Under the pieces are notes generated by a model, which searched no databases, was not told the DNA's origin, and saw only the letters and a list, made by a program, of their open reading frames with translations. The position numbers were made by a program, and so were the translations under genes. From positions 23,472 through 87,471 of the forward strand of contig JBAXQK010000002.1 of the NCBI GenBank assembly GCA_037131775.1: 64,000 nt of DNA, in the 5' to 3' direction. This document shows positions 1 to 64,000 of this stretch, piece after piece. Numbering within the stretch: the first letter of the stretch is position 1; the number at the start of each line of letters is the position of its first letter. This stretch comes from Candidatus Uhrbacteria bacterium. GTDB lineage: Bacteria > Patescibacteriota > Patescibacteriia > UBA9934 > GWF2-40-263.

Positions 1-210
1 TCCCCCAAAAGAAAAAGCACCCCGACGTTCGTCGAGGCGCAGCGTGTCAGCCGATCTTTCCGGTGTCGAACGCGGACAGCGCGTACCAGCCCACGAGCCA
101 GGTGGCAAGGCCGACAGGAAGCTCGTCGGGCGGGTCGCCGGACGTTTCCGGGAGGACGCCTCGCTGGAAGTACGGGATCGAGGCGGCCGCGCGGCCGGCG
201 GCGATAGGGG

Positions 211-471
211 TCAATTCTCCGTATCGTCTCGCGACAGCTCCGCCTGCCCATGACGGCGGCGCCGACCGCGAGGCGGGAATTCTGCCAGAGCGGCATCATG
301 ATCCCGAAAGCAGGCCTCGTGCACCGAACCGGCCGAGATCATCCGGACCGGATCCGTGTGAGTGTCGGTGATCGGCTTCCTACAGAGGACGCAGTCTCGG
401 ACCGGCTTCACGGTAGGCCATCCCATCAGGGTTCTCAGATCCGCAGCCATAAACTCTTTAAGGGTCCACAT
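211..471 (-). CDS. hypothetical small Cys/His-containing protein (86 aa)
   Basis: ATG at 471 is preceded by an AGGAGA Shine-Dalgarno 6 nt upstream. The protein contains C-x-x-C and H/C residues that suggest a zinc-ribbon. No family recognised. Confidence 0.4.
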   Translation of the reverse strand: MWTLKEFMAADLRTLMGWPTVKPVRDCVLCRKPITDTHTDPVRMISAGSVHEACFRDHDAALAEFPPRGRRRRHGQAELSRDDTEN

Positions 472-606
472 CGTTTCTCTCCTGGCGGATTTCTATCACA
501 AACCATCAAAAATGGCCACAACGCCGTACATTCCCGCTATCCCCAGCCCCCTTGCCACCCTTTTCTCCCCGTGATACTATTTCGTCGTTCGGGAGCAGAT
601 CCTGAT

Positions 607-684
607 GGACCGGTGGTGTAGTCCGGTTAACATGTCTCCCTGTCACGGAGAAGATCGAGGGTTCGAATCCCTTCCGGTCCGCCA
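607..684 (+). tRNA. tRNA-Asp (anticodon GTC)
   Basis: Cloverleaf seen in sequence: acceptor GGACCGG/CCGGTCC, anticodon stem TCTCC/GGAGA with loop CTGTCAC, T-loop TTCGAAT, and an encoded 3' CCA. Confidence 0.9.
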
Positions 685-695
685 GGATCTGCTAT

Positions 696-738
696 CGAAA
701 AACGGTCCCGTCTCGCAAGAGGCGGGGCCGTTTTGTTT
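696..738. terminator. bidirectional intrinsic terminator
   Basis: A 12-bp GC-rich stem (CGGTCCCGTCTC GCAA GAGGCGGGGCCG) is flanked by an A-run upstream and TTTTGTTT downstream. It lies between tRNA-Asp and the stop of the minus-strand permease gene. Confidence 0.55.
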
Positions 739-741
739 GGA

Positions 742-1974
742 TTACTCGTATCGCAGCGCCTCGATGGCGTCGAGGCGGGCGGCGCGCCTTGCGGGATAAT
801 ACCCGAAGGCAATTCCGGTAATCGTCGCGACGGCGGCGCTGACCGCGACTCCCGAGGGCGGGACGATGAACTGCCAGACCGGGACGAATTGACGGATGAC
901 CACCGACGCCGCGAACGAGCCGCCGATGCCGAGCGCGATGCCAAGGACGCCGCCGAGCAGCGTGAGCATCACGGCCTCGAGGAGGAACTGCTGGAGCACC
1001 TCGGACTGCGTCGCGCCGATGGCCTTCCGAAGCCCGATCTCCCTCGTCCGTTCCGTAACGGATACGAGCATCATGTTCATGATCCCGATTCCGCCCACCA
1101 GGAGCGAGATGGCCGCGATGGACGACAGGAGCGCGGTGAGCGCGAATCCGACCGCGCCAATGATGGCCACGGCGTCGGCCTGACTCGATACGTGGAAGTC
1201 GTCCTTCGACAGGTCCTGCTCCGGGTTGTCGATGTTGTGCGCGTCGCGGAGAATCGCGCGCGCGTCGTCCTTGGCCTGCTCGATGTCGCCCGTCGCCTTC
1301 GCCGCGATGTAATGGACGTAATCGACGCCAAGCAGCTCGCGCTGGCCCGTCGTGACCGGAATATACACGCGCTTGTCGAGGTTCTGGAAGAACTTGCTTC
1401 CCTGCGGGTCGAGCACCCCCACCACGCGCACGGCAAGCCGCTTCACGAGCATGCGCTGTCCGATCGGATCCTGGTCGCCGAACAGGTCGGCGGCGATCTC
1501 GCTCCCAAGCACGGCCACGCGCGCATGGCTTGCCACGTCCTCGGCCTCGACGAACCGTCCCGACGCGACGGTTGCCGGGAACACTTCGAGCTGAAGTTCG
1601 TCGACGCCGGCGATCTCTGTGAACGCGCTGTTCTCCCCCACGGAAACCGCCGTGCTCGTAATCACCACCGATGACGCGTATTCGAACGGACCCTGCGCCA
1701 CGAGCGCCGCCGCGTCCTCGAGCCGAAGCGACTGGTCGGTAAACGGCGACGGCGGGCCTCCCTCATTGCTGCCGCTGCCCGCCTCCACGAACATGACGTC
1801 CGAACCCAGCGCCGACACCTGGTTGAGCACGTACGCCTGCGCCCCCTGCCCGAGCGACAGCATCAAAATGACGGCCGCGATCCCAATGACGATGCCAAGG
1901 ACCGTCAGAAGCGAGCGGGACACGTTCCGGCGCAATGACTCGTACGCGGTCGTCGTGAGGTCAATCAGGCGCAT
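742..1974 (-). CDS. ABC transporter permease, MacB/FtsX family (N-terminal TM, periplasmic domain, C-terminal FtsX 3-TM bundle)
   Basis: 410 aa. Architecture and motifs are typical of MacB/LolC/FtsX-like permeases. It directly follows the ATPase gene with a 1-nt gap. Confidence 0.85.
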   Translation of the reverse strand: MRLIDLTTTAYESLRRNVSRSLLTVLGIVIGIAAVILMLSLGQGAQAYVLNQVSALGSDVMFVEAGSGSNEGGPPSPFTDQSLRLEDAAALVAQGPFEYASSVVITSTAVSVGENSAFTEIAGVDELQLEVFPATVASGRFVEAEDVASHARVAVLGSEIAADLFGDQDPIGQRMLVKRLAVRVVGVLDPQGSKFFQNLDKRVYIPVTTGQRELLGVDYVHYIAAKATGDIEQAKDDARAILRDAHNIDNPEQDLSKDDFHVSSQADAVAIIGAVGFALTALLSSIAAISLLVGGIGIMNMMLVSVTERTREIGLRKAIGATQSEVLQQFLLEAVMLTLLGGVLGIALGIGGSFAASVVIRQFVPVWQFIVPPSGVAVSAAVATITGIAFGYYPARRAARLDAIEALRYE

Positions 1975-1975
1975 A

Positions 1976-2650
1976 TTATAAAATTTTTCCGTCCCGGATT
2001 CGAATCACCCGGTCGCTGAATGCGGCGGCCTCTTCCTCGTGGGTGACCATCACCACGGTACGGCCGTCCTTCTTGCACAGGTCCCGGAGGATGTTCAGTA
2101 CCTGCTCGCTCGACTTCGAGTCGAGGTTTCCGGTCGGCTCGTCCGCGAACAAAACCGTCGGATTGTTTACGAGCGCCCTTGCGATTGCCACGCGCTGCTT
2201 CTGGCCTCCCGACAGCTGGGACGGAAGAAAGTCCTCGCGGTCGGACAGTCCGACGTCGGCGAGCACCGCCTTGGCACGGGCAAGACGGCTCGCCGGCTTG
2301 TCCGTCGTGTACAGCAGCGGCAGCATGACATTTTCGACGGCGGTCAGGCGAGGCAGCAGGTGGAACGCCTGGAACACGAACCCGATCTTTTCCAGGCGAA
2401 GCTTCGCGCACTCCACGTCGGAACGCTTCGTCACGTCGATTCCGTCGAACAGGTATGTCCCGGAGGTCGGCCGGTCGAGCAGGCTCACGATGTGCATGAG
2501 GGTCGATTTTCCCGACCCGCTCGGCCCCATGAGCGACACGAACTCACCCGCGTTCACGACCAGGTCGACGCCATGAAGAACGGGCGTCTCCACGTCGCCG
2601 TTCACATATGTCTTCGTGATGCCGCGTAGTTCTACTTTGGGAAGCGGCAT
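1976..2650 (-). CDS. ABC transporter ATP-binding protein (MacB/LolD-like)
   Basis: Walker A GPSGSGKST, ABC signature LSGGQKQRVAIARAL and Walker B LLFADEPTGNLD are present. Confidence 0.9.
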   Translation of the reverse strand: MPLPKVELRGITKTYVNGDVETPVLHGVDLVVNAGEFVSLMGPSGSGKSTLMHIVSLLDRPTSGTYLFDGIDVTKRSDVECAKLRLEKIGFVFQAFHLLPRLTAVENVMLPLLYTTDKPASRLARAKAVLADVGLSDREDFLPSQLSGGQKQRVAIARALVNNPTVLFADEPTGNLDSKSSEQVLNILRDLCKKDGRTVVMVTHEEEAAAFSDRVIRIRDGKIL

Positions 2651-2651
2651 A

Positions 2652-4442
2652 CTAGGGCTTTGACAGGGAAACGACCACCGCCTCGCCCTCTTCCAATCCG
2701 CTCAGAATCTCCGTCCTCCCTCCGTCCGCGTGCAAACCGACCATAACCGTTCGTTCCTCGATCGTCCCGTCCGCGGCTTGGAGCCGGACGTACTTGTAAC
2801 CGTCCTTGGCGAGCACGGAGCGCGACGGCACGGAGATGGCGTCGGCGCGTTCCGCGGCGCGGACCGTCACGTTCGACGACATTCCGGGGCGCACGAGCGA
2901 CAGGTCCTGGCCGGCCGCGAGGGAAACCGTTGCCTCGTAATAGACGACGCCCTCGATGAGCTTCTGGGCAGGATCGATCTTCACGACCGCCCCCTCGAAC
3001 GCACGGGCGTCGCCAAGCGCGTCGAACGTGATGCCGGCCGCATTGCCCACGGAAATCTTGGAAACGTCGGATTCCGGGACGTCCATGGACACCTCGTACG
3101 CGGTGCCGCTCGAAAGCACCGTTATCGCCGTGACGCCGGCCGAGGCGGACTCGCCCGCGTCGAACGCGATCGCGGTCACGATCCCGTCGATGGGCGCGAT
3201 GACCTGCGTCTTTTGGAGGCGGGCGACCGCGCCGGCAAGGTCGGCCTGCGCCGCGGCGATGGAGGCGCGAAGCGAGGCGACGTCCACGTTGCGCGGGGCG
3301 ACGATGAGGCTTGCGAGCGACGCGTTGGCGCGGACGAGGTCGGCGGAGCGGGACGCGACGGCGGAGGCGGCGGTTGCCTCGGCGCGGTCGCGGGTGGCCC
3401 TGGCCGTCGCGAGCGCATTCGTCGAGGACGAGACGTCATCGGTCAGCGCGGCCTGCGCGTCTGCGAGGGACTGCTTCGCGTTCGTCAGCGCGGTGCCATT
3501 GGAGATCAGCGTCGAGAGCGACGAGGCGATGGTCGTCTTGTACGCCTTGGTATCGTCAAGGGAGAAGTCGGCCGAGTCCGAGACGGTCGCGTCAAGCACG
3601 CGCGCGGTCTGCAGCAGCGTCTCGGACGCGTCGCGGTACGACTGCTCGACGAGGACGACGACGGACGATACGGAAGAATCGGTCGAAGCGTCCATCGCGA
3701 GGAAGGCCGCCTCCGCCGCATCACGGCTCCGCGCGGCGACGGCGAACGCGTTCGTCGCGTCGAGCACGGTCTGCGATCCCTCGTTTCCAAGCATGTCCTC
3801 GAACGTCTGATTATAGAGCGTGTTCTCAATCCCAAGGACGGTATCCGCGTCCGCCAGCGCGTGGCGAACCTCCGCGACGGTCGACCGCGCGGACTCGACG
3901 AGATCCTCCCGAGACGACGAAAGCGTCCGCGCCGTGTCCGTCTTCGCCTGAGCCAACGACTGTTCCGCGCTTATCACGGCCGCGTCCTGGACGGCCTTCG
4001 CCTGGAGCTCGTCCGCCTGGGCCGCGGAAAGCGTGGCCTGGGCCACCGCCACGTCAGCCTGGGCCACCGCGACCTGCTCGGACGAAACCCCGGCAAGCTT
4101 CGCGTCGAGCTCGGCCTGCGCCCTCGTCACGGAATCCCGCGCCTGTGCCACCGCGGCCGAGAGATCGTCCGCGTTCAGCGAGGCAAGCGTCTCCCCCGCC
4201 ACGACGGTGTCCCCGACCGCGACCGCGATGGAATCAACCGTTCCCGACGCGTTGAACGCCAGGCTGACGTCGTTGATCGTTTCCACGGTCCCGGTCACCT
4301 CCACGGTCTGCGCGAGCGACCCCTTCTCGACGCGCGCCGTCACGGCCACGGGAATCGGCGCGGGACGCATAACGAGGTACCCGATCGCGCCGGCGACCAA
4401 AAGAATAATGACGAGAAGAACGATGCGGGAGCGTTTGATCAT
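2652..4442 (-). CDS. HlyD/membrane-fusion-protein family periplasmic adaptor with a very long coiled-coil hairpin
   Basis: The true start is MIKRSRIVLLVIILLVAG (TM anchor) at 4442. The track ORF extends further only because of stop-free antisense reading of the ABC-F gene. The protein has a biotinyl/lipoyl-like beta domain, then about 350 aa of Ala/Gln/Asp-rich heptad coiled coil, then a beta-barrel. Confidence 0.75.
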   Translation of the reverse strand: MIKRSRIVLLVIILLVAGAIGYLVMRPAPIPVAVTARVEKGSLAQTVEVTGTVETINDVSLAFNASGTVDSIAVAVGDTVVAGETLASLNADDLSAAVAQARDSVTRAQAELDAKLAGVSSEQVAVAQADVAVAQATLSAAQADELQAKAVQDAAVISAEQSLAQAKTDTARTLSSSREDLVESARSTVAEVRHALADADTVLGIENTLYNQTFEDMLGNEGSQTVLDATNAFAVAARSRDAAEAAFLAMDASTDSSVSSVVVLVEQSYRDASETLLQTARVLDATVSDSADFSLDDTKAYKTTIASSLSTLISNGTALTNAKQSLADAQAALTDDVSSSTNALATARATRDRAEATAASAVASRSADLVRANASLASLIVAPRNVDVASLRASIAAAQADLAGAVARLQKTQVIAPIDGIVTAIAFDAGESASAGVTAITVLSSGTAYEVSMDVPESDVSKISVGNAAGITFDALGDARAFEGAVVKIDPAQKLIEGVVYYEATVSLAAGQDLSLVRPGMSSNVTVRAAERADAISVPSRSVLAKDGYKYVRLQAADGTIEERTVMVGLHADGGRTEILSGLEEGEAVVVSLSKP

Positions 4443-4529
4443 ATCGACTGAAGTATACGGGAAAACGGGGTTGGAGTCAACGCGGAGGGGGTTGAGAAAT
4501 TGGGAGAGAAGGGGTAGAGTGCCGGGGTT

Positions 4530-6302
4530 ATGCGTCCCCTGCTCGAAGCCACCCAACTCCGGAAGCTCTACGGCCGCCAGCATGTGCTCGACGGGGTGTC
4601 TTTTGTCGTGTCGGAGGGCGCGCACATCGGGCTGGTCGGTCGCAACGGAGCCGGAAAGACGACGATGCTGAAGATCCTGGCGGGCGACGAGGAGGCGGAC
4701 TCCGGGACGGTGAAGCTGATGCCGTGGACGCGGCTCGGAGTTTTGCGACAGCATGAGATTCTGCCGGACGACGTGGCGACGCTCGCGTATCTCGCGTCGA
4801 CGAGCAGCCGGCCGGAATGGGACTGCTCGAAGCTTGCGGCGCGGTTCGGGATCAAGGGGAAGGAGCTTTCGCTTCCGCCGGCGTCGCTGTCGGGCGGATA
4901 CCAGATGCGCGTGAAGATCGTCGCGATGCTGTTGCAGAACCCGACACTTCTTTTGCTCGACGAACCGATGAACTATCTCGACCTTCCCACGCTCCTCCTG
5001 CTGGAGTCCTTTTTGCGCGACTATCCCGGCTCGTTCCTGATGACGTCGCACGACCGCGAGGCGATGCAGAACATCTGCACCGAGACGTGGGAGATCGCGA
5101 ACGGCGCGCTCGCCGAGTTCCCGGGCGACCTCGAGACGTACCTCGACTGGAAGGACGAGCAGGCCGAGTACGCGCGCCGCACCAACAAGCGCCTCCGCCG
5201 CGAGATGTCCGACGCCCAGGCGTTCGCCGACCGCTTTCGCGCCAAGGCGTCGCTCGCCTCGCGCGCCCAAAGCAAGCTCCGCCACATCGCCAAGCTTCGC
5301 AACCAGCTGAAGACGGTTGGATCGAACCTCCCCACCGCCGCATTCCGCATCCCCTGCCCGGCCGTCACCTCCGGTCCTGCGGTGCGCTGCGTCGACCTGT
5401 CGATCGGCTACGAGGGATACGCGCCCGTCGCGACCGGGATCAACGTCGAGATCCAGCGCGGGGCGAAGGTGGCGATCGTCGGCGAGAACGGTCGCGGGAA
5501 ATCTACGTTCCTAAAGACGCTCGGCGGGATCCTCGACCCGATCGCCGGCGAGGTCAAGTGGTGGCACCGCGCGAACATCGGGTATTTCTCCCAGCTGTCC
5601 GAGGACACGCTGTCGCCCGACGCGACCGTTCTTCAGGCACTCACCCAGGCCGCCGGCGACGCGTCCGGCGAGCGCATCCTGGCCGCGGCCGGCGCGTTCC
5701 TGTTCCGCAATGACGACCTCGAGAAGACCTGCCGGGTCCTCTCCGGCGGCGAGCGCGCCCGCGTTCGCCTGGCCCGGCTCGTCCTCCGCGAGCACAGCGT
5801 CCTCATCCTCGACGAGCCCACCAACCATCTCGACGCCGAAACCGTCGAAGTCCTCGCCCGCGCCCTCAAGGAATATCCCGGAACGGTCATCCTCGTCTCC
5901 CACGCCCGCACGTTCATGAACGCCATCATCGACACGATCTTCGAGGTTCGCGACGGGATGGTTCGGCATTACATCGGAACATACGAGGAGTATGTGAGCG
6001 ATTTGACGGACAAGGCGGAGGAGACGACGCGGGCGTCCGATAGCGCGACGACCACCCCTGACCCCTCCTGCCTATCAGGAGGGGAAACGTCGAGGAAAGA
6101 GCAGGCCGTCGCGAATCGCGAGAACAAGCGCGTGCAGCTTCGCATCGAGGACAAGATGAAAAAACTCGACCGTGAGAAGAGCGACATCCTGGCGTTCTTC
6201 TTTGAGAACCCGACCGATTATTCACCGGAAAAGAACCGCCGCCTGGCCGAGCTTGAGGAAGAGCTCGCGACCGCCGAGCGCGAGTGGCTGTCACACGTAT
6301 GA
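4530..6302 (+). CDS. ABC-F family ATPase (two tandem ABC domains, no TM; Uup/EttA-like)
   Basis: Two Walker A motifs (GRNGAGKTT, GENGRGKST) and two signatures (LSGGYQMRV, LSGGERARV) are present. An inter-domain linker and a C-terminal coiled-coil tail follow. An RBS GGAGAGAAGGGG lies upstream. Confidence 0.85.
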   Translation: MRPLLEATQLRKLYGRQHVLDGVSFVVSEGAHIGLVGRNGAGKTTMLKILAGDEEADSGTVKLMPWTRLGVLRQHEILPDDVATLAYLASTSSRPEWDCSKLAARFGIKGKELSLPPASLSGGYQMRVKIVAMLLQNPTLLLLDEPMNYLDLPTLLLLESFLRDYPGSFLMTSHDREAMQNICTETWEIANGALAEFPGDLETYLDWKDEQAEYARRTNKRLRREMSDAQAFADRFRAKASLASRAQSKLRHIAKLRNQLKTVGSNLPTAAFRIPCPAVTSGPAVRCVDLSIGYEGYAPVATGINVEIQRGAKVAIVGENGRGKSTFLKTLGGILDPIAGEVKWWHRANIGYFSQLSEDTLSPDATVLQALTQAAGDASGERILAAAGAFLFRNDDLEKTCRVLSGGERARVRLARLVLREHSVLILDEPTNHLDAETVEVLARALKEYPGTVILVSHARTFMNAIIDTIFEVRDGMVRHYIGTYEEYVSDLTDKAEETTRASDSATTTPDPSCLSGGETSRKEQAVANRENKRVQLRIEDKMKKLDREKSDILAFFFENPTDYSPEKNRRLAELEEELATAEREWLSHV

Positions 6303-7573
6303 TGCGAGTCGCGATCATCGGAGGGGGCGCGGCCGGGCTGATGGCCGCCGCGACGCTGCACGAGGACGATCCGTCCGTCGAGATCTTTTTGATTGAGCGC
6401 AACGACGGGCTCGGGAAGAAGGTCATCATCTCCGGTGGCGGGCGGTGCAACGTCACGACGGGCATTCGCGATGTGAAGACCGTCCTCACCAAATACCCGC
6501 GCGGCGGCAAGTTCCTCACCTCCGCCATGTACGCCTTCCCGCCCGAGGCGGTCGAGGCCTGGTTCGAATCGCACGGCGTCCCGCTCAAGACGCAGGCCGA
6601 CCTCCGCGTATTCCCCGTCTCCGACGACGGCCACGACATCGTCCGGGCGTTCGAGGAGCTGTTCGCGCTATCGAACGTCCACATCCTTTTGAAAACTTCC
6701 GCGACCCGCGTTGAGAAGCGCGGCGATGAATTTTTTATCTTTACGAAAGAGTCGCCCGACCCGATCGTCGCGGACCGTCTCGTCCTCACGACAGGCGGTC
6801 AGGCATACCGACACACGGGTTCGACCGGCGACGGCTACGCGTTTGCGACGGCGCTCGGACACACGATCACGCCGCTCGCCCCGAGCCTCAACGCATTCTT
6901 TACGAGCGAGACCTGGCCGAAGGAAATCTCAGGCCTCTCATTCGAGCGCGCGACGATCACCGCACATCGCCGTCCCAACAACCTGACCCCTTCGACCCCC
7001 TTGACCCCCCTGAACCCCTCTTTCACCGGTCCCTTCCTCTTCACCCACAAGGGCGTGAGCGGCCCGGCGGTTTTCGCGCTCTCGTCGATCGTCGCCTTCG
7101 AACCGTACGACGCGGCCAATCCGCTTGAAATCGCCATCGACCTGTTCCCCGACGAGACATCCGACGCCCTTCGATCCCGCGTCGAAACGGTCGCGACGAC
7201 AAACCCGAATAAGCGGTTCGACAACGTCCTCGGCCTCCTCGTTCCCAAGTCCCTGGCCGACATCGTCGTCGACCAGCTTGGAATTTCCAAAACAAAGAGC
7301 GCGAACCAGGTCGCCAAAAAGGACATGGCACGAACGGCCGGATGGCTCAAGTCGATCCCGCTCCACGTGGTCCAGCGCGGCGCCGGCGACGAGTTCGTGA
7401 CCGCGGGCGGGGTCGATCTTTCCGAAGTGGACCCGACCACCATGGAATCGCGCGTTTGCCCCGGATTGTACTTCGCCGGGGAGATTTTGGACGTGGACGG
7501 TTTCACCGGCGGCTTCAACCTCCAGGCGTCATGGGCGGCCGGGCATCTGGTAGGAAAATCGATTGTCCATTGA
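6299..7573 (+). CDS. FAD-dependent flavoprotein, HI0933/BaiN (aminoacetone-oxidase-like) family
   Basis: N-terminal dinucleotide fold RVAIIGGGAAGLMAA and a C-terminal GEILDVDGFTGGFNLQ motif are present. The start overlaps the ABC-F stop (ATGA). A low-complexity insert reads PNNLTPSTPLTPLNPS. Confidence 0.8.
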   Translation: MMRVAIIGGGAAGLMAAATLHEDDPSVEIFLIERNDGLGKKVIISGGGRCNVTTGIRDVKTVLTKYPRGGKFLTSAMYAFPPEAVEAWFESHGVPLKTQADLRVFPVSDDGHDIVRAFEELFALSNVHILLKTSATRVEKRGDEFFIFTKESPDPIVADRLVLTTGGQAYRHTGSTGDGYAFATALGHTITPLAPSLNAFFTSETWPKEISGLSFERATITAHRRPNNLTPSTPLTPLNPSFTGPFLFTHKGVSGPAVFALSSIVAFEPYDAANPLEIAIDLFPDETSDALRSRVETVATTNPNKRFDNVLGLLVPKSLADIVVDQLGISKTKSANQVAKKDMARTAGWLKSIPLHVVQRGAGDEFVTAGGVDLSEVDPTTMESRVCPGLYFAGEILDVDGFTGGFNLQASWAAGHLVGKSIVH

Positions 7574-7598
7574 CATTCGGCTCGGCTCGGCCTATTCT
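7570..7598 (+). promoter_or_regulatory. sigma70-like promoter (TTGACA-17-TATTCT)
   Basis: A consensus -35 hexamer and a 17-nt spacer start right after the flavoprotein stop, upstream of ORF 7666. Confidence 0.4.
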
Positions 7599-7665
7599 GT
7601 CGGTGTTCAGAGCATCGTGCCTTGGACATCAGCGCAGACAACCCCCGCTCAATCAGTGAGACTCA

Positions 7666-8037
7666 ATGCCTCAGCCCGCCGTCCTACCCCCCACTCCCGT
7701 CCACCACGCCGGCCCAGCCAAGTCCTTCGAGGACATTCGCCGCGAAAGCAGGCTCCCGATCGTCCTTCAGTTCAAGCGGATCCTCGACGGTGTCGATGGT
7801 CTCAACCCGAAGGCCAGGACGGACATGCTCCGCGAACTCGGCGCCTGGATCGGAGACCTGGGCTCCGAAGCCAACGCCATGGTCCACCGCGCCTTCGTCC
7901 TCGCCGACGCGCTCGGCCTGAACGAAGAGGCGCTGTCCTGGCCGAGCGTCCCCATCCACCACCTCCTCAACTTCGTCCTGCCCGAGCTCGAGGCGCGCAC
8001 TGCCGCCGCCGCGAACGCAAAGGGACCCGCCCACTAG
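7666..8037 (+). CDS. hypothetical protein (123 aa)
   Basis: The ORF is flanked by the candidate promoter and by its own downstream intrinsic terminator. No family recognised. Confidence 0.4.
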   Translation: MPQPAVLPPTPVHHAGPAKSFEDIRRESRLPIVLQFKRILDGVDGLNPKARTDMLRELGAWIGDLGSEANAMVHRAFVLADALGLNEEALSWPSVPIHHLLNFVLPELEARTAAAANAKGPAH

Positions 8038-8065
8038 CGGATCCCCGGACGAACGTCTCTCCACG

Positions 8066-8091
8066 CCGTGCTGCTTGCACGGCCTTTTTTT
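8066..8091 (+). terminator. intrinsic terminator
   Basis: Hairpin CCGTGC-TGCTT-GCACGG followed by a T7 run. Confidence 0.5.
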
Positions 8092-9466
8092 ATCTCGCCA
8101 CCGCCACGTCGAACCCGGCGCCCTTCTCATCCCCCGTGACGACTGCGAGGTGCGCGCCCTTCTTGACCCACTTGCGGGCCCGCAGCTCGGCGATCGCCTT
8201 CTCGGCGAACCCGACGGACGACTTCGACTTCAGCACGAATGCACGGACGCCCCAGCGGATGCCGACCTGCCGCGCCTCGGCTTCCGTGGCGCAGCCAAGG
8301 AACAGCGGAACCTCGGGCCGCGCGATCATGAGCCTCTCCGCCCAGGGGGCGAACGAATGCGACGCGACGATTCCCGAGATGAGATCTCCCGCCACGAACG
8401 CCTTCAGCGTCTCGCTGAGCGCGCCGACTCCGGACCCCGCGATCTCTTCGGCGGCCACGTCGTCGAACTTCGACGCCTCGGTCTCCGCGATGATCTTTGC
8501 CATCGTCGCCACCGCCTGCTTCGGATACTTCCCCGTCGCGGACTCGCCCGAGAGCATCACCGCGTCCGCGTGGTCAATCACCGCGTTCGCAACGTCGGAC
8601 ACCTCGGCGCGCGTCGGCCGCGGGTTGCGGGTCATCGAGTCGAGCATCTGCGTCGCGACGACGACGGGCTTTCCCGCAAGGCGGCACTTCTCAACGATCT
8701 CCTTCTGTCGCAGCGGAACGTCCTCGGCCGGCGTCTCAACCCCGAGATCGCCACGCGCGACCATCACCGCGTCCGTCGCGGCCAGAATCTCGTCGAAGTT
8801 CTCGAGCGCCTCGTGCTTCTCGATCTTGACGATGATCTTCGGGAGTGACTGAGTGATGGAGTGATTGAGTGATGGAGAAGCTGCCGCGATCAGACGACGA
8901 AGCGTCTTCACGTCCTTTGCGGACGTAACGAACGACAGTGCCATCCAATCCACTCCCTGCTGAACACCAAAAATAATATCCTCCTTGTCCTTCGCGGTCA
9001 GCGACGAGACGCGCAAGGTCGAATCCGGGAAGTTCATCCCCTTGTGCGACGTGACCGTCCCGCCGTTCACGACCTTGGCCGTCATGAACCCGGCCTTCCC
9101 GCTCACGTACGACACCTCGATGATCCCGTCGTCGATCATGACTCGGTCGCCCCTCTTCACGTCCTTGTACAGCGCCGAGTACGTCACCGGAAGCGTAACC
9201 GTCTCGCCGTTCCTCAGAACGACTCCGGCGTCCGGCACGACCCCGATCCGAATCTTCGGTCCCTGCAGGTCGCCGAGGATCGCGACCGTCTCGCCCGCCT
9301 TCTTCGCCGTCGCACGAATCGTCCGCACGAGCTTCGCGTGCCCGGCGTGCGTGCCGTGCGAAAAGTTAAGACGCGCGACGTTCATCCCCGACTTGATCAT
9401 CGCGGACAATGTCGCGGGAGTGTCGGACGCCGGGCCGATGGTGCAGACGATCTTTGTGCGCTTCAT
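8090..9466 (-). CDS. pyk: pyruvate kinase
   Basis: N-terminal [11 protein letters not shown]+/substrate motifs and [10 protein letters not shown] are present. The protein is 458 aa. It carries an in-frame repeat-encoded insertion [13 protein letters not shown]. Confidence 0.9.
8842..8875. repeat. family-A 8-mer tandem repeat (GGAGTGAT/ATCACTCC units) embedded in-frame in pyk
   Basis: The sequence ggagtgactgagtgatggagtgattgagtgatgg was seen. It is related to the copies at 11214, 48253 and 50759. Confidence 0.7.
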
Positions 9467-9467
9467 A

Positions 9468-10727
9468 CTATTGTGCCTTTAATTCTTCAAGCGCCACGCT
9501 CAGGTCGAATGCCTCCTCGCCGCGCGCAACTTTCAGCGAAACCGTGTCTCCGGGATTGTACTGGCTGATGACGGAGCCGAGCGTCTGATGGTCGGTAAGC
9601 TTCTGGCCGTTCACGGACAGGATCACGTCCCCCTCCCTGATACCCGCCTTTTCCGCCGGAGAACCCGGAGAGACGGCCGGCTCGGTGGTCGGATCGTTTC
9701 CATACGTGACGTAGACGCCATAGTCCACGGACAGGTTCTCGTCCGACGCCAGCTGCTTGTCGACCTCGAGATAGCGCACGCCGAGCCACGGGCGAACGAT
9801 GCGTCCGAACTTCCCGATGTCGTCCACGATCTTCTTGACGTCGTTGATCGGAATCGCGAACCCGATGGACTGGCCGTCGTAGCTGACGGCCGAGTTGATG
9901 CCGATGACCTCGCCGAGCAGGTCGATGAGCGGACCGCCCGAGTTGCCCGGGTTGATCGCCGCGTCGGTCTGGATCGCGCGGTCGATCACCTCGTCGGAGC
10001 CATAGTCGTCGCCGGCGGTCACGCTGCGGTTGATTCCGGAGATGACGCCCTTCGTGACGGTATTGCGATACTCGGAAAGGGTGTTGCCGATGGCGATCAC
10101 CGTCGAGCCGATGCGAATCTTGTCGGAATCGCCAAGCGTCGCCACCGGATATCCGTCTCCCGCCACGTCGAGCACGGCGATATCAAGGAACGCGTCCCGC
10201 GCCACGACCTTCGCGGGAAGCTCGACGCCATCGTTCGTCACGACCGTGTAGGTTGCGCCGTCATCGCTCACCACGTGCCGGTTCGTGACGATGTAGCCGT
10301 CGGACGACATGAAGAACCCGGATCCGCCGCCGATCTCGACGAGCTCGTTCGGATCCTGGTTTGGCGGGATGTCCGGAAGGGGCGGCGCGTTGAGCGGGTC
10401 GAAAAAACCGGAGTTTGACTGGTTCGCCTCATCGGCCCGCACCGCGCCCCACGGCTTCTTGATGATGACGCTGACCACCGACGGGGCCACGGTATCCACC
10501 ACGGAGATACTCGCGCTCTCCTCCTCGATCATCTGGACGATGCGCCGGTCGGTCACAACGGAAGCCTTTGGGGTTCCGGATATTCGCGCCACGATGTCCG
10601 ACCCGTTGATGGCGCCCGTCATAAGAACGGCCCCGACCGCGCCGGAAACCGAGCCGATCACGGCGGCAAGCGCGACGGCGACGACGAGGATCGTCTGATG
10701 AATTCCCGATGGTCGCTTTGCATCCAT
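9468..10727 (-). CDS. htrA: HtrA/DegP-family serine protease with C-terminal PDZ domain
   Basis: The catalytic triad context (VTNRHVV, DIAVLDV, GNSGGPL) is present. It has an N-terminal TM anchor and a C-terminal PDZ domain. Confidence 0.85.
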
Positions 10728-10729
10728 AG

Positions 10730-11206
10730 CTATTTTTTCTTTTTTCCCGCCTTCGGTGCTGCGATGAGCGAGCGCAGCAGCTCCTCGAACGTCTTCACGT
10801 CGTCAAACGACTGGTACACCGACGCGAACCGTATGTACGCCACCTTGTCGAACGCCTTCAGTTGCTTCATGAGAAGCTCGCCAATGTCCTTCGCCGTCAG
10901 TTCCCCGCGCCGCTTCTTCTGGATGTCGCGCTCGATCTTGTGCACGATCTGCCGCAAATCGGCCTCCGTGTACGGCCGCTTTTCCAACGACTTCTCCAAC
11001 CCCTTGATCAACTTGTCCCGCGAATAGCTCTCCCGCCTCCCGTCCCGCTTCACCACGGTCAGGTCCAGCAGTTCCATTTCCTCGAGCGTCGAAAACCGAA
11101 ACTCGCACTTCTCGCACTCGCGTCGACGCCGAATGTTCATCCCGTCGGTGGATAACCGGGAGTCGACGACCTTCGTGTCGGAATTGTTGCAGACGGGACA
11201 GCGCAT
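10730..11206 (-). CDS. nrdR: transcriptional repressor NrdR
   Basis: Starts MRCPVCNN with the zinc ribbon CPVC...CEKC, followed by an ATP-cone. The longer track ORF N-terminus is repeat read-through. Confidence 0.9.
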   Translation of the reverse strand: MRCPVCNNSDTKVVDSRLSTDGMNIRRRRECEKCEFRFSTLEEMELLDLTVVKRDGRRESYSRDKLIKGLEKSLEKRPYTEADLRQIVHKIERDIQKKRRGELTAKDIGELLMKQLKAFDKVAYIRFASVYQSFDDVKTFEELLRSLIAAPKAGKKKK

Positions 11207-11213
11207 AAAAAAA

Positions 11214-11290
11214 GTGGTGGAGTGATGGAGTGGTGGAGTGGTGGAGTTTAACACTCAATCACTCAATCACTTCATCACTCCATCACTATT
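11214..11290. repeat. family-A palindromic repeat element (two arms of 8-mer units around loop TTAACA)
   Basis: GGTGGAGTGATGGAGTGGTGGAGTGGTGGAGT ... CTCAATCACTCAATCACTTCATCACTCCATCACT was seen. It lies between the ftsZ stop and the nrdR start. Confidence 0.75.
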
Positions 11291-11295
11291 ATACA

Positions 11296-12648
11296 CTACA
11301 TCATCTTCTTCCGGATAAACGCCGGGATCTCGATCTCCTCTTCCTCGGTTTGCTGCTTCTGCTGCGCCATCGGCTGCGGCGGAGGCGGCATGTACTGGGA
11401 GCTCGTCGGGGCCTGGCGCGCCTGGAAGCTCGGGGCACCGCTCTGCTGGATCGGGCTGCTCATGGTCGGCAGCGCGTACGACGGCTGGACGTATGCCGGC
11501 TGTGGCTGCTGGACCGGCATCGGCGGCGGCATCATCGGGCGCATGGGAGCCGGCTGGGGCTGCGGCTGAGGATAGCTTACCGGGGCCTTCTGCTGACGAC
11601 GGGCCTGGTCGTCTTCGCGAACGCGGAGCGGGGCCGGGGTCCAGGTGTTCTGGGCCGGGATCTCGACCACTCCGGGGGCGGCCATGCGTCGGTCGCGCGA
11701 GTCAAATCCCGTGGCAACGACGGTGATGCGAACCTCCTCGCCCATGCTCTCGTCGATGTTGGCGCCGAAGATGACGCGCGCGTCCTCGTCGGCCGAGCCG
11801 GTGATGATCTTGGCGGCCTCCGCGACCTCGTGCATGCCGAGGTCCGTTCCGCCCGTGATCGTGAACAGGATCCCCTTGGCGCCGTCGATGGCGACCTCGA
11901 GGAGCGGTGAGGCGATCGCCTGCTTGGCGGCCTCCACGGCGCGGTTCTCGCCGGTGGCGCGGCCGATGCCCATGAGCGCGGAGCCGGAGTTCTGCATGAT
12001 GGCCTTCACGTCGGCGAAGTCGACGTTGATGAGTCCCGGGATGGTGATGAGCTCGGAGATTCCCTGCACGCCCTGGCGGAGCACGTCGTCCACCACCTTG
12101 AACGCGTCGAGGAGCGAGGTCTTCTTGTCGATGATCTGGAGCACGCGGTCGTTCGGGATGGTAATGATCGTGTCCACGTACTGGAGAAGCTGCTGATACC
12201 CTTCCTCGGCGATGCGTCGGCGCTGGGCGCCCTCGAACGAGAATGGCTTCGTGACCACGGCGATGGTAAGCGCGCCGATTTCCTTCGCGACCTTCGCCAC
12301 CTCCGGCGTTGCCCCCGTTCCGGTTCCGCCTCCGAGCCCGCACGTCACGAACACCATGTCCGCGCCGTTGAGCACCGTGCGAATCTCGTTGACGCTTTCC
12401 TCGGCCGCGTGTCGACCGACTTCCGGGTTCATGCCGGCGCCAAGGCCGCGCGTTACCGTCTTTCCGATCGGAATCTTGTTCGGCGCGAGATTCTGATGGA
12501 GCGCCTGCACGTCCGTATTCACGACGATAAACTCGACGCCCTTGATCTTGTCCGAAATCATGCGGTTCACCGCCGCGCCTCCGCCCCCACCAATGCCAAC
12601 CACCTTGATCTTGGCAAACGTCTCAATGTCGGGTTTCACTTCGGCCAT
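11296..12648 (-). CDS. ftsZ: cell division GTPase FtsZ with long Pro/Gln-rich C-terminal linker
   Basis: The tubulin motif GGGTGTG is present. The protein is 450 aa with a C-terminal conserved peptide. Confidence 0.95.
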
Positions 12649-12727
12649 ATAGGTGGGATCAGCGTGTTCAAGGTGAGCAAAGGAATTGTTCGAGGGCTCG
12701 GGATGTGAACACGGGGATTATGGGGAT

Positions 12728-12756
12728 ACTTTAGGTTGATGGGGACGTGATGTCAA
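12728..12756 (-). promoter_or_regulatory. candidate ftsZ promoter (TTGACA-17-TAAAGT)
   Basis: On the minus strand, a consensus -35 and a moderate -10 sit about 70 nt upstream of the ftsZ ATG. They partly overlap the family-B palindrome. Confidence 0.3.
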
Positions 12757-12765
12757 GGAGAAAAT

Positions 12766-12884
12766 GGATACGAAGCAACGAATTTCCTACCAAACTACGA
12801 AACAACAAAACGCTACAAAATACAGTGAATTTGTAGCGTTTTAAAATTCTGTAGTTTGGTAGCGGATTCGTGGATTGGTATCCC
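12766..12884. repeat. family-B long imperfect palindrome (GGATACGAA...CTACCAAACTACGAAAC // GTAGTTTGGTAG...TTGGTATCC)
   Basis: About 118 bp in the ftsA-ftsZ intergenic region. Half-copies occur at 16651 and 59596. Confidence 0.7.
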
Positions 12885-12888
12885 TTCG

Positions 12889-14151
12889 TCACGGCTTCAA
12901 CGACTTCAGCATTTTCTTGAATCCGCTCGTCCACTTATCCACACCCTTGAACTTGGCGAGGATGTTCCCGAACCGCCCGCCGTCGCCCGCCGTCTTCACG
13001 TTTTGTCCCCAAAGCACCAGTCCGATCGCCGTGGACATGGCCGGGTCGTGGGCACGCTCGATGACGGAGGAAATCCCGATCGGCGTCCCGAGCGAAACGG
13101 GGAGACGCAGCACGTCCTTCGCGATCTCGAGGATCCCGCACAGCTTCGCGCAGCCGCCGGTCAGCACCATGCCTGCCGGAAGCATCCCGGAGCGCTCGAC
13201 CTTCTTCAGCTCGCGGTCGACCATCTGAAAAATTTCCTCGATCCTCGCCTCGGTAATGTCGGCGACGAATCGGCGTCCGACGGCCTCGGATTCCGTCGCG
13301 CCGAAGTCGGCAAGGTCAATCTCGTCCTTCTTCGAGACCTCGTCGGGACGGCAGGTCGCGCAGTGCAGCTTCACCTGCTCCGCGACCTCGAGCGACGTCC
13401 GAAGCCCGAGCGCGATGTCGTTCGTGACGTGCGCTCCGCCGACGGGAAGGACGGCCGTGTGCAGTACCTCGCCCTCCTCGTACACGGCGACGCTGGTGGT
13501 AGACGCCCCGATGTTCACGACGCAGACCCCGAGTTCCTTCTGGCGATTCGTCACGACCGCCTCGGCCGTCGCCAATACCGAGTACACGAGGTCCTCGATG
13601 TCGAGCCCGGTCCGGTACACGCACTTGGTCAGATTCTTGATCTGCGACGAAAGTCCCTGGATGATCAGCGCGTCCACTTCCAGACGGATCCCGTTCATGC
13701 CGATCGCGTCCTTGATGCCGCGCTGGCCGTCGACGATGAACGTCTTCGGGATCACGTGGAGAATCTCGTAGTTGGTCGGCGTCGCGACCGTCCTTGCCGC
13801 CTCGATGGCGCGCTCCACGTCCTCCTCGCGGATCTCGCCGTCCGAGCGCGACACGCCCACGACGCCGCGGCTTTCCTGCGAGATGATATGGCTTCCCGAG
13901 ATGGCGACCCAGGCTGACGCGAGCGGGAGGCCGGTCAGCCGTTCTGCCTGTTCGAGCGCCTTGGATACCGAAGACACCGCGTCCTCGATCCCGGTGATCG
14001 TCCCGCGGTTCACGCCCATGCTCGGCACCTCGACGGCCCCGATGACATGCACCTGTGATTTTCCGTCGGCCGCGGACGGAACGCCCTTTCCAACCGCGAC
14101 GCGGATGGCGTGCGACCCAATGTCGAGACCAACGTAGATATCTTCGGCCAT
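12889..14151 (-). CDS. ftsA: cell division protein FtsA
   Basis: The true start is MAEDIYVGLDIGS at 14151. The protein has an actin-like fold and a C-terminal amphipathic helix. Confidence 0.9.
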   Translation of the reverse strand: MAEDIYVGLDIGSHAIRVAVGKGVPSAADGKSQVHVIGAVEVPSMGVNRGTITGIEDAVSSVSKALEQAERLTGLPLASAWVAISGSHIISQESRGVVGVSRSDGEIREEDVERAIEAARTVATPTNYEILHVIPKTFIVDGQRGIKDAIGMNGIRLEVDALIIQGLSSQIKNLTKCVYRTGLDIEDLVYSVLATAEAVVTNRQKELGVCVVNIGASTTSVAVYEEGEVLHTAVLPVGGAHVTNDIALGLRTSLEVAEQVKLHCATCRPDEVSKKDEIDLADFGATESEAVGRRFVADITEARIEEIFQMVDRELKKVERSGMLPAGMVLTGGCAKLCGILEIAKDVLRLPVSLGTPIGISSVIERAHDPAMSTAIGLVLWGQNVKTAGDGGRFGNILAKFKGVDKWTSGFKKMLKSLKP

Positions 14152-14161
14152 AGTGATGAGA

Positions 14162-14530
14162 TTATAGCACAGTCTCGACGAAGTACGGCCAGAAGATGAC
14201 GATTCCCGCAACGAGGGAGACGATCGAGGCAATGAGGACGGCCCCGGCCATGATGTCCTTGATGTCGCGGACGATCGGATGAATGCGAGGCTGGAAGCTG
14301 TCGACGAGCCGTTCAAAAATGGTGTTGACGATCTCCAGCGTGAGGACGGCGCCGATCAGCAGGAGGATAATGAGAAACTGGTTGGTGGAGATTCGATAGA
14401 TCGCCGCGAGGACGATTGCCGCGACCGCGCCGCAGACCTGGATGCGAAACGACTGTTCTGCCTTGAAGACAACGGACACGCCTCGCAGTGCGTGCCGCAC
14501 GCTTGAACACAAATTTTGTATGTGGATCAT
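14162..14530 (-). CDS. dgkA: diacylglycerol/undecaprenol kinase (DgkA family)
   Basis: 122 aa with 3 TM segments. The E..N.IE..VD motif (EIVNTIFERLVD) is present. It overlaps ybeY by 4 nt. Confidence 0.8.
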   Translation of the reverse strand: MIHIQNLCSSVRHALRGVSVVFKAEQSFRIQVCGAVAAIVLAAIYRISTNQFLIILLLIGAVLTLEIVNTIFERLVDSFQPRIHPIVRDIKDIMAGAVLIASIVSLVAGIVIFWPYFVETVL

Positions 14531-14949
14531 ATTCGAGTGTCAACACCGAGTGTTGACAGGATGCGCGTCTGGCGCGGAAACATCTTCTTCGCGTCTTTCG
14601 GCTCGATATGGTCGTATCCGAACGTATGCAGAATACCGTGGACGATCAGGAACACCAGCTCGTCGCGCGTCGAATGCCCCATCTCCTTCGCCTGCCGGAC
14701 GGCCTGCGGATAGCAGAGCAGGATCTCGTTCGACGTCTCAAAAGAAAGCACATCGGTCACGTAGTCGTGCCCGCGCCACTTCTTGTTCAAGGCCCGCATC
14801 TCGCGCTCGCCAACGAACGCGATCGAGAGTTCGACGTCCTTCCGCGGCTTCAGCTCCGCGTCGCAAGCCGCCAGCGCCCTGGCAACCAAAGCGTGCGGCA
14901 GGCACTGGCCCCCTCGCAGCTTCGATTGATTTATCTCGAAGGAAATCAC
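14527..14949 (-). CDS. ybeY: rRNA maturation endoribonuclease YbeY
   Basis: The metal-binding motif HGILHTFGYDH is present. Confidence 0.9.
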   Translation of the reverse strand: MISFEINQSKLRGGQCLPHALVARALAACDAELKPRKDVELSIAFVGEREMRALNKKWRGHDYVTDVLSFETSNEILLCYPQAVRQAKEMGHSTRDELVFLIVHGILHTFGYDHIEPKDAKKMFPRQTRILSTLGVDTRI

Positions 14950-15986
14950 AGCCAGGTCACGCTATTGATCATCATCTTGAACGTCTGGAGATAGTCGACG
15001 GTCGCCTTGGCCGCCGTGGCCATCTTGATCGTCATGACGAAATCGGTCCCAAGGACATAGCCGGTCAACTGGTCCTCGCTGATAAATATCTGGTAACCGT
15101 TCTTCGTGACCGTCTTCGTGACGGCCGCCGTCAGCCCCTGGGCCTTGTACCATGCGGAAAGGTCGGAGACGAGGGCTCCTCCCCCCTTCGCGAGCGCGAT
15201 CGTAACGGTCTCTCCGGTGGTCGACACGATCGTGACCGGGCTGTCATTCGATTCCGACACGGCCGGCTTGACCGACCAGACCGCGGGATAAAACAGGGAG
15301 TAGGACAGATTGCCCGGAAGTTCGCGCGTAGAGACGGTCGGCCCTTGGTATACCTTCACGAGTCCTGCGGCATAAAGCGTTCCCGGGGACGTCCCTGCCG
15401 GGTTGTAGCGGTGGTACACCTCGTTCCCGTCCAGGAATCCGTCGGAGTCCGTGTCCGGAAGCTTCGGGTTCGTTCCATAGATGAGCGTCTCTTCCAGGTC
15501 GGACAGTCCGTCGGAGTCCGTGTCCTTTCCCGGGGCGACCGCCGTCGGGAACGGGCTTTCCGCGGGCTTGGGAGTCTCGACCGGCTTGGGAGTCTCGACG
15601 GGCTTGGGCGTGGGCTTCGGGACGGGGGTCGGCTTCACGACAGCCACCGGGACCTCGACGGGCTTCGCGACCGGCTTCTGCGTCCCGCTCACGATGACAA
15701 TTGCCGCGACGATGAGACCGACGATCAGGATTCCTCCCGCGCCGATCATGATTTTCATCCCCTTCGAGAGTTTCTTTTTCTTCGGCACCCCTGCGACGGC
15801 CGGATTCGCGGCAACCACCGGCGGAGCCGTCACGGGACGAGCCGCCGCTGCCGGAACCGCCATCTTCTTCCCCGTCGCGCCGTGCCGATATTCCTCCGGC
15901 ATCACGAACATCGCCGGTTCCGCGAGGGGAACGGTCGAGGTCAGCGGTTTCTCCAACTGTTGTTGAGGATTCGGCGCGTCAGACAT
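14946..15986 (-). CDS. type-II membrane protein with Pro/Val-rich stalk and TSP3-like Asp-rich repeats (paralog A)
   Basis: A single TM segment is followed by repeats DTDSDGLSDLEE and NPKLPDTDSDGFLDGNEVYHRYNP, then a C-terminal beta domain. Confidence 0.6.
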   Translation of the reverse strand: MSDAPNPQQQLEKPLTSTVPLAEPAMFVMPEEYRHGATGKKMAVPAAAARPVTAPPVVAANPAVAGVPKKKKLSKGMKIMIGAGGILIVGLIVAAIVIVSGTQKPVAKPVEVPVAVVKPTPVPKPTPKPVETPKPVETPKPAESPFPTAVAPGKDTDSDGLSDLEETLIYGTNPKLPDTDSDGFLDGNEVYHRYNPAGTSPGTLYAAGLVKVYQGPTVSTRELPGNLSYSLFYPAVWSVKPAVSESNDSPVTIVSTTGETVTIALAKGGGALVSDLSAWYKAQGLTAAVTKTVTKNGYQIFISEDQLTGYVLGTDFVMTIKMATAAKATVDYLQTFKMMINSVTWL

Positions 15987-15998
15987 ATGAAAGGTTCG

Positions 15999-16640
15999 TT
16001 ACGGGGTGGTGGTCGTTCCAAAAAGTTTTCCAGGGCCGTTCGGATTGTATCCCTTCTTCACCTCGGCGCCGTCGAGATACGTGTCGCCGTCGGTATCCGG
16101 GTTCAGCGGGTTCGTGTGATAGGTGTAAACCTCCTCCTTGTCGAACAGCCCGTCCGCGTCCGTGTCCGCAGAGGTCGGGCTCGTGCCAAGCTTGGCTTCC
16201 TCCGAGTCAGTCAGCCCGTCCTTGTCGCGGTCGACGATATCGGACATCGGCTTCGGCCCGTCCGTCACCACGTCCGGGACAACCGCGGCGTCATTCGAAA
16301 CGACGGGCGCCGGCTTCGTAACGACCGGAGGAGTCACGGCAGCCGGCGGAGTCACGATCGCTGGAGCGGCGACCGTCGACGTATCGGGCTCCACGGGAAC
16401 GGACGATCCCTTTGCCGCGAGCATGAAGTACGCGATGGCCCCCGCCGCGCCGACCACGACCAGGACCGTGGCGACGATAACGATCGGCTTCCACGAAACG
16501 GACCGAGGCGCGAACGGCATCGAATCCGATACGGGCATCGCCGGCGTCTCCGGAAGGTCTTTGGGAACTAGCGCAGACGGAGGGGCGATCGGCTCGACGT
16601 TAGCGAAGATATCCTCGGGGGGTTTAACATTCTCGAACAT
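15999..16640 (-). CDS. type-II membrane protein with TSP3-like Asp-rich repeats (paralog B)
   Basis: TM segment followed by DRDKDGLTDSEE and NPLNPDTDGDTYLDGAEVKKGYNPNGPGKL. Confidence 0.6.
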   Translation of the reverse strand: MFENVKPPEDIFANVEPIAPPSALVPKDLPETPAMPVSDSMPFAPRSVSWKPIVIVATVLVVVGAAGAIAYFMLAAKGSSVPVEPDTSTVAAPAIVTPPAAVTPPVVTKPAPVVSNDAAVVPDVVTDGPKPMSDIVDRDKDGLTDSEEAKLGTSPTSADTDADGLFDKEEVYTYHTNPLNPDTDGDTYLDGAEVKKGYNPNGPGKLFGTTTTP

Positions 16641-16650
16641 ATGGGAAGGT

Positions 16651-16688
16651 GGATACGAACCTACGAATTAGCTACGAAACTACGAACC
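16651..16688. repeat. family-B half-copy
   Basis: GGATACGAACCTACGAATTAGCTACGAAACTACGAACC was seen between the TSP3 paralogs B and C. It overlaps the stop of paralog C. Confidence 0.6.
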
Positions 16689-17489
16689 GAGTTTTCCGGC
16701 GCCGTTCGGGTTGTATCCGCCGTCGATCTCCACCTTGTCGGAGTAGCCGTCGCCGTCGGTGTCGGGATTCGTATCTGATGATCCGTATGACCGCTCCTCG
16801 TCCGCCATGAGCCCGTCAAGGTCAACGTCTCCGGTCCCAACAAGATCCGCGCAACGGCTCTGTTCCGTCTCATCGGAGAGCTCCAAGCATTTGCTCGGAT
16901 CCTTTGCCGCCACCGCCGCTTCGAACTGAGCGAGCTTGTCACAGACCGTCTGATCCGTTCCACGTTCCACACAGTTGGCCTCGGTAAGCGGACCGTCGAC
17001 CGAATTCCTGCATCCGTCTTGTTTGGCCGCGTCCTGAACCTTGTCGCAGAAAGAGGGGTCTTTCTGCGAGAGGGCAAGACGAACGTTGATCTGGTCGGAG
17101 CACATCTTCGCACGTTCGACGTCGGAAATCGCCGCGCAGCTCTCCGGATCCTCTCTGTCCTTTGCGACGGTCCAGACACAGGAGTCATGATCGGATCCAG
17201 TCAGCTGTTCGCAGACGGTCGACGCGCCGGTCGCCTTGGCCGCGAGCAACACCTTCTTGTTTCGACACTCCTCTGGGTCCGGTTCCTGAGCGCACCCAGC
17301 CAATGACGACGCAAGTTGCGTCTCAATGCGATCCATGTTCTGTGAAGCAATCTCCACTTTTTGGCGACTGCGCACGAACAGAACGGCCCCGATGATCAGC
17401 GCGACCGCAACTACCGCCGCCCCCGCAACGAGGGCGACGATTTTCCATGGCGGACGCGTCGAATCGGATGTTTGGTCGAAGCCGTTCAT
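16680..17489 (-). CDS. type-II membrane protein with Cys-rich region and TSP3-like repeats (paralog C)
   Basis: TM segment, a 12-Cys extracellular region, and a C-terminal NPDTDGDGYSDKVEIDGGYNPNGAGKL. Confidence 0.6.
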   Translation of the reverse strand: MNGFDQTSDSTRPPWKIVALVAGAAVVAVALIIGAVLFVRSRQKVEIASQNMDRIETQLASSLAGCAQEPDPEECRNKKVLLAAKATGASTVCEQLTGSDHDSCVWTVAKDREDPESCAAISDVERAKMCSDQINVRLALSQKDPSFCDKVQDAAKQDGCRNSVDGPLTEANCVERGTDQTVCDKLAQFEAAVAAKDPSKCLELSDETEQSRCADLVGTGDVDLDGLMADEERSYGSSDTNPDTDGDGYSDKVEIDGGYNPNGAGKLGS

Positions 17490-17493
17490 AGGA

Positions 17494-20400
17494 TTATGGT
17501 GCGGGACAATACGTGAAGTTGATGTTACTGAAGGTTACATATCCGGTTCCAGTAAAGGTCGTGGACATCGGGATGGACATGTCCGACCCGGTGCACTGGA
17601 AATCCGGCGGAAACGGAAGCGTCTTGTCATTGCCGTCCGAAACGTTTCCAGTCGTCGTCACGGACGTCCCGGTCGAAGATTCCGTCGTAAGTCCGACGGT
17701 CACATTGATGATCGAGCTGATAATCGAATCGTACATCCCGGCCACGCCGTCCTCGTCCTGGGCAGAGAACGCGTATGTGCCTGTCGTGCAGTCGTTGATA
17801 TCCGCATACAGATGTCCACACGTTTCGCTGGACATGTGTGCCATATACGATGCGTATACGTCGTCGGTCGTCGCCGTTATCGCGGCCGTGTAGACGCTGA
17901 CGTCACCGCTTCCGCGGACGGCTCCATTCTCATCGTCGGCCGAACAGGTGCTCAGCAGTCCTTTGTCGACCTGTTTTGTACAGCAGTAGTAATTGGACGT
18001 TGTTTCGTCATCGAGGGTGGTCGAGGCATCGTTGCCGCAGCTCGGATGCGTTGTACCATCCTCGCACACTCCGGCGGTGGTAGAGTTCGTACACATCGTA
18101 CTCGTCTTACTGATGTAGGTCTGTCCATCCGACAAAAGAATGATCAGTTTCACGTCAGCGGAGGATGCATCAAGCTCAGTAATCGCCGCCTTCATCCCCT
18201 GATAGATTGGCGGCCCCCAGCCAAGGTCTGACTCAAGCGCGTATCCTTCAACGGTTGCGATGAGATCATTTTCATCCATCGACCCGAGCGCCGCGTCGAT
18301 CGTATACCCATCCCCGCCATAAACGCCGGATCTAACTGCGGAACTTCCAATTCGCATGAGTCCGACTTGCAAATCGCCGGACGAGAGCGAGTCATAGAGC
18401 GTTTGAATGGCAGTAGACTCCGACGCACTGACGATATCCATGCGGCTATATCCCGACGGAGGAGTAGACGTACACGTTCCACCGGTCCCGCACTCAGAAG
18501 AAGTTGTGCAGTCCGTCCCGACGACGGCGGTTCCCGCTCCGTCACAATGATTATTCCCATCGACCCAGTCGCCCATGGTTCCCGTATAATCCGTAATGAA
18601 GTACACGGCCACGCTCGGCGGGGTCACGTTCGAGGTCGTGTCTACGTCGGCCGTGATCTGGGTTCCCACGCTGCATGCCGGGATGTACAGGACGGCGCTG
18701 TCCGGGTTCAAGTCAGAGTCGGACGGGTAGCTGTAGAGGTTGATGGTATCCGACGCCGTTCCGCCCGCCTCGCTGGTCTGGCCGAGGACGGAAACGGTCT
18801 GGTAGCTGAACGGGCAGGAGGTGGAGCAGGTAGAGTCGCAGGTTGGGACGACGCATTCCGAATCCGCCCCGCAGGCGTTCCTGTCCTCCGTCGTGCTCGT
18901 GTGACCGGAAACGACCGTGCAGCGTTCGCCTTGCTTGGATCCTCCATTGCACACCCCAAGCTCGCGACAGGTGAAACCGGAATCGCATCCCGCCGAAGAG
19001 CCTTCCGTTCCTTCATTGACGGAACCGCACGTTCCGCCGAGGTCCGTCGCGCTGGTGCCACCCTCGCCGTCCGCGTTGTCGAAGCAGTAAAACGGAATGT
19101 CCGCCCCGTCGCACAGCTCCGTGCCATTGATCGCGCCGTCGCCGCAGTAGGCGCCCGACTTGGTCTTGTACTGGCAGTTGATGGTGCAGTAGTGGCACAT
19201 CCCCTCGTAGACGGCCGTACAGTCGTCGCCGTTGAGCGATCCGTCGTCGCAGGATTCCACCCCGGAATAAACGAGCTCGTCGCCGCAGACGTTCGCCTTG
19301 CAGTCGTTGGTGCAGGCGTCGGTGTTGTCGGTGTTACCGTCGTCGCAGACCTCGGTGCCGTCGACCGTGCCGTTGCCGCAATAGTCGGCGCTGACGCATG
19401 CGGTCCAGGTTCCCCAGGTGCAGGCGGACGTCGAGCAGGTTTGGGAACGGGCGAGGTCGTAGACGACCGTTCCGCAAGAACCGTTGCCGTCCGCGAGGTT
19501 AATGGCGTCGCAGGACGTTCCGTCGACCTTCAGGCCGGTCGAACTGTCGCAGATGCTACCGGAGTCAATGTCGGTGATCGAGTCGGCGTTTCCATCCGTC
19601 GCGCACACCGTGCTCGATCCGCACGACGCTCCGCCGTCGCCGCAGGAAGAACCGTCGGTGCAGTCCGCGTTCGTCGTGCATTCCGTTGCGTCCGCGCACA
19701 GTGCCCCGGACCATTTCTGATAGCCGCCGTCGCACTGCTCGGACCCATTCACCTCCCCGTCACCGCAGCTCGGGCCGGGGCTCTTGCAGTCGTAGGAGCA
19801 CGTTCCGGTCGGGCTGGTGGCGTACTGTCCGTTCGAAACCGCGCAATGGTTGAGCCGTGCCCAGCTCGGGGTCGTATCATACATGACCGCCGTGAAGTTC
19901 GCCGAAACGCCGCAGTCGCACTGCTCGCCGCCGGCAAGGTAACCGTCGCCGCAGGAAAAGGCGGAAGTGAGGGTGCAGTCATCGCCGCAGTGGCCGTAGG
20001 TCCCGTTAAGAGACCCATCGTCGCAGGTCTCGGTCGCGCCGTCCACGACGCCGTTGCCGCAGGAGTACGGCGTACAGACGCCGCCCGCGGCGACCGCGGT
20101 CGTCTCGTCCTGGAACGCGGAGCAGTCGGATAGGCACGTTGCAAGCATCGTTCCTGCCACGCCGTCAGAATCCGTACAGTCGACGGTCGTCGTGTCCCCG
20201 ATCTCGCACGCCTCGTATCCCTCGGCGGACGGATCTGTTTCCTTCGTATTCACTACCCCGTCGCCACAGATCGACGACGTTCCAAGGGTCACGCCGTAGC
20301 AGAATGCGGCCGGGTCCGTAGAAGAGACGAAGTTCGTCGGCGAGGCCGTGCCGGACGGGTGGTACTCCGCGGTCACCGTGCCAAGCGTGGACGGATTAAG

Positions 20401-23400
20401 CTCCTTCGCCCAAGTTCCCGCATCGAACTCAAGCTCCGTCGACAGCTCGAAGGACGTGCCGCCGACGCTTCGGTAACCGTAGACATGGGACTCGTCGGGA
20501 CAGGTGAAGGTGGCCGCGACCGAGTTCCAGCAGGTGGCGGACTCGTAGTTCTCGCCGTCGCAATTCATGAACTCGTTCACCGGGTCGGTGGGAAGCGACG
20601 TGCCGAGCGCGTTGCCAAGCCCCGCCGTCCACGACGGCCAGGTGCTTGTGGAGTACGAGCTGACAAAGGTGCCGTCCGCGAGCTTCGGAACGGAAGGCTC
20701 GCACGTTTCGGTTCCCGGACACTCGTCGTCCGCCGTACAGGTCTGGTTCGTGGTCACCGAGCAGAGGCCGTTCGCGGCGCCGTAGCCGTCGAGTTCGCCC
20801 GCGATCACGACGACGTCCTCCAGGCGGCGCATGTCGCGCGTGAGCTTGGCCTTGTCGGCGTCGCAAATTTGGCCGGAGGCGCAGTCGCCGTCCCAGACGC
20901 ACGGAATGAGGTCGCCCGTGGTCACGTCCGTCGGATAGCTTCCGTCCGTGCTCGACTGGCAGAGGTTGATGTCCGTGACGACGTCGTCATTGGCGTTGAA
21001 CGACCAGTTCGCCAGGATCTGCGCGAAAATTTCCTGCGAGGAAGCCTCCGCGTTCTCCGTATAGGAGATGGCGTACACGTTCGGGTAGATGGTCCCGGAA
21101 TTGGTGACGTTCGTGGCCGCGACGTACGTGGTGTTGCCGTCCGTGATCGCCTCGTAACCGTCTACCGTCGTGCTCGACGGGGATCCTCCGGTGAATCCCT
21201 GCGCGACATACCAGGCGGACGGGGTGAGGTACGAGGAATTCGGAAGCACACGGACGCCGATGGCGTCGGAAGTTCCCTCCACCTTGAAGATCAGGTCCTG
21301 GATGATGTCGGACGTATAGGATTCGACCGCGATTGGCGTCTCAAGCTCGGGAAGATCGTCGGTTGTGTCCTTCGCCACGCCGGCATCCTGGCAGTAGAAG
21401 AAGCTGAAATTTGAGTCGGCATCGAGATACAGGCCGTTCGAATTCTCGACGGTCGGGACGTTGTCGCAGACGTTTACGACGACCTTCAGGGTTCCGCTTA
21501 CCCCTCCGCTCGTTTCGCCGAAGGTGTTGGTCGCGCTGAACGCCGCGGTTGCCACGACGGATTCCTGGCCCGTCTTGTCGGAAGCGGTCACGGTGGATGC
21601 GGCGTCCGTCGAACTCGCCGACGAAACGATGTTTTCCGTATCCGCGTCAATGACGGTCGAGTCCCACGTCCAGCTCCAGCCGTAGCTCGCCGTCGGCTGA
21701 ATTTCCTCCTCGCGCCCGCCACGGACGGTGTTTGGAATCGACACGAACGCGTGCTGCTCGCCGGAAGCCGTGAACGATCCGACGCTTGGGTCGACGATGT
21801 CGCTCGCGGGAGTCACGCCCGTGTCCTCCACGGTCACGGAATCAAGACCGCAAATTTCCGTACCCGTCTGAAAGGTTACCGCGTATTTACCGTCCGGCGC
21901 CCCATTCGCGTCTACGCCAACGGCATGGGCGGAAAGAACGCCGTCGTTCAGGCCGTCGACCGCGTCGGTCAGGTCGGCGTCCTCCACCACGACAAGGGTG
22001 TAGTAGGAATTGGCCTCCAGAACGTCCGTAATGTTGAGCGAGACGCGCGAGCCGCCGAACTCGTTCGCCGTCAGCGAGTACGTCACGGGAGTCAGGCAGT
22101 AGGCCGTCGTATCCGCGGCCTGCGCGGTTCCACCGAACATGCCCGTGACGGAACGCACGACCCAATTCCAAGCGCGCGCGATCCACGAACGGCTCGCCGT
22201 GTCGCCGTACGCAAGCAGGCTTGCCTGGAGATAGCCGGACGGACAGTCGGCAATGTCGATCGCGTCGCCCGTCGACGTCGTCAGGGCGAGGTACAGGTTC
22301 TGGTGGCCTTCGCCGTAATCGAATACGCCCGTGTTCGGTCCCGCCGTATCGTCCCACGACATCAGCGAATTCGAGTCCATCACGTCCGAGAAGTCCACGT
22401 AGATCGCCGCGTTCAGGCACACGTTCGTCTCCCCGATTCCCTGGGAAACGGCCTCGACGGTCGGGCGCTCGAAGCAGCAGGAGGATGTCCCGCAGCCGTA
22501 CGCGTCGTCGCCGCACTGCGCATCGTTCTCACAGGAACAGGTCAGCGTAAGCGTTCCGCTTCCCTCCACGCCGCTCGTCGTTTCCGTTGCCGTAATCGAC
22601 GACTCCGCCGTGTGCGTGGTCGCGTCCACGTCCAAGACCGCCTCTGGATTCACGTAGGAGACGCCCCAATATCCAAAGGCGGTATCCCCGGACGGATCCG
22701 TTGCCGCGTCGCACTCCTCGGCACCCGTGTCAATGACAGCCCCGTTATACTCGTTCGTCCCCGTACGATGCGTCGTACCGTCGCCGCAGTAGCTCGACGT
22801 GCCCAATGACGATCCCTCGTCCACGCAGGATGAGGAACACCCGTCTCCGTTCGTGGTATTGCCATCGTCACAATCCTCGGCGCGAGGGCTCCAGGCGCCG
22901 GTTACGCCGCGGTAATCAATGCGTCCGTCGCCGCAGCACGGCGAAACGACAGGGAGACAGGCATCGGTGGCGCTTCCGCAGTATGTCGACGCGTCGGCCC
23001 CGATTCCCGGACAGTCGCTGGTGGGATTGTCGCGACAGGCGAACGCGCAGACGTTTGCCCCCTCAAACAGACAGATCGAAGAACATCCGTCTCCGCTGGC
23101 AACGTTGCCATCATCGCAGTCCTCACCGGAATCGATGTTGCTGTTTCCGCAGATTGAATTGTATCCGGAACGAGCCACGGTTCCCTCGTTCAGACAGTCA
23201 GAAGAGCATCCCGCGGTGCCGTCGCAATCCTCGCCTCCGTCGCTCGCCGACTGGTCGACAGTCGATCCGTCGCAGGAGGTGCCGGCCTTTCGCGCTCCGT
23301 TATTCAGACAGACGGAAGAGCATCCGTCGGAGTTGTCCGTGTTCGAGTCGTCACACTCCTCTCCGGTTCCGACCGCGCCGTCGCCGCACACGCTCGGGGA

Positions 23401-26400
23401 GCGGTAGTCCGCCGAAGCTCCCTCGTGCAGACAGGTGGTCGTGGAACACCCTTCTCCCCCGTCGCAATCCTCTCCTGGCTCCACCAGGCCGTTTCCGCAG
23501 AAATAGTCGCTTGTGGTCGCCTCCGATCCCGTGTTCAGGCAGTTCGAAGAACATCCGGTCTGAAGAACGGAAGTGATGCGAAGCGGGTCGGACGCGCTGT
23601 TCAGCATGGTCGCGACGTCGCCAAGGGAGGGGCCGGTCGCGTCGACGGCAGTCCACGCGTCCCAGCCGTAGCTCAGCGGGTCAAGCTCCTGGCCGTTCAC
23701 GGAGCAGCTGTCCCGGGCGCCGAACGGAATGGCCTGCCAAAGCGCCTCCTCGCCGATATGCGTTGCGGACGAAGATTTCGGGTCGGTCTCAATCCGATCG
23801 ACCGCGCACGGCTCGTCGGAATCCTTGGTCTTGAATTTCCAAGAAAAGTCGTTCGAGAACTCAGAATACCCGTTGTCCTCGGAAGGATAGTTGCTTCCCG
23901 ACTCCGACAGGGCCACGCCGGAGAGCGATTCGACGTCTCCGGAAATCACGACGCGGTACCAGGTGTTCTTGGTAAAGGGCTCCGAGTGCGTGAAGGTGAC
24001 GGACCTCGAGTCGGCGGAAAGGTCATACGAGACCACGTTGTCCCAGAGCGTCATCTCGCCCGAGTCGGTCGAGCAGAGCGAATCCTGGCAAGAGTAGATC
24101 GTGACGGTGCTGTCGGAAAAATTTTTCGATCCCAAAGCTGTCTCGTCCGCCATGACCGTGTTGAAGTCGGCGGTAATCCCTCCGTTCAAACACACCGAAT
24201 CGCAGCTCGGCGTCCAGCTGGTGACCTCCGGGTCGGTGAAGTTGATCGTAAGCTGTCCGGCGTCGCTCGGCTCGTCGCCCGTCGGGTTCACGGCCTGCGC
24301 GGTGATGTCTACCGGGGATCCGCTGGTGGTTTCGGCGATGGCGGTGGCGAGGGTGGCGCAGGAGCCGGTCGCGGAGGTCGTCGGTTCTACCGACGCAAGC
24401 TGCGACTGCGAGGAGTCCCACGTCCAGCCGTAATTCGTGCAATCCAACGCGACGCAGAAGTCATTCTGCGACAGCGCCAGTGCCGAATACGATTGGGTCT
24501 GCCCAGCCTCCGTTATCGTGTGCGCGGACGGACTGACGACGACGGATCCGATGTTACACGGCTCGGTCGTGGCGGCGGTCGTAAACGTCCAGGAATAGTC
24601 GTTCGCCATGAAGATTCCGTCCTCCGACGTAATTCCCGCGGCGTCGAGGGTCACGGTATACGTGGCGCTCGGCAGGAAGTCGCCTCCCGTCGGACTCCAG
24701 CTGAACGTATATCCGCCCGGCGTTTCGCCGTCCGCCATCACTCCCGCGATGTCCGCGCCGTCCGGATCCGTGACGTGGAGGTACGGGGCAAGGTCATCCC
24801 ATTTCATCATCGGCATGTCGAACGTCGCCGTGACGGCGGCGTTCACGCAGATGTTCTTCGACTCGCTCCAATTGTTCCACGGTGACGGGGACGTAACCAC
24901 GCCCTCGCTGCAGTCGACGACCACCTTCGGCGTCGCGGGAATCGTGGTGGTCGAGAACATCCAGGAGTAATGCGACTCCTGGGGCTCATCCGCGCAGATG
25001 GCCGCGCATTGACCGTTCGAGCAGCAGCTCGTTCCCTCTACGTCGCAGAAACCGTCGCCGTCGGCCAGACAGCTTCCAACCTTGAAATTCAGCTCGTTCG
25101 ATCGATACCCATTCGCGTCGGTCACGTACACGGGTCCGGTTTCGGCCGAGGCGGGCACGGTTGCCGTGACGGAAGAGAGCGACGAGTCCCAGCTCAGGAC
25201 GGACGCGCTTTCGGAAGACGAGAACGTCACGGACGCGGATCCCGTGTGCCTTCCGAGGTTGTCGCCCGCGATGTCGACGTTCGTGGTGGTCACGGGCCCC
25301 GAGACAGGATCAAGATTACAGATGCCCGGGCCCGGAGTGTCGTCGAGAACGGTAAAGTCCGTCGCCTCCGACGAGGCCGATCCCGTCTCGACGGTAAGCG
25401 AGTACGTCGCACCGAGCCCGATCGCCGAGCCGTCCGTGAACGTCGCGGGAACCTTCACGATGATTTCCGTATCGCCCCACGTGTCGGATCCGCAGGCCTC
25501 CGGAAAATCCGTATCGCCCCACGCGACGCTTCCGCTGGTGTCCTGCGCGGAAAAATGGACCGTGCCGGCCGTCGAGCCGAATCCGGTTCCGTTGATGGTC
25601 ACGTACTGCCCGATCGGCCCCCACGTGTCCTGGTCGTCGCACGTGTCTCCCGGATTGACCGCGGAACAGTCCGCATCGGCCGAGCAGCGGGTTCCCATCG
25701 CCTTGCATGCGGTCCAGCCCGAAACGACGGACGCGATGACCGGAGTGGTTCCTTCGGACGAGTCGACGACGGTGAATGACACCTTGTTCGATCCCTGGCG
25801 CAGCGAAACGCAGGATCCGTCCGTTCCGCAGTCGGAGTCCGTCTCGCAGAATGCGTCGGAACCGGAGCAGCGCATGGTTGCGCACGATTCGCCTGATGTC
25901 GTGTCACAGTCCGCGTCCGTCGCGCATGTGACCTGTGGCGTCACGGCCCCCTGGGTCGTCGCGCAAACGTAATCCCCCACCCAAACCTGAGTGTCATAAT
26001 CGCGAGCGTTCAGGAGCGGAACCTGGACGGATAGCGCGGCGGAGGCCCAGCTGTAGTAATCCGATGCCTCGTAGTTTCCAAAGTAGACCGTCGAGGTCCC
26101 TTGGCTCGATTCGCTCGATGAGGTGAAATTATTTCCCGAGAGTCCGACCGTCGAGTGACCGATTCCGGACGTCGGATCCGGCGGACACAGACCCGGACGC
26201 ACCACGGAGTTCACGTCAAAGTCACTGACGGTAGCCCCGTAGTCGTCGTTGGTGGCGTCGACGTACGCGTCGGGATGGGTCGCGTCGGTTCCGGTCGTGA
26301 CGCGAATCGGGCCGTCCTTCATGGAACCGGAAACCTGGACGATAATCTGCGTGTCCGTCCAGGTGGAACCGGTCTCGCACTGGTACTCGGACGCGGTCAC

Positions 26401-27882
26401 GGGGTTCGAGTACGTACCGTTCGTGTCGACGGCGCCAAGGAACTGCACGGTTCCCGGCGTCGATCCAAAACCGCTTCCAATGATGGAGATGATGTTTCCT
26501 TCCGTTCCATCGCCAGGCGAAACAGAGGTGATTTCCGGAACGCTCTCGCAAACGCCATCGACGACAAGTCCCGTCTCGGGATCAATTTCTCCGGAGCAGT
26601 ACCCGCTCGAGCAGTCGGCATTGGACGTGCACGGCGACCCGTCGCACGCGCCGCACTCGCTCGTTCCGCCGCAGTCGCCAGGCGGATCCGCCTCGCCATT
26701 GTTTGCAACGCCGTCGTTGCAGGAAGCGGGATAGACCTCAATGCTTACCCCGGAAGACGTGCTGGCGTGTCCGGCACAGTCCGTTCCCCTTGCGCGAATG
26801 GTATGGCTTCCCGTCGCGTAATCCGAAGAGACATACCACTCCGATCCGTCCGCGGTCGAGAAAAAATTTTCCGACGAAAGGGATCCGGCGGTCGAGTCCG
26901 TCGAGAGCGCCGCGTCGTAGATCGAATCCCCGTTGTCGATCGTAAAGGCAAGGCTCGAGACGCCCGTGTCGTCGACCGTGTACGCCTGCAGCGGTCGGAT
27001 CTCGTTCGTATAGACGGCCGATCCTTCTTCCGGGGCCGAAATTTCCATCGTGGTCGGGCCTTCCGTGTCCACGGCCGTCCCGGTCGTGAAGTCGAACGAG
27101 CACGGGTATGTCGTGTCGCACTTGTACGCCAAATCCGTCGAGCTCTTCAACGTTGTCGTACTCAGCTCAATCGTATAATCCGCGCCCGCGTCATAGCAAT
27201 GCTCGGTCGGAAATCCATCGGCGGAACAGTCCTGCGTCGGGGTGAACGTGGCCACCGTTCCGGCAACGGCGAACGTTCCCGGGACGTCCGTTCCAGACTG
27301 CTGTACGCGGATCCCACCATTGTTAATGGATTCGAGGCTGGGACTTTTACTGAAGGTAAACTGCAGGTTTACGTTTTTAATCGCGTACGCGCACTCGAGG
27401 TTGACGTCCGTCAAGACGAATTGACTCGACGTGCCTCCCCCGTCGCCGTATCCCCCGCCGTTCCCGCCGCTGCCCGACGACGTGCTCGTCCCGTTCAGTG
27501 CGCCCATCAGCTGGCCGAGGATAAACTGGACGATGGCGAATGCGGAAAGAATGATGACGAGACCGACGATCGCCGACGAGAACAGTTTCTTCGCGCTCTT
27601 GATCTTGTCGTCGTTCCCTCCCGACGTCATGTAGCGGAACCCCCCGACGAGAATCAGGACGACGGCGATGATGCCGAGGATCGAGATGACCGTTCGAATG
27701 AGCCTGGCGATGGTGATCGTGAGCGTCTCGCCCGTCGCAAGACCCGCGGTTTCCGCGAAGGAGCTCAGTCCCGAGGTCGGGTCCACGACCTGCGCGAACG
27801 CATGCGGGGCAATCGCAAGAGCTCCGACCGTTACGAAGACGGCAAAGAGGATCGAGAGCAGGCTCTTGCGGGAAAATATCAT
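17494..27882 (-). CDS. giant secreted/surface protein (3462 aa) with an N-terminal pilin-like module, IPT/TIG and Ig-like domains, Cys-rich repeats and a C-terminal vWA domain
   Basis: A 10.4 kb stop-free ORF. It has an N-terminal signal peptide plus a VirB2/TrbC-like two-helix module, then a Gly-rich linker. Further domains are IPT/TIG (ITSVSPGDG...GSGFG), many C-x-C-DDGN-x-NGDGCS-x-C repeats, and a C-terminal vWA domain (KLIILLSDGQ). Confidence 0.85.
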   Translation of the reverse strand: MIFSRKSLLSILFAVFVTVGALAIAPHAFAQVVDPTSGLSSFAETAGLATGETLTITIARLIRTVISILGIIAVVLILVGGFRYMTSGGNDDKIKSAKKLFSSAIVGLVIILSAFAIVQFILGQLMGALNGTSTSSGSGGNGGGYGDGGGTSSQFVLTDVNLECAYAIKNVNLQFTFSKSPSLESINNGGIRVQQSGTDVPGTFAVAGTVATFTPTQDCSADGFPTEHCYDAGADYTIELSTTTLKSSTDLAYKCDTTYPCSFDFTTGTAVDTEGPTTMEISAPEEGSAVYTNEIRPLQAYTVDDTGVSSLAFTIDNGDSIYDAALSTDSTAGSLSSENFFSTADGSEWYVSSDYATGSHTIRARGTDCAGHASTSSGVSIEVYPASCNDGVANNGEADPPGDCGGTSECGACDGSPCTSNADCSSGYCSGEIDPETGLVVDGVCESVPEITSVSPGDGTEGNIISIIGSGFGSTPGTVQFLGAVDTNGTYSNPVTASEYQCETGSTWTDTQIIVQVSGSMKDGPIRVTTGTDATHPDAYVDATNDDYGATVSDFDVNSVVRPGLCPPDPTSGIGHSTVGLSGNNFTSSSESSQGTSTVYFGNYEASDYYSWASAALSVQVPLLNARDYDTQVWVGDYVCATTQGAVTPQVTCATDADCDTTSGESCATMRCSGSDAFCETDSDCGTDGSCVSLRQGSNKVSFTVVDSSEGTTPVIASVVSGWTACKAMGTRCSADADCSAVNPGDTCDDQDTWGPIGQYVTINGTGFGSTAGTVHFSAQDTSGSVAWGDTDFPEACGSDTWGDTEIIVKVPATFTDGSAIGLGATYSLTVETGSASSEATDFTVLDDTPGPGICNLDPVSGPVTTTNVDIAGDNLGRHTGSASVTFSSSESASVLSWDSSLSSVTATVPASAETGPVYVTDANGYRSNELNFKVGSCLADGDGFCDVEGTSCCSNGQCAAICADEPQESHYSWMFSTTTIPATPKVVVDCSEGVVTSPSPWNNWSESKNICVNAAVTATFDMPMMKWDDLAPYLHVTDPDGADIAGVMADGETPGGYTFSWSPTGGDFLPSATYTVTLDAAGITSEDGIFMANDYSWTFTTAATTEPCNIGSVVVSPSAHTITEAGQTQSYSALALSQNDFCVALDCTNYGWTWDSSQSQLASVEPTTSATGSCATLATAIAETTSGSPVDITAQAVNPTGDEPSDAGQLTINFTDPEVTSWTPSCDSVCLNGGITADFNTVMADETALGSKNFSDSTVTIYSCQDSLCSTDSGEMTLWDNVVSYDLSADSRSVTFTHSEPFTKNTWYRVVISGDVESLSGVALSESGSNYPSEDNGYSEFSNDFSWKFKTKDSDEPCAVDRIETDPKSSSATHIGEEALWQAIPFGARDSCSVNGQELDPLSYGWDAWTAVDATGPSLGDVATMLNSASDPLRITSVLQTGCSSNCLNTGSEATTSDYFCGNGLVEPGEDCDGGEGCSTTTCLHEGASADYRSPSVCGDGAVGTGEECDDSNTDNSDGCSSVCLNNGARKAGTSCDGSTVDQSASDGGEDCDGTAGCSSDCLNEGTVARSGYNSICGNSNIDSGEDCDDGNVASGDGCSSICLFEGANVCAFACRDNPTSDCPGIGADASTYCGSATDACLPVVSPCCGDGRIDYRGVTGAWSPRAEDCDDGNTTNGDGCSSSCVDEGSSLGTSSYCGDGTTHRTGTNEYNGAVIDTGAEECDAATDPSGDTAFGYWGVSYVNPEAVLDVDATTHTAESSITATETTSGVEGSGTLTLTCSCENDAQCGDDAYGCGTSSCCFERPTVEAVSQGIGETNVCLNAAIYVDFSDVMDSNSLMSWDDTAGPNTGVFDYGEGHQNLYLALTTSTGDAIDIADCPSGYLQASLLAYGDTASRSWIARAWNWVVRSVTGMFGGTAQAADTTAYCLTPVTYSLTANEFGGSRVSLNITDVLEANSYYTLVVVEDADLTDAVDGLNDGVLSAHAVGVDANGAPDGKYAVTFQTGTEICGLDSVTVEDTGVTPASDIVDPSVGSFTASGEQHAFVSIPNTVRGGREEEIQPTASYGWSWTWDSTVIDADTENIVSSASSTDAASTVTASDKTGQESVVATAAFSATNTFGETSGGVSGTLKVVVNVCDNVPTVENSNGLYLDADSNFSFFYCQDAGVAKDTTDDLPELETPIAVESYTSDIIQDLIFKVEGTSDAIGVRVLPNSSYLTPSAWYVAQGFTGGSPSSTTVDGYEAITDGNTTYVAATNVTNSGTIYPNVYAISYTENAEASSQEIFAQILANWSFNANDDVVTDINLCQSSTDGSYPTDVTTGDLIPCVWDGDCASGQICDADKAKLTRDMRRLEDVVVIAGELDGYGAANGLCSVTTNQTCTADDECPGTETCEPSVPKLADGTFVSSYSTSTWPSWTAGLGNALGTSLPTDPVNEFMNCDGENYESATCWNSVAATFTCPDESHVYGYRSVGGTSFELSTELEFDAGTWAKELNPSTLGTVTAEYHPSGTASPTNFVSSTDPAAFCYGVTLGTSSICGDGVVNTKETDPSAEGYEACEIGDTTTVDCTDSDGVAGTMLATCLSDCSAFQDETTAVAAGGVCTPYSCGNGVVDGATETCDDGSLNGTYGHCGDDCTLTSAFSCGDGYLAGGEQCDCGVSANFTAVMYDTTPSWARLNHCAVSNGQYATSPTGTCSYDCKSPGPSCGDGEVNGSEQCDGGYQKWSGALCADATECTTNADCTDGSSCGDGGASCGSSTVCATDGNADSITDIDSGSICDSSTGLKVDGTSCDAINLADGNGSCGTVVYDLARSQTCSTSACTWGTWTACVSADYCGNGTVDGTEVCDDGNTDNTDACTNDCKANVCGDELVYSGVESCDDGSLNGDDCTAVYEGMCHYCTINCQYKTKSGAYCGDGAINGTELCDGADIPFYCFDNADGEGGTSATDLGGTCGSVNEGTEGSSAGCDSGFTCRELGVCNGGSKQGERCTVVSGHTSTTEDRNACGADSECVVPTCDSTCSTSCPFSYQTVSVLGQTSEAGGTASDTINLYSYPSDSDLNPDSAVLYIPACSVGTQITADVDTTSNVTPPSVAVYFITDYTGTMGDWVDGNNHCDGAGTAVVGTDCTTSSECGTGGTCTSTPPSGYSRMDIVSASESTAIQTLYDSLSSGDLQVGLMRIGSSAVRSGVYGGDGYTIDAALGSMDENDLIATVEGYALESDLGWGPPIYQGMKAAITELDASSADVKLIILLSDGQTYISKTSTMCTNSTTAGVCEDGTTHPSCGNDASTTLDDETTSNYYCCTKQVDKGLLSTCSADDENGAVRGSGDVSVYTAAITATTDDVYASYMAHMSSETCGHLYADINDCTTGTYAFSAQDEDGVAGMYDSIISSIINVTVGLTTESSTGTSVTTTGNVSDGNDKTLPFPPDFQCTGSDMSIPMSTTFTGTGYVTFSNINFTYCPAP

Positions 27883-27888
27883 AGCGCG

Positions 27889-29793
27889 CTAATTGGAAGA
27901 TTCTGGATTTGAGTCTGGAAGTTCCACGGTCGCCGGAGTCGTAAGCGTCGTATCAAGATTTGTCGTGTGGCAGGCCCTTTCGGATGGAAAGCCATTGCAG
28001 CAATACCTGGCCGTCGTCGTGCTCGTTCCGCACATCCCCGTTCCGGCCGCGTTCGGACCGTCCACGGGATACGCGCAGATTTGGTACGCGGACTTCACGT
28101 CACGCGTAATGACCGGGTCGTAGTCCCATCCGTTGTCCTCGTTGCTGACAAGACCCGGATGCGCGATCTCCACGGTCGTGTTGATCGTCTCGTCGTCGAC
28201 GACCAGGTCCGTCTTGCTCGTCGTAAACCAGAACTCATACCACGGGTCTGCCCACAGCGAGACGTTTGTCGTATTGAGCGTCGAGGATTTCATCGGAACG
28301 GAGAACGTCGCGGTTACGTTCGCCGACGGCGATGACAGCCCCTCGAGGATGCCCGGATGCATCTCGGTAATGGTCGGGACGGTGTCGTTTATCTCGTCGT
28401 TGGTCTGGAATCCCCAGACGTAGTTATCGTCGTCGGGACCCGTCCCCTCGTCATCGCCGTTTCCGTCGAGCGAGTTCGCGGACGCGTCCTCCAGGCCGTT
28501 TGCCGGCACGAAGATCGGATCGGCCTGCGGCGGCTCGTCGCCGACGCTCGCCGCCTTGGCCGTGACCTCGATCGCGTTCGTGCTCGCGCTGCCGCCCGGA
28601 GCCGGAAGGCAGTAGATGGTGTCGCCGCACGGATCGACGCCGCACGCCTCGGTCGGCGTGAACTCGATCGTCTTGTACGCGTTGGAAATTGAGAACGTCC
28701 CGTCCACGTATCCGCTCGCCGCGGTCGAGGAACCGACGGTGATGTTGCTGAACGTCTGCGTCGGGTTCGGATTTGACTCCGTCGGCGCCACGTACGTCCC
28801 CGTTCCGGCCACCGGGTCCATCGCCTCGTCGAACGTGATGGAAACGGTGATGTTTCGCGCATCGGTGGCGGAGGCACGCGGGATGACGGACACGACCTTC
28901 GGAGGAGTGAGGTCGACCTCCGTGGAAACCTCGAACGTCCACTCGTACCCATCCTGATTCGACGCGGTGAACGCGGCCGTTTTGTCCGCCTTCTTGATGC
29001 TGTTCGTCAGTTTGACGGTATAGTTCGTGTCGTCCGTCGAGCTGCCAAGGAGATCGACCGGGTCGAAGACGAAGATGGTGTGATCCGCGTTCATGGTCAC
29101 GGAAACGGCGCTTGCCCCCAGCTTCAGCGTATCCACGCTCGCCTCGTCCGCGGTCTTGTAGATCAGAACGTTCGCGGAATTCAGATCGGTGGAAGTCGGG
29201 CTCAGGTCGTAGCCGGAGATGATCGAGGCCGGATCGATCGGCTCCTTGAACGTCACCATGATGCGCGTGTTGCGCGGAATGCCGATCGCGTTGCGCTCCG
29301 GATAGTGCGACTCGATGATGCCCGCGCCGAGCGATCCGGAAAGCGGCTCGCTGTACCGGTCGGCGACGGACGTGCTTCCCGTCGCACCGCCCCAGTTGTC
29401 CAGCAGGCTGTTCAGGATGTAACTCGCGATCGTGAACGAAAAGATACAGAGGATCATTCCGATCACTCCGTTCTTGATCATGTCCTTCGCCTTCTTCAGC
29501 TTGGTGTCGTCGCCCTGCGCCGTCATGTAGATCCATCCGGCATAGAGGACGACGATCGTGAAGATGATCCCGAGCGTTCCGAGGAAGACGCGGATGACCT
29601 TCGCGATGATGATCGGCAGGCTGTTGGTGGACGCGCCGGCAGCCGCGGCCGACGTGGCGAGCTGCGTCGCCGCGCTCTGGACGGACTGCGCGAGCGCTGG
29701 GTGCGCGGCGGCAATAACGCAAACGGCGAGCACGCCAAAGGCGGCTCCGGCGGCGAGGCGGCTGCGCATAGTGTTTGGGAGAAAACGCATCAT
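27889..29793 (-). CDS. secreted protein (634 aa) with an N-terminal pilin-like two-helix module followed by SbsA/Big-type Ig-like domains
   Basis: The signal peptide ends AAHPALAQ. It is followed by helix-loop(GDDTKLKKAKD)-helix and Ig-like repeats (PPKVVSVIPRASATDARNITVSITFDEAMDP). Confidence 0.7.
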   Translation of the reverse strand: MMRFLPNTMRSRLAAGAAFGVLAVCVIAAAHPALAQSVQSAATQLATSAAAAGASTNSLPIIIAKVIRVFLGTLGIIFTIVVLYAGWIYMTAQGDDTKLKKAKDMIKNGVIGMILCIFSFTIASYILNSLLDNWGGATGSTSVADRYSEPLSGSLGAGIIESHYPERNAIGIPRNTRIMVTFKEPIDPASIISGYDLSPTSTDLNSANVLIYKTADEASVDTLKLGASAVSVTMNADHTIFVFDPVDLLGSSTDDTNYTVKLTNSIKKADKTAAFTASNQDGYEWTFEVSTEVDLTPPKVVSVIPRASATDARNITVSITFDEAMDPVAGTGTYVAPTESNPNPTQTFSNITVGSSTAASGYVDGTFSISNAYKTIEFTPTEACGVDPCGDTIYCLPAPGGSASTNAIEVTAKAASVGDEPPQADPIFVPANGLEDASANSLDGNGDDEGTGPDDDNYVWGFQTNDEINDTVPTITEMHPGILEGLSSPSANVTATFSVPMKSSTLNTTNVSLWADPWYEFWFTTSKTDLVVDDETINTTVEIAHPGLVSNEDNGWDYDPVITRDVKSAYQICAYPVDGPNAAGTGMCGTSTTTARYCCNGFPSERACHTTNLDTTLTTPATVELPDSNPESSN

Positions 29794-29873
29794 CGAGACG
29801 CTTATTTCGTCGCTCTCATTCTACAACAAAACCGCGTGCACGGATACACGCGGCATTTGAAAGTCTGTGGATA

Positions 29874-30614
29874 TCACCCGAGCTTCTGAATCGTCGCGGT
29901 CGCGATGGCAATGAGCCCCGCCATGAGGATCGTTCCGAAGATTCCGACGCCGATCTGCTGGAGGCCGTGATGGTGTCCGTGGTCGCGTCCCGACGACGTC
30001 ATCACGGTCACGGCGCCCATGATGATGAACAGGACGGACACGAGACCCATGAGCATGAGGAACACGCGGGCGATGCGCGCGCCGGACACGATCATCGACG
30101 CGTCCTTCGCGGCAGCGACCGTGGCGGCGAGCGCCGGATGCGCGTGCGCGAATCCGACGGCGGCGACGACGGACGCCGCGAGGATCGACTCGACGACCGC
30201 CTTCACGCGCGATCCGTCGGCGCGTCCTCCCACGGCCTTCATCGCCGCGCCCATCGCCTTCCCCGTGTCGGCCTTCGTCGTGGCCCCGGCGATCTGCAGC
30301 GCGTCCTTCACCACCTGCGACAGCGTCACGTCGTCCATCTGCGTCGGGAGATATTTCTCCAGGAGCGCGATCTCCTTCTTCGCCGCCTCGACCGTCTCGG
30401 GACGCCCCGCCGTCTCCGCCACGTCGCTCGCCTCGCGCAACTGCTTCACCTGCATCTTGATAATGGCGACGACGTCCTCGTCGGCAAGTTCCTTCTGCGC
30501 GTCGATCTCCTTGTTCTTCACCGCGGACTTCAGCATCCGCAGCGTGGAAAGGGTGTCCGCGTCCTTGGCCTTCATCGCTTCCTTCAGGTCGTTTGAGATT
30601 TGTTCGATAAGCAT
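29874..30614 (-). CDS. yqeY: YqeY/GatB-domain protein fused in-frame to a C-terminal pilin-like (signal peptide + two-helix) module
   Basis: The N-terminal 150 aa match YqeY (MLIEQISNDLKEAMKAKD...KAMGAAMKAVGGRADGSRVKAVVESIL). The C-terminal 100 aa carry AHAHPALA plus two hydrophobic helices, paralogous to the N-termini of the next two genes. Confidence 0.65.
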   Translation of the reverse strand: MLIEQISNDLKEAMKAKDADTLSTLRMLKSAVKNKEIDAQKELADEDVVAIIKMQVKQLREASDVAETAGRPETVEAAKKEIALLEKYLPTQMDDVTLSQVVKDALQIAGATTKADTGKAMGAAMKAVGGRADGSRVKAVVESILAASVVAAVGFAHAHPALAATVAAAKDASMIVSGARIARVFLMLMGLVSVLFIIMGAVTVMTSSGRDHGHHHGLQQIGVGIFGTILMAGLIAIATATIQKLG

Positions 30615-30620
30615 ATTGGT

Positions 30621-30653
30621 TTGATTATAACACAAAAGGGATCGAAGGGGTCA
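30621..30653 (-). promoter_or_regulatory. strong extended -10 promoter (TGACCC-18-TGtTATAAT) giving a near-leaderless transcript
   Basis: On the minus strand the sequence ctgaccccttcgatcccttttgtgttataatcaaaccaatATG was seen. The -10 ends about 10 nt before the start codon at 30614. Confidence 0.5.
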
Positions 30654-30717
30654 GAGGGATCGAGGGGATCCGTTCCCCATTTTCCCTTGAACCCTTCGAA
30701 CCCTTCGAAACCCCCGA

Positions 30718-30963
30718 CTACCGTCGTCCTCCGGTCTTTCGCGGCTCTTCCACGAACTTTCCGGCCTTGATCAGATACTCGCGGTCATCCTTGATTTCCA
30801 ATCGGCGGAGCGCGCTGGCGCGGCCGCGGTTGCGGGTCGGATCCTTCTTGTGGAACCGAAGCTTGCGCGCCTCGAGCATGTTTCCACTCTGCTGGATGCG
30901 TCGCGAAAAGCGGCGCAACAGCGATTCGAAGCTTTCTCCTTTTCGGCGTTTTACGTCTACCAC
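30718..30963 (-). CDS. rpsU: 30S ribosomal protein S21
   Basis: The N-terminus matches S21 (VDVKRRKGESFESLLRRFSRR). It has a GTG start with an AAGGAAGGTGA Shine-Dalgarno. Confidence 0.85.
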   Translation of the reverse strand: MVDVKRRKGESFESLLRRFSRRIQQSGNMLEARKLRFHKKDPTRNRGRASALRRLEIKDDREYLIKAGKFVEEPRKTGGRR

Positions 30964-31023
30964 ACTATTTTCACCTTCCTTTCATTGATTAAGATACCGG
31001 GAGGATAACAGGGGGGAGATAAA

Positions 31024-31141
31024 GAGTCAAGAATCAAGAATGCAAGATGCAAGGAAGACTTAAAATTCAAAGGTAAAAATTGAAATTTAAGATTTTACCC
31101 TTGATTCTTCCTTGTTTCTTGCCCTTCTTGTATCTTGAGTC
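31024..31141 (-). promoter_or_regulatory. long imperfect hairpin of inverted TTCTTG-type units with an AT-rich loop in the hisS-rpsU spacer
   Basis: Arm GAGTCAAGAATCAAGAATGCAAGATGCAAGGAAGA faces arm TCTTCCTTGTTTCTTGCCCTTCTTGTATCTTGAGTC. It could be a processing or attenuation structure. Confidence 0.3.
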
Positions 31142-31146
31142 TTTTT

Positions 31147-32556
31147 CTATTGCACCACGTCCTGGCTCGGCCGCGTGACGCCTTCCGCCTTCGCGAGTTT
31201 GCGCTTCATGATGGACACGATCTTTCCGGAATCGACGATTTCCTGGGCTCCCGAGTCCATGTCGCGGATGATGATCGTGCCGTCGAGGACCTCCTTCTGG
31301 CCGAGCAGGAGCGCGTATGGGACCGCGAGCTTGTTCGCGACCTCGAGCTGGGCCTTCAGCGCGTTCTTGCCGAACGCCTCGGCCACCGGGATTCCCGCCA
31401 CGCGGAACTCCTCGAACAGGCGCAGGCCGACGCGTCGCGCGCCGTCGCCGAGCTGGCAGAAGAACACGAGCGGCTTGGCGCGGGCCTCCGGGGCGATGTT
31501 GCGGTCGGCCATGGCTTTCGCGACGCGCTCCATGCCGATGGCGAATCCGCACGCCGGGGTCGGCCGTCCGCCGATGAGCTCCACCAGCCCGTCGTAGCGT
31601 CCGCCGCCTCCGAGCGCGTTCTGCGCGCGCTCGCCCTCGTCGCCCGACTCCCAGATCTCAAACACGGTGCGCGTGTAGTAGTCGAGCCCGCGCACGAGGT
31701 GCGGGTTGAGCTGATACGAAACTTCCACCTCGTCGAGGTACTCGAGCACCTTCATGAAGTGCTGCTTCGATTCCTCGTCGAGCCAGTCCACGATCTGCGG
31801 CGCGCCGGCGAGCAGCTCGACGGTGGCCGGGTCCTTGCTGTCGAGGAGGCGAAGCGGGCTCTTCTGGAGGCGGCGCTTGTCGTCCTCGCTCAGCTTGTTG
31901 CGGTGCGGGCGGAAGTAGCTCGCGAGCTCCGTGAGGTAGCTCTGGCGCGACTCGGGCGTGCCGATGGAGTTGATCTGAATGGTCACGTCGATGCCGAGCT
32001 CCTTGAACGTGCGCGCGGCGATGAGGATGAGCTGCGCGTCCACGACCGCGTCGGGAACGCCGAGCGACTCGAATCCGAACTGGTTGAACTGGCGGTAGCG
32101 CCCGGCCTGCGGACGATCGTGCCGGAACATCGGACCCTCGTACCACAGCTTCACCGGCTGCGGCAGGTTGAACATCCCGTGGTTCACGAACGCGCGCGCG
32201 ACAGAGGCCGTGGCCTCCGGACGCATCGCGACCAGGTCGCCCGACGGGTCCTCGAACGCGTACATTTCCTTTTCGATCACGTCTGTCTGCTTCCCGAGCG
32301 TGCGCTGAAACAAATCCGCGCGCTCCAAAAGCGGCAGCTCGATGCGGTCAAAGCTGTACGCGTCGGCCATCTCGCGCACCTTCGCGCGAATCAGGCTCCA
32401 GCGGGCCTGTTCCTCCGGCAGGATGTCGCGGAACCCGCGCAAGAGCTCCGGCGGCGCCTTCCCCTTCTTCACGGGAGCCTCCGACGCGGCGGCGGGCTTC
32501 TCCGCTTTCTCGTCCTTCTCCTCGGACTCTTTCGCTGCGGTTGTTTTCTTTGGCAT
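31147..32556 (-). CDS. hisS: histidyl-tRNA synthetase (possible Lys/Glu-rich N-terminal extension, or alternative TTG start about 120 nt downstream)
   Basis: Class II motifs, a HisA-like catalytic domain and a C-terminal anticodon-binding domain are present. The first 40 aa are low complexity. Confidence 0.9.
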   Translation of the reverse strand: MPKKTTAAKESEEKDEKAEKPAAASEAPVKKGKAPPELLRGFRDILPEEQARWSLIRAKVREMADAYSFDRIELPLLERADLFQRTLGKQTDVIEKEMYAFEDPSGDLVAMRPEATASVARAFVNHGMFNLPQPVKLWYEGPMFRHDRPQAGRYRQFNQFGFESLGVPDAVVDAQLILIAARTFKELGIDVTIQINSIGTPESRQSYLTELASYFRPHRNKLSEDDKRRLQKSPLRLLDSKDPATVELLAGAPQIVDWLDEESKQHFMKVLEYLDEVEVSYQLNPHLVRGLDYYTRTVFEIWESGDEGERAQNALGGGGRYDGLVELIGGRPTPACGFAIGMERVAKAMADRNIAPEARAKPLVFFCQLGDGARRVGLRLFEEFRVAGIPVAEAFGKNALKAQLEVANKLAVPYALLLGQKEVLDGTIIIRDMDSGAQEIVDSGKIVSIMKRKLAKAEGVTRPSQDVVQ

Positions 32557-32668
32557 AGTCGTGAGATTAGGCTTAAGGCTGAAAGGCAGAAGGCTTAAGA
32601 AAATGCAGAACGGCGCCGGAAACGTCTCCCGTATGCCTTACGCCTTTCAGCCTTAAGCCTCTCGATTT

Positions 32669-33298
32669 CTACAAACTGTACGTCGGCGCCTCGAACGTTC
32701 CTACGCGCGACAGCGGCAACCCGCGCACCCAGACGCGGCCGACGATCGCGGACTTGCTAATCGGTCCGAAGCTTCGCGAGTCGAGGCTTTCGTCGCGATT
32801 GTCTCCCATGACGAAATATTCGTCGGTGCCGAGCGTGACCTTTTTCTTTCCCTGCGAGAGCGTGCTTCCGAGGTAAAGCTTCTCGTCGAGGATCTGTCCG
32901 TTCGGATGCGCGTCGTTGTAGATGACGACCGCGCCGCCGGTGATCTCGACCGTCTCCCCCGGAAGCCCGACCAGCCGCTTGATGAAGAACTGGCTTGGGT
33001 CGCGCGGATAGCGGAACACGATGATCTCTCCCCGCTCCGGCTCGCGCATGCGGAAGGTGAGCTCGTCGATGATCAGGTATTCCCTGTCGTAGAAGTTTGG
33101 CTCCATGCTCGCGCCCTTCACGTAGAACGGCTGCACGAGGAAGTACCGGATCGGCACGATGATCGCCGCCGAGATGATGACGATCTGCAAAACCTCCAGA
33201 ATAAAAACCGCCATCGACCCAACCACCGGCCCGAAGCGCCGATGCCAGACCGTGTCGAGCGGATCGTCGTGTTCCTTGCGCTTGGCGAATGAAAACAT
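32669..33298 (-). CDS. lepB: signal peptidase I
   Basis: The catalytic Ser context GASMEPN, GDNRDESLDSR and an N-terminal TM segment are present. The start was reassigned to MFSFAKRK. Confidence 0.85.
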   Translation of the reverse strand: MFSFAKRKEHDDPLDTVWHRRFGPVVGSMAVFILEVLQIVIISAAIIVPIRYFLVQPFYVKGASMEPNFYDREYLIIDELTFRMREPERGEIIVFRYPRDPSQFFIKRLVGLPGETVEITGGAVVIYNDAHPNGQILDEKLYLGSTLSQGKKKVTLGTDEYFVMGDNRDESLDSRSFGPISKSAIVGRVWVRGLPLSRVGTFEAPTYSL

Positions 33299-33407
33299 GT
33301 GGGGGATCAATAAATCTTTTCTAGGATACCACGGTTTTTGGCAGGGATCAAGGGAGCCACTTGAACCGTCCCACATCGTATGGTATCCTCCCGCACGTGG
33401 ACAATAC

Positions 33408-33484
33408 GGATGTTTAGCTCAGCTGGTTAGAGCGCACCGTTCACATCGGTGAGGTCGGTGGTTCGAGCCCACCAACATCCACCA
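33408..33484 (+). tRNA. tRNA-Val (anticodon CAC)
   Basis: Acceptor GGATGTT/AACATCC, anticodon stem CACCG/CGGTG with loop TTCACAT, T-loop GGTTCGAGCCC, and an encoded CCA. Confidence 0.9.
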
Positions 33485-33488
33485 AAAG

Positions 33489-33516
33489 CACCCCTTCACA
33501 AGAGGGGTGTTTTTGT
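33489..33516 (+). terminator. intrinsic terminator after tRNA-Val
   Basis: Hairpin CACCCCTTCACAAGAGGGGTG followed by TTTTTGTT. Confidence 0.6.
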
Positions 33517-33536
33517 TATACTGTGAGGGTTCATCT

Positions 33537-35123
33537 ATGGAGAAAATCAAGATCGACCTTTTGCGCCAAAAATACCAGATTCCCGCTTCTCCCAAGAGGC
33601 CCTTTGTTGTGTTTGGGCGAATTCTACTGGCAATGGTCGTGTTCGTGTCCGTTGCGGGCGCGACGATGTCGTACAACGTGGACGCGTCGGCCGACGTGTC
33701 GGGATTCCCCCATTTCTCGCTGTTTTCTACCATACGCCACCTCGTGGGCGCCGGCGACCGGCAGCTGAAGGGAGAAAAGGACGATCGGATCAACTTCCTC
33801 CTGCTTGGGATCGGCGGCGCGGGACACGACGGCCCGATGCTCACAGACACCATCGTCTTCGCCTCCTACAAGCCAAGCACGAACGAAGTCGGAATGCTCT
33901 CCATCCCGCGCGACATGGCCGTGCCGATTCCCGACGAGGGGTGGCGCAAGGTGAACCACGCGAACTACTTCGGCGAGGAAAAGCAGGCGGGCGCCGGTCC
34001 GGTTATGGCGAGCGAGGTGATCGGCGGGGTCATCGGGCAGAACGTGGACTACTATCTGCGCGTTGACTTCGACGGGTTCGGAAAGCTCATCGACGACGTC
34101 GGCGGCGTGGACGTGGTCGTGGACACCACATTCACCGACGCCGAGTACCCGATTCTCGGCAGCGAGTACAAGGACTGCGGAACGTCCGTGACGCAGAACC
34201 AAACGAACCCGGACACGGGCGAGGTTGAGAGCGTTCAGGTTCCCACCTACGCCTGCCGATACGAAATCATCACGTTCACGAAGGGCCCGATGCATCTCGA
34301 CGGAACGACGGCGCTCAAGTACGTACGATCCCGCCACGGCAACAACGGCGAGGGTTCCGATTTCGAGCGCGCCAAGCGCCAGCAGAAGGTCATCGCCGGC
34401 GTGAAGGAAAAGATGATGTCCTCGGGGACGCTGCTCAACCCGGCGCGCATCAGCCACATCATGGATACGCTCAAGGAAAACGTCGCCACGAACATTTCCG
34501 CGTGGGAACTCCTCCAGCTCGCGGGCAAACTAAAGAACGTGGACACGTCGAAGATTACGACCAAGGTGCTCGACGACTCCACGGCCTCGCCGCTCTACGC
34601 GACGTCACTAAACGGCGCCTACGTGCTCCTTCCGAAGAACGACGACTGGGGGCCCGTCCGCCAGATGGCCGCGAACCTCCTCGTCCCGGACGGATCGTCC
34701 CCCACCGTCGCGACGACCTCGACGACAAAGAAATCCTCGGCCCCCGCGACCCCTTCGACGCCCTCCACCAAGATCGAAATTCAAAACGGAACCACTATTA
34801 CAGGCCTCGCTTTCCGCGCCTCGCAGCTGCTCGACGGGAACGGCTACGACGTCACGAAGATCGGCAATGCCGCGGAGCGCGCCTACAAGCACACGGTCAT
34901 TTACGACCTGTCCAATGGGAAGAAGCAAGCCGAGCTGAAGGCACTCCAGGACTCCCTCCAAGCCGACGTCACTATGTCCGCTACCGGCTACATGATGTCC
35001 GGAAACGTCGTTCCACAAGGCATTTCCATCTCTTCCGACGATTATCAGTCCCTGGCCACGGCCAAGAACATTGACTTTTTGGTGATTTTGGGAGAAAGTT
35101 CGGCAAACTTAGCACTAAAATAG
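33537..35123 (+). CDS. LytR-CpsA-Psr (LCP) family cell-envelope phosphotransferase with C-terminal LytR_C-like domain
   Basis: An N-terminal TM segment and the LCP core (LLLGIGGAGHDGPMLTDTIVFA...SIPRD...) are present. The start was set at MEKIKIDLL, which has a GAGGG RBS. Confidence 0.85.
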   Translation: MEKIKIDLLRQKYQIPASPKRPFVVFGRILLAMVVFVSVAGATMSYNVDASADVSGFPHFSLFSTIRHLVGAGDRQLKGEKDDRINFLLLGIGGAGHDGPMLTDTIVFASYKPSTNEVGMLSIPRDMAVPIPDEGWRKVNHANYFGEEKQAGAGPVMASEVIGGVIGQNVDYYLRVDFDGFGKLIDDVGGVDVVVDTTFTDAEYPILGSEYKDCGTSVTQNQTNPDTGEVESVQVPTYACRYEIITFTKGPMHLDGTTALKYVRSRHGNNGEGSDFERAKRQQKVIAGVKEKMMSSGTLLNPARISHIMDTLKENVATNISAWELLQLAGKLKNVDTSKITTKVLDDSTASPLYATSLNGAYVLLPKNDDWGPVRQMAANLLVPDGSSPTVATTSTTKKSSAPATPSTPSTKIEIQNGTTITGLAFRASQLLDGNGYDVTKIGNAAERAYKHTVIYDLSNGKKQAELKALQDSLQADVTMSATGYMMSGNVVPQGISISSDDYQSLATAKNIDFLVILGESSANLALK

Positions 35124-35124
35124 T

Positions 35125-36492
35125 ATGCCACAAGCCCACATCCCCATCGTCGCGCTCATCGGGCGCACAAACGTGGGCAAATCGACGCTGTTCAACCGCC
35201 TCCTGGAACGGCAGGCTTCCATCGTTTCCAAGGTGGCCGGCACCACGCGCGACCGAAAGGAAGGCGTGTGCCTTTGGCGCGGCTTGGTCATCAAGCTGAT
35301 CGACACCGGCGGCCTCGACATGGACCACGAGGACGAGATCGAGAAGAACGTCGTGCGGCAGGCCGAGAAGGCCATCGCCAAGGCCGACGTGATTTTGTTC
35401 GTGGTCGACATGAAGCAGGGCGCGCTTCCGCAGGAACGCGAGCTGGCCGCGATGCTCATGAAGTCGGGCAAGCCGGTTATCGTGGTCGGCAACAAGGCCG
35501 AGACCCCGGCCATCCGCAACTCGGCGATGGACCCGTCGTGGCGCCTGCTCGCCCTTCCCTCCCCGATTCCGGTTTCCGGACTGCGTGGCACGGGCACCGG
35601 CGATTTGCTCGACGTGATTTACGACAAGCTCGAGACGATCAAGATGAAGCCGGCCGAGCTCCAAGAGATCACCGCCGTCCGCGTCGCCGTCGTCGGAAAG
35701 CCGAACGTGGGCAAGAGTTCGCTCATCAACGCAATTCTCGGCGAGGAGCGGTTCATCGTCAGCCCGGTGGCGCACACCACGCGCGAGCCGAACGACGTGA
35801 TGATCGAGTACAAGGACCGCGAGTATCTTCTCATCGACACGGCGGGACTTCTGAAGGCCGCCAAGATGAAGAAGCAGGGCGAGCTTGAGGAGCAGGGCGC
35901 GTTTCGCACGGAGCGCGTACTGCCGAAGGCGAACGTGGCGCTGTTCGTGGTCGACGTGACCGAGCCGGTCGGGACGCAGGACAAGATGATCGCCGGCATG
36001 GTCAAGAGCGCCGGCACCGGAGTCATCATCGTCGCCAACAAGTGGGACCTCGTGAAGGACAAGAACCCCACCACCATCAACCGCGTCCGCGAGATGATCG
36101 CGGGAGGCCTCCCCTTCATCGCCTGGGCGCCGACCGTGTTCGTCTCCGCCAAGACCACCCAGCGCATCCCCGAGCTGTTCACGCTCATCGACGAGGTGGA
36201 AAAGGCCCGCCACGCGCAGATCCCAGAGCGCGACCTGGAAACGTTCTGGCGCTCCGCCGTGCGCGCCCACCTTCCCAGCCGCGGAAAGGGCCCGAAGCCA
36301 CCGGAAATCATGGGCATGCAGCAGACCGGCACCGCGCCCCCGACGTTCAACCTCCACATCAAGGCCAAGCGCCTCGACGTGCTGCACCCGAGCTACCTGC
36401 GATTCTTGGAAAACCGCATGCGCATCCACTTCAAGCTGACGGGAACGCCAATCGTGATCAACATCGTCGGAATGACTGCTCGCGCGAAGTAA
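35125..36492 (+). CDS. der: ribosome-biogenesis GTPase Der (EngA), two tandem GTPase domains plus KH-like domain
   Basis: Two G1 motifs (GRTNVGKST, GKPNVGKSS) are present. Confidence 0.9.
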   Translation: MPQAHIPIVALIGRTNVGKSTLFNRLLERQASIVSKVAGTTRDRKEGVCLWRGLVIKLIDTGGLDMDHEDEIEKNVVRQAEKAIAKADVILFVVDMKQGALPQERELAAMLMKSGKPVIVVGNKAETPAIRNSAMDPSWRLLALPSPIPVSGLRGTGTGDLLDVIYDKLETIKMKPAELQEITAVRVAVVGKPNVGKSSLINAILGEERFIVSPVAHTTREPNDVMIEYKDREYLLIDTAGLLKAAKMKKQGELEEQGAFRTERVLPKANVALFVVDVTEPVGTQDKMIAGMVKSAGTGVIIVANKWDLVKDKNPTTINRVREMIAGGLPFIAWAPTVFVSAKTTQRIPELFTLIDEVEKARHAQIPERDLETFWRSAVRAHLPSRGKGPKPPEIMGMQQTGTAPPTFNLHIKAKRLDVLHPSYLRFLENRMRIHFKLTGTPIVINIVGMTARAK

Positions 36493-36493
36493 T

Positions 36494-36967
36494 ATGAAAC
36501 TCATCGTAGGCCTCGGCAACCCAGGACCCGAATACGCGCAGACCCGACATAACGTGGGCTTTCTCGTCGTCGACGAGCTCGTTCGTCGCGGACTCGACCG
36601 CGCCAAGGCGCGGACGCTGAAGCCGGACACGTTCATGAACCTGTCGGGGACTGCGGTCGCGGCGGCATTGCGGCAATCGAACATGACGGCGAGGGACGTG
36701 ATCGTGGCGTACGACGACGCCGACCTCGTATTCGGAGACATCCGCGTGCGGACGGAAGGCGGAAGCGCCGGACACAACGGGATCAAGTCGCTCATCGAGC
36801 ACCTCGGCACGCCGGAGTTCACCCGCATACGCGTGGGGATCGGACGGTCCGAGAATCCGAACGTTCCGCTCGAGGACTGGGTGCTTGGGAAGTGGTCGGG
36901 CGACGAGCAGGAAAAGATGTCCGACATCGTCGGTCGCGCCGCGGACGAGATTGAAAAAATGCTTTAG
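36494..36967 (+). CDS. pth: peptidyl-tRNA hydrolase (short form, 157 aa)
   Basis: N-terminal MKLIVGLGNPGPEYAQTRHNVGF. Confidence 0.9.
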   Translation: MKLIVGLGNPGPEYAQTRHNVGFLVVDELVRRGLDRAKARTLKPDTFMNLSGTAVAAALRQSNMTARDVIVAYDDADLVFGDIRVRTEGGSAGHNGIKSLIEHLGTPEFTRIRVGIGRSENPNVPLEDWVLGKWSGDEQEKMSDIVGRAADEIEKML

Positions 36968-36973
36968 GACGAT

Positions 36974-38053
36974 ATGGACGACACGAAATTCTGGATCTCC
37001 CTCGTCCGCTTTCCAAAGTTCGGGCCGGTCCGCATCAAGAAACTGGCCGCCGCCTTCCACTCGATGGAGGCGGCGTTTTCGTCTTCGCGCAATGAACTGG
37101 TTGCCGCGGGAATTGAGCCGCACATCGCGGACCAGTTCATCTTTGAACGCGCGTCGATCAACCCAGACGAGGAAGCCGCGAAGCTCGTCGCGCACAACGT
37201 AACCGCCGTGACGTTCCAGGACGACGCGTACCCTCCCGATTTGAAAACGATCTTCGATCCCCCGCCCGTCCTGTTCGTCCGCGGCGTCCTCCCCGACCCC
37301 AAGCGCGTCCACCTCGCCGTCGTCGGCACGCGCAAGCCGTCGCAGTACGGTCTCCAGGTCACGCAGGAGTTCGTCGGTCCGATCGCCAAAAGCGGCGTCG
37401 TCATTGTCAGCGGACTCGCGTACGGCATCGACGCAGCGGCGCACGAGGCGACACTCGAGGCGGGCGGCACAACCGTCGCGATCCTCGGCGGCGGGCTCGA
37501 CGACGACAACGTCTATCCGTCCCAGCACCGCGCCCTCGCGTCGAGAATCGTCGCCGGCGGCGGCGCGGTCATCTCCGAGTTCCCCGTCGGCACCCACCCC
37601 ATGCCGCAAAACTTCCCGTTCCGCAACCGCATCATCGCCGGCATGACCCGCGGCACGCTCGTCACCGAGGCCCTGATCAAATCGGGATCGCTGATCACGG
37701 CCCGCGTCGCCATCGAACTCGGCCGCGACATCTTCGCCGTCCCCGGCTCGATCCACGCGCCGATGTCGGAGGGACCGAACAATCTGATCAAGACGGGCTC
37801 GTTCCCCGTGACGACGCCGGAGGACGTGCTATCGCGTTTGGGAATGGTCGTCCGCGAGACGAAGCCGGATTACGTCCCGGGAAGCGCGGAGGAAAAGACG
37901 GTGTACGACGCGCTGACGCGAGAGCCGCTGCACGTCGACGAGCTGACCGTCGCAACGGGGATGGAGCCAAAAACGATTACGTCGACGCTGACGCTGATGG
38001 AACTGAAGGGCTCGGCGCGGCATTTGGGCGGGCTGTATTACGTGAGGGGATAA
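36974..38053 (+). CDS. dprA: DNA processing protein DprA (Smf)
   Basis: A Rossmann-like DprA core (VVSGLAYGIDAAAHEA...GSLITA) and a C-terminal winged-helix-like domain are present. Confidence 0.85.
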   Translation: MDDTKFWISLVRFPKFGPVRIKKLAAAFHSMEAAFSSSRNELVAAGIEPHIADQFIFERASINPDEEAAKLVAHNVTAVTFQDDAYPPDLKTIFDPPPVLFVRGVLPDPKRVHLAVVGTRKPSQYGLQVTQEFVGPIAKSGVVIVSGLAYGIDAAAHEATLEAGGTTVAILGGGLDDDNVYPSQHRALASRIVAGGGAVISEFPVGTHPMPQNFPFRNRIIAGMTRGTLVTEALIKSGSLITARVAIELGRDIFAVPGSIHAPMSEGPNNLIKTGSFPVTTPEDVLSRLGMVVRETKPDYVPGSAEEKTVYDALTREPLHVDELTVATGMEPKTITSTLTLMELKGSARHLGGLYYVRG

Positions 38054-38069
38054 TTTAAAATGCAATCGT

Positions 38070-38321
38070 ATGTCTGAACAAACTCCCGGAACAGAATCAG
38101 ATCGCGCGTTCGACGCAAAGCTCGAGGCGTTCTATTCCAAAGGCGATTGCATCGCAATGATCAAACACGCGAAGGCTCAGGGGATCGACCTCCACGCCTT
38201 TCCGCGATACGACAGGCGGATACGCGGAGTCATCCAAAGCTATCGCGAAGAGGAAGGCATGGAGCATGAGGCAGACGAGATCGCGGGCGCGTACGGCATT
38301 TCAGACGAGAAAACCCCGTAG
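38070..38321 (+). CDS. hypothetical protein (83 aa)
   Basis: Followed by its own intrinsic terminator. No family recognised. Confidence 0.4.
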   Translation: MSEQTPGTESDRAFDAKLEAFYSKGDCIAMIKHAKAQGIDLHAFPRYDRRIRGVIQSYREEEGMEHEADEIAGAYGISDEKTP

Positions 38322-38326
38322 GGACC

Positions 38327-38360
38327 AGGACGCGCCATAGGTGGCACGTCCTTTTCTTTT
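38327..38360 (+). terminator. intrinsic terminator
   Basis: Hairpin AGGACG-n14-CGTCCT followed by TTTTCTTTT. Confidence 0.5.
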
Positions 38361-38433
38361 ACATCGACTCCAAAATTGAAAACAAAAATACGGCCCGTCG
38401 TGAGACGAACCGCGAAGACAATCGAGCAAAGAT

Positions 38434-38820
38434 CTAGGTCAGCCACTCCAGACAGGTAAGTTCTCTCCAGATCCCGCGGGCCTCCTCGTCCCAGAACTCC
38501 GGATCATGGCTTGTCTCCTCAAGAAAATCCTCGAGGGAAAACTCGCCAAGAATGCCAGGGTTGTGGCTCCAGTAGCCCGCTCGCTCAAGGAGAGGAAATA
38601 CCTTGTAGTAGATCCACTCGTAGGCGCTCTTCGCCTCCTCCTTCTGGTCATACCACCGTTCCTCCGTCATCCACAGGAAGGCCGGCGTGCGCCTCCACAT
38701 GGCAGGCGCGAGTTCGCCTCGATCCGTATGACGGATGCTCTTCCTCCGTTGCTTTTCGTTCTTTGACACGTTCGCTCCGTTCGCCCTAAGGCGGTTTGAG
38801 TTCGACGTGCTTGTGATCAA
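38434..38820 (-). CDS. hypothetical protein (TTG start in track; alternative ATG start at 38700)
   Basis: Trp/Glu-rich and acidic. No family recognised. Confidence 0.35.
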   Translation of the reverse strand: MITSTSNSNRLRANGANVSKNEKQRRKSIRHTDRGELAPAMWRRTPAFLWMTEERWYDQKEEAKSAYEWIYYKVFPLLERAGYWSHNPGILGEFSLEDFLEETSHDPEFWDEEARGIWRELTCLEWLT

Positions 38821-38918
38821 TCATTCTGCCTCCATCGCGCGGCTCGACTTGGATCGTCGAGCGGCGGGATAAAAGGGGGAGCCGGCGGGCGCTCCCCAGG
38901 GGATGTTCGCGGTTCTTG

Positions 38919-39311
38919 CTACCAGCAGCGCGCCTCGTAGGGAATCTCGTGCAGCGCTTCCAGCCAGTACATTTCCTCCTCGAATGTAGTGGCCCAGAGA
39001 TCGTTCTCGCAATCGTCTGCCCAGATTTCAAGGGCCAGGACGGTCGCGAAGACTTCGCGCTCTGGTTCTGACGAGCGGCTCAGGCGCTCCAGGCTCTGTT
39101 GGACGTTGTCACCAATGCCGTAGTCCAGGCCCAGGTGGTATTGGACCCACCCGTCTCGCGGCTGGCTGAGCTCGGCCCCAATCTTGTGGTAGATGACGCA
39201 CAGCGCCCTGTTGAGCGCTCTCTCCGCCTCTTCGGCAGGATCGAGTACGGTGCGCGCCTCCTGGGTGGAGGTTCGGATCGAGACGCGGCCCTGCTTGCTT
39301 ACTTTTGACAT
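38919..39311 (-). CDS. hypothetical protein (130 aa)
   Basis: An AAGGAG Shine-Dalgarno lies 5 nt upstream of the ATG. A candidate TTGACA -35 sits about 100 nt upstream. No family recognised. Confidence 0.5.
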   Translation of the reverse strand: MSKVSKQGRVSIRTSTQEARTVLDPAEEAERALNRALCVIYHKIGAELSQPRDGWVQYHLGLDYGIGDNVQQSLERLSRSSEPEREVFATVLALEIWADDCENDLWATTFEEEMYWLEALHEIPYEARCW

Positions 39312-39436
39312 GTGCTCCTTCGCTAGCCGGACGGGATGTCCTCGCTAGTCGATGGTTGCTTTTTCATGATGCCTCCGGATGAAATCGTTCGCCGAGGCTA
39401 TCACGATTTTGCGACTTTGTCAATCGCGCGTGCCAA

Positions 39437-39460
39437 AGAAAAAAGACGGCGAGTGCCGTC
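39437..39460 (-). terminator. intrinsic terminator (minus strand)
   Basis: On the minus strand, hairpin GACGGCACTCGCCGTC is followed by TTTTTTCTTTG. Confidence 0.6.
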
Positions 39461-39627
39461 AGCGTGCCTTGTACTCGAGTTCAAGGCGCTCGATGCGCGC
39501 GCGGTACTTACCGGTCTCTTCCTCGGCCTCCTTGACCGCCGCGCGGATATCCTGACCATGCCACGAGGTCGGAGGGACGTCGACGCGTTCGTACGCAGCC
39601 GGCACGCGTGCGAGACCTCGAACCATG
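39459..39627 (-). CDS. small hypothetical ORF (about 56 aa, basic/acidic helical)
   Basis: Reads MVRGLARVPAAYERVDVPPTSWHGQDIRAAVKEAEEETGKYRARIERLELEYKAR and ends in the terminator. Below the track size cut-off. Confidence 0.3.
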
Positions 39628-39659
39628 TCAGGCCCCTTCCATTCCGCCCGGAGGCGCAG

Positions 39660-39828
39660 TCACAACTCGTTTCCACTCAGCTCGACGACATGTCCGTAAA
39701 GATGGTCTCCATGAAGCTGCGCGATCCCGGTCCAGAAGTACGATGACTTCTTGGAAGCATCCGCACCGATGGGAAAATACCAACCGGGCGCAGGCGCGCC
39801 CTTGATCTCGAGTGGCATAACGTTCTCC
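39660..39828 (-). CDS. small hypothetical ORF (about 55 aa)
   Basis: Starts MPLEIKGAPAPGWYFPIG... The upstream sequence TTCTGAAGGAGAAC, containing an AAGGAG Shine-Dalgarno, is identical to the context upstream of the gene at 40523. Confidence 0.3.
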
Positions 39829-39908
39829 TTCAGAACGCGTCGAACCTATCATTTTTTTATAAGGCCGTCAACCTTGCTGGGGGCCGGAGATTTTCACTAA
39901 GCCACTAT

Positions 39909-39931
39909 GAAAAAAGACGGCGAATGCCGTC
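39909..39931 (-). terminator. intrinsic terminator (minus strand)
   Basis: On the minus strand, hairpin GACGGCATTCGCCGTC is followed by TTTTTTCAT. It overlaps the stop of the upstream gene. Confidence 0.6.
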
Positions 39932-40523
39932 AGGGCGAGTCGGGCACGGAACGCTCGAGGGTGAATCGTCCGTGGTCGATGGCAAGGACCGTCGTGTCGG
40001 AGATCCGGATCCGTTCGGCCTTGTCCGCCATCTCGGTGCGGAGAGTCGTGACGAACGCGGCGTAGAGCGTGCGGATGCGATCGACGGTGAGATACTGGTA
40101 CATCATCTCGATCGTTGAGCGCGAAGCCTCGCAGATCTCGTCGTCGACTTCGGCCGGATCCGGCATCAGGTCGTATGCGAGCACGACCGGAACGGGATCA
40201 TCCACGATGTCACGGACCTCGTCCATTGCCTTGAGCCAGAGCGCGGCAAGCTGTCGGCACCGAAGGTCGGCCTGCTCTTCCGCGACACGCTGCCGACGAA
40301 GCGGCCGCGACACCCCTCCGACAATCGCGTCGATCAGCGGCTTTACGCCGCGTTCCGCAACGGTGACAGCGAGGAACCCTCCGAACATCAGCGCGATCTT
40401 TGCCCGGTCCTCGAGCGAAACCGGCTCGCGCTCCTGCTGCGCAACCAAGTCCTTCGCCACGCCCCGGGGAACATACCCCGCAAACCGCTCTCCCACTTTC
40501 GCCTTATCGAACGTCGCTCGCAT
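39930..40523 (-). CDS. hypothetical protein (about 197 aa)
   Basis: Start reassigned to MRATFDKAKV, which has an AAGGAGA Shine-Dalgarno 6 nt upstream. No family recognised. Confidence 0.5.
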   Translation of the reverse strand: MRATFDKAKVGERFAGYVPRGVAKDLVAQQEREPVSLEDRAKIALMFGGFLAVTVAERGVKPLIDAIVGGVSRPLRRQRVAEEQADLRCRQLAALWLKAMDEVRDIVDDPVPVVLAYDLMPDPAEVDDEICEASRSTIEMMYQYLTVDRIRTLYAAFVTTLRTEMADKAERIRISDTTVLAIDHGRFTLERSVPDSP

Positions 40524-40595
40524 GTGTTCTCCTTCAGAACTCCCACACTGCATCATTTTTTGACAAAACCGTCAATCCACGGCATTATCTGTCGC

Positions 40596-42878
40596 ATGCC
40601 ACACACACTTGTCATCGTCGAGTCTCCGACGAAAGCGAAAACGATTACGAAGTTTCTTGGGAAGGACTACAAGGTCCTTTCGTCTTTTGGTCACATCCGC
40701 GACCTTCCCGCGAGCAAGACGGGCGTCGACGTGAAGAACCATTTCGCGCCGACCTACGTCGTCCCCGACAAGGCGAAGGATCACGTGAAGGAACTAAAGA
40801 CGGCTGCGAAGGGGATGACGGACATTATCCTTGCGACGGACGAAGACAGAGAGGGAGAGGCCATCGCGTGGCACATTGCGGAAACGCTTGGGCTTGATCC
40901 CGAGACGGCGAAGCGGATTACGTTTCACGAGATCACGAAGACGGCGATCGACCATGCGATTTCCGCGCCACGGACGATCGACATGAACCTGGTGAACGCG
41001 CAGCAGACGCGGCGCATCCTGGACCGTCTCGTCGGCTACGAGCTGTCGCCGTTTCTCTGGGCGAAGGTCCGTCGCGGCCTGTCCGCAGGTCGCGTGCAGT
41101 CCGTCGCGCTGCGCCTCGTCGTCGAACGCGAGCGCGAGCGACTCGCCTTCAAGATCGACGAGTACTGGACGATCGACGGAGAATTTCAGAAGGACGGAGT
41201 CGCCTTCCCGGGCGCGCTATTTTCGATCGACGGGAAGAAGGTGGACAAGCTCGACGTGAAGACGGGCGATGACGCGGCGAAGATCGTCGCGACGCTTTCC
41301 GGGCAGAAGTTCGAGGTGACGAAGATCGAGACGAAGGAGGTTTCGAAGAACCCGCCCACCCCGTTCACCACCTCTTCCCTGCAGATCGAGGCAAACGGAC
41401 GGCTCGGGTTCGGCGCGAAGCAGACGATGACGCTGGCACAGAAGCTGTACGAGACGGGACGCATCACCTACATGCGTACCGACTCGGTAAACCTTGCGAA
41501 CGCGTTCCTCGACGAGACGCAGGCGTACGTCGCCTCCGAGTTCGGAAAGGCATACGCCGTCGGATCAAAAAAATACGCGACCAAGGCGAAGGACGCGCAA
41601 GAGGCGCACGAGGCAATCCGTCCGACCGACGTGACCGCGCATCCCGACTCGCTCAAGGGGACGCTCGAGTCCGGCATGTGGAAGCTGTACGACCTCATTT
41701 GGCGCCGAACCGTCGGCTCCCAGCTCCCGCCCGCGAAGGTGGAGCGCACGGCCGTCGACCTCGACGCCGCGAAGCACTCCTTCCGCGCCAACGGCAGCAT
41801 GGTGAAGTTTGATGGGTTCATGAAGGTGTATCACGCCTCGCAGGAGAAGATCCTCCCGACGCTCGCCGTCGGCAACGCGGTGGACGTCACGTCCGTCGTC
41901 CCGACCCAGCACTTCACCGAGCCGACCGCGCGGTATTCCGACGCGACGCTCGTGAAGGCCATGGAAGAGTTCGGCATCGGGCGTCCGTCGACCTACGCGC
42001 CGACGATCGCGACGATCGAGGCGCGGCAGTACGTCGAGCGCGACGACAACAAGAAGCTTTTCCCGACGGACACGGGAATGATCGTGAACGACGTGCTCGT
42101 GGAGCACTTCCCGAATGTCGTCGACTTCGGCTTCACCGCCACGATGGAGAACACGCTCGACGAGATCGCCGAGGGAAAAGTCGAATGGGTCCCAACGCTC
42201 GAGGCGTTCTACGGGCCGTTCCACTCGCTGATCGAGGAGAAGGTCACCGGCGTATCGCGCGAGGACATCATGAAGGAACGGATCCTCGGCGACGATCCGA
42301 AGACGGGAAAGCCCGTCATCGTCCGCTCCGGCCGCTTCGGCCCGTTTGCGCAGCTTGGCGAGTGGACGGCGGAGGATAAGAAGGCAAAGGTCCCGAAGCC
42401 GAAGAGCGCGTCGCTGCCGAAGGGCGCGAACATCGACACGGTGACGATGGAGGAAATTCTCCCGCTGTTCGAGATGCCGCGCGTGGTCGGAAAGACGGAG
42501 GCGGGCGAGGAAATCGTCGCGCACCTTGGACGCTTCGGCCCGTACCTCAAGACCGAGACGCTCACCGCATCGCTTCCTCCGGACTTTAACCCCGGAACGA
42601 TCTCGGAGACGGACGCGCGGTTCGTCCTCGCCAACAAGGAGGCGCTCAAGGCCAAGCAGATGGCCCCGATGGCCGACCTCGGCGCGGGCCCCGACGGCAA
42701 ACCCGTCGTCATCCGCAACGGCCGGTTCGGCCCGTACCTCACGGACGGGACCACGAACGTGTCCGTCCCAAAGAAGCTCGACCCGATGGAAATCACACTC
42801 GACGTGGCGCTCGCCATGCTCGAGAAGAAACGAACGTCGCCGCCGCGTGTCTTCCCAAAGAAAAAGTCGAAAACGTAG
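40596..42878 (+). CDS. topA: DNA topoisomerase I (type IA) with C-terminal RFGPY/RFGPF repeat domain
   Basis: The Toprim N-terminus (LVIVESPTKAKTI) is present. The C-terminus carries four GRFGP(Y/F) repeats. Confidence 0.95.
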   Translation: MPHTLVIVESPTKAKTITKFLGKDYKVLSSFGHIRDLPASKTGVDVKNHFAPTYVVPDKAKDHVKELKTAAKGMTDIILATDEDREGEAIAWHIAETLGLDPETAKRITFHEITKTAIDHAISAPRTIDMNLVNAQQTRRILDRLVGYELSPFLWAKVRRGLSAGRVQSVALRLVVERERERLAFKIDEYWTIDGEFQKDGVAFPGALFSIDGKKVDKLDVKTGDDAAKIVATLSGQKFEVTKIETKEVSKNPPTPFTTSSLQIEANGRLGFGAKQTMTLAQKLYETGRITYMRTDSVNLANAFLDETQAYVASEFGKAYAVGSKKYATKAKDAQEAHEAIRPTDVTAHPDSLKGTLESGMWKLYDLIWRRTVGSQLPPAKVERTAVDLDAAKHSFRANGSMVKFDGFMKVYHASQEKILPTLAVGNAVDVTSVVPTQHFTEPTARYSDATLVKAMEEFGIGRPSTYAPTIATIEARQYVERDDNKKLFPTDTGMIVNDVLVEHFPNVVDFGFTATMENTLDEIAEGKVEWVPTLEAFYGPFHSLIEEKVTGVSREDIMKERILGDDPKTGKPVIVRSGRFGPFAQLGEWTAEDKKAKVPKPKSASLPKGANIDTVTMEEILPLFEMPRVVGKTEAGEEIVAHLGRFGPYLKTETLTASLPPDFNPGTISETDARFVLANKEALKAKQMAPMADLGAGPDGKPVVIRNGRFGPYLTDGTTNVSVPKKLDPMEITLDVALAMLEKKRTSPPRVFPKKKSKT

Positions 42879-42885
42879 CAAGAAA

Positions 42886-42912
42886 AGAACCCGATGGGGT
42901 TCTTTTCATTTT
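42886..42912 (+). terminator. intrinsic terminator after topA
   Basis: Hairpin AGAACCC-GATG-GGGTTCT followed by TTTCATTTT. Confidence 0.55.
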
Positions 42913-42937
42913 CGACGATCTGTACTACTCTGGACGG

Positions 42938-44422
42938 ATGCCTGACAATGCGCGAACCTACGACGAGCTGACGCGGCTGATCGCGTCTACCTACGAGAAT
43001 CCCGACCTCGGGCTTGTTTCTCGCGCGTATGAGATGGCCGAGGGAGCACATCAGGGCATCATCCGGCTGACCGGCGACCCGTACATCGTTCACCCGCTGG
43101 CCGTGGCATACAAGCTGGCCGAGATGGGATCGAACCTGAACGTGGTCGCGGCAGGGCTCCTGCACGACGTCGTTGAGGACTCGGAGATCACTGTCGAGGA
43201 AGTGTCGGCCAAGTTCGGGGAAGACATCGCGTCGCTCGTCGATTCGCTCACCAAGCTGAAGAAGGTGAAGTACTCGGGGACGGACCGGTACGCGGAAAAC
43301 ATGCGCAAGATGTTTCTGGCGATGGCCAGCGACGTGCGCGTGGTGTTCATCAAGTTTGCGGACCGGCTGCACAACCTGAAGACGCTCTATGCCCAGCCGC
43401 GCCACAAGCAGGAACGCATCGCCAAGGAGTCGCTCGAAATCTACGCGCCGATCGCGGGACGCCTCGGCATGAGCGAGTTCAAGGGAGAGATCGAGGACCT
43501 GTGCTTCGAGTACCTGTACCCGCGCGACTACGAGCGCGTGCGCGACATGATCACGGCCAAGGTGCGCGAAAAGGGGGCGTACGTCTCACGCATCATCGAC
43601 CAGACCGAAAAGTTTCTCGCCGAGTTCAACATCGTGGACGCGGCGGTGCACGGCCGGGTCAAGCGCCTGTACAGCCTGTTCAAGAAGCTTGGAAAGTACG
43701 ACGACGACCTCTCGAAGGTCTACGACCTTATCGCCATCCGCGTCATCGTAAAGGACGTGGAGGAGTGCTACGGCGTGCTCGGGATCCTCCACCAGAAGTT
43801 CACGCCGATGCCGGGACGCATCAAGGACTACCTCGCCCAGCCGAAGCCGAACGGATACCAGAGTCTCCACACGACGGTGTTTACCGACGACGGCGAGATC
43901 GTCGAGTTCCAAATTCGCACGCAGGAAATGCACGAGCTTGCCGAGTTCGGCGTGGCCGCGCACTGGCGCTACAAGGAGGCCGGCATGTCCCCGCTCAAGA
44001 ACCTGTACTGGATGGAGGAGCTCGCCAAGATCCAGAAAGAGCTGTCCGGAAAGAAGGACTTCATGGAGCAGCTGGAGATCATGAAGATCGACGTATTCAA
44101 GGACCGCATCTTCGTGTTCACCCCGAACGGCGACGTCATCGACCTCCCCGAGGGCGCCTCCCCGGTCGATTTCGCCTACGCCATCCACACCGAGCTCGGC
44201 AACAAGTGCTCGGCCGCTCGCGTGAACGGCGTCATGCGCAACCTAGACACCGCGCTGCGCTCGAACGACGTCGTCGAGATCGTCACCGACAAGAACCGCC
44301 GCGGCCCGAACCCCGACTGGATCAAGTTCGTAAAGACGCACCACGCCAGGTCAAAAATAAAGGACGCGGCCAAATCGACCGTGTCCGGCTGGCTGAGGGG
44401 GATGATTTCAAGGAAAGCCTAG
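42938..44422 (+). CDS. rel: bifunctional (p)ppGpp synthetase/hydrolase, short Rel/SpoT homolog (HD + synthetase + TGS; no ACT domain)
   Basis: The HD motif (HPLAVA...LLHDVVEDS), synthetase core (RVKRLYSLFKKL, IAIRVIV) and a TGS domain are present. The protein is only 494 aa. Confidence 0.85.
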   Translation: MPDNARTYDELTRLIASTYENPDLGLVSRAYEMAEGAHQGIIRLTGDPYIVHPLAVAYKLAEMGSNLNVVAAGLLHDVVEDSEITVEEVSAKFGEDIASLVDSLTKLKKVKYSGTDRYAENMRKMFLAMASDVRVVFIKFADRLHNLKTLYAQPRHKQERIAKESLEIYAPIAGRLGMSEFKGEIEDLCFEYLYPRDYERVRDMITAKVREKGAYVSRIIDQTEKFLAEFNIVDAAVHGRVKRLYSLFKKLGKYDDDLSKVYDLIAIRVIVKDVEECYGVLGILHQKFTPMPGRIKDYLAQPKPNGYQSLHTTVFTDDGEIVEFQIRTQEMHELAEFGVAAHWRYKEAGMSPLKNLYWMEELAKIQKELSGKKDFMEQLEIMKIDVFKDRIFVFTPNGDVIDLPEGASPVDFAYAIHTELGNKCSAARVNGVMRNLDTALRSNDVVEIVTDKNRRGPNPDWIKFVKTHHARSKIKDAAKSTVSGWLRGMISRKA

Positions 44423-45294
44423 ACGTCGGACAGGCGACCGAGGAGCTCGAGGAGCTCCTCTTTCGAATAGAAGCTGATCGCGACGGTTCCCTTTCCGCCT
44501 TTCTCGGTGATCTCGACCTTCGTACCGAAGATTTCGCGGAGCCGATTTTCATGCGCCGCGACGTTCGGATCCTTCGTCGTCTTTACGCCGTCGATTTTCT
44601 TTCCTTTCGATCCGAGTCCGACGCGCTCTTCCATCTCGCGGACGGACATTCCGCCGTTCAGCATCTGCTGGAACAACGAGCGTCGACGAACGGGATCGGC
44701 TTCGGCGAGAAGCGTGCGAGCATGCGACTTCGTCAGCTTCCCGTCGCGCAGCGCATCGAGGACGTCGTCCGGAAGGTCGAGAAGCCTCAAGATATTTGCC
44801 ACGTTGCTGCGACTCTTTCCGACGCGCGCCGCGACCGCCTCCTGGGTCAATCCGAATTCGTCGACGAGCGCCTTATACGCGATCGCTTCTTCAACGGCGT
44901 TCAGGTCCTGGCGCTGGATGTTCTCAATGAGCGCGAGCTCAAGCTTCTGCTGCTCGCTTGCCTCGCGACAAATCGCCGGGATCGTCTTCAACCCAAGCGC
45001 CGAGCACGCGCGGAACCGTCGCTCGCCCGCGATCAGCTCGTAGCCGTTCGCCACGCGCGTGACCGTCACGGGCTGCATGATGCCATGTTCCTTGATCGAC
45101 GCGATCAGATCCTCGAGCTCGGCCGGCGAAAAGTGACTCCGCGGCTGGCGCGGGTTCGGGACGATCTGGTCGAGCGGGACGTCCAAGATCTCCCGTCGCG
45201 CCGATGGGATGATCTGCTCCGTCATCGTGCGCGGAGCCTGGCCGTTTGGAATGAGCGATCCGAGACCGCGGCCGAGAGCGGGTTTCATCATCAT
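44419..45294 (-). CDS. parB: chromosome partitioning protein ParB/Spo0J
   Basis: ParB box GERRFRA and an HTH are present. Its 3' end overlaps the convergent rel gene by 4 nt. Confidence 0.9.
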   Translation of the reverse strand: MMMKPALGRGLGSLIPNGQAPRTMTEQIIPSARREILDVPLDQIVPNPRQPRSHFSPAELEDLIASIKEHGIMQPVTVTRVANGYELIAGERRFRACSALGLKTIPAICREASEQQKLELALIENIQRQDLNAVEEAIAYKALVDEFGLTQEAVAARVGKSRSNVANILRLLDLPDDVLDALRDGKLTKSHARTLLAEADPVRRRSLFQQMLNGGMSVREMEERVGLGSKGKKIDGVKTTKDPNVAAHENRLREIFGTKVEITEKGGKGTVAISFYSKEELLELLGRLSDV

Positions 45295-46064
45295 ACGTTT
45301 CCTTCTTCGCGCAGAATGAATTCGCGTGCCAGCCGCTCGTACGCCTTCGCCGCCTTTGAGGACGGATCGTAACCGAGAATCGTCTTGCCGAACGACGGAG
45401 CCTCGGCGAGGCGGACGGAGCGCGGGATGACGGAGCGAAAAATCTTGTCCGGGAAATAGCGGTACAGCTCCTCGAGAACTTCCTGCGACAACCGCGTGCG
45501 CGAGTCGAACATCGTAATCACCGCGCCCATCACGTTCAGCTCCGGCTTCAGGTTTTCCTTGATTAGGTTCACGGTGTTCATCAGCTGGCCGAGCCCCTCG
45601 AGCGCGAAATATTCTGCCTGGACGGGGATGAGAACGGAGTCGGACGCGACGAGGCCGTTGATCGTGAGCAATCCGAGCGTCGGCGGGTTATCGATGAGGA
45701 TGTAATCGTAGTCGTTGCGGATCTCCAGCAGTGCCTTCCGAAGAAAGTGCTCGCGCTCCTCCACGTTAACAAGCTCGATCGCCGCGCCCGCGAGCGCCTG
45801 CGTCGCCGGGATGACCTTCAGCCCTTCGTGAGCCGTCGGATGAATCACGTCGCGCATGGACTTCTGCCCGATGATCCCCTCGTAGATCCCATGCTCCAAC
45901 TCCGCATGCGCGATCCCAAGCCCGGAAGTGGCGTTCGCCTGCGGGTCGAGGTCGATCACAAGGACAAACTTCCCCTGCTCCGCCAAATACGCGGCCAAAT
46001 TCAACGTCGTCGTGGTCTTTCCCACGCCTCCCTTCTGGTTAACGACGGATACGATGTGTGCCAT
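45291..46064 (-). CDS. parA: chromosome partitioning ATPase ParA/Soj
   Basis: A deviant Walker A (KGGVGKTTT) is present. The start was reassigned to MAHIVSVVN. Confidence 0.9.
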   Translation of the reverse strand: MAHIVSVVNQKGGVGKTTTTLNLAAYLAEQGKFVLVIDLDPQANATSGLGIAHAELEHGIYEGIIGQKSMRDVIHPTAHEGLKVIPATQALAGAAIELVNVEEREHFLRKALLEIRNDYDYILIDNPPTLGLLTINGLVASDSVLIPVQAEYFALEGLGQLMNTVNLIKENLKPELNVMGAVITMFDSRTRLSQEVLEELYRYFPDKIFRSVIPRSVRLAEAPSFGKTILGYDPSSKAAKAYERLAREFILREEGNV

Positions 46065-46099
46065 AGAACGAATGCAGTATACCAAATGAAACCACAAAC

Positions 46100-46130
46100 A
46101 AAAAGATCCGTCGCGATGACGGATCTTTTT
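46100..46130. terminator. palindromic intrinsic terminator downstream of the minus-strand tRNA cluster
   Basis: AAAAAGATCCGTCGCGATGACGGATCTTTTT. On the minus strand the hairpin is followed by T5. Confidence 0.6.
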
Positions 46131-46206
46131 GGTTGCGGGGGTCGGATTTGAACCGACGACCTCCAGGTTATGAGCCTGGCGAGCTGCCTGGCTGCTCTAC
46201 CCCGCG
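46130..46206 (-). tRNA. tRNA-Met (CAT), initiator-like (C1:A72 mismatch)
   Basis: The reverse complement is CGCGGGGTAGAGCAGCCAGGCAGCTCGCCAGGCTCATAACCTGGAGGTCGTCGGTTCAAATCCGACCCCCGCAACCA. Its acceptor and T-arm closely resemble the E. coli initiator tRNA. Confidence 0.8.
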
Positions 46207-46256
46207 GCCTGCGTCCGTAAAGGCGCACGCCGCGAGCGATCAGTCTGAATCAGCTT

Positions 46257-46333
46257 TGGTAGCTGGGGGCGGAATCGAACCGCCGACCTAGGGCTTATGA
46301 GTCCCTCGCTCTAACCGACTGAGCTACCCAGCC
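46257..46333 (-). tRNA. tRNA-Met (CAT) elongator (or tRNA-Ile2 if lysidinylated)
   Basis: The reverse complement is GGCTGGGTAGCTCAGTCGGTTAGAGCGAGGGACTCATAAGCCCTAGGTCGGCGGTTCGATTCCGCCCCCAGCTACCA. Confidence 0.8.
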
Positions 46334-46388
46334 TCGATGTGCCAGGATGATACCAGACACGGTGCCGCTTGGCAAGCATTTATCCTCC

Positions 46389-46474
46389 TGGTGGGCGAGG
46401 AGGGACTCGAACCCTCAAGCCCTTGCGGACACGGGATTTTGAGTCCCGCGCGTATACCATTCCGCCACTCGCCC
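46389..46474 (-). tRNA. tRNA-Leu (anticodon CAA), type II with long variable arm
   Basis: The reverse complement is GGGCGAGTGGCGGAATGGTATACGCGCGGGACTCAAAATCCCGTGTCCGCAAGGGCTTGAGGGTTCGAGTCCCTCCTCGCCCACCA. Confidence 0.85.
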
Positions 46475-46542
46475 ATTGGTCGCTTGCGGGAGAATGGTAG
46501 CAGAATGCCAGTGGAATGCCAAGTGCGACGATCTTCTTTTTA

Positions 46543-46571
46543 TTGCCAAAATCCTCCCAATATGGCATAAT
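46543..46571 (+). promoter_or_regulatory. sigma70-like promoter (TTGCCA-17-CATAAT), near-leaderless
   Basis: The -10 ends about 10 nt upstream of the ATG at 46582. Confidence 0.4.
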
Positions 46572-46581
46572 TCCGGCAACT

Positions 46582-47046
46582 ATGACTTTGACAACGCACG
46601 CGACGCTCGGGGCGGTCATTGGCCACGCGGTTGGAAATCCGGTGGTTGCCTTCGTCCTTGGGTTCATTTCCCACTTCATGATCGACATGATCCCGCACGG
46701 CGACACCGGAATCTCGGACAACTTTCGCGTCCACAAGACGCGCCAAACCCAAGCCGTGGCCTACGTGGCCGTCGACGCCATCGTCGCGCTCCTCTTCGTT
46801 CTCCTCCTCGCCAACACCCGCGACATCGACCACGTCCGCACGTTTACCTGGGGCATTATCGGCAGCGTCCTCCCCGATTTGATCGTCGGCGTCTACGAAG
46901 TCACCAAGACCCCGCTGCTGCGATGGTTCAACACGATGCATTTCTACTTCCATGATTTCTTCGTAAAGAGGCGCGGAGAGGTTCCGCTGTATTATGCCTT
47001 GTTGGCGCAGGTGGTGTTGATTGCTTATTTGCAGACGAAGTTGTAA
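46582..47046 (+). CDS. membrane-bound metal-dependent hydrolase-like protein (YdjM/DUF457-like)
   Basis: Starts MTLTTHATLGAVIGHAV...HFMIDMIPHGD. It has 4 TM segments and conserved His/Asp residues. Confidence 0.55.
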   Translation: MTLTTHATLGAVIGHAVGNPVVAFVLGFISHFMIDMIPHGDTGISDNFRVHKTRQTQAVAYVAVDAIVALLFVLLLANTRDIDHVRTFTWGIIGSVLPDLIVGVYEVTKTPLLRWFNTMHFYFHDFFVKRRGEVPLYYALLAQVVLIAYLQTKL

Positions 47047-47051
47047 TCGCG

Positions 47052-47080
47052 AAAAAAAGAACTCCGTAAGGAGTTTTTTT
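47052..47080. terminator. bidirectional intrinsic terminator
   Basis: AAAAAAAGAACTCCGTAAGGAGTTTTTTT. Confidence 0.6.
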
Positions 47081-47089
47081 GTGGCTTGC

Positions 47090-47660
47090 CGCCACACCGC
47101 GTCACTTTCTTTCAGCCGTGAAAGAAAGTAACCAAAGAAACCGTCCGCCCGGTCTCCATGGCGGGCCGGGACGGAAAAGGCGGCCTCGGCTGCGGAACTC
47201 GCTAGTCCGCCAAGTAAAACAAAAAGAGCGGAACTTCGCTCAGACAATCCTCGCCCGTCCTGATGGACCCGGCCGCCTTTTCCGTCCCGTCTCCATCCGT
47301 CATTCCGACAGGGCGGGTTATCCGGGCGGTGTTGCGATGGTTATTTTTGGCTGAGGCCGTAATAACTTTCAACGTTTCCCCTCCTCATAGGGAGGAGGGG
47401 TCAGGGGTGGCCGTCGCGCCATAAACAAAAAACTTCCATCCGGTCGCCGCCCTGCCGGAGCGACCCAGCCAGGACGTGAAAAATTGGCGGGTGCATCAGC
47501 ACGGGCGAGGATTGTCTGAGCGTGCGAGCCCGTAGGCGAGAAGCGAGTTCCGCAGCCGAGCCAATTTTTCGCGTTCTGGCGTAGGAGCGGATGGCCGGGC
47601 GGAAGGCTCTCTTTGCCTACTTTCTCTGTCCGCCCCACAGAGAAAGTAGGTCGGGTGCAG
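47090..47660. other. approximately 570-bp noncoding region dense in nested inverted repeats and hairpins (candidate structured RNA, or a MITE-like repeat pile-up)
   Basis: Terminal hairpins are CACTTTCTTTCA-GCCG-TGAAAGAAAGT (47107-47135) and CCTACTTTCTCTGT-CCGCCC-CACAGAGAAAGTAGG (47617-47651). Internal pairs include GGACGGAAAAGGCGGCC with GGCCGCCTTTTCCGTCC, CTCGGCTGCGGAACTCGC with GCGAGTTCCGCAGCCGAG, and CAGACAATCCTCGCCCGT with ACGGGCGAGGATTGTCTG. It also contains one family-C hairpin. Confidence 0.5.
47373..47418 (+). repeat. family-C GC-hairpin repeat (copy 1)
   Basis: GTTTCCCCTCCTCATAGGGAGGAGGGGTCAGGGGTGGCCGTCGCG, with a 9-bp perfect stem CCCCTCCTC/GAGGAGGGG. Confidence 0.75.
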
Positions 47661-47687
47661 GGCGAAGCGCCTGCGGAAAAAACATCC

Positions 47688-48731
47688 CTAAACCTTTTCG
47701 ATTATCGAAACAATCCCCCGAGCACACCGCTCCCAGGTAAACTCCCCTGCCCGCGCCTTTGCCGCGGCAATCATCTCCCCGAGCGCCTCCGGCATCATCA
47801 CGCACTGGGCGATCGCAAACGCCATCTGCTCGGCATCGTCGGGATCGACGTACATCACCGCGTCGCCCCCAACCTCCGGCAATGCGCCGCGGTTCGACGT
47901 GACGACCGGAACCCCGGCCGACATCGCCTCTAGGACCGGCAGGCCGAACCCTTCCTCCCACGACGGAAAGAAAAAGCACGACGCCTGCGCGTACAGGTTC
48001 GCCTTCTCGTCCTCGGTCACGTATCCGACCTGCCGCACGACATTTCCTCCCGCGACCGACCGCCACGCATCGTTCGTCTGCGCGATCGCCTCGAGGATTG
48101 GCTCGGCGTTCCAACCGATGCCGCCGGCGATTACGAATCGCGTCGTCGCGGCGCGATCCTTGTGCATGCGCAGGAACGCGTCGAACGCGGCGAGCGCGTT
48201 GACGAGGTTCTTGCGCGGCTCGAGGGTGCCGACGAAGAGGATCGTGTCGGAGGTGAGTAGTGAGTGATTGGTAGTTTGTAGTTTGGAGACACCCGGATAT
48301 ACCACGACCACCTTGTCGACGACATCCGGAAACACTCGTCCAATCTGTCGCTTCGTCGCCTCGGAGATCGCGATGACCGCGTCCGCCCGTCGCAGCGACC
48401 TAGGGACGAGGAACTTCGCGGCGAAGTCGAGCTTCGTCGCCGGGAACCATTCGGGGTGCTCGTAGATGGTCAGGTCGTGAACCGTCACGACGGTCTTTCC
48501 CGTCCAGCACAGTGGCGACTGATTGGCCGGGCAGAACAGGACGTCCGTCATCTTCATCGTCGCGACGAGCGCCAGGTTCACGTGGCGCGTCAGAAACGGG
48601 ACGCGGCGCTTTGGGTTCCAAACGAAGAGATCCGTTCCAAGAACGGATCGCATGGCCGTGACGACGGAGCGCGTGTACGTGCCGATTCCCGCGCCGTCCC
48701 GCATCGTGGTGCCGTCGACCGCGATCCTCAT
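47688..48731 (-). CDS. glycosyltransferase family 4 (GT-B fold)
   Basis: The start was reassigned to MRIAVDGTT (ATG 48731). The C-terminal motif is EGFGLPVLEAMSAGVPVV. A repeat-encoded in-frame insert KLQTTNHSLLTSDT sits at the inter-domain linker. Confidence 0.8.
   Translation of the reverse strand: MRIAVDGTTMRDGAGIGTYTRSVVTAMRSVLGTDLFVWNPKRRVPFLTRHVNLALVATMKMTDVLFCPANQSPLCWTGKTVVTVHDLTIYEHPEWFPATKLDFAAKFLVPRSLRRADAVIAISEATKRQIGRVFPDVVDKVVVVYPGVSKLQTTNHSLLTSDTILFVGTLEPRKNLVNALAAFDAFLRMHKDRAATTRFVIAGGIGWNAEPILEAIAQTNDAWRSVAGGNVVRQVGYVTEDEKANLYAQASCFFFPSWEEGFGLPVLEAMSAGVPVVTSNRGALPEVGGDAVMYVDPDDAEQMAFAIAQCVMMPEALGEMIAAAKARAGEFTWERCARGIVSIIEKV
48253..48287. repeat. composite family-A/family-B repeat fragment embedded in-frame in the GT4 gene
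   Basis: GTGAGTAGTGAGTGATTGG followed by TAGTTTGTAGTTTGGAG. Confidence 0.6.
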
Positions 48732-49192
48732 AGCGCGATCGCCTTGATCGTCCCGGTCGTCACGAGAACGACGAGCACGCTCGCGACCACGTGGCCGATG
48801 ATAATCGCCGGGATCGCATAACGAGCCTTGATGTCGAAAAGGACCGCGAGCGCCGTCCCCGTCCAGATGCCGGCTCCCGGAAGCGGAAGCGCGCCGAGGA
48901 TCGCGAGGGCGAACGCGCCGAACCGCTGGTACGTGGCCATGTGCTTCTGCTCCAGCGCGCGCAGCTTCTTGTTCAGGAACGCATGAAGGCGAGGCATGTG
49001 CTTTTCCGCCCAGGCGAGGAGCGCCGGCATCCCCCACCAAAGAAACGGGATCGGAACGAGGTTCCCGAACAACGCGAGCGACCACGCCTTGAACGCCGAA
49101 AAATGAAACAGGGTGATCGCGATCGGGATGGAAGCGCGCAGTTCCGTCACGGGGAGCGCGGAAAGAATCAGAATGACAATTTCTTGTTTCAT
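48728..49192 (-). CDS. small integral membrane protein (4 TM, uncharacterised; small multidrug-export-like family?)
   Basis: 154 aa, hydrophobic. The start overlaps the GT4 start by 4 nt. Confidence 0.5.
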   Translation of the reverse strand: MKQEIVILILSALPVTELRASIPIAITLFHFSAFKAWSLALFGNLVPIPFLWWGMPALLAWAEKHMPRLHAFLNKKLRALEQKHMATYQRFGAFALAILGALPLPGAGIWTGTALAVLFDIKARYAIPAIIIGHVVASVLVVLVTTGTIKAIAL

Positions 49193-50181
49193 AGGGTTGA
49201 GGTCTTTTCGTCCGGCCATTCGAAAACCTTGTAGGTCCAGGCAGACAGCGCCTTTACGTCCTGAAATCGCCCCGTGATCGTCTCAGAGCCAAGGACGACG
49301 ACGACAATCTCATGCGCGTCCTTTTCCGAAACGAGCGACCCGAGGCAGTACCCCGCTTCTGGCAAGAATCCCGTCTTGCCTCCAACGACCTTGTACGGCG
49401 CCTGGTTCAGGAAGCTGTTCAGCAGCTCGTCGGTCGTGTCGATCGAATACACTCTGCCGGATGATCCGACGAACGTCGTCACGGGTTGCTCGGTTGCCTC
49501 GCGGATAACGCCTACCTTCATGGCCGCGTCAAGGAGTCGCACGAGATCGGACGGGATCGAACGGTTGTCCGCGGAAAGACCCGTGGGATCCAGGAACGTC
49601 GTTGCTCGCATGCCAAGCTCGGCAGCGGTTTCATTCATCTTAGCCACAAAATTACCCTCGGACAGCCCCGACAGCCGCACGAGCGCCGCCGTCGCGGAGT
49701 TATCGGATCCGACGAGGCTCGCGTGAAGCAGGTTGTCGACCGTAACGGTGTCGCCGACGGAAACGTGCTGAACCCCGCCCGAGCGCACGTCGGATGCCTG
49801 AAGGGCAGTCGGCGAGGTGAGGTCCGGGTTTCCCTTGAGAAAGACGAACGCCGTCATCAGCTTGGTGATGCTTCCAATGGAGCGAGGTTCCTCGCCGTTC
49901 TTCTCGTACAGGACGGACCCGGTCGCACGGTCGACCACGATGGCGCTTACCGCGGACGTGACGACGCCGACGCTGTTCGGATCGATTTTTTTCGGGGCTC
50001 GGGATGCGTCGGGAGCCGCGGGAAGACCGGCGCGCAAAAGTGCCATCGCCTCGAACGCACCTGGCTGGCGAAGCTCGGACGACGGCAGCGTGGCGTAGCG
50101 CTCAACCATGCCCGCGTCGTATGGGTAAACCTGAAGCAAGGTCGTCGCGAGCAGCAGTTGTGCCATCAGTCGAAGGATCAC
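49189..50181 (-). CDS. dacC: D-alanyl-D-alanine carboxypeptidase (peptidase S11, PBP5/6-like)
   Basis: The SxxK (SITK), SxN (SDN) and KTG (GGKTGF) motifs are present, plus an N-terminal signal. Confidence 0.85.
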   Translation of the reverse strand: MILRLMAQLLLATTLLQVYPYDAGMVERYATLPSSELRQPGAFEAMALLRAGLPAAPDASRAPKKIDPNSVGVVTSAVSAIVVDRATGSVLYEKNGEEPRSIGSITKLMTAFVFLKGNPDLTSPTALQASDVRSGGVQHVSVGDTVTVDNLLHASLVGSDNSATAALVRLSGLSEGNFVAKMNETAAELGMRATTFLDPTGLSADNRSIPSDLVRLLDAAMKVGVIREATEQPVTTFVGSSGRVYSIDTTDELLNSFLNQAPYKVVGGKTGFLPEAGYCLGSLVSEKDAHEIVVVVLGSETITGRFQDVKALSAWTYKVFEWPDEKTSTL

Positions 50182-50750
50182 AGGGCGGAGTCATTGAGCG
50201 AGGAGGTCATCGAGTCGCTGAGCGAGTCGACGAGCTCCGTCATCTTCTTGTCGTCGTGCAGGTCGAGATAGTCGGGAAGGTCCGCGATCGAGTGGATCCC
50301 AAGGTGCCGCACGAAGTCCGCGGACACGGTAAACACCGGCTGCAGACGCTCGATGTCGTCGACCTCGTCCACGAGTCCTCGCATAGAGAGGTTACGCAGG
50401 ATGAGCGAGCAGTTCACGCCGCGAATCTGCTCGATCTCCGGCTTCGTGATCGGCCCGCGGTATGCGATGATGGTCAGCGTCTCAAGCGACGGCCGCGACA
50501 GTTCCCCGCTCACCTCCTCCTTCAAAAGCGCCGCGACGACCGCGGACTCGGACGGGTTCGTAACGAACTGCAGCTTCCCCCCGTGCTCGACCACGTGGAT
50601 GCCGGACGCGTCGACGTTGAATCGCACCTTCACGTCCGCGATCGCCTCGAGAAGCACCTCGTCGGAAACGTTCAGCGACTTTTTCAAAACCGAAATCGCG
50701 ACCGGCTTTGCCGACGCGAATAGGATCGATTCGAGGGAGGTCGTGAGCAT
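50178..50750 (-). CDS. scpB: segregation and condensation protein B
   Basis: Tandem winged helices are present (LETLTIIAYRGPITKPEIEQIRGV). Confidence 0.9.
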   Translation of the reverse strand: MLTTSLESILFASAKPVAISVLKKSLNVSDEVLLEAIADVKVRFNVDASGIHVVEHGGKLQFVTNPSESAVVAALLKEEVSGELSRPSLETLTIIAYRGPITKPEIEQIRGVNCSLILRNLSMRGLVDEVDDIERLQPVFTVSADFVRHLGIHSIADLPDYLDLHDDKKMTELVDSLSDSMTSSLNDSAL

Positions 50751-50758
50751 AGGGGAAA

Positions 50759-50828
50759 GTGGTGGAGTGACGGAGTGATGGAGTACCTAACCACTCCACG
50801 ACTTCATCACTTCATCACTCAATCACTC
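50759..50828. repeat. family-A palindromic repeat element
   Basis: GGTGGAGTGACGGAGTGATGGAGT-ACCTAA-CCACTCCACGACTTCATCACTTCATCACTCAATCACTC was seen. It encodes the last two codons of scpA. Confidence 0.7.
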
Positions 50829-51514
50829 TTCGTAATCAGTATATCGTGAAACGACCCTCCTTGGACAGCCTTCACCACGCGCTGCTTCATGAGCTCGAGG
50901 AGCGCGAGGAAACTGACGACGACCTCGACCTTCGACGCGCCGCTCGCGACCATCTCGTGGAACAGGACCTTCGATCGGTCGACCATCGCGGCCTGGAGCT
51001 GCTTCATGCGCTCCTGGATGGACACGACGCGCTCGATCGACGACTGTCGCAGCGCGAAGAACGGCTCGAGGCGCTTCTGCACGGCCTGGAACAGCTCGCG
51101 GAGAATCGGCGGCGTCACGTTCTTCGGCGGAAGGAACTGACGCACCTTCGCGATCGACGCCTTCTCCCGCGCGAACATGTCCTTCCCCGCCCCGAACATC
51201 TCCTCGATCATCGCCGACGCGTGCACGAAACGCTTGTACATCCGCAGCTGATCGGCAAGCTTCGCCCCGTCCTCCTCCGCGTCGAGGTTCAGCTGCGGAA
51301 GGATGGCGTGCGACTTGATGAGCAGCAACTTCGTCGCGACGACGAGGAAATCCGCCAGCTCTTCAGCGGGAACCTCGTGCTCGTTCACGTGCCTCAGATA
51401 GTCCTCGGTGACCTTCGCAAGAGAAACCTCCGTAATCGGAAGTTTCTCTTGCTCGATCAGGTCGAGAAGAAGTTGGAGAGGGCCGGAGTATTGGTCGAGG
51501 GTGACTTGGAACAT
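50819..51514 (-). CDS. scpA: segregation and condensation protein A
   Basis: Starts MFQVTLDQYSGPLQLLLDLIEQEKLPITEVSLAKVTEDYL. The start was reassigned. Confidence 0.85.
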   Translation of the reverse strand: MFQVTLDQYSGPLQLLLDLIEQEKLPITEVSLAKVTEDYLRHVNEHEVPAEELADFLVVATKLLLIKSHAILPQLNLDAEEDGAKLADQLRMYKRFVHASAMIEEMFGAGKDMFAREKASIAKVRQFLPPKNVTPPILRELFQAVQKRLEPFFALRQSSIERVVSIQERMKQLQAAMVDRSKVLFHEMVASGASKVEVVVSFLALLELMKQRVVKAVQGGSFHDILITKSD

Positions 51515-51610
51515 AGGGCGCATGGGGCTCATTAGGCACATTTGGCGCATGGGGAATGACGCGGTGGCCAATGAGCCTTATGCGCCCCATGAGCCCCGTG
51601 CGCCCATCCT

Positions 51611-53005
51611 CTACGTTACCCGAATATGCGCGTCGTTCAGGGCCTTCTCCGGCAACGCACTCGGCGCGTCCATGACGGACGTGTGGGCGGAGCCGGTCAT
51701 TGGGAACGCCTGGACTTCGCGCAGGAACGTCTCGCCCGTAAGGATCATGATCATGCGCTCGACGCCGAGGCCGATCCCTCCGTGCGGCGGCGCGCCGTAC
51801 TTGAACGCCTCCAGCATGTGGCCGACCGATTCTGCGATCTCCTCGTCGGAATATCCCATCGTCTTGTATGTCGCCCGAAGCGTCTTCGGATCGTGCGCGC
51901 GAATGCTTCCGCCGCCCGTCTCGTAGCCGTTGCACACGAGGTCGTACTGGGTCGTCAGGATGTTCTCGATGTTCGTGCCGGCAAGATGGTCTTCCAAAAA
52001 CTCCGGCTTCGGCTGCGAGAACGGGTTGTGCGTGAACGTCCAGCCACCTTCCTCTGTCTTCTCAAAGAACGGAAAGTCCACGACCCACGCGTAGGCGAGC
52101 ACGTTGTTCTTCTTGTCCTCCTCCGTGCGCATGTCGAACTTGTCGGCGCCGTACCGCTCCATCGATTCCTTGTACGTGAGCCGCGGGAACGGCTTCTCCT
52201 TGATCGTGAACCCGAGCGACTCCACGGCCTTCGTGATCATCGCCTCGATCGCCTGCATCACGTCCTCGCGCTCGACGAAGCTCATCTCGATATCGATCTG
52301 CGTGTGCTCGAACCCGCGGTCCGCGCGAGGATCCTCGTCGCGGAAGCAGCGCGCCGTCTGGAAGTACCGCTCGAACCCGGCGACCATCGCCAACTGCTTG
52401 TACTGCTGCGGGCTCTGCGGAAGCGCGAAGAACTTTCCCGGCTGCAGGCGCGACGGAACAATGAAGTCGCGCGACCCTTCCGGCGTCGCCTTCGTCAGGT
52501 ACGGCGTCTCGATCTCGACGAACCGATCCTTCAGCAGATGCTGGCGGCACGCCTGAACGTAAAGATTACGAAGACGAAGATGGTGCTGAAGACGCTCCGA
52601 CCGCAAGTCGAGATACCGGTACTTCAACCGCAGTTCCTCATTCACTCCCATCGTATCCTTGTCCACCTCGAACGGGGGAGTCTCGGAGGCGTTTAGTATC
52701 TTCAACGACTTCACCCCAAGTTCGACGGTCCCTGTGGGTAAGTCGGCTTTGATCTGCTTTTCACCCCTTTTATTCACGATTCCTTCGATTTCGACGACAT
52801 ATTCCGACGACAATTCATCGACGGCCTTGTTCGTCGCCTCGTCCAAATCCGGCTTGTAGCACACGACCTGAACGATCCCCGTCCCGTCGCGAAGGTCGAT
52901 GAAGGCAAGTTTGTCGCCCATGCGCCGAATGTTCTGCACCCATCCGTTCACCTTGATTGTCTCGCCGACGTGCGTCGGCGTCTCGATGTTCCAAGTTCGT
53001 TGCAT
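51611..53005 (-). CDS. aspS: aspartyl-tRNA synthetase, bacterial-type signature but lacking the GAD insertion domain (about 465 aa)
   Basis: N-terminal OB fold, QSPQQYKQL motif and class II motifs 2/3 are present. The start was reassigned to MQRTWNIE (within 1 nt). Confidence 0.9.
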   Translation of the reverse strand: MQRTWNIETPTHVGETIKVNGWVQNIRRMGDKLAFIDLRDGTGIVQVVCYKPDLDEATNKAVDELSSEYVVEIEGIVNKRGEKQIKADLPTGTVELGVKSLKILNASETPPFEVDKDTMGVNEELRLKYRYLDLRSERLQHHLRLRNLYVQACRQHLLKDRFVEIETPYLTKATPEGSRDFIVPSRLQPGKFFALPQSPQQYKQLAMVAGFERYFQTARCFRDEDPRADRGFEHTQIDIEMSFVEREDVMQAIEAMITKAVESLGFTIKEKPFPRLTYKESMERYGADKFDMRTEEDKKNNVLAYAWVVDFPFFEKTEEGGWTFTHNPFSQPKPEFLEDHLAGTNIENILTTQYDLVCNGYETGGGSIRAHDPKTLRATYKTMGYSDEEIAESVGHMLEAFKYGAPPHGGIGLGVERMIMILTGETFLREVQAFPMTGSAHTSVMDAPSALPEKALNDAHIRVT

Positions 53006-53020
53006 AGAATTTTTCTTTAC

Positions 53021-53067
53021 ACGTTTCCCCTCCTCATAGGGAGGAGGGGTCAGGGGTGGTCGTCGCG
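53021..53067 (+). repeat. family-C GC-hairpin repeat (copy 2), in the aspS 5' leader
   Basis: Nearly identical to copy 1; TGGTCGTCGCG variant. Confidence 0.75.
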
Positions 53068-53075
53068 CTTCGGGT

Positions 53076-54107
53076 CTATCGTACGACCCCGAGATACTCG
53101 ACGGTCGCGTCCGTTTCATGAGTGAGCTGCGTTTCCGTCTTGGTCGCCAGGTCGTACAGGAACAGATTCCCGTCGCGATCGACGACCAACGTATCTCCGA
53201 ACCAGTCCTTGACGACGCCGTTCACGGTCGCGACGGGCGGGCCCTTGATGCTTGTAATCGTCGAAACGGGAGATCCGTACAGATGGACCGCATATTCCAT
53301 TCCGTCTTCGGACACCATCGGATTTTCTACCACGGCGTTCGTCGACGCGACGACGGCTCCGGCGAGAAGACGCGCCTTGTTGGTATCGAGATCGACGAGA
53401 TACGCGGACGACGGCCCGGTCGGATCCGCCCCAAGGTTTTCCGGTGGTGTAAACGTCACGCCAACAAGCGTCTTTTGTTGGGTGTTGATCTCATACTGAT
53501 ACAGGTTGCGCTTGCGAACGTCCGTGATTTCCGTAATTACCCCCGACGGCACGTCGAGCCTCCACAGGCCCGCGACGAACGATTCGGTCTCGACGCGACG
53601 ACCGAGATAGATCGCGCTCTTGTCTTCGGCCGCCGCCACGGGAACGAGATATCCCTCGGCCCCCGACGGAAAGATGCCGAGTGCGACAGGATCAATCGTC
53701 TTCTTCAACAACTGCGGCCCGCCGTCCCCGTCAAACACGGTCAGTTTCAAAATGCCAAGATCGTTCGCTTCGCAGTCGAGAGCGAGCGACGAGACGACGT
53801 ACGCCGGGTTGCATAGGTTCGACGCCTGATTGAACCGAACGATTCCCGGACCTTCGAACCCTTCAACTGGCCCAGTCGTTTTCTTCGACGAAAGCGAGTA
53901 GGCATACCCCTTCGCGTCCTCATTGCCAGACGCCGCGACGGACCACATGACGACCGGACGATCGTTCGCGACCGACGGGCCCTGCGATTTTACCGTAGTA
54001 TCCGTCGCAACGACGACCTTCTTCCCCGCGTTTATCCGCCAAAATAACGCCCCGGCAAACGCAAGGACAATGGCGGCAACGACGATGGCGGGAAGGATTT
54101 TTTTCAC
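53076..54107 (-). CDS. hypothetical secreted/membrane-anchored protein (343 aa)
   Basis: N-terminal signal/TM segment (MKKILPAIVVAAIVLAFAGALF) and a beta-rich body. No family recognised. Confidence 0.6.
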   Translation of the reverse strand: MKKILPAIVVAAIVLAFAGALFWRINAGKKVVVATDTTVKSQGPSVANDRPVVMWSVAASGNEDAKGYAYSLSSKKTTGPVEGFEGPGIVRFNQASNLCNPAYVVSSLALDCEANDLGILKLTVFDGDGGPQLLKKTIDPVALGIFPSGAEGYLVPVAAAEDKSAIYLGRRVETESFVAGLWRLDVPSGVITEITDVRKRNLYQYEINTQQKTLVGVTFTPPENLGADPTGPSSAYLVDLDTNKARLLAGAVVASTNAVVENPMVSEDGMEYAVHLYGSPVSTITSIKGPPVATVNGVVKDWFGDTLVVDRDGNLFLYDLATKTETQLTHETDATVEYLGVVR

Positions 54108-54109
54108 AA

Positions 54110-55408
54110 TTACGGCGTAATCCGGTTAATCAATCTCGGAAACGGAATCGTCTCCCGAATATGCTGCAAGCCGCAGACCCACGCGACGATACGCTCCAAC
54201 CCGTAGCCGAACCCGGAATGCGGGACGGATCCAAACCGTCGCAGATCGAGATACCACTGGTACGGCTCGGTCGGGACGTTGTGGTCCTTCATGCGCTGGA
54301 GGAGCTGATCGTAATCGTCCTCGCGCTGGGAGCCGCCGATGATCTCGCCGTATCCTTCCGGGGCAAGCATGTCGGCGTTGAGGACGCGGGTAGGATCCAT
54401 CGGGTCGCGCTTCATATAGAACGCCTTCACGACGGCCGGGTATTTCTCGACGAAGATCGGACGGTCGTACAGTTTCGTCAGCACCGTCTCGTCGTCTCCG
54501 CCAAGGTCGTCCATGTCGCCGATGTCGCTCCCAAGCTCGCGGAGCTTCGCGACCGCCTCGGCGTGTGTCATGCGGACGAACGGGGCCTGGACCTTTTCGA
54601 GGGCCGGGACGTCGCGCTCGAGGATGGCGAGCTCGGCGCGGTTCTTTTCGAGAACGTCCTTCACGATGCGGCAGACGAGCCCTTCCTGCACGGCGAGGTT
54701 TCCCTCGTGATCGACGAAAGCGGCCTCGGCGTCCATCATCCAGAACTCGGTGAGGTGGCGGCGGGTCTTGCTCTTCTCGGCGCGGAACACCGGGCCGAAG
54801 TCGAACGCGCGGCCGAGGCTCATGATGCCGGCCTCTAGGTACAGCTGGCCCGACTGCGACAGGTACGCGTTGCCCATGTCGAAGTACTCGATCGAGAACA
54901 GCTCGGTCGTTCCCTCGCACGCGGTCGGCGTGAGGATCGGCGTGTCAAATTTCACGTAGCCGTTCTCGTTGAAGTACGCGAACGTCGCGTTGATAATCGT
55001 GTTGCGCACGCGCTGGATCGCCCACTGCGATTCGGAGCGGAGCCAGAGGCTGCGTTGGTCGAGGAGGAAGTCCGGGCCGTGTTCCTTCTTGCCGATCGGA
55101 AAGTCCTCCGTCGGGATCTGGATCGCGGCGAACGAGACTCCGGTCAGCTCGAACCCGGACGCCGATCGTGCCTCGGCTTTCACCGTTCCGCGAACGATCA
55201 CCGACGATTCGATGCGAACCGTGTCGAGTACGTTCCACTGGTCCTCCGGCAACTCGGCCTTCGAATAGACGACCTGGACGCGCCCGGTTCCATCGCGCAG
55301 CTGCAAAAAGAAAATTTTCCCGCTCGACCGGAAATTATACGCCCATCCCTTCAACTCAACTTCTTGGCCAACGTAAGCGCCGATTTGGGATATGGTTGTG
55401 GTGATCAT
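54110..55408 (-). CDS. asnS: asparaginyl-tRNA synthetase
   Basis: The C-terminal region GGSQREDDYDQL...DLRRFGSVPHSGFGYGLERIVAWVCGLQHIRETIPFPR matches AsnRS. The start was reassigned to MITTTISQIG. Confidence 0.9.
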   Translation of the reverse strand: MITTTISQIGAYVGQEVELKGWAYNFRSSGKIFFLQLRDGTGRVQVVYSKAELPEDQWNVLDTVRIESSVIVRGTVKAEARSASGFELTGVSFAAIQIPTEDFPIGKKEHGPDFLLDQRSLWLRSESQWAIQRVRNTIINATFAYFNENGYVKFDTPILTPTACEGTTELFSIEYFDMGNAYLSQSGQLYLEAGIMSLGRAFDFGPVFRAEKSKTRRHLTEFWMMDAEAAFVDHEGNLAVQEGLVCRIVKDVLEKNRAELAILERDVPALEKVQAPFVRMTHAEAVAKLRELGSDIGDMDDLGGDDETVLTKLYDRPIFVEKYPAVVKAFYMKRDPMDPTRVLNADMLAPEGYGEIIGGSQREDDYDQLLQRMKDHNVPTEPYQWYLDLRRFGSVPHSGFGYGLERIVAWVCGLQHIRETIPFPRLINRITP

Positions 55409-55423
55409 AACGGAGAGATTGTA

Positions 55424-55454
55424 CCAAAAAACGACCGTATGACGCAACGGTCGT
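55424..55454 (-). terminator. intrinsic terminator after recO (minus strand)
   Basis: On the minus strand, hairpin ACGACCGTTGCGTCATACGGTCGT is followed by TTTTTTGGT. Confidence 0.6.
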
Positions 55455-55460
55455 CGTCTG

Positions 55461-56234
55461 TCAAAGGGAACAAGCGGCCCGAAGCGAGTTTGCGGGAATC
55501 ACGGGGAAATGCGAGATCATAAGGCCCTCGACCGCCTCGTGAAACTCGTTGAGCGCGACGACGGGGAGCAGTGGTCGAAGATGCGACTCGAACGGTTCGG
55601 AGAGGCCGAAGCGAAGGAGCTTGAGGGTGTCGTCGGAGATGGCGCGGGCGGCGAACCACTGGCGGTTGTCGCGCGTGACGCACGGGCTGCACACGACGCC
55701 GCCCTTGAGCGCGTGCCATCGATACTGTCCCGCGACGATTGTCGTCTTGCAATCGAGGCAGCGCGACACCTCGGGACGATACCCGATCGCCGCGAGCAGT
55801 TTGAGTGCGAACCCGGCCAGGAGAAATCCGGCGCGGTCGGAGCTGACGGACGGCGCCGCGTCGATGGCGGCGAGCCAGGCAAGGACGATCGCGTATAGCG
55901 TCGGGTCGGCCTCCTCCTGGCGCGTGGCGATGTCGACGAGGTACAGAGCGTTGCGGACGAGGAGAAGGCGCGAGACGTCGGCGTATAGTCCCGGGAACGC
56001 GACGCGCCTGTCCGTCCCCGCGACGGTATTGAACTGACGTCCGTTCACGACGTGAAAGTCGATCACCGCCGGCATCTCGAGGTGCGGGGTAAGCTTCGCG
56101 AGCATCTTGTGTCCTCCGCGGGCGAGGAGTTCAATCTTCCCATGCTCACGCGTCAAAACAGAATACCACCGATCCGCTTCCCCGCGGTCGCGACGGGACA
56201 AAACGATTCCGGTGGTATTATACAACGTCGCCAT
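55461..56234 (-). CDS. recO: DNA repair protein RecO
   Basis: N-terminal OB fold and a C-terminal zinc motif CLDC...CSPC are present. Confidence 0.85.
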   Translation of the reverse strand: MATLYNTTGIVLSRRDRGEADRWYSVLTREHGKIELLARGGHKMLAKLTPHLEMPAVIDFHVVNGRQFNTVAGTDRRVAFPGLYADVSRLLLVRNALYLVDIATRQEEADPTLYAIVLAWLAAIDAAPSVSSDRAGFLLAGFALKLLAAIGYRPEVSRCLDCKTTIVAGQYRWHALKGGVVCSPCVTRDNRQWFAARAISDDTLKLLRFGLSEPFESHLRPLLPVVALNEFHEAVEGLMISHFPVIPANSLRAACSL

Positions 56235-56246
56235 TTTCTTTTTTCT

Positions 56247-56292
56247 CGTTCCCCCTCCTCATAGGGAGGAGGGGTCAGGGGTGGTCGTCGCG
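56247..56292 (+). repeat. family-C GC-hairpin repeat (copy 3), between ruvX stop and recO start
   Basis: CCCCCTCCTCATAGGGAGGAGGGGTCAGGGGTGGTCGTCGCG. Confidence 0.75.
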
Positions 56293-56299
56293 ACGGTCT

Positions 56300-56716
56300 T
56301 TACTCCATCCCGCTCGTCGTCGGATCAATCCGATCCATGTACGACTGCAAAATCAACATCGCGGCAAGCGCGTCCTCCTCGGCCTGCGCCCCTTCCTCGC
56401 GCTGCAACCGAATGCTCTCGCCCGTCGTATACGACTCATCCTCCTCGAGGACGGGAATCGGCGTCGCAGCCTCGAGCGATTTGATGAAGGCGCGAGCCTT
56501 GTCGAGCTGCTTGGAGCTATGATGAACGCCCGTCGAAAGCGGGACACCGACGATGATCGCGTCGATGTCCTCGGACTTCGCCCGCTTCGCGAACACGCGG
56601 ATCGTCTCGTCCCCGACGTTCGGAACGACGTCGAGCGGGACGGCAATGTTCGCCTCGGTGTCACCGAACGCAAGGCCGATCTTTTTGTCGCCGTAGTCAA
56701 TGCCTAAAAGTCTCAT
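56300..56716 (-). CDS. ruvX: Holliday-junction resolvase-like nuclease RuvX/YqgF
   Basis: Starts MRLLGIDYGDKKIGLAFGD (RNase H-like). The start was reassigned out of a longer antisense-extended ORF. Confidence 0.85.
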   Translation of the reverse strand: MRLLGIDYGDKKIGLAFGDTEANIAVPLDVVPNVGDETIRVFAKRAKSEDIDAIIVGVPLSTGVHHSSKQLDKARAFIKSLEAATPIPVLEEDESYTTGESIRLQREEGAQAEEDALAAMLILQSYMDRIDPTTSGME

Positions 56717-57489
56717 ACCGGCAAGGGCGTTAAAATCTCGATCCCCTCCTTCGTCACCGCGATCGTCACCTCGAAGTGCGCGCTGATCTTTCGGTCCTTC
56801 ATTACCACGGTCCACCCGTCCTCCGCGGTTTCCACCTCCCACGTTCCGATTCCAAGCATCGGCTCGATGGCGAGGCACATGCCTTCCACGACCGAAACCT
56901 TCGGATAGCGCTTGTCGACGTAATTCGGAACGTGCGGCCCCTCGTGCACCTTGTGGCCGACGCCGTGGCCGACGAGCGCCTGGACGATGCCGTAGCCGTG
57001 CGGTTCGACGATGGCGACGACTGCGTGCGACACGTCGCTGATCAACCCGCCGACGTGGACGGCATTCGCCCCGGCCAGGCACGCCTCGCGCGTCACGGCC
57101 ATCAGCTTGGTCGCCTCTTCTGAGACGGTTCCAACGGGGACGGTTACCGCCATGTCCGTGCACAACCCATGCAGCCACAGCCCGATGTCTAGCCCCACGA
57201 TGTCCCCTTCCTTCAGCGCGATCGGCCGATCCCCGCGCCCATGCACGACCTCCTCGTTCACGGAGATGCACATCGTCGTCGGAAACGGCTCGTCATCCGG
57301 ATGCGAGCGATACCCCATAAACGAAGGCTCGCCCCCGCCAGCACGAATCACGTCCGTCGCGATGACGTCGAGCTCGGGCAGAGTGATCCCGGGACGAACC
57401 GCGTCGACAGCCGCCTTGAGCGCGCGCGACAAGAGTTGTCCTCCTTCGCGCATCGCGTCGATTTCTTTTTGGGTTTTGGTCAGAGCCAC
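56713..57489 (-). CDS. map: methionine aminopeptidase type I
   Basis: A pita-bread fold with metal ligands in conserved context is present. Confidence 0.9.
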   Translation of the reverse strand: MALTKTQKEIDAMREGGQLLSRALKAAVDAVRPGITLPELDVIATDVIRAGGGEPSFMGYRSHPDDEPFPTTMCISVNEEVVHGRGDRPIALKEGDIVGLDIGLWLHGLCTDMAVTVPVGTVSEEATKLMAVTREACLAGANAVHVGGLISDVSHAVVAIVEPHGYGIVQALVGHGVGHKVHEGPHVPNYVDKRYPKVSVVEGMCLAIEPMLGIGTWEVETAEDGWTVVMKDRKISAHFEVTIAVTKEGIEILTPLPV

Positions 57490-57495
57490 AGATTT

Positions 57496-58128
57496 CTAAT
57501 TTCCCATTTCTAATTTATCAACGATCCTCTCCTGGACCTCCTCGACCGTGCCGACCCCGTCGACGCGGACCAGCACGCCCTTCTCCTCGAACCTCCCGAG
57601 CATCGGCGTGGTGTCGTTGTCGTAAATGTCGAGCCGGCGGCCGATGGCGGCCTCGGTGTCGTCGTCGCGCCGAACGAACGCTCCGCCGCACGCGCACGCG
57701 TCGCCTTCCTTTGCCCCGTCCTTCGTCGACGCGACCGCGCCGCAGCTCGAGCAAGTCAAGCGTCCGCCGAGACGATTCAACGATTCCTCGCGCGGAACCT
57801 CGATCACGATCACGTGCGTCGGCGCGTCGAACGTAAACGCCGCATACTGCTTCAAGTTGCGCGGATACCCGTCGAGGACATATCCGTTGATCGCGTCAGG
57901 ACGGGACAGACGCGCCTGGAGAACCTCCGCGGCGACTTCGTCGGACACCAGGTTCCCGGCCTTCAGAATCCCGTCGACCTTTAGCCCGACATCCGATCCC
58001 GCCGCGACTTCGTCACGCAGCAGCTGCCCCATCGCAAGTGCCGGAACGTTCAGCTTCTTCGACAAGATCTGCGCCTGCGTCCCTTTTCCGCTGCCCTGCG
58101 GGCCGAGAAGGATGATTTTATAGGTCAT
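57496..58128 (-). CDS. adk: adenylate kinase (with zinc-binding lid, CSSC...CACG)
   Basis: P-loop GPQGSGKGTQ and a Cys4 lid are present. Confidence 0.9.
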   Translation of the reverse strand: MTYKIILLGPQGSGKGTQAQILSKKLNVPALAMGQLLRDEVAAGSDVGLKVDGILKAGNLVSDEVAAEVLQARLSRPDAINGYVLDGYPRNLKQYAAFTFDAPTHVIVIEVPREESLNRLGGRLTCSSCGAVASTKDGAKEGDACACGGAFVRRDDDTEAAIGRRLDIYDNDTTPMLGRFEEKGVLVRVDGVGTVEEVQERIVDKLEMGN

Positions 58129-58133
58129 ATGTT

Positions 58134-58688
58134 CTAAGTTTTTTGGGTGGTGGAATTTTTGGGTGGATTGAATCTGCCCAGCACAATGTAGTAAAAAATA
58201 CGTGCAAAAATCCTAAACAACAATATCCAGATAAGTGGAAGACCGAGAAATGCCAAACTAATATTCAACCAACGTGGTTGTGTAATGATTGATAAGTTGT
58301 AAAGTCTGTGCTTATCAAAACATTCTGAATCTGTTAACTCACTTGATAAGAGACAGTCTGTCATTAAACGCCTGGATTCTGTTTCATCTCTGAAAGAAAA
58401 GTTACAATGCGTAAGAATTGATGTATCGTCTACATGAAGTTGCCCATTATACAGCCTAGAGAATATCTCATCAGAAGAGATTTTAGCATCTACGAGTGTG
58501 GATGATTTTCCAGAACCGCAACGAATGGTTGAATCATCGTAATTAATGGCAAGTCCGTTTTGATGAATAATAAATAAATAATAGCTTGCCGCAATCACAA
58601 ACAATAACACACAAACACTAACAACCTTCAGCAGGCGAAACCACACGCGTGTGTTCAGTTCTTGAATGGAGTGAATTTTATTACTCAT
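58134..58688 (-). CDS. hypothetical membrane protein (2 TM, Cys-containing extracytoplasmic loop) in the AT-rich island
   Basis: About 33% GC versus about 60% surroundings. It is translationally coupled to the upstream ORF by an ATGA overlap. Confidence 0.5.
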   Translation of the reverse strand: MSNKIHSIQELNTRVWFRLLKVVSVCVLLFVIAASYYLFIIHQNGLAINYDDSTIRCGSGKSSTLVDAKISSDEIFSRLYNGQLHVDDTSILTHCNFSFRDETESRRLMTDCLLSSELTDSECFDKHRLYNLSIITQPRWLNISLAFLGLPLIWILLFRIFARIFYYIVLGRFNPPKNSTTQKT

Positions 58689-59026
58689 AGAGATGTCGCT
58701 TTATTTGCGGCAAATTCATCCACTCCCGTTTTAATTTCGATTAGTTCTTGATATCGAATGGGCGACGGTATGTAAAAATCAAGAATGGAACTATTCGTCA
58801 GTATTAACTCTATCACCTCACGATCGGTCAGATTTTCAAAAAGAATTACCCGTAGCGCAACTTTAATATCAGCCTTTTGCCAAGGAAGCTCGTCTTCAAA
58901 AAAATATAGTCCAGGACGCCTATTCTCAAGATACAAAGCAAAATCACCTACAACTTCCCACGCGGTTTTAGAATCTAGATTTTTTTTAAGATCGTCTGCG
59001 AGAGATTTTTGAAAACTCATACGCAA
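58685..59026 (-). CDS. hypothetical protein (113 aa) in the AT-rich island
   Basis: AT-rich codon usage. Tightly packed in the operon. Confidence 0.5.
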   Translation of the reverse strand: MRMSFQKSLADDLKKNLDSKTAWEVVGDFALYLENRRPGLYFFEDELPWQKADIKVALRVILFENLTDREVIELILTNSSILDFYIPSPIRYQELIEIKTGVDEFAANKATSL

Positions 59027-59029
59027 TAA

Positions 59030-59320
59030 TCACCACAGCTGGATACAAATACCCCTTGCTGCGGAGATACAATAAACACTTCTAAAGGAGTGGCGAATTT
59101 TAATTGTTTTATGCATCATCTCGTGAATGTTTGTATTTGTCCATGGGAAAATTCCAAAGTTGATCAGTAATTGTAAGGTTTTTTGAGTATCTATTGAATA
59201 CTCTTCTGCCTTATGTCCCAAAGCCTCTCTTATCCTTATGGCATCATTTTGTATTCTCAACGCTGGAAGATCGAAAGACTCTCCACGTTCATATTTTTTT
59301 AATTGGGCGAGTTGAAACAT
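59030..59320 (-). CDS. hypothetical protein (96 aa) in the AT-rich island
   Basis: AT-rich. It overlaps the upstream ORF by 22 nt in another frame, so the two may be one frameshifted gene. Confidence 0.4.
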   Translation of the reverse strand: MFQLAQLKKYERGESFDLPALRIQNDAIRIREALGHKAEEYSIDTQKTLQLLINFGIFPWTNTNIHEMMHKTIKIRHSFRSVYCISAARGICIQLW

Positions 59321-59556
59321 ATTCCGGAATTCAGGCTCCTCAAATGGTGTATTCCGAACGGGAACAGCATAACAATTTGGACCATTAGATTATTTTCAAT
59401 TTCAGAATTCTTAATTTTAAAGAGAAGATCACACTCTGGTTCTAAATATTCTTGATCTTTAACTTCAAAAGAATACTTTGTGGAATTAATTTTATTGTAT
59501 GTAGAAACAAACAAATTGCCAATTTCCCTTAATTCATCACGGCTTGGTTCTGACAT
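59299..59556 (-). CDS. hypothetical protein (85 aa) in the AT-rich island
   Basis: AT-rich. First gene of the island. Confidence 0.35.
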   Translation of the reverse strand: MSEPSRDELREIGNLFVSTYNKINSTKYSFEVKDQEYLEPECDLLFKIKNSEIENNLMVQIVMLFPFGIHHLRSLNSGICFNSPN

Positions 59557-59595
59557 ATTTCCCGCTCATTATACCAGAAGACGAGGACTCTCGCC

Positions 59596-59657
59596 CCCGT
59601 CTTTGTAGCAATCCGTAGTATTTGTAGTTTAGCGGCCAATTCGTAGTTTCGTATCCC
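59596..59657. repeat. family-B half-copy at the secY-proximal boundary of the AT-rich island
   Basis: TTTGTAGCAATCCGTAGTATTTGTAGTTTAGCGGCCAATTCGTAGTTTCGTATCC. Confidence 0.6.
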
Positions 59658-59662
59658 TGTCT

Positions 59663-60937
59663 CTACATGTCGTACTCGTGCATGCTCATCTGCGCCTCCA
59701 TCTGCTTCATCGTCTCAATGACCACGTTCACCACGATCAGGACGGACGTTCCGCCGATCACGAGGGAGGCGTTGCCGGTCACCTGCTGGGCGACGAGCGG
59801 GAGGATGGCGATCATGGAGAGGAAGACGGCTCCCACGAGCAGGACGCGGTTGGTGACCCAGGCGATGTACTCGGCCGTAGGCTTGCCCGGACGGATGCCC
59901 GGGATGAAGCCGCTCTGCTTCTGGAGGTTTTCCGCCACGCGGTCCGGGTGGAAAATGACCGACGTATAGAAGTACGTGAAAGCGAACACCAGGCCGAAGT
60001 AGATGATGCCGTACACCAGCTGGTTCTGGAACACTTGGAGCACCCACTGCGCGGCGGTGCGCAGGGCCTCGGTTCGGGCGTTCAGGAAGAACTGGGCGAT
60101 GACGCGCGGGAAAAGGATAATGCTGATCGCGAAGATGATCGGGATCACGCCGGCGATGTTGAGCTTGATGGGGAGGTTGGACGGCACGGCTCCGGAGAGA
60201 CGCGTTCCGCGGGTCTGTCGGGCGTACTGCACCGGGATGTTGCGCTGCGCCTCGTGCATGACAACGACGGCGCCGAGCGTCACCACGACGAGGATGGCGA
60301 AAATGATCGCGGTGATCATCTGGGATCCGTCATAGAGCGCGAGCGACTGGCCGAAGTAGTTCGGAAGGCCGGCGATGATTCCGGCGAAAATCAGGATGGA
60401 CGTTCCATTGCCGAGGTTCTTCTCCGAGATGAGCTCTCCCATCCACATGAGGAAGATCGTTCCGGCCGTAAGCGTTCCCATTACGAGGACCGTGGTGAAC
60501 AGGTCGGCGGTTCCGGCCGTGAACAGCTTGGCGCCGGACTGCTGGTTGAACAGGAGCACGAGGCCGTATCCCTGCAGGAGGGCGAGCGGAACCGTGAGCA
60601 CGCGCGACCACTGGTTGATCCGCTGGCGTCCCTGCTCTTCCTTCTGCATCTCCTCAAGCTTCGGGATGATCATCCCGAGCAGCTGGAAGATAATGGAAGA
60701 CGTGATGAACGGCGCGAGGCCGAGCGCCACGATGGAGAAGTGCTGGAGCGTGCCGCCCGAGAAGATGTTCAGGAGGCCGAAAAACTGGTTGCCTTGAAAG
60801 TAATTCACGAGCGCGCTTGGGTCCACGCCCGGAACCGGGATGTGGGCCGCGACGCGGAAAATGACGAGCATCGCGAAGATGAACAACAGGCTGTTACGAA
60901 CCTCTTTGGTCTTCCAAACGCGCGTGAATGAAAACAT
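59663..60937 (-). CDS. secY: preprotein translocase subunit SecY
   Basis: 10-TM SecY with conserved plug and TM2/TM7 regions. Confidence 0.95.
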   Translation of the reverse strand: MFSFTRVWKTKEVRNSLLFIFAMLVIFRVAAHIPVPGVDPSALVNYFQGNQFFGLLNIFSGGTLQHFSIVALGLAPFITSSIIFQLLGMIIPKLEEMQKEEQGRQRINQWSRVLTVPLALLQGYGLVLLFNQQSGAKLFTAGTADLFTTVLVMGTLTAGTIFLMWMGELISEKNLGNGTSILIFAGIIAGLPNYFGQSLALYDGSQMITAIIFAILVVVTLGAVVVMHEAQRNIPVQYARQTRGTRLSGAVPSNLPIKLNIAGVIPIIFAISIILFPRVIAQFFLNARTEALRTAAQWVLQVFQNQLVYGIIYFGLVFAFTYFYTSVIFHPDRVAENLQKQSGFIPGIRPGKPTAEYIAWVTNRVLLVGAVFLSMIAILPLVAQQVTGNASLVIGGTSVLIVVNVVIETMKQMEAQMSMHEYDM

Positions 60938-60944
60938 ATTTGGT

Positions 60945-61379
60945 TTACAGGATGGAACCGCCGGCCTTCTCGATCTTTTCCTTCGCGGTCGCGGAGACCA
61001 TGCACCCCTCGACGACCAGCTTGATCGCGATAGCGCCGTCGCCGAGCAGCTTCACCTTGCCCTTGGCCGGAACGAGTCCCTTCTCAAGCAGCATGGCCGG
61101 GTTGACCTTGGCGCCGTCGGGGAAGTTCTTGGCGAGCATCGCCACGTTGACGACCATCGGCTTCTCGTGAATGCTCTTGAACCCGCGGTTCTTCTTGGTG
61201 GAAAGCATGATGTGGCGCAATCCCTTGAGCTGGAGGCCGGAGCGACCACCAGAGCGGGCGCGCTGACCCTTCACGCCGCGGCCCGAATAGGAACCGCCTT
61301 TGGAAAGGCCGCGACCGACGCGCTTGGCCGCCTTGCGCGCGCCTTTGGCCGGACGAATTGTGTTGAGGGTAAACGCCAT
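60945..61379 (-). CDS. rplO: 50S ribosomal protein L15
   Basis: Starts MAFTLNTIRPAKGARKAAKRVGRG. The start was reassigned. Confidence 0.9.
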   Translation of the reverse strand: MAFTLNTIRPAKGARKAAKRVGRGLSKGGSYSGRGVKGQRARSGGRSGLQLKGLRHIMLSTKKNRGFKSIHEKPMVVNVAMLAKNFPDGAKVNPAMLLEKGLVPAKGKVKLLGDGAIAIKLVVEGCMVSATAKEKIEKAGGSIL

Positions 61380-61384
61380 AGGGG

Positions 61385-61942
61385 TTATGCGGCCTTGGCT
61401 TCCGCCACGACCGGTTTCTTCGGAAGGCGAAGCTGCTTGATCGCTTCGAACGTGGCCTTCGCGATGTTGATTTTGTTGGAAGAGTTCAGAATCTTGGAGG
61501 AGGCGTTCGGAACGCCGGCGAACTCGAGCACCATGCGGACCGCTCCGCCGCACTTGAGACCGGTACCGCTCGGGGCCGGCTTCAGGAGAACCATGGCCGA
61601 ACCGAACTTCACCTGGATCGGATGCGGGATCGTCGCGTGGGTCATCGGAACGCGGATCACGTTCTTCTTGGCCTGGCGGTAGGCCTTGTCGATGGCAATC
61701 TGCACGTCGACACCCTTGGAAACGCCAAGTCCGACGCGGCCCTTCTTGTCACCGATGACGAGGGTGCAGCGAAACGACATGCGCTTTCCTCCGGCCGTGA
61801 CGCGCGTCACGCGGGAAAGGTCGAGGATCTTCTGCTCGAACTCCTTCGGCTCGGCATGACGGCCACCGCCTCCGGCTCGCGGCGGTCGGGCGCCTGGCGC
61901 GGCTCCGGTCCGGCCGCTCGGTTTTTTCTTTTGTTCTTCCAT
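61385..61942 (-). CDS. rpsE: 30S ribosomal protein S5 (with Gly/Arg-rich N-terminal extension)
   Basis: The S5 dsRBD and C-terminal domains are present. It is directly adjacent to rplO with no L30 gene between. Confidence 0.9.
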   Translation of the reverse strand: MEEQKKKPSGRTGAAPGARPPRAGGGGRHAEPKEFEQKILDLSRVTRVTAGGKRMSFRCTLVIGDKKGRVGLGVSKGVDVQIAIDKAYRQAKKNVIRVPMTHATIPHPIQVKFGSAMVLLKPAPSGTGLKCGGAVRMVLEFAGVPNASSKILNSSNKINIAKATFEAIKQLRLPKKPVVAEAKAA

Positions 61943-61948
61943 AGGAGG

Positions 61949-62305
61949 TTAAAAGATGAGTCCGCCCTCGCGCGCACCGTCGGCAAGCGCCGCGACGCGT
62001 CCGGTGTAGCGGTTCGAACCGCGGTCAAACACGACCAGGTCGATTCCGGCGGCCTTCGCCTTCTCGGCAAGCTTCGCGCCGACCGCCTTGGCGATCTCCA
62101 CGGGCTTGGCCTTCTCGGCCACGTCCTTGTCGGACGCGCTCGCGAGGGTGACGCCCGCGTTGTCGTCGATGAGCTGGCAGCGGATGTGCTTCAGGCTGCG
62201 ATGGACGCTCAGACGCGGGCACTCCTTCGTGCCGTGCATGCGCGCGCGCACGCGTTTGGCACGACGCACCGCTCGTTCCTTTTTTGCTTTGATCGTGTTT
62301 GGCAT
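61949..62305 (-). CDS. rplR: 50S ribosomal protein L18
   Basis: N-terminal [16 protein letters not shown]. Confidence 0.9.
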
Positions 62306-62310
62306 ATGTT

Positions 62311-62868
62311 CTATGCGCTCGCCTTCGCGGCCTTACCGGCCTTGCGGCGAATCACTTCGTCGATGTACTTGATACCCTTGCCCTTGTACGGTTCCGGCGG
62401 GCGAAGCTTACGGATGCGGGCGGCGGTGAGTCCGACCTCCTCGCGGTCGTTACCGGTCAGGGTCAGGACGTTCTTCTCGGCAACGGCGCTGACGCCTTCC
62501 GGAAGCTCGAAGTTTACGTCGTGGGAGAACCCGAGGTTCATTACGACTTTCTTCCCCTGGACGCTCACGCGGAACCCGACGCCGTTGATCTCGAGCACCT
62601 TCTTGAACCCCTCGGTCACGCCCGTCACCATATTGGCGATGTTGGCGCGCGCGGTTCCCCACTGGGCGCGGTCTGCCACGAGCTCCGGGTCGGCCACCGT
62701 GACGAGAATGCCCTTTCCGCCCTCGATGTCGGAGACGGTGGCGGTCACGTGCGCGTTGAGCGAGCGGACCAGGGTCCCTTTCGGTCCGGTGACGGTCACC
62801 GTTTGCCCGTCGATGACGACGTCAACCTTCGCGGGAATAAGGATCGGTTTTTTGCCAATGCGGGACAT
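62311..62868 (-). CDS. rplF: 50S ribosomal protein L6
   Basis: N-terminal [12 protein letters not shown]. Confidence 0.9.
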
Positions 62869-62871
62869 ATG

Positions 62872-63267
62872 TTAAAACACTTCGCAAATAACCTCTCCGC
62901 CGAGTTTGCGGGAGCGGGCCTCCTTGTTGGTCATCAGGCCGTTGGACGTGGAGATGATGGCGATGCCCATGTCGGACATGACGCGCGGCATCTCGTCGCA
63001 CTTGGCGTAGACGCGGTGGCCCGGCGTGCTCACGCGGTGCACCTCCGTGATGGAGGCGGCGCCGTCGCGGTACGTCAAACCGACGCGCAGCGCCGGGTGC
63101 GAGCCCTCGGGCGTTCGCTTTTCGATGCCGTTCACGAACCCTTCCTTCTCGAGGATCTTGGCAATCGCGAACTTGACGTTCGAGTATGGCAAGACAACCT
63201 CGCGCTTCTTTACTTTGAAGGCGTTGCGCAAACGGGTCAGCATGTCTGAGATCGGGTCGGTCATCAT
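62872..63267 (-). CDS. rpsH: 30S ribosomal protein S8
   Basis: N-terminal MMTDPISDMLTRLRNA. Confidence 0.9.
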   Translation of the reverse strand: MMTDPISDMLTRLRNAFKVKKREVVLPYSNVKFAIAKILEKEGFVNGIEKRTPEGSHPALRVGLTYRDGAASITEVHRVSTPGHRVYAKCDEMPRVMSDMGIAIISTSNGLMTNKEARSRKLGGEVICEVF

Positions 63268-63268
63268 A

Positions 63269-63454
63269 TTACCAGCTTGCTTTTACGATTCCGGGGATCT
63301 CTCCTCGGTTAGCCAATTCACGGAAACAGATGCGGCAAAGTTCAAACGCGCGCATGAACCCGTGCCGGCGTCCACACTTCCAGCAGCGATTCACCTTGCG
63401 GGTCGAGTACTTTGGTTTCCGCTTCGATTTTGCGATCTGATTCTCCGTTGCCAT
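63269..63454 (-). CDS. rpsZ: 30S ribosomal protein S14 type Z (zinc-binding, 61 aa)
   Basis: Zinc ribbon [20 protein letters not shown]. Confidence 0.9.
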
Positions 63455-63459
63455 ATGGC

Positions 63460-64000
63460 TTACGTGCGAGCTTTACCTTTTTTATCAACGTCCTGGACGG
63501 CGAACGGAAAGCCGAGATGCGTGAGAAGGGACTTTCCCTCGGCGGCCTTCGTGGTGCTCATCGAAATGGTCACCTGCAGGCCGTGGATCACCTCGATCTC
63601 ATCGGTGTGGATTTCCGGGAACGCGGTGTGCTCCGGGAATCCGAGGGTGTAGCTGCCCATCGCGTCGAATCCGGTCGGCGGAATGCCGCGGAAGTCGCGG
63701 ATGCGCGGAATGGAAACCTTTACGAGCTTCTCGAGGAAGTCCCACATGCGCTTTCCGCGCATGGTCACCTTCATTCCCACCACCATGCCCTCGCGAATCT
63801 TGAAGGCCGCGATGGACTTGCTCGCCTTGGTCTTGACCGGGAGCTGTCCGGAGATGCGCTTGAACGTGTTCTCGGCGGTCTCGAGGAACTTGGCGTCCTT
63901 GAGGCCCTTTCCAAGGCCGATGTTCAACGTCACCTTCAGCACCTTCGGTACCTGGTTGGGGTTCTTGTACCCGAACTCGGACATGAGCGCTGGGACGACG
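63460..64000 (-). CDS. rplE: 50S ribosomal protein L5 (5' end extends beyond window)
   Basis: Reading upstream of the track ATG gives ...[18 protein letters not shown], which matches the L5 consensus. The true start therefore lies beyond coordinate 64000. Confidence 0.85.

Follow-up and report, generated by a model that had tools for sequence, protein, structure and literature searches.

A repeat-derived, in-frame segment in the pyruvate kinase gene of a Candidatus Uhrbacteria bacterium and its relation to tandem-unit stem-loops at gene junctions

Introduction

Repeats of the STRR type consist of families of 7-nt-class units which stand in tandem, are dispersed over the genome and often lie as inverted arrays able to form hairpins. 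Such arrays are known within a variable helix of RNase P RNA, and the class is regarded as restricted to heterocyst-forming cyanobacteria. The cyanobacterial heptamer arrays are mentioned in PMC2858038. Rickettsia palindromic elements (RPEs; Ogata et al. 2000, cited after PMC10969869) are discrete, ~100-150 bp long, and each family has its consensus sequence and encodes a conserved peptide. PMC10969869 also lists SPRITE of pneumococcus as a mobile terminator-like repeat, and two further papers deal with short palindromic selfish repeats in the organelle genomes of Volvox (PMC2670323) and, in Coxiella, with in-frame MITEs (PMC5896051).

The present study concerns a 64-kb stretch of Candidatus Uhrbacteria DNA (the window), in which an earlier note had reported a mobile palindromic element, family A, inserted in frame into pyruvate kinase (pyk) and a GT4 glycosyltransferase. 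The repeats found here have imperfect palindromes at gene 3' ends and operon junctions in common with REP, BIME, REPIN and SPRITE, some of them with a U-tract at terminator positions. In comparison to these, however, the stems are made of tandem units, are much longer (30-57 bp) and also enter coding sequence; moreover, neither a RAYT nor another transposase is seen in the available DNA and there is not one conserved palindrome. SSR contingency loci (e.g. of Haemophilus; PMC8262952) likewise carry in-frame tandem units with a length that is not a multiple of three, whereas here the units are imperfect, their number is fixed across strains and alleles differ by the replacement of whole arrays, not in copy number. 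The spread of small hairpin-forming repeats over compact genomes, coding regions included, is shared with Volvox and Coxiella, but hosts and sequences are different and, in the available text of the two sources, the elements are not described as consisting of tandem units (PMC2670323, PMC5896051).

Results

The repeat insert of pyk

The pyk product is 100% identical to a protein of an NCBI Candidatus Uhrbacteria MAG, has matches in the PDB (best E=3e-93) and gave an AF2 model with a mean pLDDT of 87.9 (Table 1). Family-A units (GGAGTGAT/ATCACTCC) were found to be present in the window as the earlier note had described them. With up to 3 mismatches the two-unit pattern GAGTGATKGAGTGAT has 16 matches in the window, as compared to a mean of 2.06 after shuffling, and 16 was reached in 0 of 100 shuffles; all matches except one fall within 8843-8873, 11212-11288 and 50757-50828. 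The coding strand of the pyk array reads TCTCC ATCACTCA ATCACTCC ATCACTCA GTCACTCC CG, which TRF resolves into 4.4 copies of an 8-mer (GGAGTGAT/TGAGTGAT) or alternatively into 2.2 copies of a 16-mer with 95% match.

Table 1. Features of the window considered in this study.
Feature	Coordinates	Strand	Details
In-frame 9-mer array TGACCCCCT (GGGTCRA family) in HI0933-like flavoprotein	6984..7019	(+)	TRF; peptide NNLTPSTPLTPLNPS
Pyruvate kinase gene (pyk)	8090..9466	(-)	458 aa; Pfam PK barrel E=2e-111
Family-A array, single arm, in frame in pyk	8842..8877	(-)	Encodes residues 197-209
Full family-A hairpin, ftsZ stop (11296) to nrdR start (about 11206)	11210..11290	(.)	Gene strand: then T7, then ATG
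Long hairpin, CTACRAAA-type units, ftsA-ftsZ	12763..12886	(.)	Gene strand: then TTTTCT and TTGACA promoter-like site
Hairpin, 9-mer units GGGATCGAG/CCCTTCGAA	30636..30709	(.)	T-run next on gene strand; same family as cassettes in L002 pyk and flavoprotein
Hairpin, AAGAATC-type 7-mer units	31022..31122	(.)	TRF and inverted-repeat arms
Hairpin, AGGCTTA/AGGCTGAA units	32569..32660	(.)	Same family as in-frame hairpin of L005 pyk
GT4 inter-domain linker, weak repeat character	48253..48287	(-)	Two CAAACTA units and one AATCACTC unit
Full family-A hairpin, scpA-scpB	50757..50828	(.)	scpA stop TGA (50819-50821) within first unit
Hairpin, 9-mer units GGGCGCATG, aspS stop to scpA start	51516..51605	(.)	Absent from L130, L131
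D7 palindromic element, CCCCTCCTC-loop-GAGGAGGGG and conserved tail	53010..53067	(-)	One of 3 window copies
Other D7 copies in window	47361-47418 and 56235-56292

The encoded peptide lies at the claimed position, in frame and free of stops, and the reading frame was found to be unbroken through the array in the window as well as in the relatives with this allele (allele A). The description as a palindromic element can be retained in part only: the insert is repeat-derived and in frame, but its 36 nt are non-palindromic, a single arm in one orientation is present, and RNA folding of the array gave no structure (-1.9 and -10.7 kcal/mol, z = +1.1 and +0.3). The ATCACTCN orientation is open in all three frames, whereas the opposite arm, GGAGTGAT, brings TGA into every frame within three units; therefore family A can survive in genes only as the ATCACTCN arm in that orientation, and the presence of a single unstructured arm in pyk is due to this orientation alone being stop-free. 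For each repeat family, such a stop-codon rule predicts which orientation can enter genes.

The insert is located in the loop preceding the catalytic KIEKHEA strand. In the AF2 model, a helix (183-199) is followed by a coil (200-209) with a pLDDT dip and by a strand (210-215), which places the insert in a surface loop and marks it, as modelled, as a permissive surface position of the fold. PDB homologs have a gap opposite the insert, their loop being 7-9 residues shorter, and in the ortholog alignment the residues are not native or conserved but absent or replaced. The segment is non-native, repeat-derived DNA in an intact and otherwise highly conserved enzyme.

Alternative cassettes in pyk of relatives

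Among relatives with 97-99% backbone identity, the pyk loop was found to hold unrelated cassettes, namely family A, the GGAGGGTC family and a full in-frame hairpin, the last of these in L005 and of the AGGCTTA/AGGCTGAA family. A native-like loop, AAA-GTVGKP-LPR, has been kept by one relative (P0007, the nearest allele of the native type), and merely GKAP(I/V) is present at the insert position of P0012, P0013 and P0017. A metagenome scan for pyk relatives, in which the closest matches had 75% identity, yielded the native loop consensus, as ~35 Uhrbacteria/Parcubacteria loci share the fixed-length, non-repetitive loop KAAAKPGQVLPR; no new close alleles (none >75% identity) were seen in it.

The comparative analysis of backbone and patch gave nucleotide identities of 95% and 44% for the window and L002, 99.2% and 53% for L133 and L005, and 62% and 80% for the window and L004, the last patch value being inflated by low complexity and the conserved KIEKHEA codons. 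Loop alleles are incongruent with the gene tree. Between L133 and L005, 138 of 184 100-nt bins are identical; there are two large differences, one of them the pyk cassette and the other a D7-like insertion in frame. The allele-A array has identical length, with an intact frame, in the window, L001, L133 and L004; no strain-to-strain change of unit number that would shift the frame was seen among these four. The flanks of the patch in L002 and L133 have more AT-ending codons than the remainder of the gene, which is in keeping with imported patches, and the repeat family found in pyk recurs at other loci of the same genome. Judged from these alignments, the pyk loop is to be regarded as a swap site for cassettes.

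In-frame repeats in the GT4 glycosyltransferase and the flavoprotein

The second in-frame copy reported in the earlier note, in the GT4 gene, is weakly founded. The segment indeed codes for LQTTNHSLLTSD, where the two GT domains (Pfam) adjoin, but its coding strand, CCAAACTACAAACTACCAATCACTCACTACTCACC, has only one family-A unit and no match to the family-A pattern even at 3 mismatches. Moreover, most orthologs have a linker at least as long, and in one of 76% identity the homologous sequence at this place is less repetitive. Its standing as a family-A copy is therefore doubtful and there is no net insertion. In L130 and L131, a 45-nt D7 palindrome lies in frame at this linker and, going by these relatives, the GT4 linker can still be counted as a cassette site. 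The CAAACTA units of the linker resemble the hairpin family of 12763-12886.

The 9-mer array of the HI0933-like flavoprotein is absent in L005 and L133, and related units occupy the site in L002 and L009. In-frame palindromic repeats (full hairpin, D7) are tolerated in pyk, GT4 and flavoprotein of the relatives, and in all of these unrelated genes the frames carrying in-frame repeats are intact.

Hairpins at gene junctions

The two intergenic family-A palindromes of the earlier note are real. The 38-nt arms at 11210-11247/11253-11290 are 82% complementary and the arms at 50765-50784/50809-50828 are 85% complementary; 11210-11290 folds with -44.8 kcal/mol on the gene strand and -52.1 on the + strand, and the RNA folding z-scores of both palindromes range from -3.5 to -9.6. 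Their sites vary among strains, the ftsZ-nrdR site being occupied by an ordinary short terminator hairpin in L002, L005 and L009, and the scpA-scpB site being empty in L131 and filled by a variant-unit hairpin (GAGTCGTT) in L130. The ftsA-ftsZ hairpin is common to L005, and L002 and L009 have a short ordinary terminator at its place. The same intergenic sites, with their flanks, hold tandem-unit hairpins, D7, ordinary terminator hairpins or nothing, depending on the strain.

At least 7 unit families of 7-9 nt are present within the window. The hairpin copies (70-125 nt) have a variable number of units and no shared non-repeat core, and the sequence of D7 is fixed and its tail conserved, with copies >88% alike. 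A stem-loop with U-tract 3' of a stop codon was seen at 11210-11290, 12763-12886 and 30636-30709 (a clear T-run in 3 of the 7 intergenic hairpins), and no such U-tract follows the stems at 50757-50828, 32569-32660 and 51516-51605. The intergenic hairpins may be partially equivalent to terminators; if they act as such, terminators would be turning over as mobile modules. The promoter/terminator scan flagged no long stems, owing to its own stem and loop limits. Rfam at the gathering threshold returned tRNAs only, and the miRNA-precursor matches to the long hairpins obtained with an E-value threshold were rejected as far sub-threshold, generic hairpin matches. A CRISPR-like array was also rejected, there being no spacers.

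Octamer arrays in other phyla

At least 120 stretches, belonging to many phyla, contain arrays of (AGTGATNN)3, so that family A represents a short-tandem-repeat class and not a lineage-specific mobile element. Same-unit octamer arrays form pure microsatellite-like runs of up to 19 units, and arrays in other genomes also show blocks of progressively mutated units. Two Calothrix contigs in the scan carry (GGAGTGAT)n, and the array of L021 adjoins heptamer arrays. The count of spanning ORFs (45/127 arrays) is unusable as a measure of location in coding sequence because stop-to-stop ORFs cross arrays lying just upstream of start codons. A search of (SLNHSITQ)n against 5.8 billion proteins returned 2 short hypothetical matches, the query being too short to inform, and nothing specific was found in the literature on repeat sequences, CPR/Uhrbacteria repeats or tandem-unit hairpins.

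Discussion

Family A is an STRR-like repeat class and not one discrete mobile element. As in STRR, several tandem unit families of the 7-nt class are dispersed here (at least 7 in 64 kb), whereas the units are mostly 8-9 nt long, the host is a small-genome candidate-phylum bacterium (Candidatus Uhrbacteria), and the arrays lie in frame in enzymes and are exchanged like cassettes. The pyk repeat is RPE-like in effect and outside the RPE family. As with the RPEs (PMC10969869), repeat DNA which is also intergenic lies in frame inside unrelated housekeeping enzymes at fold-compatible sites, and several families coexist in one genome. On the other hand, the pyk insert consists of 8-nt units over 36 nt and is non-palindromic and of variable unit sequence, and near-identical strains hold different families at the same site. 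The RPE likeness drawn in the earlier note is borne out as regards the effect (in-frame repeats in pyk, GT4 and flavoprotein of relatives) but not as regards membership of the family; D7 is this lineage's more RPE-like element. A discrete transposable element finds no support here, as neither fixed length, non-repeat core, terminal inverted repeats, target-site duplication nor transposase was seen in the window (~64 kb) and ~100 kb of syntenic relatives.

We hold, with a little more belief than doubt, that the 36 bases in pyk are one arm of a short-tandem-repeat stem-loop element which was spread by copy-choice or recombination and is carried as a passenger. This Uhrbacteria lineage possesses several element families, in each of which a 7-9-nt unit is repeated 3-5 times and the array mostly forms a 30-57-bp stem with an inverted one, in addition to the discrete 45-nt palindrome D7, and their usual home is gene junctions, exactly where sister strains have ordinary terminator or inter-cistronic hairpins. 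In pyk, a repeat copy has probably replaced the native 6-residue loop (as in P0007) with 11 residues at the N-terminal end of the beta-strand bearing the catalytic Lys/Glu, a location away from the active site. It is tolerated because its length is a multiple of three, the surface loop is of low confidence and the ATCACTCN arm is stop-free; the insert is a passenger and no functional part of the enzyme.

Copy-choice (template-switch) or illegitimate recombination, requiring no transposase, may be responsible for the origin of the insert, and short-patch homologous recombination carrying the allele between related populations for its spread. Such recombination would explain the unrelated cassettes in 97-99%-identical strains together with ~25-50 nt of diverged flank on each side. 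The divergence of the flanks points to insertion by copy-choice and subsequent short-patch recombination, or it could have arisen in the course of the insertion itself. For template switching, the microhomology at the junctions (AGCGACTAG vs AGTGATTGA at the scpA end, CTTCC vs CTCCC in pyk) is no more than suggestive.

A non-autonomous transposon of the MITE or RPE type, with palindromes inserted by a trans-acting transposase and a pyk copy that later lost its stop-bearing arm, is judged rather unlikely. The same families do occur at several loci per genome, presence and absence vary among strains, L005 pyk holds a full hairpin in frame, and D7 has a fixed sequence and conserved tail with copies >88% alike. 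The arrays, however, are without fixed length, ends or non-repeat core, and same-unit octamer arrays are found in many phyla as microsatellite-like runs of up to 19 units. Terminal inverted repeats around an internal region, as in a MITE, were not seen either, the pyk array having one orientation and the intergenic copies being inverted arrays over their whole length. Filled and empty sites differ by replacement, and no target-site duplication was seen at ftsZ-nrdR (window/L002), scpA-scpB (window/L131) or the flavoprotein (L005/L133), where the boundaries are blurred by diverged flanks. Transposase or reverse-transcriptase Pfam domains were absent from the scanned ORFs of the window and from the gene tables of the relatives (~64 kb and ~100 kb); a trans-acting enzyme may be encoded outside the 64-kb window.

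Local birth of the array is also unlikely; here slipped-strand duplication would act on native codons from an 8-nt seed, turnover by mutation and homogenisation would be rapid, and shared families would be convergent. The native scpA end in L131 (AGCGACTAG) resembles the first unit AGTGATTGA and the native loop end in L141 (CAAATCCTTCC) resembles CAATCACTCC, arrays of other genomes contain progressively mutated unit blocks, the scpA-scpB hairpins of L130 and the window differ by concerted unit change in both arms, and the pyk array looks like a duplicated 16-mer. Slippage is nevertheless difficult to reconcile with cassettes that have no shared sequence and differ even in strand composition at 95-99% flank identity, with flanks that are diverged too, with identical cassettes on backbones merely 90% identical, and with one family at unrelated loci of one genome.

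A functional element, i.e. a loop on which diversifying or regulatory selection acts, a frameshift (phase-variation) switch or a signal at the mRNA level, is considered very improbable. As 8 nt are not divisible by three, pyk would be switched off whenever one unit is gained or lost, in the manner of contingency loci, and the site is hypervariable; but the units are imperfect and array length is identical in four independent sequences with 62-100% backbone identity. Pyruvate kinase is, moreover, cytoplasmic, the insert has no RNA fold, insert-free alleles exist and the same repeats fill unrelated proteins and intergenic sites. The phase-variation switch in particular was rejected, the unit number being the same across the four allele-A sequences. 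An assembly or binning artefact, conceivable as short repeats can mislead assemblers, has practically negligible probability, given the intact reading frame, an independent Logan assembly (SRR7053541, L001) in which gene and array are identical, and homologous family-A alleles in three assemblies from other samples (L004, L133, P0003).

The reading of the pyk insert as a recombined passenger array would add the Candidate Phyla Radiation to Rickettsia and the few other reduced genomes in which essential protein genes harbour selfish repeats, and gives a variant of this with a short tandem-repeat array as insert instead of a discrete element. Strain-level cassette exchange at fixed sites complicates MAG annotation, strain typing and ortholog alignment in practice; at the same time, it is a natural experiment on protein loops tolerating arbitrary peptides.

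A broader and decidedly tentative proposal, which we think unlikely, is that fixed "ports" in the Uhrbacteria clade (gene junctions and a few protein loops) swap interchangeable stem-loop cassettes far faster than point substitution by hairpin-directed, transposase-free copying, the octamer arrays of many phyla resulting from the same general process. The cassettes of such ports would be tandem-unit hairpins of several families, the D7 palindrome and ordinary terminators.

Within the same tentative proposal, family A (ATCACTCC against the 16S tail ATCACCTCC) as well as D7 (CCTCC/GGAGG) resembles a Shine-Dalgarno:anti-Shine-Dalgarno duplex, and because of this likeness the cassettes might also tune translation or termination at gene junctions.

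In-frame repeat array in pyruvate kinase

The pyruvate kinase gene (pyk) has been found to carry a repeat-derived insert, in frame and in a permissive loop. The repeat copy reported at 8842-8875 in the earlier note is real, and it consists of 4.4 tandem 8-mers (or a 16-mer repeated 2.2 times at 95% match) which encode residues 197-209, preceded by RRLIAAA. The two-unit pattern of this repeat (family A), with up to 3 mismatches allowed, has 16 matches in the window against a shuffle mean of 2.06, a count reached in 0 of 100 shuffles, and 15 of the 16 are confined to 8843-8873, 11212-11288 and 50757-50828. The two latter regions are full intergenic palindromes as had been described, with inverted arms and stable predicted folds (z from -3.5 to -9.6; see table). 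The pyk array itself is in a single orientation and without a predicted fold (z about 0 to +1), hence it is not a palindromic element as was supposed. The source MAG has a G+C content of about 62%, and its pyk product matches, at 100% identity, an NCBI Candidatus Uhrbacteria protein encoded on a 151.5-kb contig. An assembly artefact, against which a check had been proposed, is excluded in practice, since the independent Logan assembly SRR7053541 carries the identical gene and array.

Comparison with orthologs indicates that the array is an insertion as proposed, strictly a replacement with net gain. Solved pyruvate kinases show a gap of 7-9 residues opposite the insert. In about 35 metagenomic Uhrbacteria/Parcubacteria loci the loop is of fixed length, non-repetitive and typically KAAAKPGQVLPR, and the LSFV-to-KIEK distance is 32 residues versus 37 in the window. 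Within the clade of the window, the ortholog P0007 (91% backbone identity) has retained a native-like loop AAAGTVGKPLPR, and the orthologs P0012, P0013 and P0017 show no more than GKAP(I/V) at that place. In the AF2 model (mean pLDDT 87.9) the insert spans the end of helix 183-199 and the coil 200-209, where the 10-residue pLDDT mean falls to 68, in agreement with the surface-loop placement suggested before. The strand 210-215, bearing the invariant K214 and E216, follows directly. In TIM-barrel enzymes the N-terminal strand ends lie opposite the active site, and the insert site is therefore a permissive place.

The orientation of the insert is constrained by stop codons. The ATCACTCN arm has no stop in any of the three frames, and since three 8-nt units make 24 nt, each frame yields one and the same cyclic octapeptide. 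GGAGTGAT holds one TGA per unit which visits every frame within three units, so that a full family-A hairpin is unreadable through. By this reasoning, only the ATCACTCN arm in a single orientation would be able to persist within genes. The GGAGGGTC family, open in both orientations, and the pyk hairpin of the related locus L005, whose 9-nt units hold TGA out of frame, agree with this rule, which is a filter argument rather than an independent test because the genes examined are all intact.

Positions and character of repeat features in the window and at loci of relatives (L numbers)
Feature	Position	Character
pyk array, window	8842-8877	ATCACTCA ATCACTCC ATCACTCA GTCACTCC (coding strand)
pyk cassette, L002 and L009		GGAGGGTC GGAGGGTC GGAGGGTC GAAGGTTC (coding strand)
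pyk cassette, L005		in-frame full hairpin with 9-mer units of AGGCTGAA type; z -4.4, fold -38.1 kcal/mol
pyk cassette, L008		CTACACG-type heptamers
pyk cassette, L004 and L133		family A, as in window
pyk cassette, L007		none
Second variable pyk site	8330-8440	after ASKFDDV; residues ~343-380, columns 395-420 of alignment A1
Family-A hairpin	11210-11290	38-nt arms, 82% complementary; folds -44.8 to -52.1 kcal/mol
Family-A hairpin	50757-50828	20-nt arms, 85% complementary; folds -31.6 to -38.7 kcal/mol
Flavoprotein array	6984-7019	third in-frame array, HI0933-like gene
D7, window	47361-47418, 53010-53067, 56235-56292	all in one orientation
D7, relatives	L130:10440-10502; L131:10444-10499; L005:12703-12768 and ~11058-11090; L133 ~8783-8815	
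secY-adk island	58131-59554	1.4 kb, 42% G+C
CTAC-type array	~59590-59660	single arm
Intergenic region	47046-47688	640 nt; one D7 copy
Inverted repeats in it	47167-47185/47271-47289; 47468-47488/47560-47580	first pair with perfect 19-nt arms

Exchange of cassettes among relatives

Ortholog DNA has shown different repeat families at exactly the same pyk position, and in each genome the family of the cassette recurs nearby. Close strains have swapped the insert as a patch that includes diverged flanking sequence. Nucleotide identity of backbone and patch is 95.4% and 44% between the window and L002, 99.2% and 53% between L133 and L005, and 62% and 80% between the window and L004. At the protein level, the pairs window-P0002 and P0005-P0009 are 97% identical outside the loop yet have unrelated loops, and the loop is identical in P0003 and P0005, whose backbones have 90% identity. 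Over 18.5 kb, 138 of 184 100-nt bins are identical between L133 and L005, and two large differences separate this pair: the pyk patch (about 140 nt, including 25-50 nt of diverged flank per side) and, within the flavoprotein gene, an in-frame D7-like palindrome of 39 nt. The BLAST alignments of the window with L002 (92-97% identity) are interrupted at several places, and three of the interruptions fall at the pyk loop and at the hairpins of the ftsA-ftsZ and ftsZ-nrdR junctions. The flavoprotein array of the window is absent in L005 and L133, and related units occur in L002 and L009.

Besides artefact, the alternatives considered were MITE-type transposition, local birth of the array by slippage, and a loop that is functional or phase-variable. 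As neither a transposase nor terminal repeats or target duplications were seen in the window DNA or in the sites and gene tables of relatives examined, entry into pyk probably took place by copy-choice or illegitimate recombination and not by transposition. Spread may then have proceeded by short-patch homologous recombination, because AT-ending codons are commoner in the patch flanks of L002 and L133 than in the rest of pyk and allele A is also found in relatives with 48% G+C.

Intergenic hairpins

At least seven intergenic hairpins of the window have arms of tandem 7-9-nt units, and the unit differs at most loci. At orthologous sites with conserved flanks, such hairpins alternate with terminator hairpins of the ordinary kind, short and rich in G+C, or the site is empty. 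Following the ftsZ stop, the window has a family-A hairpin and T7, a short stem with a T-run stands in L002, L005 and L009, and the distant L004 and L008 again have family-A arrays. Downstream of ftsA, a long CTAC-type hairpin with TTTTCT is present in the window (followed there by a TTGACA promoter-like site) and in L005, and a short terminator in L002 and L009. The scpA-scpB junction is occupied by family A in the window and is empty in L131; in the L130 hairpin the units of the two arms have changed in concert (GAGTCGTT; z -5.8, fold -43 kcal/mol).

At 50819-50830 the hairpin takes its first unit from the last scpA codons and stop (AGT GAT TGA), and the hairpin-free L131:7960-7995 ends scpA with AGC GAC TAG; the array has either absorbed or rewritten the scpA end, with Ser-Asp-stop kept. 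For both family-A hairpins (11200-11300, 50750-50835) the fold is more stable by about 7 kcal/mol on the + strand, which is the antisense strand of the neighbouring genes, their arm mismatches being G:U on that strand and A:C on the gene strand.

The D7 element and the GT4 linker

D7, a palindrome about 45-58 nt long, is a discrete element; it reads CCCCTCCTC-loop-GAGGAGGGG with a conserved tail TCAGGGGTGGTCGTCGCG, and its presence varies among close relatives. Its second and third window copies lie immediately upstream of the aspS and recO start codons, respectively. At the aspS site L130 has a GGGTCGAA-family hairpin and L131 a small hairpin; at the ruvX-recO site L130 has an ordinary terminator and L131 nothing. 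In relatives, D7 is found in frame in the GT4 glycosyltransferase, in the flavoprotein and at the second variable pyk site, with D7-like copies in the pyk A-C domain linker of L005 and L133. This second site is short in the window and P0002, reads TGLSSEASAKGE in P0003, P0004 and P0010, and holds an in-frame D7-like SPGPSPLEGEG in P0005 and P0009.

The GT4 gene truly starts at 48731 (347 aa). The segment noted at 48253-48287 separates the Glyco_transf_4 domain from the Glycos_transf_1 domain, and to this extent the earlier claim of an inter-domain placement stands. The segment is no convincing family-A copy, nor is it a net insertion: the linker is of ordinary length, and the L132 ortholog (76% identity) has homologous, less repetitive sequence. 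Cassettes nonetheless do occupy this linker in relatives; in L130 and L131 (84-90% identity) it holds an in-frame D7, encoding VSPPHREEG(S/T)GVV.

Comparison with known systems and wider distribution

Rickettsia palindromic elements (RPEs) are discrete, palindromic elements with a 100-150-bp consensus (PMC10969869). The resemblance proposed earlier holds in effect; family A fails as such a discrete, palindromic consensus element, and D7 is closer to RPEs. Cyanobacterial short tandemly repeated repetitive (STRR) arrays are nearest in architecture, and REP-type and terminator-like repeats in genomic position. A limited search of open-access and bioRxiv full texts gave neither an account of arrays of this type from the Candidate Phyla Radiation nor a mention of the repeat sequences themselves.

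At least 120 stretches among one-genome-per-species contigs match the AGTGATNNAGTGATNNAGTGAT pattern, where about 17 are expected by chance on our estimate under uniform composition. The matches listed come from Bacteroidota, Verrucomicrobiota, Planctomycetota, Gemmatimonadota, Acidobacteriota, Proteobacteria, Calothrix and Uhrbacteria; among them, arrays run to as many as 19 units, an inverted partner array accompanies some, and many adjoin arrays of other units. These arrays thus appear broad across phyla, a claim of breadth only and not of special enrichment. Many of the (GGAGTGAT)n arrays from other phyla are directly adjoined by CAT (e.g. L117, L055, L126 and L111 among the octamer-array stretches L010-L129). 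CAT is ATG on the opposite strand, and these arrays therefore lie directly upstream of start codons, with ATCACTCC repeats on the mRNA strand.

The family-A unit ATCACTCC (8842-8877, 11210-11290) is one base off the 16S rRNA 3' tail, ATCACCTCC, and the D7 stem (53026-53048) is CCTCC/GGAGG; the hairpins of both families thus look like Shine-Dalgarno:anti-Shine-Dalgarno duplexes.

The island between secY and adk, in the ribosomal-protein/secY/adk cluster, is not in L131 and has 3-4 small ORFs, none with a Pfam match; the single-arm CTAC-type array adjoins its secY-side junction. The intergenic region at 47046-47688, rich in inverted repeats and with no Rfam match, might harbour an uncharacterised RNA or else a stack of several elements.

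Follow-up and report, generated by a model that had tools for sequence, protein, structure and literature searches.

Three co-oriented genes, here called A, B and C, lie on the minus strand of the window (the whole 64-kb stretch of DNA that was analysed, which comes from an uncultured Candidatus Uhrbacteria of the Patescibacteria), where the ORF listing places them exactly as they had first been delimited and where their start codons match those of their orthologues. Gene A follows a giant gene after 4 nt, B follows A after 39 nt and C follows B after 12 nt, while C and ybeY overlap by 4 nt; an earlier note on this DNA had given gaps of 0–12 nt to the giant gene and to ybeY, a range that the gap between A and B exceeds. 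The giant gene encodes a protein with a signal peptide, and a VirB2-like two-helix hairpin (T4SS_pilin), followed by some 3300 aa in which Big_5 and Cys-rich repeats of the DUF4215 type occur (Pfam). It is preceded by the gene of a smaller VirB2-like-anchored protein, which is likely the first gene of the string, and a terminator-like hairpin separates this gene from yqeY. On the other side ybeY and dagK each overlap their own upstream neighbour by 4 nt and are followed by ftsA and ftsZ, the latter being preceded by a sigma-70-like promoter of its own. No terminator-like hairpin was found from the giant gene to dagK, and this together with the overlaps and the 4-nt gap is consistent with a co-transcription of the giant gene, A, B, C and ybeY. 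The features are collected in Table 1.

Table 1: Features of the locus (positions refer to the window).
Feature	Position	Strand	Remarks
Terminator-like hairpin	29831–29854		between the gene of the 634-aa protein and yqeY
First VirB2-like-anchored protein	27889–29793	-	634 aa; T4SS_pilin and Big_5 (Pfam)
Upstream giant gene	17494–27882	-	3462 aa; ends 4 nt before A
Gene A	16680–17489	-	269 aa ORF
A, hydrophobic anchor	17370–17441	-	about aa 17–40; Kyte-Doolittle 2.87
A, helical repeat domain	16851–17294	-	aa 66–213; all-helical (predicted); 12 Cys in six pairs; recurring DPxxC...C units
A, TSP3 repeats	16689–16829	-	two, aa 221–267; end in GYNPNGAGKL
Gene B	15999–16640	-	213 aa ORF
B, N-terminal conserved peptide	16605–16640	-	aa 1–12; MF(D/E)x(n)PEDIF
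B, hydrophobic anchor	16416–16487	-	about aa 52–75; Kyte-Doolittle 2.56
B, TSP3 repeats	16020–16232	-	three, aa 137–207
Gene C	14946–15986	-	346 aa ORF
C, motif AMFVMPEEYRHG (putatively cytoplasmic)	15879–15914	-	aa 25–36; from conservation
C, hydrophobic anchor	15687–15755	-	about aa 78–100, KKKK before it; Kyte-Doolittle 2.91
C, TSP3 repeats	15375–15530	-	two, aa 153–204; central in the protein
C, C-terminal alpha/beta domain	14949–15374	-	aa 205–346, about 140 aa; PsbP/Mog1-like fold (predicted)
ybeY and dagK	14162–14949	-	ybeY 14527–14949, dagK 14162–14530 (Pfam); downstream of C

Nature and conservation of the repeats

The three proteins contain two (A), three (B) and two (C) DxDxDG repeats, and a Pfam profile search confirmed that the Asp-rich repeats of these tandem genes are TSP3-like as had been proposed. 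PF18884 (TSP3_bac) matched B in three stretches with 46.3 bits, C with 24.1 bits and A with 20.7 bits, which places B above the gathering cutoff of 25 bits and C and A just under it; a precomputed match to the same family is present in many orthologues of A and C. The expected conservation of the repeat block in related genomes was also found, with the Asp, Gly and Glu ligand positions of DxDxDGxxDxxE being invariant in alignments of 52 B, 76 C and 19 A homologues. In B the invariant residues are D137, D139, D141, G142, E148, D159, D161, D163, D167, E170, D182, D184, D186, D190, G191 and E193, and in C they are G153, D155, D157, D159, G160, E165, E166, P177, D178, D180, D182, G183 and D186. 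When ORFs of 50 aa or more were taken from all six frames of the window, DxDxDGxxD was seen in A, B and C only, and this confinement shows that the motif is no composition artefact. Cysteines are absent from B, from C and from the repeats of A.

Judged by their sequence, the repeats are of the known bacterial TSP3_bac type and not a new repeat, and they would be expected to bind Ca2+. Of the three profile types that the earlier note had suggested only TSP3 was recovered, as none of the three proteins matched Dockerin_1 at E ≤ 1 and EF-hand matches were obtained for B only and far under their cutoffs (EF-hand_6 E 0.11, EF-hand_1 E 0.25). The eukaryotic TSP_3 model gave no match in the three proteins at E ≤ 1 and an OmpA domain was not detected in any of them (Pfam). 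Matches to the NCBIfam models CglD and MtsD reached 19–28 bits against cutoffs of 400–800 and were restricted to the repeat region. TSP3_bac repeats are also found on many unrelated envelope proteins including OmpA-type proteins, a sortase (P0142 of locus L009) and very large multi-repeat proteins from other phyla.

The mutual similarity of A, B and C is limited to the repeat block (44–62 aa, E 3e-7 to 6e-15 in BLASTP), the seven repeat-coding DNA units being 64–76% identical in pairwise comparisons, and nothing was left in BLASTP once this block had been masked. Each of the proteins has a separate set of orthologues. As the similarity covers only about 50 aa, A, B and C belong to three separate old families and are no recent duplicates, so that of the tandem paralogues described previously only the shared repeat module stands.

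Architecture of the three proteins

In agreement with the one transmembrane segment per protein that had been assigned before, A, B and C have exactly one strong hydrophobic segment each (2.6–2.9 in a 19-residue Kyte-Doolittle window). Going by their sequences, they are three different single-pass membrane proteins, each of them presenting two or three Cys-free TSP3_bac repeats on a spacer, which is a Cys-paired helical-repeat domain in A and a Pro-rich linker of about 50–60 residues in B and C.

Protein B consists of a putative cytoplasmic MFENVKPPEDIF peptide, the transmembrane helix, a Pro/Val/Thr-rich spacer and the three repeats, with nothing more. It has 1299 homologues at E ≤ 1e-3. Its N-terminal peptide is strongly conserved: M1 is invariant and F2, D10 and F12 are conserved in at least 90% of 52 sequences, 44 of which start with MF[DE] and 47 of which have the xEDIF element. 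Besides the window, 36 fetched loci contain an ORF that combines this N-terminal motif with the TSP3 motif; in the window, B is the only ORF with the N-terminal motif followed by a transmembrane segment.

In protein C a putative cytoplasmic tail, which is conserved, is followed by the transmembrane helix (aa 75–101 form a helix in the AF2 model), a PKPVET-type spacer, the two repeats and a C-terminal domain. The repeat block, which had been described as C-terminal in all three proteins, is therefore central in C. The C-terminal domain is predicted to be an alpha-beta-alpha sandwich matching solved PsbP/Mog1/DUF1795-like members, and we regard it as a putative binding domain. At least 222 homologues of C were identified, and 1148 representative proteins matched at E ≤ 1e-30, the best 150 of them being mostly full-length single-stretch matches and the rest very long multi-repeat proteins. 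F27, M29, P30, Y33, R34 and G36 of the N-terminal motif are conserved in at least 90% of 76 sequences, and across lineages the motif takes the form h-x-[TV]-[MI]-P-[EDK]-x-[FY], being discernible in most C-family genes of other lineages (e.g. IHTMPEKFY or TKIPDDFYAG). Within the window C alone has this motif ahead of a transmembrane segment. In one source (JGI) a homologue of C bears the label 'cytoskeletal protein RodZ'.

Protein A starts with a short N-terminus (MNGFDQ...PPWK), followed by one transmembrane helix, the Cys-paired helical-repeat domain and two TSP3 repeats; aa 15–68 form one long helix in the AF2 model. It is 100% identical to GenBank MEI6510622.1 from Candidatus Uhrbacteria, which is named 'thrombospondin type 3 repeat-containing protein'. 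Its 18 full-length homologues are all of the Uhrbacteria type, and the number of repeats among the orthologues is either two or three.

The flanks of the anchors bear on the type-II topology that had been assigned to all three proteins. Positive-inside counts support an N-in/C-out orientation of C, with 4.5 K+R on the N-side against 1.75 on the C-side and an excess on the N-side in 66 of 76 sequences, and also of B, for which the N-flank is more positive in 33 of 52 sequences. Both proteins are thus probably oriented in this way, whereas for A the same orientation is contradicted by the charges, as an excess on the N-flank occurs in none of 19 sequences and 17 of them have more K+R on the C-flank.

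Gene order across Patescibacteria

Patescibacteria are a large branch of the bacteria with tiny genomes and many of them are presumed to be attached to other cells. Among 42 loci from different Patescibacteria species, which were picked starting from B-like genes, the order of VirB2-like-anchored large protein(s), small TSP3 gene(s), C family and ybeY-dagK-ftsA-ftsZ is nearly invariant. The full string reads yqeY, VirB2-like-anchored protein, VirB2-like-anchored giant protein, (A), B, C and ybeY-dagK-ftsA-ftsZ, and it spans Uhr-, Magasanik-, Falkow- and Buchananbacteria as well as other genomes labelled as Patescibacteria or Parcubacteria. The fixed 3' part of this conserved string is made up of A, B and C. 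In 26 of the 28 loci that were informative on this point, the small TSP3 genes are preceded on the same strand by an ORF of 800 aa or more; in six loci this ORF has a VirB2-like N-terminus, in three others a pilin-domain ORF is located one gene upstream of it, and the same pair of pilin-domain genes is present in L010, L011, L023, L029 and L037. Downstream, ybeY directly follows C in 31 of 36 loci and ftsA is found at most four genes from C in 28 of 31.

A variant lineage is represented by L046, where clpP-secD-secF-wzy-pilD takes the place of ybeY-dagK (Pfam) and where B and C nevertheless come after the pilin-domain genes, separated from them by ORFs of 981 aa and 96 aa. The ORF sizes downstream of C show the same pattern in L022, L042 and L049, and in this group ftsA-ftsZ are still present about 7 kb downstream.

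TSP3_bac is known from Pfam and protein A already carries the corresponding name in GenBank. What is new here is the position of A, B and C in a gene block that is nearly invariant across several groups of Patescibacteria and that joins two large VirB2-like-anchored surface proteins and two or three membrane proteins with putative Ca2+ repeats to ybeY-dagK-ftsA-ftsZ.

Comparison with known systems

With the OmpA family of TSP3-linker proteins, which were retrieved by the search with B via the repeat block, A, B and C share the 22-residue repeat DxDxDGxxDxxE...GT(D/N)P, but they have no beta-barrel or OmpA domain and instead a single transmembrane helix in a monoderm-type cell and two or three repeats. 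In the solved bacterial OmpA TSP3 structure Ca2+ binding reportedly needs an intra-repeat disulfide (Dai et al. 2017, Cell Calcium 66:78, as cited in PMC12045341), which the Cys-free repeats of A, B and C cannot form. The eukaryotic type 3 repeats of thrombospondin and COMP, according to a citing work, follow a similar Asp-rich DxDxDGxxDxxD Ca2+ logic (Kvansakul et al. 2004, cited in 10.1101/2023.11.21.568195); in contrast to these, our proteins have very few repeats, form no disulfides within them and lack a lectin-like domain at the C-terminus. Among solved structures the sequence search retrieved only those of Bap region B from S. aureus (PDB 7c7r and 7c7u), and the tandem DxDxDG loops of its Ca-binding module (7c7r) align to repeats 1–2 of B with E 2.7e-8. 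Bap, however, is a sortase-anchored biofilm protein and its likeness to B extends over about 50 residues only.

A functional parallel may exist in Myxococcus xanthus, where the Cys-rich surface receptor TraA acts 1:1 with its operon partner, the TSP3-bearing TraB (PMC3325183; PMC12045341). In both cases a large surface protein with Cys-rich repeats, which are of the DUF4215 type in the giant protein, would be combined with a TSP3-bearing envelope partner. TraB, however, is an outer-membrane barrel with TSP3 and OmpA parts and a PA14 domain and MYXO-CTERM tag are present in TraA, whereas here the partners are bitopic and the large protein has a VirB2-like hairpin as anchor; there is no homology outside the repeats, and any likeness would be one of function only.

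For the C-terminal domain of C the envelope proteins with a PsbP/Mog1 fold can be compared, namely BT_1490 (3hlz), cyanobacterial PsbP (2xb3) and mycobacterial LpqN, Apa and MTC28. Sequence identity to these is 11–18% and no Pfam match was obtained, and C differs by having a transmembrane anchor, a putative cytoplasmic peptide and TSP3 repeats in addition. The T4SS_pilin domain (PF18895) of the upstream genes is shared with the VirB2-like pilin arrays described for Patescibacteria (10.1101/2025.01.22.634366). Those arrays are small pilins near virB4, whereas here the domain is the N-terminal anchor of the 634-aa and 3462-aa proteins in a housekeeping neighbourhood. Neither 'thrombospondin' nor 'calcium' occurs in that work, so that no TSP3 partner is described there.

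Possible roles of A, B and C

We consider it an even bet that A, B and C assist the giant surface proteins as accessory proteins which are tethered to the membrane and stiffened by Ca2+. In this model they would be inserted with the N-terminus inside and the C-terminus outside, Ca2+ would fill the Asp-rich loops and thereby form compact rigid modules some way above the membrane, and the proteins would serve the giant surface proteins encoded beside them as accessory subunits or adaptors, with the conserved peptides of B (MF[D/E]...PEDIF) and C (h-x-T-M-P-E-x-F/Y) binding a partner inside the cell. An anchor for the appendage proteins, one of the two roles suggested in the earlier note, would not be needed, since the giant protein has its own VirB2-like hairpin. 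The common strand, the 4-nt gap, the conserved upstream ORF of at least 800 aa and the fact that B and C stay beside the pilin genes in the variant lineage all point to such a link. As the whole string including ftsA-ftsZ is syntenic, adjacency by itself is weak evidence of a partnership and may partly be an inherited order in small compact genomes. Exactly this is assumed if A, B and C are general envelope components that serve the wall zone of a monoderm cell as Ca2+-binding spacers or as stores of cations and that lie beside the giant gene only by descent. This reading, which likens them to the TSP3 linkers of OmpA-type proteins, seems rather unlikely to us. It draws on the occurrence of TSP3_bac on many unrelated envelope proteins, on the simple build of B as anchor, spacer and repeats, on the synteny of the entire string from yqeY to ftsZ and on the ybeY-dgkA adjacency, which is also old in Firmicutes; the strongly conserved peptides of B and C, however, are unexpected in passive wall spacers and the adjacency to pilin genes persists where the downstream neighbours have changed.

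The same peptides could also bind FtsA or FtsZ, making B and C lineage-specific bitopic proteins that are coupled to the divisome or cytoskeleton as analogues of FtsN, FtsQ, RodZ or PilN and act on the wall with their outside parts. In bitopic partners of actin-like proteins such as PilN (with PilM) and FtsN (with FtsA), a short conserved peptide at the N-terminus leads via a transmembrane helix and a Pro-rich linker to a domain outside the cell, a layout which the architecture of B and C would fit by analogy, and the closeness of ftsA, retained about 7 kb away even in the variant lineage, as well as the RodZ label mentioned above speak for this idea. We nevertheless judge it quite improbable, because B and C show no similarity to FtsQ/POTRA, FtsN/SPOR or RodZ in sequence or fold, ybeY and dagK lie between C and ftsA, and ftsZ has its own sigma-70-like promoter. 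Hardly any credit is left for the repeat pairs being dockerin-type modules that plug in a Ca2+-dependent manner into cohesin-like domains of the giant proteins, which is the strict version of the docking partners suggested in the earlier note. Paired EF-hand-like Ca2+ loops do resemble dockerins in outline and L009, from another Patescibacterium, has the TSP3-bearing sortase beside a protein with a weak Cohesin match, but besides the missing Dockerin_1 match no Cohesin match was found in the giant protein and its neighbour at E ≤ 0.01 (Pfam), and spacing and consensus of the repeats are those of TSP3_bac and not of dockerins.

If the preferred partnership with the giant proteins holds, the block would be a conserved envelope module of Patescibacteria and, after TraA/TraB, a second case of a Cys-rich surface protein with a TSP3-bearing partner. 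A more speculative combination, to which we give a slim chance, is that B and C are transmembrane couplers, their N-terminal peptides binding FtsA or FtsZ while their ectodomains, with the Ca2+-loaded TSP3 repeats and the PsbP-like part, hold on to the giant proteins with the VirB2-like anchor. In this way a giant surface fibre would be physically connected to the cytoskeleton or the division machinery, and the host-contact apparatus would be positioned or shared out as the cell divides. The short and strongly conserved putative cytoplasmic peptides of B and C, which are also new here, offer handles for a partner search.

Repeat identity and protein architecture

Three adjoining co-oriented genes of the window, A, B and C, lie between the giant VirB2-like-anchored ORF and ybeY and encode membrane-anchored proteins with two, three and two DxDxDG repeats, respectively. 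The DxDxDGxxD motif occurs nowhere else in the 64-kb window among six-frame ORFs of at least 50 aa. The bacterial thrombospondin type-3 model PF18884 (TSP3_bac) matches B in three stretches at 46.3 bits, above its gathering cutoff of 25; C (24.1 bits) and A (20.7 bits) score below it. This identifies the repeats as TSP3-type, as an earlier note on this DNA had read them. The dockerin likeness also proposed there was rejected, and with it EF-hand membership, as Dockerin_1 gave no match at E <= 1 and EF-hand models reached only E 0.1-0.25, on B. Thus, the earlier interpretation stands for the TSP3 assignment and the conserved block and falls for dockerin. The eukaryotic TSP_3 model gave no match in the three proteins at E <= 1, and membership in the OmpA family or in those of the Myxococcus TSP3 proteins CglD and MtsD was dismissed, since the Pfam and NCBIfam matches were sub-threshold and confined to the repeats. 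In alignments of 52 B-type, 76 C-type and 19 A-type sequences the Asp, Gly and Glu ligand positions of the loops are invariant. Among solved structures the B-family profile picks out one relative: Staphylococcus aureus Bap, by its Ca2+-binding module (7c7r, E 2.7e-8). The repeat family is already known and its annotation is public, as A is 100% identical to GenBank MEI6510622.1, named 'MAG: thrombospondin type 3 repeat-containing protein [Candidatus Uhrbacteria bacterium]'.

Features of the A/B/C region and of other sites discussed, in window coordinates
Feature	Position	Strand	Size	Remark
Terminator-like hairpin	29831-29854		10-bp stem	between yqeY and the first pilin-domain gene
634-aa pilin-domain protein	27889-29793		634 aa	precedes the giant gene
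Giant gene	17494-27882		3462 aa	gap to A 4 nt
VWA-like stretch of giant gene	17494-19200			C-terminus of the product
A	16680-17489	minus	269 aa	gap to B 39 nt
B	15999-16640	minus	213 aa	gap to C 12 nt
C	14946-15986	minus	346 aa	4-nt overlap with ybeY
Tandem repeat in C	15552-15615		18-nt unit	outer spacer
Shadow ORF	14442-16571	plus		60% GC region
ybeY	14527-14949			4-nt overlap with dagK
ftsA ORF as listed	12889-14316		475 aa	TTG start
Sigma-70-like promoter match	12728-12756	minus		just upstream of ftsZ
ORF of NrdR size	10730-11254			
ORF of HtrA size	9468-10727			
secY	59663-60937	minus		
Low-GC island	58130-59600			directly downstream of secY

The three proteins had been called paralogous, which applies to their repeat block: pairwise BLASTP alignments are confined to it (44-62 aa, E 3e-7 to 6e-15), and once the block was masked no alignment among A, B and C remained. 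The DNA units encoding the repeats are just 64-76% identical; for this reason, and because nothing aligns beyond the block, gene conversion and a recent tandem duplication were both rejected. A, B and C each come with a separate set of orthologues that have features of their own. Outside the repeats, the sole hint of a common descent is that A and B both have WK immediately ahead of the helix and begin with M(x)F(D/E).

In A, a short N-terminus (MNGFDQ...PPWK) and a transmembrane helix are followed by an all-helical domain of about 150 aa and two repeats, or three in some orthologues. Six pairs of Cys occur in the domain; 11 of the 12 residues are invariant, the remaining one nearly so. B begins with the peptide MF(D/E)...PEDIF (MF[DE] start in 44 and xEDIF element in 47 of 52 sequences) and continues with a variable Pro-rich cytoplasmic stretch, the transmembrane helix, a variable Pro/Val/Thr-rich outer spacer and the three repeats, with which it ends. 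The cytoplasmic tail of C, whose residues F27, M29, P30, Y33, R34 and G36 are each shared by at least 90% of 76 sequences, leads over KKKK to the helix, a PKPVET-type spacer and two repeats. These occupy aa 153-204, ahead of a domain with a predicted PsbP/Mog1-like fold, so the conserved block, C-terminal in A and B as claimed, is central in C. The outer spacer of C varies freely in length and sequence among orthologues; in the window an 18-nt tandem repeat with 75-79% identity between copies encodes its PKPVET units. The C family comprises 1148 representative proteins at E <= 1e-30, and the best 150 of these matches are mostly full-length, the rest being very long multi-repeat proteins. Neither profile nor fold supported an identity of C with FtsQ, FtsN or RodZ, which we rejected, and a precomputed PF27998 match of two C homologues was absent when these were rescanned.

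A motif of the C tail, h-x-[TV]-[MI]-P-[EDK]-x-[FY], is recognisable in most lineages (for example FVMPEEYRHG, IHTMPEKFY, TKIPDDFYAG and IYVMPKEFQ). In 36 fetched loci and in the window, ORFs combine the B motif with a TSP3 motif; the B motif is also present in B-type proteins that are longer and have five or six repeats. Within the window, a B- or C-type motif with a downstream transmembrane segment is found in B and C only. Such conservation of short cytoplasmic tails points to a putative partner inside the cell to which those of B and C would bind.

A single strongly hydrophobic segment is present in each of the three proteins. Counting Lys and Arg in the 15 residues on either side of the helix gave 4.5 on the N-side versus 1.75 on the C-side for C (N-side higher in 66/76 family members) and 2.4 versus 1.6 for B (33/52), which supports an N-in orientation of both. 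For A the values were 2.1 versus 3.7, with the N-side higher in 0/19 and the order reversed in 17/19 sequences; its helix is followed by RSRQK, opposite to B, C and the N-in/C-out expectation. The type-II topology of the earlier note is therefore backed by the flanking charges for B and C but not for A. From the homology with B and C and the Cys pairing we infer that the Cys-paired domain and repeats of A lie outside as well, a placement that the charge rule, with the flanks reversed, does not support.

Transcription and gene neighbourhood

The gap between the giant gene and A falls within the 0-12 nt described previously, as does that between B and C, and C overlaps ybeY; the A to B junction is wider. 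The plus-strand ORF across this region is a shadow ORF; the homologues belong to the minus-strand genes. The positions of the terminator-like hairpin and of the sole sigma-70-like promoter match within 11-31 kb suggest one long transcription unit that extends from 29793 and includes ftsA. Since promoter and terminator sites were rarer than in shuffled sequence, the operon inference rests mainly on gaps and overlaps. The listed ftsA ORF overlaps dagK by about 150 nt and its orthologues have about 419-424 aa; translation probably begins internally, at a codon near 14150.

In the giant protein as in the preceding 634-aa protein, a signal peptide and a two-helix hairpin of PF18895 (T4SS_pilin, VirB2-like) form the N-terminus and Big_5 domains follow; the giant protein also carries Cys-rich DUF4215 repeats. 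At its C-terminus no VWA domain was matched by Pfam at E <= 1 in the window protein. Precomputed VWA matches, though weak, exist for orthologues of the giant protein, and the window translation includes the VWA-like strands FITDYTGTMGD and IILLSDGQTY, so this part may be a divergent VWA/MIDAS domain. Further upstream lies yqeY, and C is followed by ybeY, dagK, ftsA and ftsZ; the next two ORFs correspond by size to the NrdR and HtrA genes found after ftsZ in relatives.

Conservation of the gene string

The block is conserved in related genomes, as Uhrbacteria of 41-64% GC keep the same gene order including all three small genes. One divergent relative has a C-type protein with an extra fn3 domain, and a Parcubacteria-labelled genome and one metagenome contig show the order pilin-domain protein, pilin-domain large protein, B, C, ybeY, dagK, ftsA, ftsZ. 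With each GTDB species represented by one genome, a search with the B profile gave 80 loci. Those from Patescibacteria (L012-L053) belong to Uhr-, Magasanik-, Falkow- and Buchananbacteria, Paceibacter and several records titled 'uncultured Gammaproteobacteria'. Counted with HMMs built on the window and its relatives, the C-domain gene is present in 39/42 of these loci, with a small TSP3 gene directly upstream in 37/39; ybeY is the next gene after C in 31/36, ftsA lies at most four genes from C in 28/31, and a same-strand ORF of at least 800 aa precedes the small genes in 26/28. On six of these large ORFs a pilin N-terminus can be seen, and the locus end truncates sixteen; of the remaining four, three show a pilin-domain ORF one gene upstream of them. 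Between the large ORF and C there is one small same-strand gene in 16 loci and two in 21. The A-type stalk is mainly found in Uhrbacteria, the HMM matching elsewhere just two Falkowbacteria-titled loci (L052 and, weakly, L022). The A/B/C trio of the window is the form that a B + C core takes in Uhrbacteria. Outside Patescibacteria, the matches (most of L054-L091) are to large proteins that have many repeats or are of the OmpA type, without such context.

In locus L046 (9464-20211) ybeY-dagK is replaced, according to Pfam: B and C are followed by clpP on the opposite strand, secD, secF, a Wzy_C-TPR gene and the prepilin peptidase gene pilD, and then by ftsA-ftsZ. B and C still lie downstream of pilin-domain genes there, with 981-aa and 96-aa ORFs in between. 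By ORF size alone, L022, L042 and L049 match L046 after C. This replacement indicates that B and C are tied more tightly to the large surface-protein genes than to ybeY-dagK, in the lineage of these four loci only.

Many GTDB species-representative records (TPA assemblies) titled 'uncultured Gammaproteobacteria bacterium' (L013, L016, L018, L021, L024, L025, L030, L031, L033 and others) carry the Patescibacteria-type string, and their titles are probably wrong.

A literature search on TSP3/thrombospondin in Patescibacteria, the Candidate Phyla Radiation and Uhrbacteria, on PF18884/PF18895 and on the Patescibacteria divisome yielded no account of this module. The searchable literature likewise held no description of bitopic TSP3 architectures, including TSP3 with a PsbP-like domain, of the conserved B and C cytoplasmic peptides, or of the near-invariant string of VirB2-like-anchored giant proteins, TSP3 membrane proteins and ybeY-dagK-ftsA-ftsZ.

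Proposed function and alternatives

We propose that A, B and C are inserted N-in/C-out and that Ca2+ loading would turn their Asp-rich loops into compact modules above the membrane, held on Pro-rich or helical spacers. They could then serve the giant surface proteins encoded with them as accessory or adaptor subunits and might couple to a putative cytoplasmic partner. The nearest precedent is found in Myxococcus, where the Cys-rich surface receptor TraA forms a 1:1 complex with its operon partner TraB, which has TSP3 repeats (PMC3325183, PMC12045341); the analogy to A, B and C with the giant protein would be functional only. Against the Ca2+ step stands that binding by the solved OmpA TSP3 repeats reportedly requires a disulfide (Dai 2017, as cited in PMC12045341), whereas the repeats of A, B and C are free of Cys.

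The accessory-subunit role is also weakened by the giant protein having its own anchor and by the loci having been sampled starting from B-like genes. The synteny takes in division genes as well, a further weakness of a role tied to the giant proteins. A, B and C could instead be generic Ca2+ spacers of the wall zone, which we consider fairly unlikely. Bitopic proteins coupled to FtsA/FtsZ are a rather improbable alternative. Strict dockerin-cohesin docking, close to the docking partners suggested earlier, is very improbable given the missing Dockerin_1 match.

Further observations

The low-GC island has about 35-39% GC against a background of about 62% and contains four small minus-strand ORFs of 184, 113, 96 and 85 aa; tRNA and Rfam scans of it gave no match, and it looks like a foreign insertion. 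In another Patescibacterium (L009:4263-6931), five TSP3 repeats separate the transmembrane segment from the catalytic domain in the sortase-family protein P0142, which adjoins a protein with a weak Cohesin match.

What the first reader, a model, noticed from the sequence alone, without database searches (positions are those of the whole stretch)
17494..30614. Candidate novel pilus/fibril-like surface appendage locus: three consecutive genes share a paralogous VirB2/TrbC-like pilin module
Seen in sequence: three adjacent co-oriented genes each carry the same module.

The module has this shape:
- a signal peptide ending in an A-H-P-A-L-A-Q-like cleavage context;
- a hydrophobic helix;
- a short charged loop (GGNDDKIKSAKK, GDDTKLKKAKD, SGRDHGHHHG);
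- a second hydrophobic helix.
This is the topology of conjugative/T4SS pilins (TrbC/VirB2), not of type IV pilins (there is no G/FTLIE class-III signal).

The three carriers differ in what the module is attached to:
- at 29874-30614 it is a C-terminal roughly 100 aa unit, i.e. pilin-sized;
- in the 634-aa protein it anchors Ig-like domains;
- in the 3462-aa protein it anchors a giant adhesin-like body.

Inference: a filament built from the small module as major subunit, with the two large proteins as minor or tip subunits. No assembly ATPase or secretin is in the window. The locus is co-transcribed with cell-division genes.
Basis: partly seen in the sequence, partly recalled or inferred. Interest (0 to 1): 0.85.

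Follow-up and report, generated by a model that had tools for sequence, protein, structure and literature searches.

The report
Pilin-like hairpin trio in Uhrbacteria
Three neighbouring genes of a tiny uncultured bacterium (Candidatus Uhrbacteria) share a known pilin-like membrane hairpin; two use it as the foot of large surface proteins and one has it fused behind a housekeeping protein and probably cut free, a new twist on a recently described family rather than a proven new pilus.

Summary
On the minus strand, three adjacent genes (246, 634 and 3462 aa) each carry the same module: signal peptide, AxA site, helix, charged loop, helix. A profile built only from relatives of the smallest protein finds the other two (E about 1e-13) and nothing else in 64 kb. 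Profile-profile probability is 98.9%.

The module is not a new kind. Pfam calls it PF18895 T4SS_pilin in the two large proteins. VirB2-like pilins and pilin gene arrays are already described in Patescibacteria.

Three things are new:
- The small copy is fused behind the housekeeping YqeY domain. The internal signal-peptidase site is invariant (Ala at -1 in 113 of 113 relatives), and Pfam does not detect this copy. In two relatives the same hairpin is a separate 76-81 aa gene.
- The order yqeY, then a ~640-aa Ig-like protein, then a giant protein is conserved in about 50 Uhrbacteria species, with or without the fusion.
- No secretion-system gene lies in the window. A published survey reports no VirB4 in half of Uhrbacteria genomes, including all four fusion or split carriers it lists.

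The likeliest reading is hairpin-anchored surface proteins plus a cleaved small hairpin partner. A pilus built by a type IV secretion system remains possible but has no positive evidence.

The parts
30718..30963 (-). rpsU (ribosomal protein S21), directly upstream of yqeY. This is context: the usual rpsU-yqeY gene pair.
   Evidence: Pfam Ribosomal_S21, E 7e-7.
29874..30614 (-). Gene A: a 246-aa YqeY-hairpin fusion, predicted to be a polyprotein precursor.
   Evidence: Translation. Pfam YqeY covers aa 4-145, E 1.3e-41. More than 100 full-length homologue clusters, down to 40% identity, keep the fusion.
30180..30614 (-). YqeY (GatB/YqeY) domain of A, aa 1-145, cytoplasmic.
   Evidence: Unfused relatives end here, at 142-147 aa.
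30126..30179 (-). Internal signal-peptide-like hydrophobic segment of A (aa 146-163), ending in the A-L-A signal peptidase I site.
   Evidence: In 113 of 113 homologues -1 is Ala; -3 is A/V/T/I in all; -2 is variable; the segment is 14-22 aa long. The AlphaFold model shows a helix, then a break with pLDDT below 50 exactly at the site.
29877..30125 (-). Predicted mature 83-aa hairpin of A (aa 164-246): a short outside segment with the invariant RIxRV motif, TM helix, SGRDHGHHHG loop, TM helix.
   Evidence: AlphaFold hairpin H25-65 / H70-104 with pLDDT around 90. Homology to the other two modules. The same unit is a separate 76-81 aa gene in L022 and L083.
29831..29854 (-). Terminator-like hairpin followed by TTTGTTGT, between gene A and gene B.
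   Evidence: Consensus scan: 10 pairs, 6 of them G-C. This is a pattern match only.
27889..29793 (-). Gene B: a 634-aa hairpin-anchored protein with tandem Ig-like domains.
   Evidence: Pfam T4SS_pilin aa 57-126, 27.9 bits against a cutoff of 26.6, plus two Big_5 domains. 386 homologues; the best 120 are all 578-662 aa; every hit that carries an informative source name is Uhrbacteria or Patescibacteria, apart from one labelled Chloroflexi. AlphaFold pLDDT 80.
29689..29793 (-). Sec signal peptide of B (aa 1-35, cleavage after A-L-A35, before Q36).
   Evidence: Sequence. A35 is invariant and Q36 nearly invariant in 42 orthologues.
29401..29625 (-). Hairpin module of B (aa 57-131).
   Evidence: It is the most conserved part of B: 49% mean pairwise identity, against 42% for the ectodomain and 23% for the signal peptide.
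27892..29346 (-). Ectodomain of B (aa 150-634): a disordered linker, then all-beta tandem Ig-like domains and a Cys-containing C-terminal part.
   Evidence: AlphaFold pLDDT above 90 for most of aa 160-620. The best Foldseek matches are the S-layer proteins SbsC and Sap and the Ig-like domains of L,D-transpeptidases.
17494..27882 (-). Gene C: a 3462-aa hairpin-anchored giant surface protein.
   Evidence: Pfam T4SS_pilin aa 53-121 (35.6 bits), Big_5, four DUF4215 repeats. TIGR02232 cysteine-rich acidic repeat.
27793..27882 (-). Sec signal peptide of C (aa 1-30, cleavage after A-F-A30, before Q31).
   Evidence: Sequence. A30 is invariant in alignment A3.
27499..27726 (-). Hairpin module of C (aa 53-128).
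   Evidence: The only hydrophobic segments of C lie in its first 130 aa.
17497..27492 (-). Ectodomain of C (aa 131-3462): acidic, Ser/Thr/Gly-rich and Cys-rich.
   Evidence: Asp 9.4%, Lys+Arg 2.7%, Ser+Thr+Gly 35%, Cys 5.1%; CG[DN]G repeats. No PDB sequence relative.
14946..17489 (-). Three single-pass membrane proteins with TSP3-type calcium-binding repeats (16680-17489, 15999-16640, 14946-15986), directly downstream of C. They are possible envelope partners; this is context.
   Evidence: Pfam TSP3_bac. Translations show one TM segment each.

Best explanation
The locus is a conserved chromosomal gene set of Candidatus Uhrbacteria (Patescibacteria, class ABY1). It encodes three paralogous copies of the Patescibacteria-type VirB2-like hairpin (Pfam PF18895). 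The hairpin consists of a Sec signal peptide, an AxA cleavage site, a short outside segment, a TM helix, a short charged cytoplasmic loop and a second TM helix.

Shown:
- The homology of the three copies.
- The YqeY fusion.
- The invariant internal AxA site.
- The conserved gene order yqeY, B, C.
- The Ig-like rod of B (as a confident structure prediction).

Inferred:
- B and C are exported by Sec and cut by signal peptidase I. They then sit in the cytoplasmic membrane with both ends of the hairpin outside, so that their large ectodomains project from the cell as surface, adhesin-like or coat proteins. B carries tandem Ig-like domains. C carries about 3300 aa of acidic, Cys-rich repeats.
- Gene A is a polyprotein. 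The hydrophobic segment after YqeY acts as an internal signal peptide. Signal peptidase I cuts after Ala163, which gives a tail-anchored YqeY and a free ~83-aa hairpin.
- The hairpins associate side by side in the membrane as a hetero-oligomeric foot. The reasons are that the hairpin is the most conserved part of B and that elsewhere the same hairpin is concatenated 2-8 times in one protein.
- This works without a type IV secretion system in these genomes.
For: Module homology.

Family assignment:
- PF18895 above its gathering score in B and C.
- 10 of 29 extension orthologues hit PF18895.
- NCBIfam NF045849, a pilin-like conjugal transfer protein, matches with E 2e-9 and 2e-6.
- Five B orthologues also carry PF04956 TrbC.

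Topology and export:
- Three hydrophobic segments only, with Lys-rich loops.
- Acidic, Cys-rich ectodomain in C.
- AlphaFold models of the small hairpin and of B.
- Foldseek matches of B to S-layer and Ig-like rods.

Cleavage of A:
- Ala at -1 in 113 of 113 homologues; A/V/T/I at -3; variable -2.
- In L022 and L083 YqeY ends normally and the hairpin is its own 76-81 aa gene, without the signal segment.
- More hairpin-only proteins of 72-92 aa appear in the exhaustive search.

Conserved locus:
- yqeY, then B of about 640 aa, then C of more than 2400 aa, in about 50 species-level genomes.

Lateral association:
- The hairpin has 49% identity across B orthologues, against 23% for the signal peptide.
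- Tandem proteins carry 6-8 hairpins.

Independence from a T4SS:
- Only housekeeping genes in the 64 kb.
- Table S1 of PMC12102498 reports VirB4 in 18 of 36 RIF Uhrbacteria genomes and in none of the four listed genomes that carry the fusion or its split form.
Against: - No experiment exists for any member of this locus.
- Cleavage of A is predicted only.
- The rest of this genome is unseen, and the VirB4-negative genomes are incomplete assemblies, so a T4SS elsewhere cannot be excluded.
- The family name and the essential pilin array inside the Southlakia T4SS cluster (PMC10633639) argue that at least some members work with a T4SS.
- Sequence conservation of the hairpin would fit recognition by an assembly machine equally well.
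- A and B-C can occur without each other, so a physical partnership of the three is not required by the data.
Confidence: 0.5

Rival explanations
1. One reading: a conjugative-type (VirB2-like) pilus extruded by a type IV secretion system encoded elsewhere in the genome. The small hairpin is the major subunit. B and C are minor or tip pilins that carry adhesive bodies on their outward-facing C-termini.
For: - The family is annotated as T4SS pilin.
- Related pilin arrays lie inside an essential T4SS cluster in Southlakia and near virB4 in 1135 assemblies.
- The small unit exists as a separate gene in some relatives.
- Extra small pilin genes lie between B and C in 4-5 relatives.
- The hairpin is strongly conserved.
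- From memory: both termini of conjugative pilins face the outside of the pilus, so a C-terminal fusion is geometrically possible.
Against: - No T4SS gene in 64 kb.
- VirB4 is reported absent from half of Uhrbacteria genomes and from all four listed fusion or split carriers.
- About 25 of the ~50 loci have B and C but no small hairpin gene of any kind in the locus.
- The small copy is the most divergent, at about 21% identity.
- A terminator-like site separates A from B.
- No solved pilin is found by sequence or by fold.
Confidence: 0.15
2. The three hairpins are independent, ordinary membrane anchors with no partnership. In this reading the YqeY fusion is either a neutral gene-fusion accident next to B or an uncleaved three-helix anchor that tethers YqeY to the membrane.
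For: - A and B-C occur without each other.
- YqeY always sits next to B, so a partial duplication of the 5' end of B could have fused to it by chance.
- A hairpin fold is generic.
Against: - The AxA site is invariant in 113 of 113 homologues, while the hydrophobic segment before it varies.
- Split forms drop exactly the signal segment and leave YqeY without any anchor, so tethering YqeY is not required.
- The hairpin is more conserved than the ectodomain or the signal peptide, with invariant Arg and Gly positions.
- The fusion persists from 94% down to 40% identity.
Confidence: 0.2
3. B and C are structural envelope (S-layer-like coat) proteins rather than adhesins. The hairpin ties the coat to the membrane, which would fit their position next to the cell-division genes.
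For: - The best structural matches of B are the S-layer proteins SbsC and Sap.
- B is a conserved core protein: 42% ectodomain identity across 43 orthologues and a uniform length.
- The locus is packed with three TSP3 membrane proteins, ftsA and ftsZ.
Against: - The matches are to generic tandem Ig-like domains, with TM-scores of 0.15 over the whole chain.
- No lattice-forming evidence.
- A giant Cys-rich acidic protein such as C is unlike known S-layer subunits.
Confidence: 0.12
4. Gene A is an artefact: a frameshift or lost stop codon joining yqeY to a downstream small gene in this assembly.
For: A split version exists in two relatives.
Against: - The same uninterrupted frame occurs in two independent assemblies of this strain.
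- It also occurs in more than 100 homologue clusters and 19 species-level genomes.
- The split forms differ by a deletion of the signal segment, not by a single frameshift.
Confidence: 0.01

Closest known systems
VirB2-like pilins of Patescibacteria (Pfam PF18895 T4SS_pilin) and their gene arrays (Quinonero-Coronel et al. 2025, PMC12102498; Wang et al. 2023, PMC10633639)
   Same: - Same Pfam family for B and C; remote member for A.
- Same phylum.
- Signal peptide plus two-helix hairpin.
- Several divergent paralogues side by side. The paper reports 441 arrays of 2-11 genes with about 25% mean identity.
   Different: - Described members are small stand-alone pilins, often next to virB4.
- Here the hairpin is the foot of 634-aa and 3462-aa proteins, or is fused behind YqeY.
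- The locus lies among housekeeping and cell-division genes.
- The published table lists the related fusion or split genomes as VirB4-negative.
- The papers read here mention neither the YqeY fusion nor the giant fusions.
Canonical conjugative pilins VirB2 / TrbC / TraA (Pfam PF04956 and relatives)
   Same: - Sec signal peptide cleaved by signal peptidase I.
- Two hydrophobic helices joined by a short basic loop, with both ends outside.
- A G-x-x-Y/W-M-T/G motif before the loop (from memory).
- Five B orthologues carry a precomputed PF04956 hit.
   Different: - No PF04956 hit for the window proteins.
- No sequence match to any solved pilin.
- The fold search returns only generic hairpins.
- No cognate T4SS seen.
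- No evidence of cyclisation or of C-terminal processing.
Mycoplasma ICE 'Mbov_0395 family pilin-like conjugal transfer protein' (NCBIfam NF045849)
   Same: - An 80-position profile aligns over the whole hairpin of B (E 2.2e-9) and of C (E 2.3e-6).
- Both come from wall-less or single-membrane bacteria. This fits the reported kinship of Patescibacteria T4SS with the monoderm MPF-FATA class.
   Different: - Scores are below the family cutoff (36.8 and 27.2 bits against 40).
- Those proteins are small and encoded on conjugative elements.
Polyprotein precursors split at an internal signal peptide, such as the Bradyrhizobium japonicum FbcH cytochrome b-c1 precursor; also the long 51-aa leader of F-pilin TraA (both from memory, not checked here)
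   Same: An upstream domain is followed by a hydrophobic segment and a signal-peptidase site, after which a membrane protein is released.
   Different: The upstream part here is a soluble housekeeping domain (YqeY) with no known link to the envelope. Cleavage is predicted only.
Surface rods of tandem Ig-like domains (S-layer proteins SbsC and Sap; Big_5 domain proteins)
   Same: The ectodomain of B is a confident all-beta chain of Ig-like domains whose best matches are these proteins.
   Different: Those proteins attach through SLH or cell-wall-binding domains, not through an N-terminal pilin-like hairpin. The similarity is at domain level only.

Membership tests
Pfam PF18895 T4SS_pilin (Patescibacteria VirB2-like pilin) | Match to the family HMM at or above the gathering score (26.6 bits) | tested here: met
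   B scores 27.9 bits (aa 57-126) and C 35.6 bits (aa 53-121). A itself has no hit. However, 10 of 29 orthologous extensions hit (best E 3.3e-5), and hhalign of the extension family against the B/C modules gives 98.9%.
Pfam PF18895 T4SS_pilin (Patescibacteria VirB2-like pilin) | Signal peptide followed by two TM helices joined by a short charged loop | tested here: met
   Sequences, hydropathy and AlphaFold hairpins.
Pfam PF18895 T4SS_pilin (Patescibacteria VirB2-like pilin) | Small stand-alone protein of about 100-150 aa | tested here: not met
   The window proteins are 246, 634 and 3462 aa. Only the predicted cleavage product of A (83 aa) and the split genes in L022 and L083 are pilin-sized.
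Pfam PF18895 T4SS_pilin (Patescibacteria VirB2-like pilin) | Encoded with T4SS genes (virB4, virB6, prgI) | tested here: not met
   None in the 64-kb window. The whole genome is not available. Related genomes are listed as VirB4-negative.
Canonical TrbC/VirB2/TraA conjugative pilins | Sequence match to PF04956 or to solved pilins | tested here: not met
   No PF04956 hit for the window proteins. One extension orthologue hits at E 0.22. A profile of the B/C modules finds nothing in PDB sequences at E up to 10. Five of 120 B orthologues have a precomputed PF04956 hit.
Canonical TrbC/VirB2/TraA conjugative pilins | Pilin fold as in solved pili | tested here: inconclusive
   The predicted helical hairpin has pLDDT around 90. 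Foldseek against PDB gives only generic hairpins, best E 0.29, with no pilin among the top 50.
Canonical TrbC/VirB2/TraA conjugative pilins | Polymerises into an extracellular pilus built by a T4SS | not testable with these tools
   This needs microscopy or biochemistry. No multimer prediction was available.
Type IV pilins (class III signal peptide) | Short basic leader, G/FTLIE-type prepilin peptidase site, single N-terminal hydrophobic helix | tested here: not met
   The sequences show signal-peptidase-I AxA sites and two TM helices. No PilB, PilC or PilD gene in the window.
YqeY / GatB_Yqey (Pfam PF09424) | Full-length match to the domain HMM | tested here: met
   A aa 4-145 match profile positions 2-143 of 143, E 1.3e-41. 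The usual rpsU neighbour is present.
NCBIfam NF045849 Mbov_0395 pilin-like conjugal transfer protein | Score at or above the curated cutoff (40 bits) | tested here: not met
   B 36.8 bits, C 27.2 bits, A none. The proteins are related to this family but are not members.

The most novel reading that the evidence does not exclude
The Uhrbacteria hairpins form a surface organelle that does not depend on a type IV secretion system. A membrane-embedded or extruded oligomer of VirB2-like hairpins would carry an Ig-like rod and a giant adhesin. Its small subunit would be supplied by cutting a YqeY polyprotein made from the ribosomal rpsU-yqeY transcript. This would mean that the 'T4SS pilin' family of Patescibacteria is primarily a self-assembling envelope scaffold, and that its use by secretion systems is only one case.
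Probability: 0.15. Interest if true: 0.8.

Novelty: new variant of a known kind. Interest (0 to 1): 0.55.

Why it matters
VirB2-like pilins are among the most expanded protein families of Patescibacteria, and they are essential in the one species tested. Nobody knows what they build.

This locus offers three handles on that question:
- A conserved case in which the hairpin carries large ectodomains.
- A natural fusion/fission series: fused to YqeY with an invariant cleavage site, split, or absent.
- Genomes reported to lack VirB4.

Together these make the question 'does this family need a T4SS?' directly testable. The result also shows that domain-based surveys miss a whole subfamily, because Pfam sees only YqeY in all 120 fusion homologues listed.

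Tried and rejected
- Fold search of the small hairpin against PDB gave only generic helical hairpins (pore-forming toxins, ESCRT-III, chemoreceptors), best E 0.29. It is uninformative.
- A profile of the B/C modules against PDB sequences gave no hit at E up to 10. phmmer of B and of C against PDB gave none.
- A homologue search with the C-terminal 503 aa of C, which I suspected to be vWA-like from motifs only, returned one hit because low-complexity words filled the candidate list. The vWA idea stays untested.
- Type IV pilus reading: rejected. There is no class III signal and there are no Pil genes. The PilM hit belongs to FtsA.
- Assembly or frameshift artefact for gene A: rejected.
- The idea that unfused YqeY proteins keep a C-terminal anchor: rejected. 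They end at 142-147 aa.
- Recent duplication of the B or C module as the source of the small copy: not supported. Core identity is about 21%, against 46% between B and C.
- Literature searches for YqeY together with Patescibacteria or pilin found nothing relevant. The 'giant genes' preprint does not cover this.
- Pfam, PHROGs and PADLOC on the low-GC island ORFs gave nothing significant.
- I could not test for VirB4 in this genome.


Full report
**What is there**

The flagged region holds three adjacent genes on the minus strand: A (29874-30614, 246 aa), B (27889-29793, 634 aa) and C (17494-27882, 3462 aa).
- Upstream lie lepB, hisS and rpsU.
- Downstream lie three single-pass TSP3-repeat membrane proteins, then ybeY, dgkA, ftsA, ftsZ, nrdR, htrA and pyk.
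- The rest of the 64 kb is housekeeping: ABC transporters, topA, relA/spoT, parAB, scpAB, aminoacyl-tRNA synthetases, recO, map, adk and secY. No VirB4, VirD4, VirB6, PilB or secretin gene is present.
- The organism is a Candidatus Uhrbacteria bacterium. The best genome match is CAIMOJ010000028 at 94% identity, and the same contig occurs in two public assemblies.

**Is the shared module real?**

Yes.
- Pairwise blastp gives 36% identity (E 2.6e-19) between the modules of B and C, and E 2.4e-8 and 7e-7 between the module of A and those of B and C.
- For a stricter test I built a profile from the C-terminal extensions of 113 full-length homologues of A only, and searched all 662 six-frame ORFs of the window. 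It found A, C (E 1.2e-13) and B (E 7e-13). Nothing else scored below E 2.6, although the window encodes many other membrane proteins.
- Local hhalign of the extension family against B, C and small-pilin modules from relatives gives 98.9% probability, E 2.7e-17, over 104 columns. The alignment keeps the signal peptide, the AxA site, both helices and the loop in register.
- A broader profile again finds only these three carriers in the window.

**What the module is**

- Pfam assigns B (27.9 bits) and C (35.6 bits) to PF18895 T4SS_pilin, above the 26.6-bit gathering score.
- A gets only YqeY (aa 4-145, E 1.3e-41). All 120 listed homologues of A also carry only PF09424 in the precomputed annotation. 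Its hairpin copy is therefore invisible to routine domain annotation.
- When 29 orthologous extensions are scanned alone, 10 hit PF18895 (best E 3.3e-5). No other family recurs in more than three of them.
- NCBIfam adds sub-threshold matches of B and C to NF045849, the Mycoplasma ICE 'pilin-like conjugal transfer protein'.
- Five B orthologues carry a precomputed hit to the canonical TrbC/VirB2 family PF04956.
- Direct links to solved pilins fail. There is no PDB sequence hit. An AlphaFold model of the small hairpin is confident: helices 25-65 and 70-104 have pLDDT around 90, with a low-confidence break exactly at the AxA site. That model retrieves only generic helical hairpins.
- So the module is a member (B, C) or a remote member (A) of the Patescibacteria VirB2-like family. 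Its kinship with classical VirB2 rests on topology and weak profile links.

**What is already known**

- Quinonero-Coronel et al. (PMC12102498) found PF18895/VirB2-like pilins in 1948 VirB4-positive Patescibacteria assemblies, and 441 arrays of 2-11 divergent pilin genes.
- Wang et al. (PMC10633639) showed that a pilin array inside the T4SS cluster of Southlakia is essential.
- A 2025 review calls the possible pili of these monoderm systems an open question.
- Tandem paralogous VirB2-like hairpins in this phylum are therefore not new.
- I found no paper linking YqeY with Patescibacteria or with pilins.

**Gene A is a conserved fusion and probably a polyprotein**

- More than 100 homologue clusters of 235-290 aa, from 94% down to 39% identity, keep YqeY and the extension in one frame. 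So do 19 species-level genomes.
- In 113 aligned homologues the residue before the predicted cut is Ala in all 113. Position -3 is A (87), V (21), T (3) or I (2). Position -2 is free. The preceding hydrophobic segment is 14-22 aa long and variable. This is the signature of a signal peptidase I site.
- The predicted product is 78-92 aa, with invariant Arg and Gly positions.
- Two relatives show the same unit as its own gene.
  - In Uhrbacteria RIFCSPHIGHO2_01_FULL_63_20 (L022), yqeY ends at 147 aa. A 76-aa ORF overlaps its stop codon (ATGA). This ORF starts just before the RxxR motif and has lost the signal segment.
  - In L083 a 148-aa YqeY is followed after 6 nt by an 81-aa hairpin gene, then by B (625 aa) and C (3460 aa).
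- The exhaustive profile search lists further hairpin-only proteins of 72-92 aa.
- The hairpin therefore works as a separate polypeptide in some lineages, and YqeY does not need the anchor. This is what the cleavage model predicts. Cleavage itself is inferred.

**B and C form a conserved pair**

- In about 50 species-level Uhrbacteria genomes, yqeY is followed by a B orthologue of about 640 aa and then by a giant C orthologue. The C orthologues are 2400 to more than 2790 aa, and most are cut off by the end of the fetched locus.
- The pair is present whether yqeY is fused (19 loci), split (1 locus, plus L083) or plain (about 30 loci).
- Four or five plain loci have an extra small canonical pilin gene between B and C.
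- One contig has the fusion without B and C downstream.
- The modules of B, C and the small pilins are close to each other (39-46% core identity). The YqeY-linked copy is distant from all of them (20-22%).
- B is a uniform family of 578-662 aa, named 'hypothetical' or 'Ig-like domain-containing protein'.
- Within B, the hairpin is the most conserved segment: 49% mean pairwise identity, against 42% for the ectodomain and 23% for the signal peptide. This is more than a plain anchor would need.
- AlphaFold with 42 orthologues (pLDDT 80, pTM 0.71) gives the hairpin, a disordered linker and a chain of Ig-like beta domains with pLDDT above 90. The best matches of that chain are the S-layer proteins SbsC and Sap and the Ig-like domains of L,D-transpeptidases.
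- The body of C has no further hydrophobic segment. It is acidic (Asp 9.4%, Lys+Arg 2.7%), Ser/Thr/Gly-rich and 5% Cys, with Big_5, DUF4215 and TIGR02232 repeats. It is clearly extracellular.

**Pilus or foot?**

Against a T4SS pilus built from the small unit:
- No T4SS gene lies in the window.
- Table S1 of PMC12102498 lists VirB4 in only 18 of 36 RIF Uhrbacteria genomes. It lists VirB4 in none of the four genomes that appear among my loci with the fusion or its split form: RIFCSPLOWO2_01_FULL_47_17, RIFCSPHIGHO2_01_FULL_63_20, RIFOXYB12_FULL_58_10 and CG10_..._48_16.
- Most loci have B and C without any small hairpin.
- A terminator-like hairpin separates A from B.

In favour of specific hairpin-hairpin contacts:
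- The hairpin is strongly conserved.
- Proteins exist with 2-8 hairpins in tandem behind a single signal peptide, for example P0242 with six and P0323 with eight. These amount to covalent oligomers.

My best reading (confidence 0.5) is that B and C are hairpin-anchored surface proteins. Their feet, together with the cleaved small hairpin where it is present, pack side by side in the membrane, without needing a T4SS in these genomes.

Caveats:
- The VirB4-negative genomes are incomplete assemblies, and there are only four data points.
- The remainder of this genome is unseen.
- There are no experimental data.

**Verdict**

- The family assignment (VirB2-like, not type IV pilin) is supported.
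- The claim of a novel pilus is not supported, although it is not excluded (0.15).
- The finding is a new variant of a known kind. It comprises a lineage-wide YqeY-hairpin polyprotein with an invariant internal cleavage site and natural fission forms, plus a conserved pair of hairpin-footed Ig-like and giant proteins in genomes that may lack the secretion machine.
- Interest is 0.55.

Noticed in passing
window 58130-59600: A 1.5-kb island of 35-39% GC, against about 62% around it, is inserted between adk and secY in the conserved secY-adk-map operon. It holds four small ORFs on the minus strand (184, 113, 96 and 85 aa); the first has two hydrophobic segments. It looks like horizontally acquired DNA. 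Pfam, PHROGs and PADLOC give nothing significant.
   Followed up: partly
proteins P0242, P0257, P0323, P0258, P0265: Some proteins carry 2-8 VirB2-like hairpins in tandem behind a single signal peptide, joined by linkers of about 25-35 aa (for example 552 aa with six hairpins and 820 aa with eight). They are natural covalent 'poly-pilins'. The papers I read do not mention them.
   Followed up: partly
L022:9995-10665 and L083:3548-4246: These are natural split forms. YqeY of 147-148 aa is followed by a separate 76-81 aa hairpin gene that lacks the signal segment. In L022 the start codon overlaps the yqeY stop codon (ATGA).
   Followed up: yes
L021:9995-10750: A low-GC contig labelled Lentisphaerae GWF2_44_16, probably a mis-binned Patescibacteria contig, carries the YqeY-hairpin fusion. 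A cobalamin adenosyltransferase-like gene follows it, not B and C.
   Followed up: partly
L029:8735-9247, L040:7065-7439, L044:12412-12849, L045:12439-12837: An extra small (125-171 aa) canonical pilin gene lies between B and C in a few Uhrbacteria that lack the YqeY fusion.
   Followed up: partly
window 29970-30000 (aa 208-217 of gene A): The loop of the small hairpin, SGRDHGHHHG, is His-rich. It is almost invariant in the subclade with 62% identity or more, whereas other members have RD followed by mixed charges. This may indicate metal or pH sensing; it is unexplained.
   Followed up: no
window 14946-17489: Three consecutive single-pass membrane proteins with TSP3-type calcium-binding repeats lie between the giant gene and ybeY. 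The first starts 4 nt after the stop codon of C.
   Followed up: partly
window 30615-30640: A TATAAT box sits about 10 nt upstream of the yqeY ATG (ttgtgttataatcaaaccaatATG). This suggests a very short or absent leader. It was seen by eye only.
   Followed up: no
window 17497-19005 (C-terminal ~500 aa of C): Motifs resembling a von Willebrand A domain (TDYTGTM ... LIILLSDGQT) occur at the far end of the giant protein. Pfam does not call it, and the homologue search failed.
   Followed up: partly
window 46133-46474, 607-681, 33408-33481: There are five tRNA genes, three of them clustered on the minus strand at 46.1-46.5 kb.
   Followed up: no
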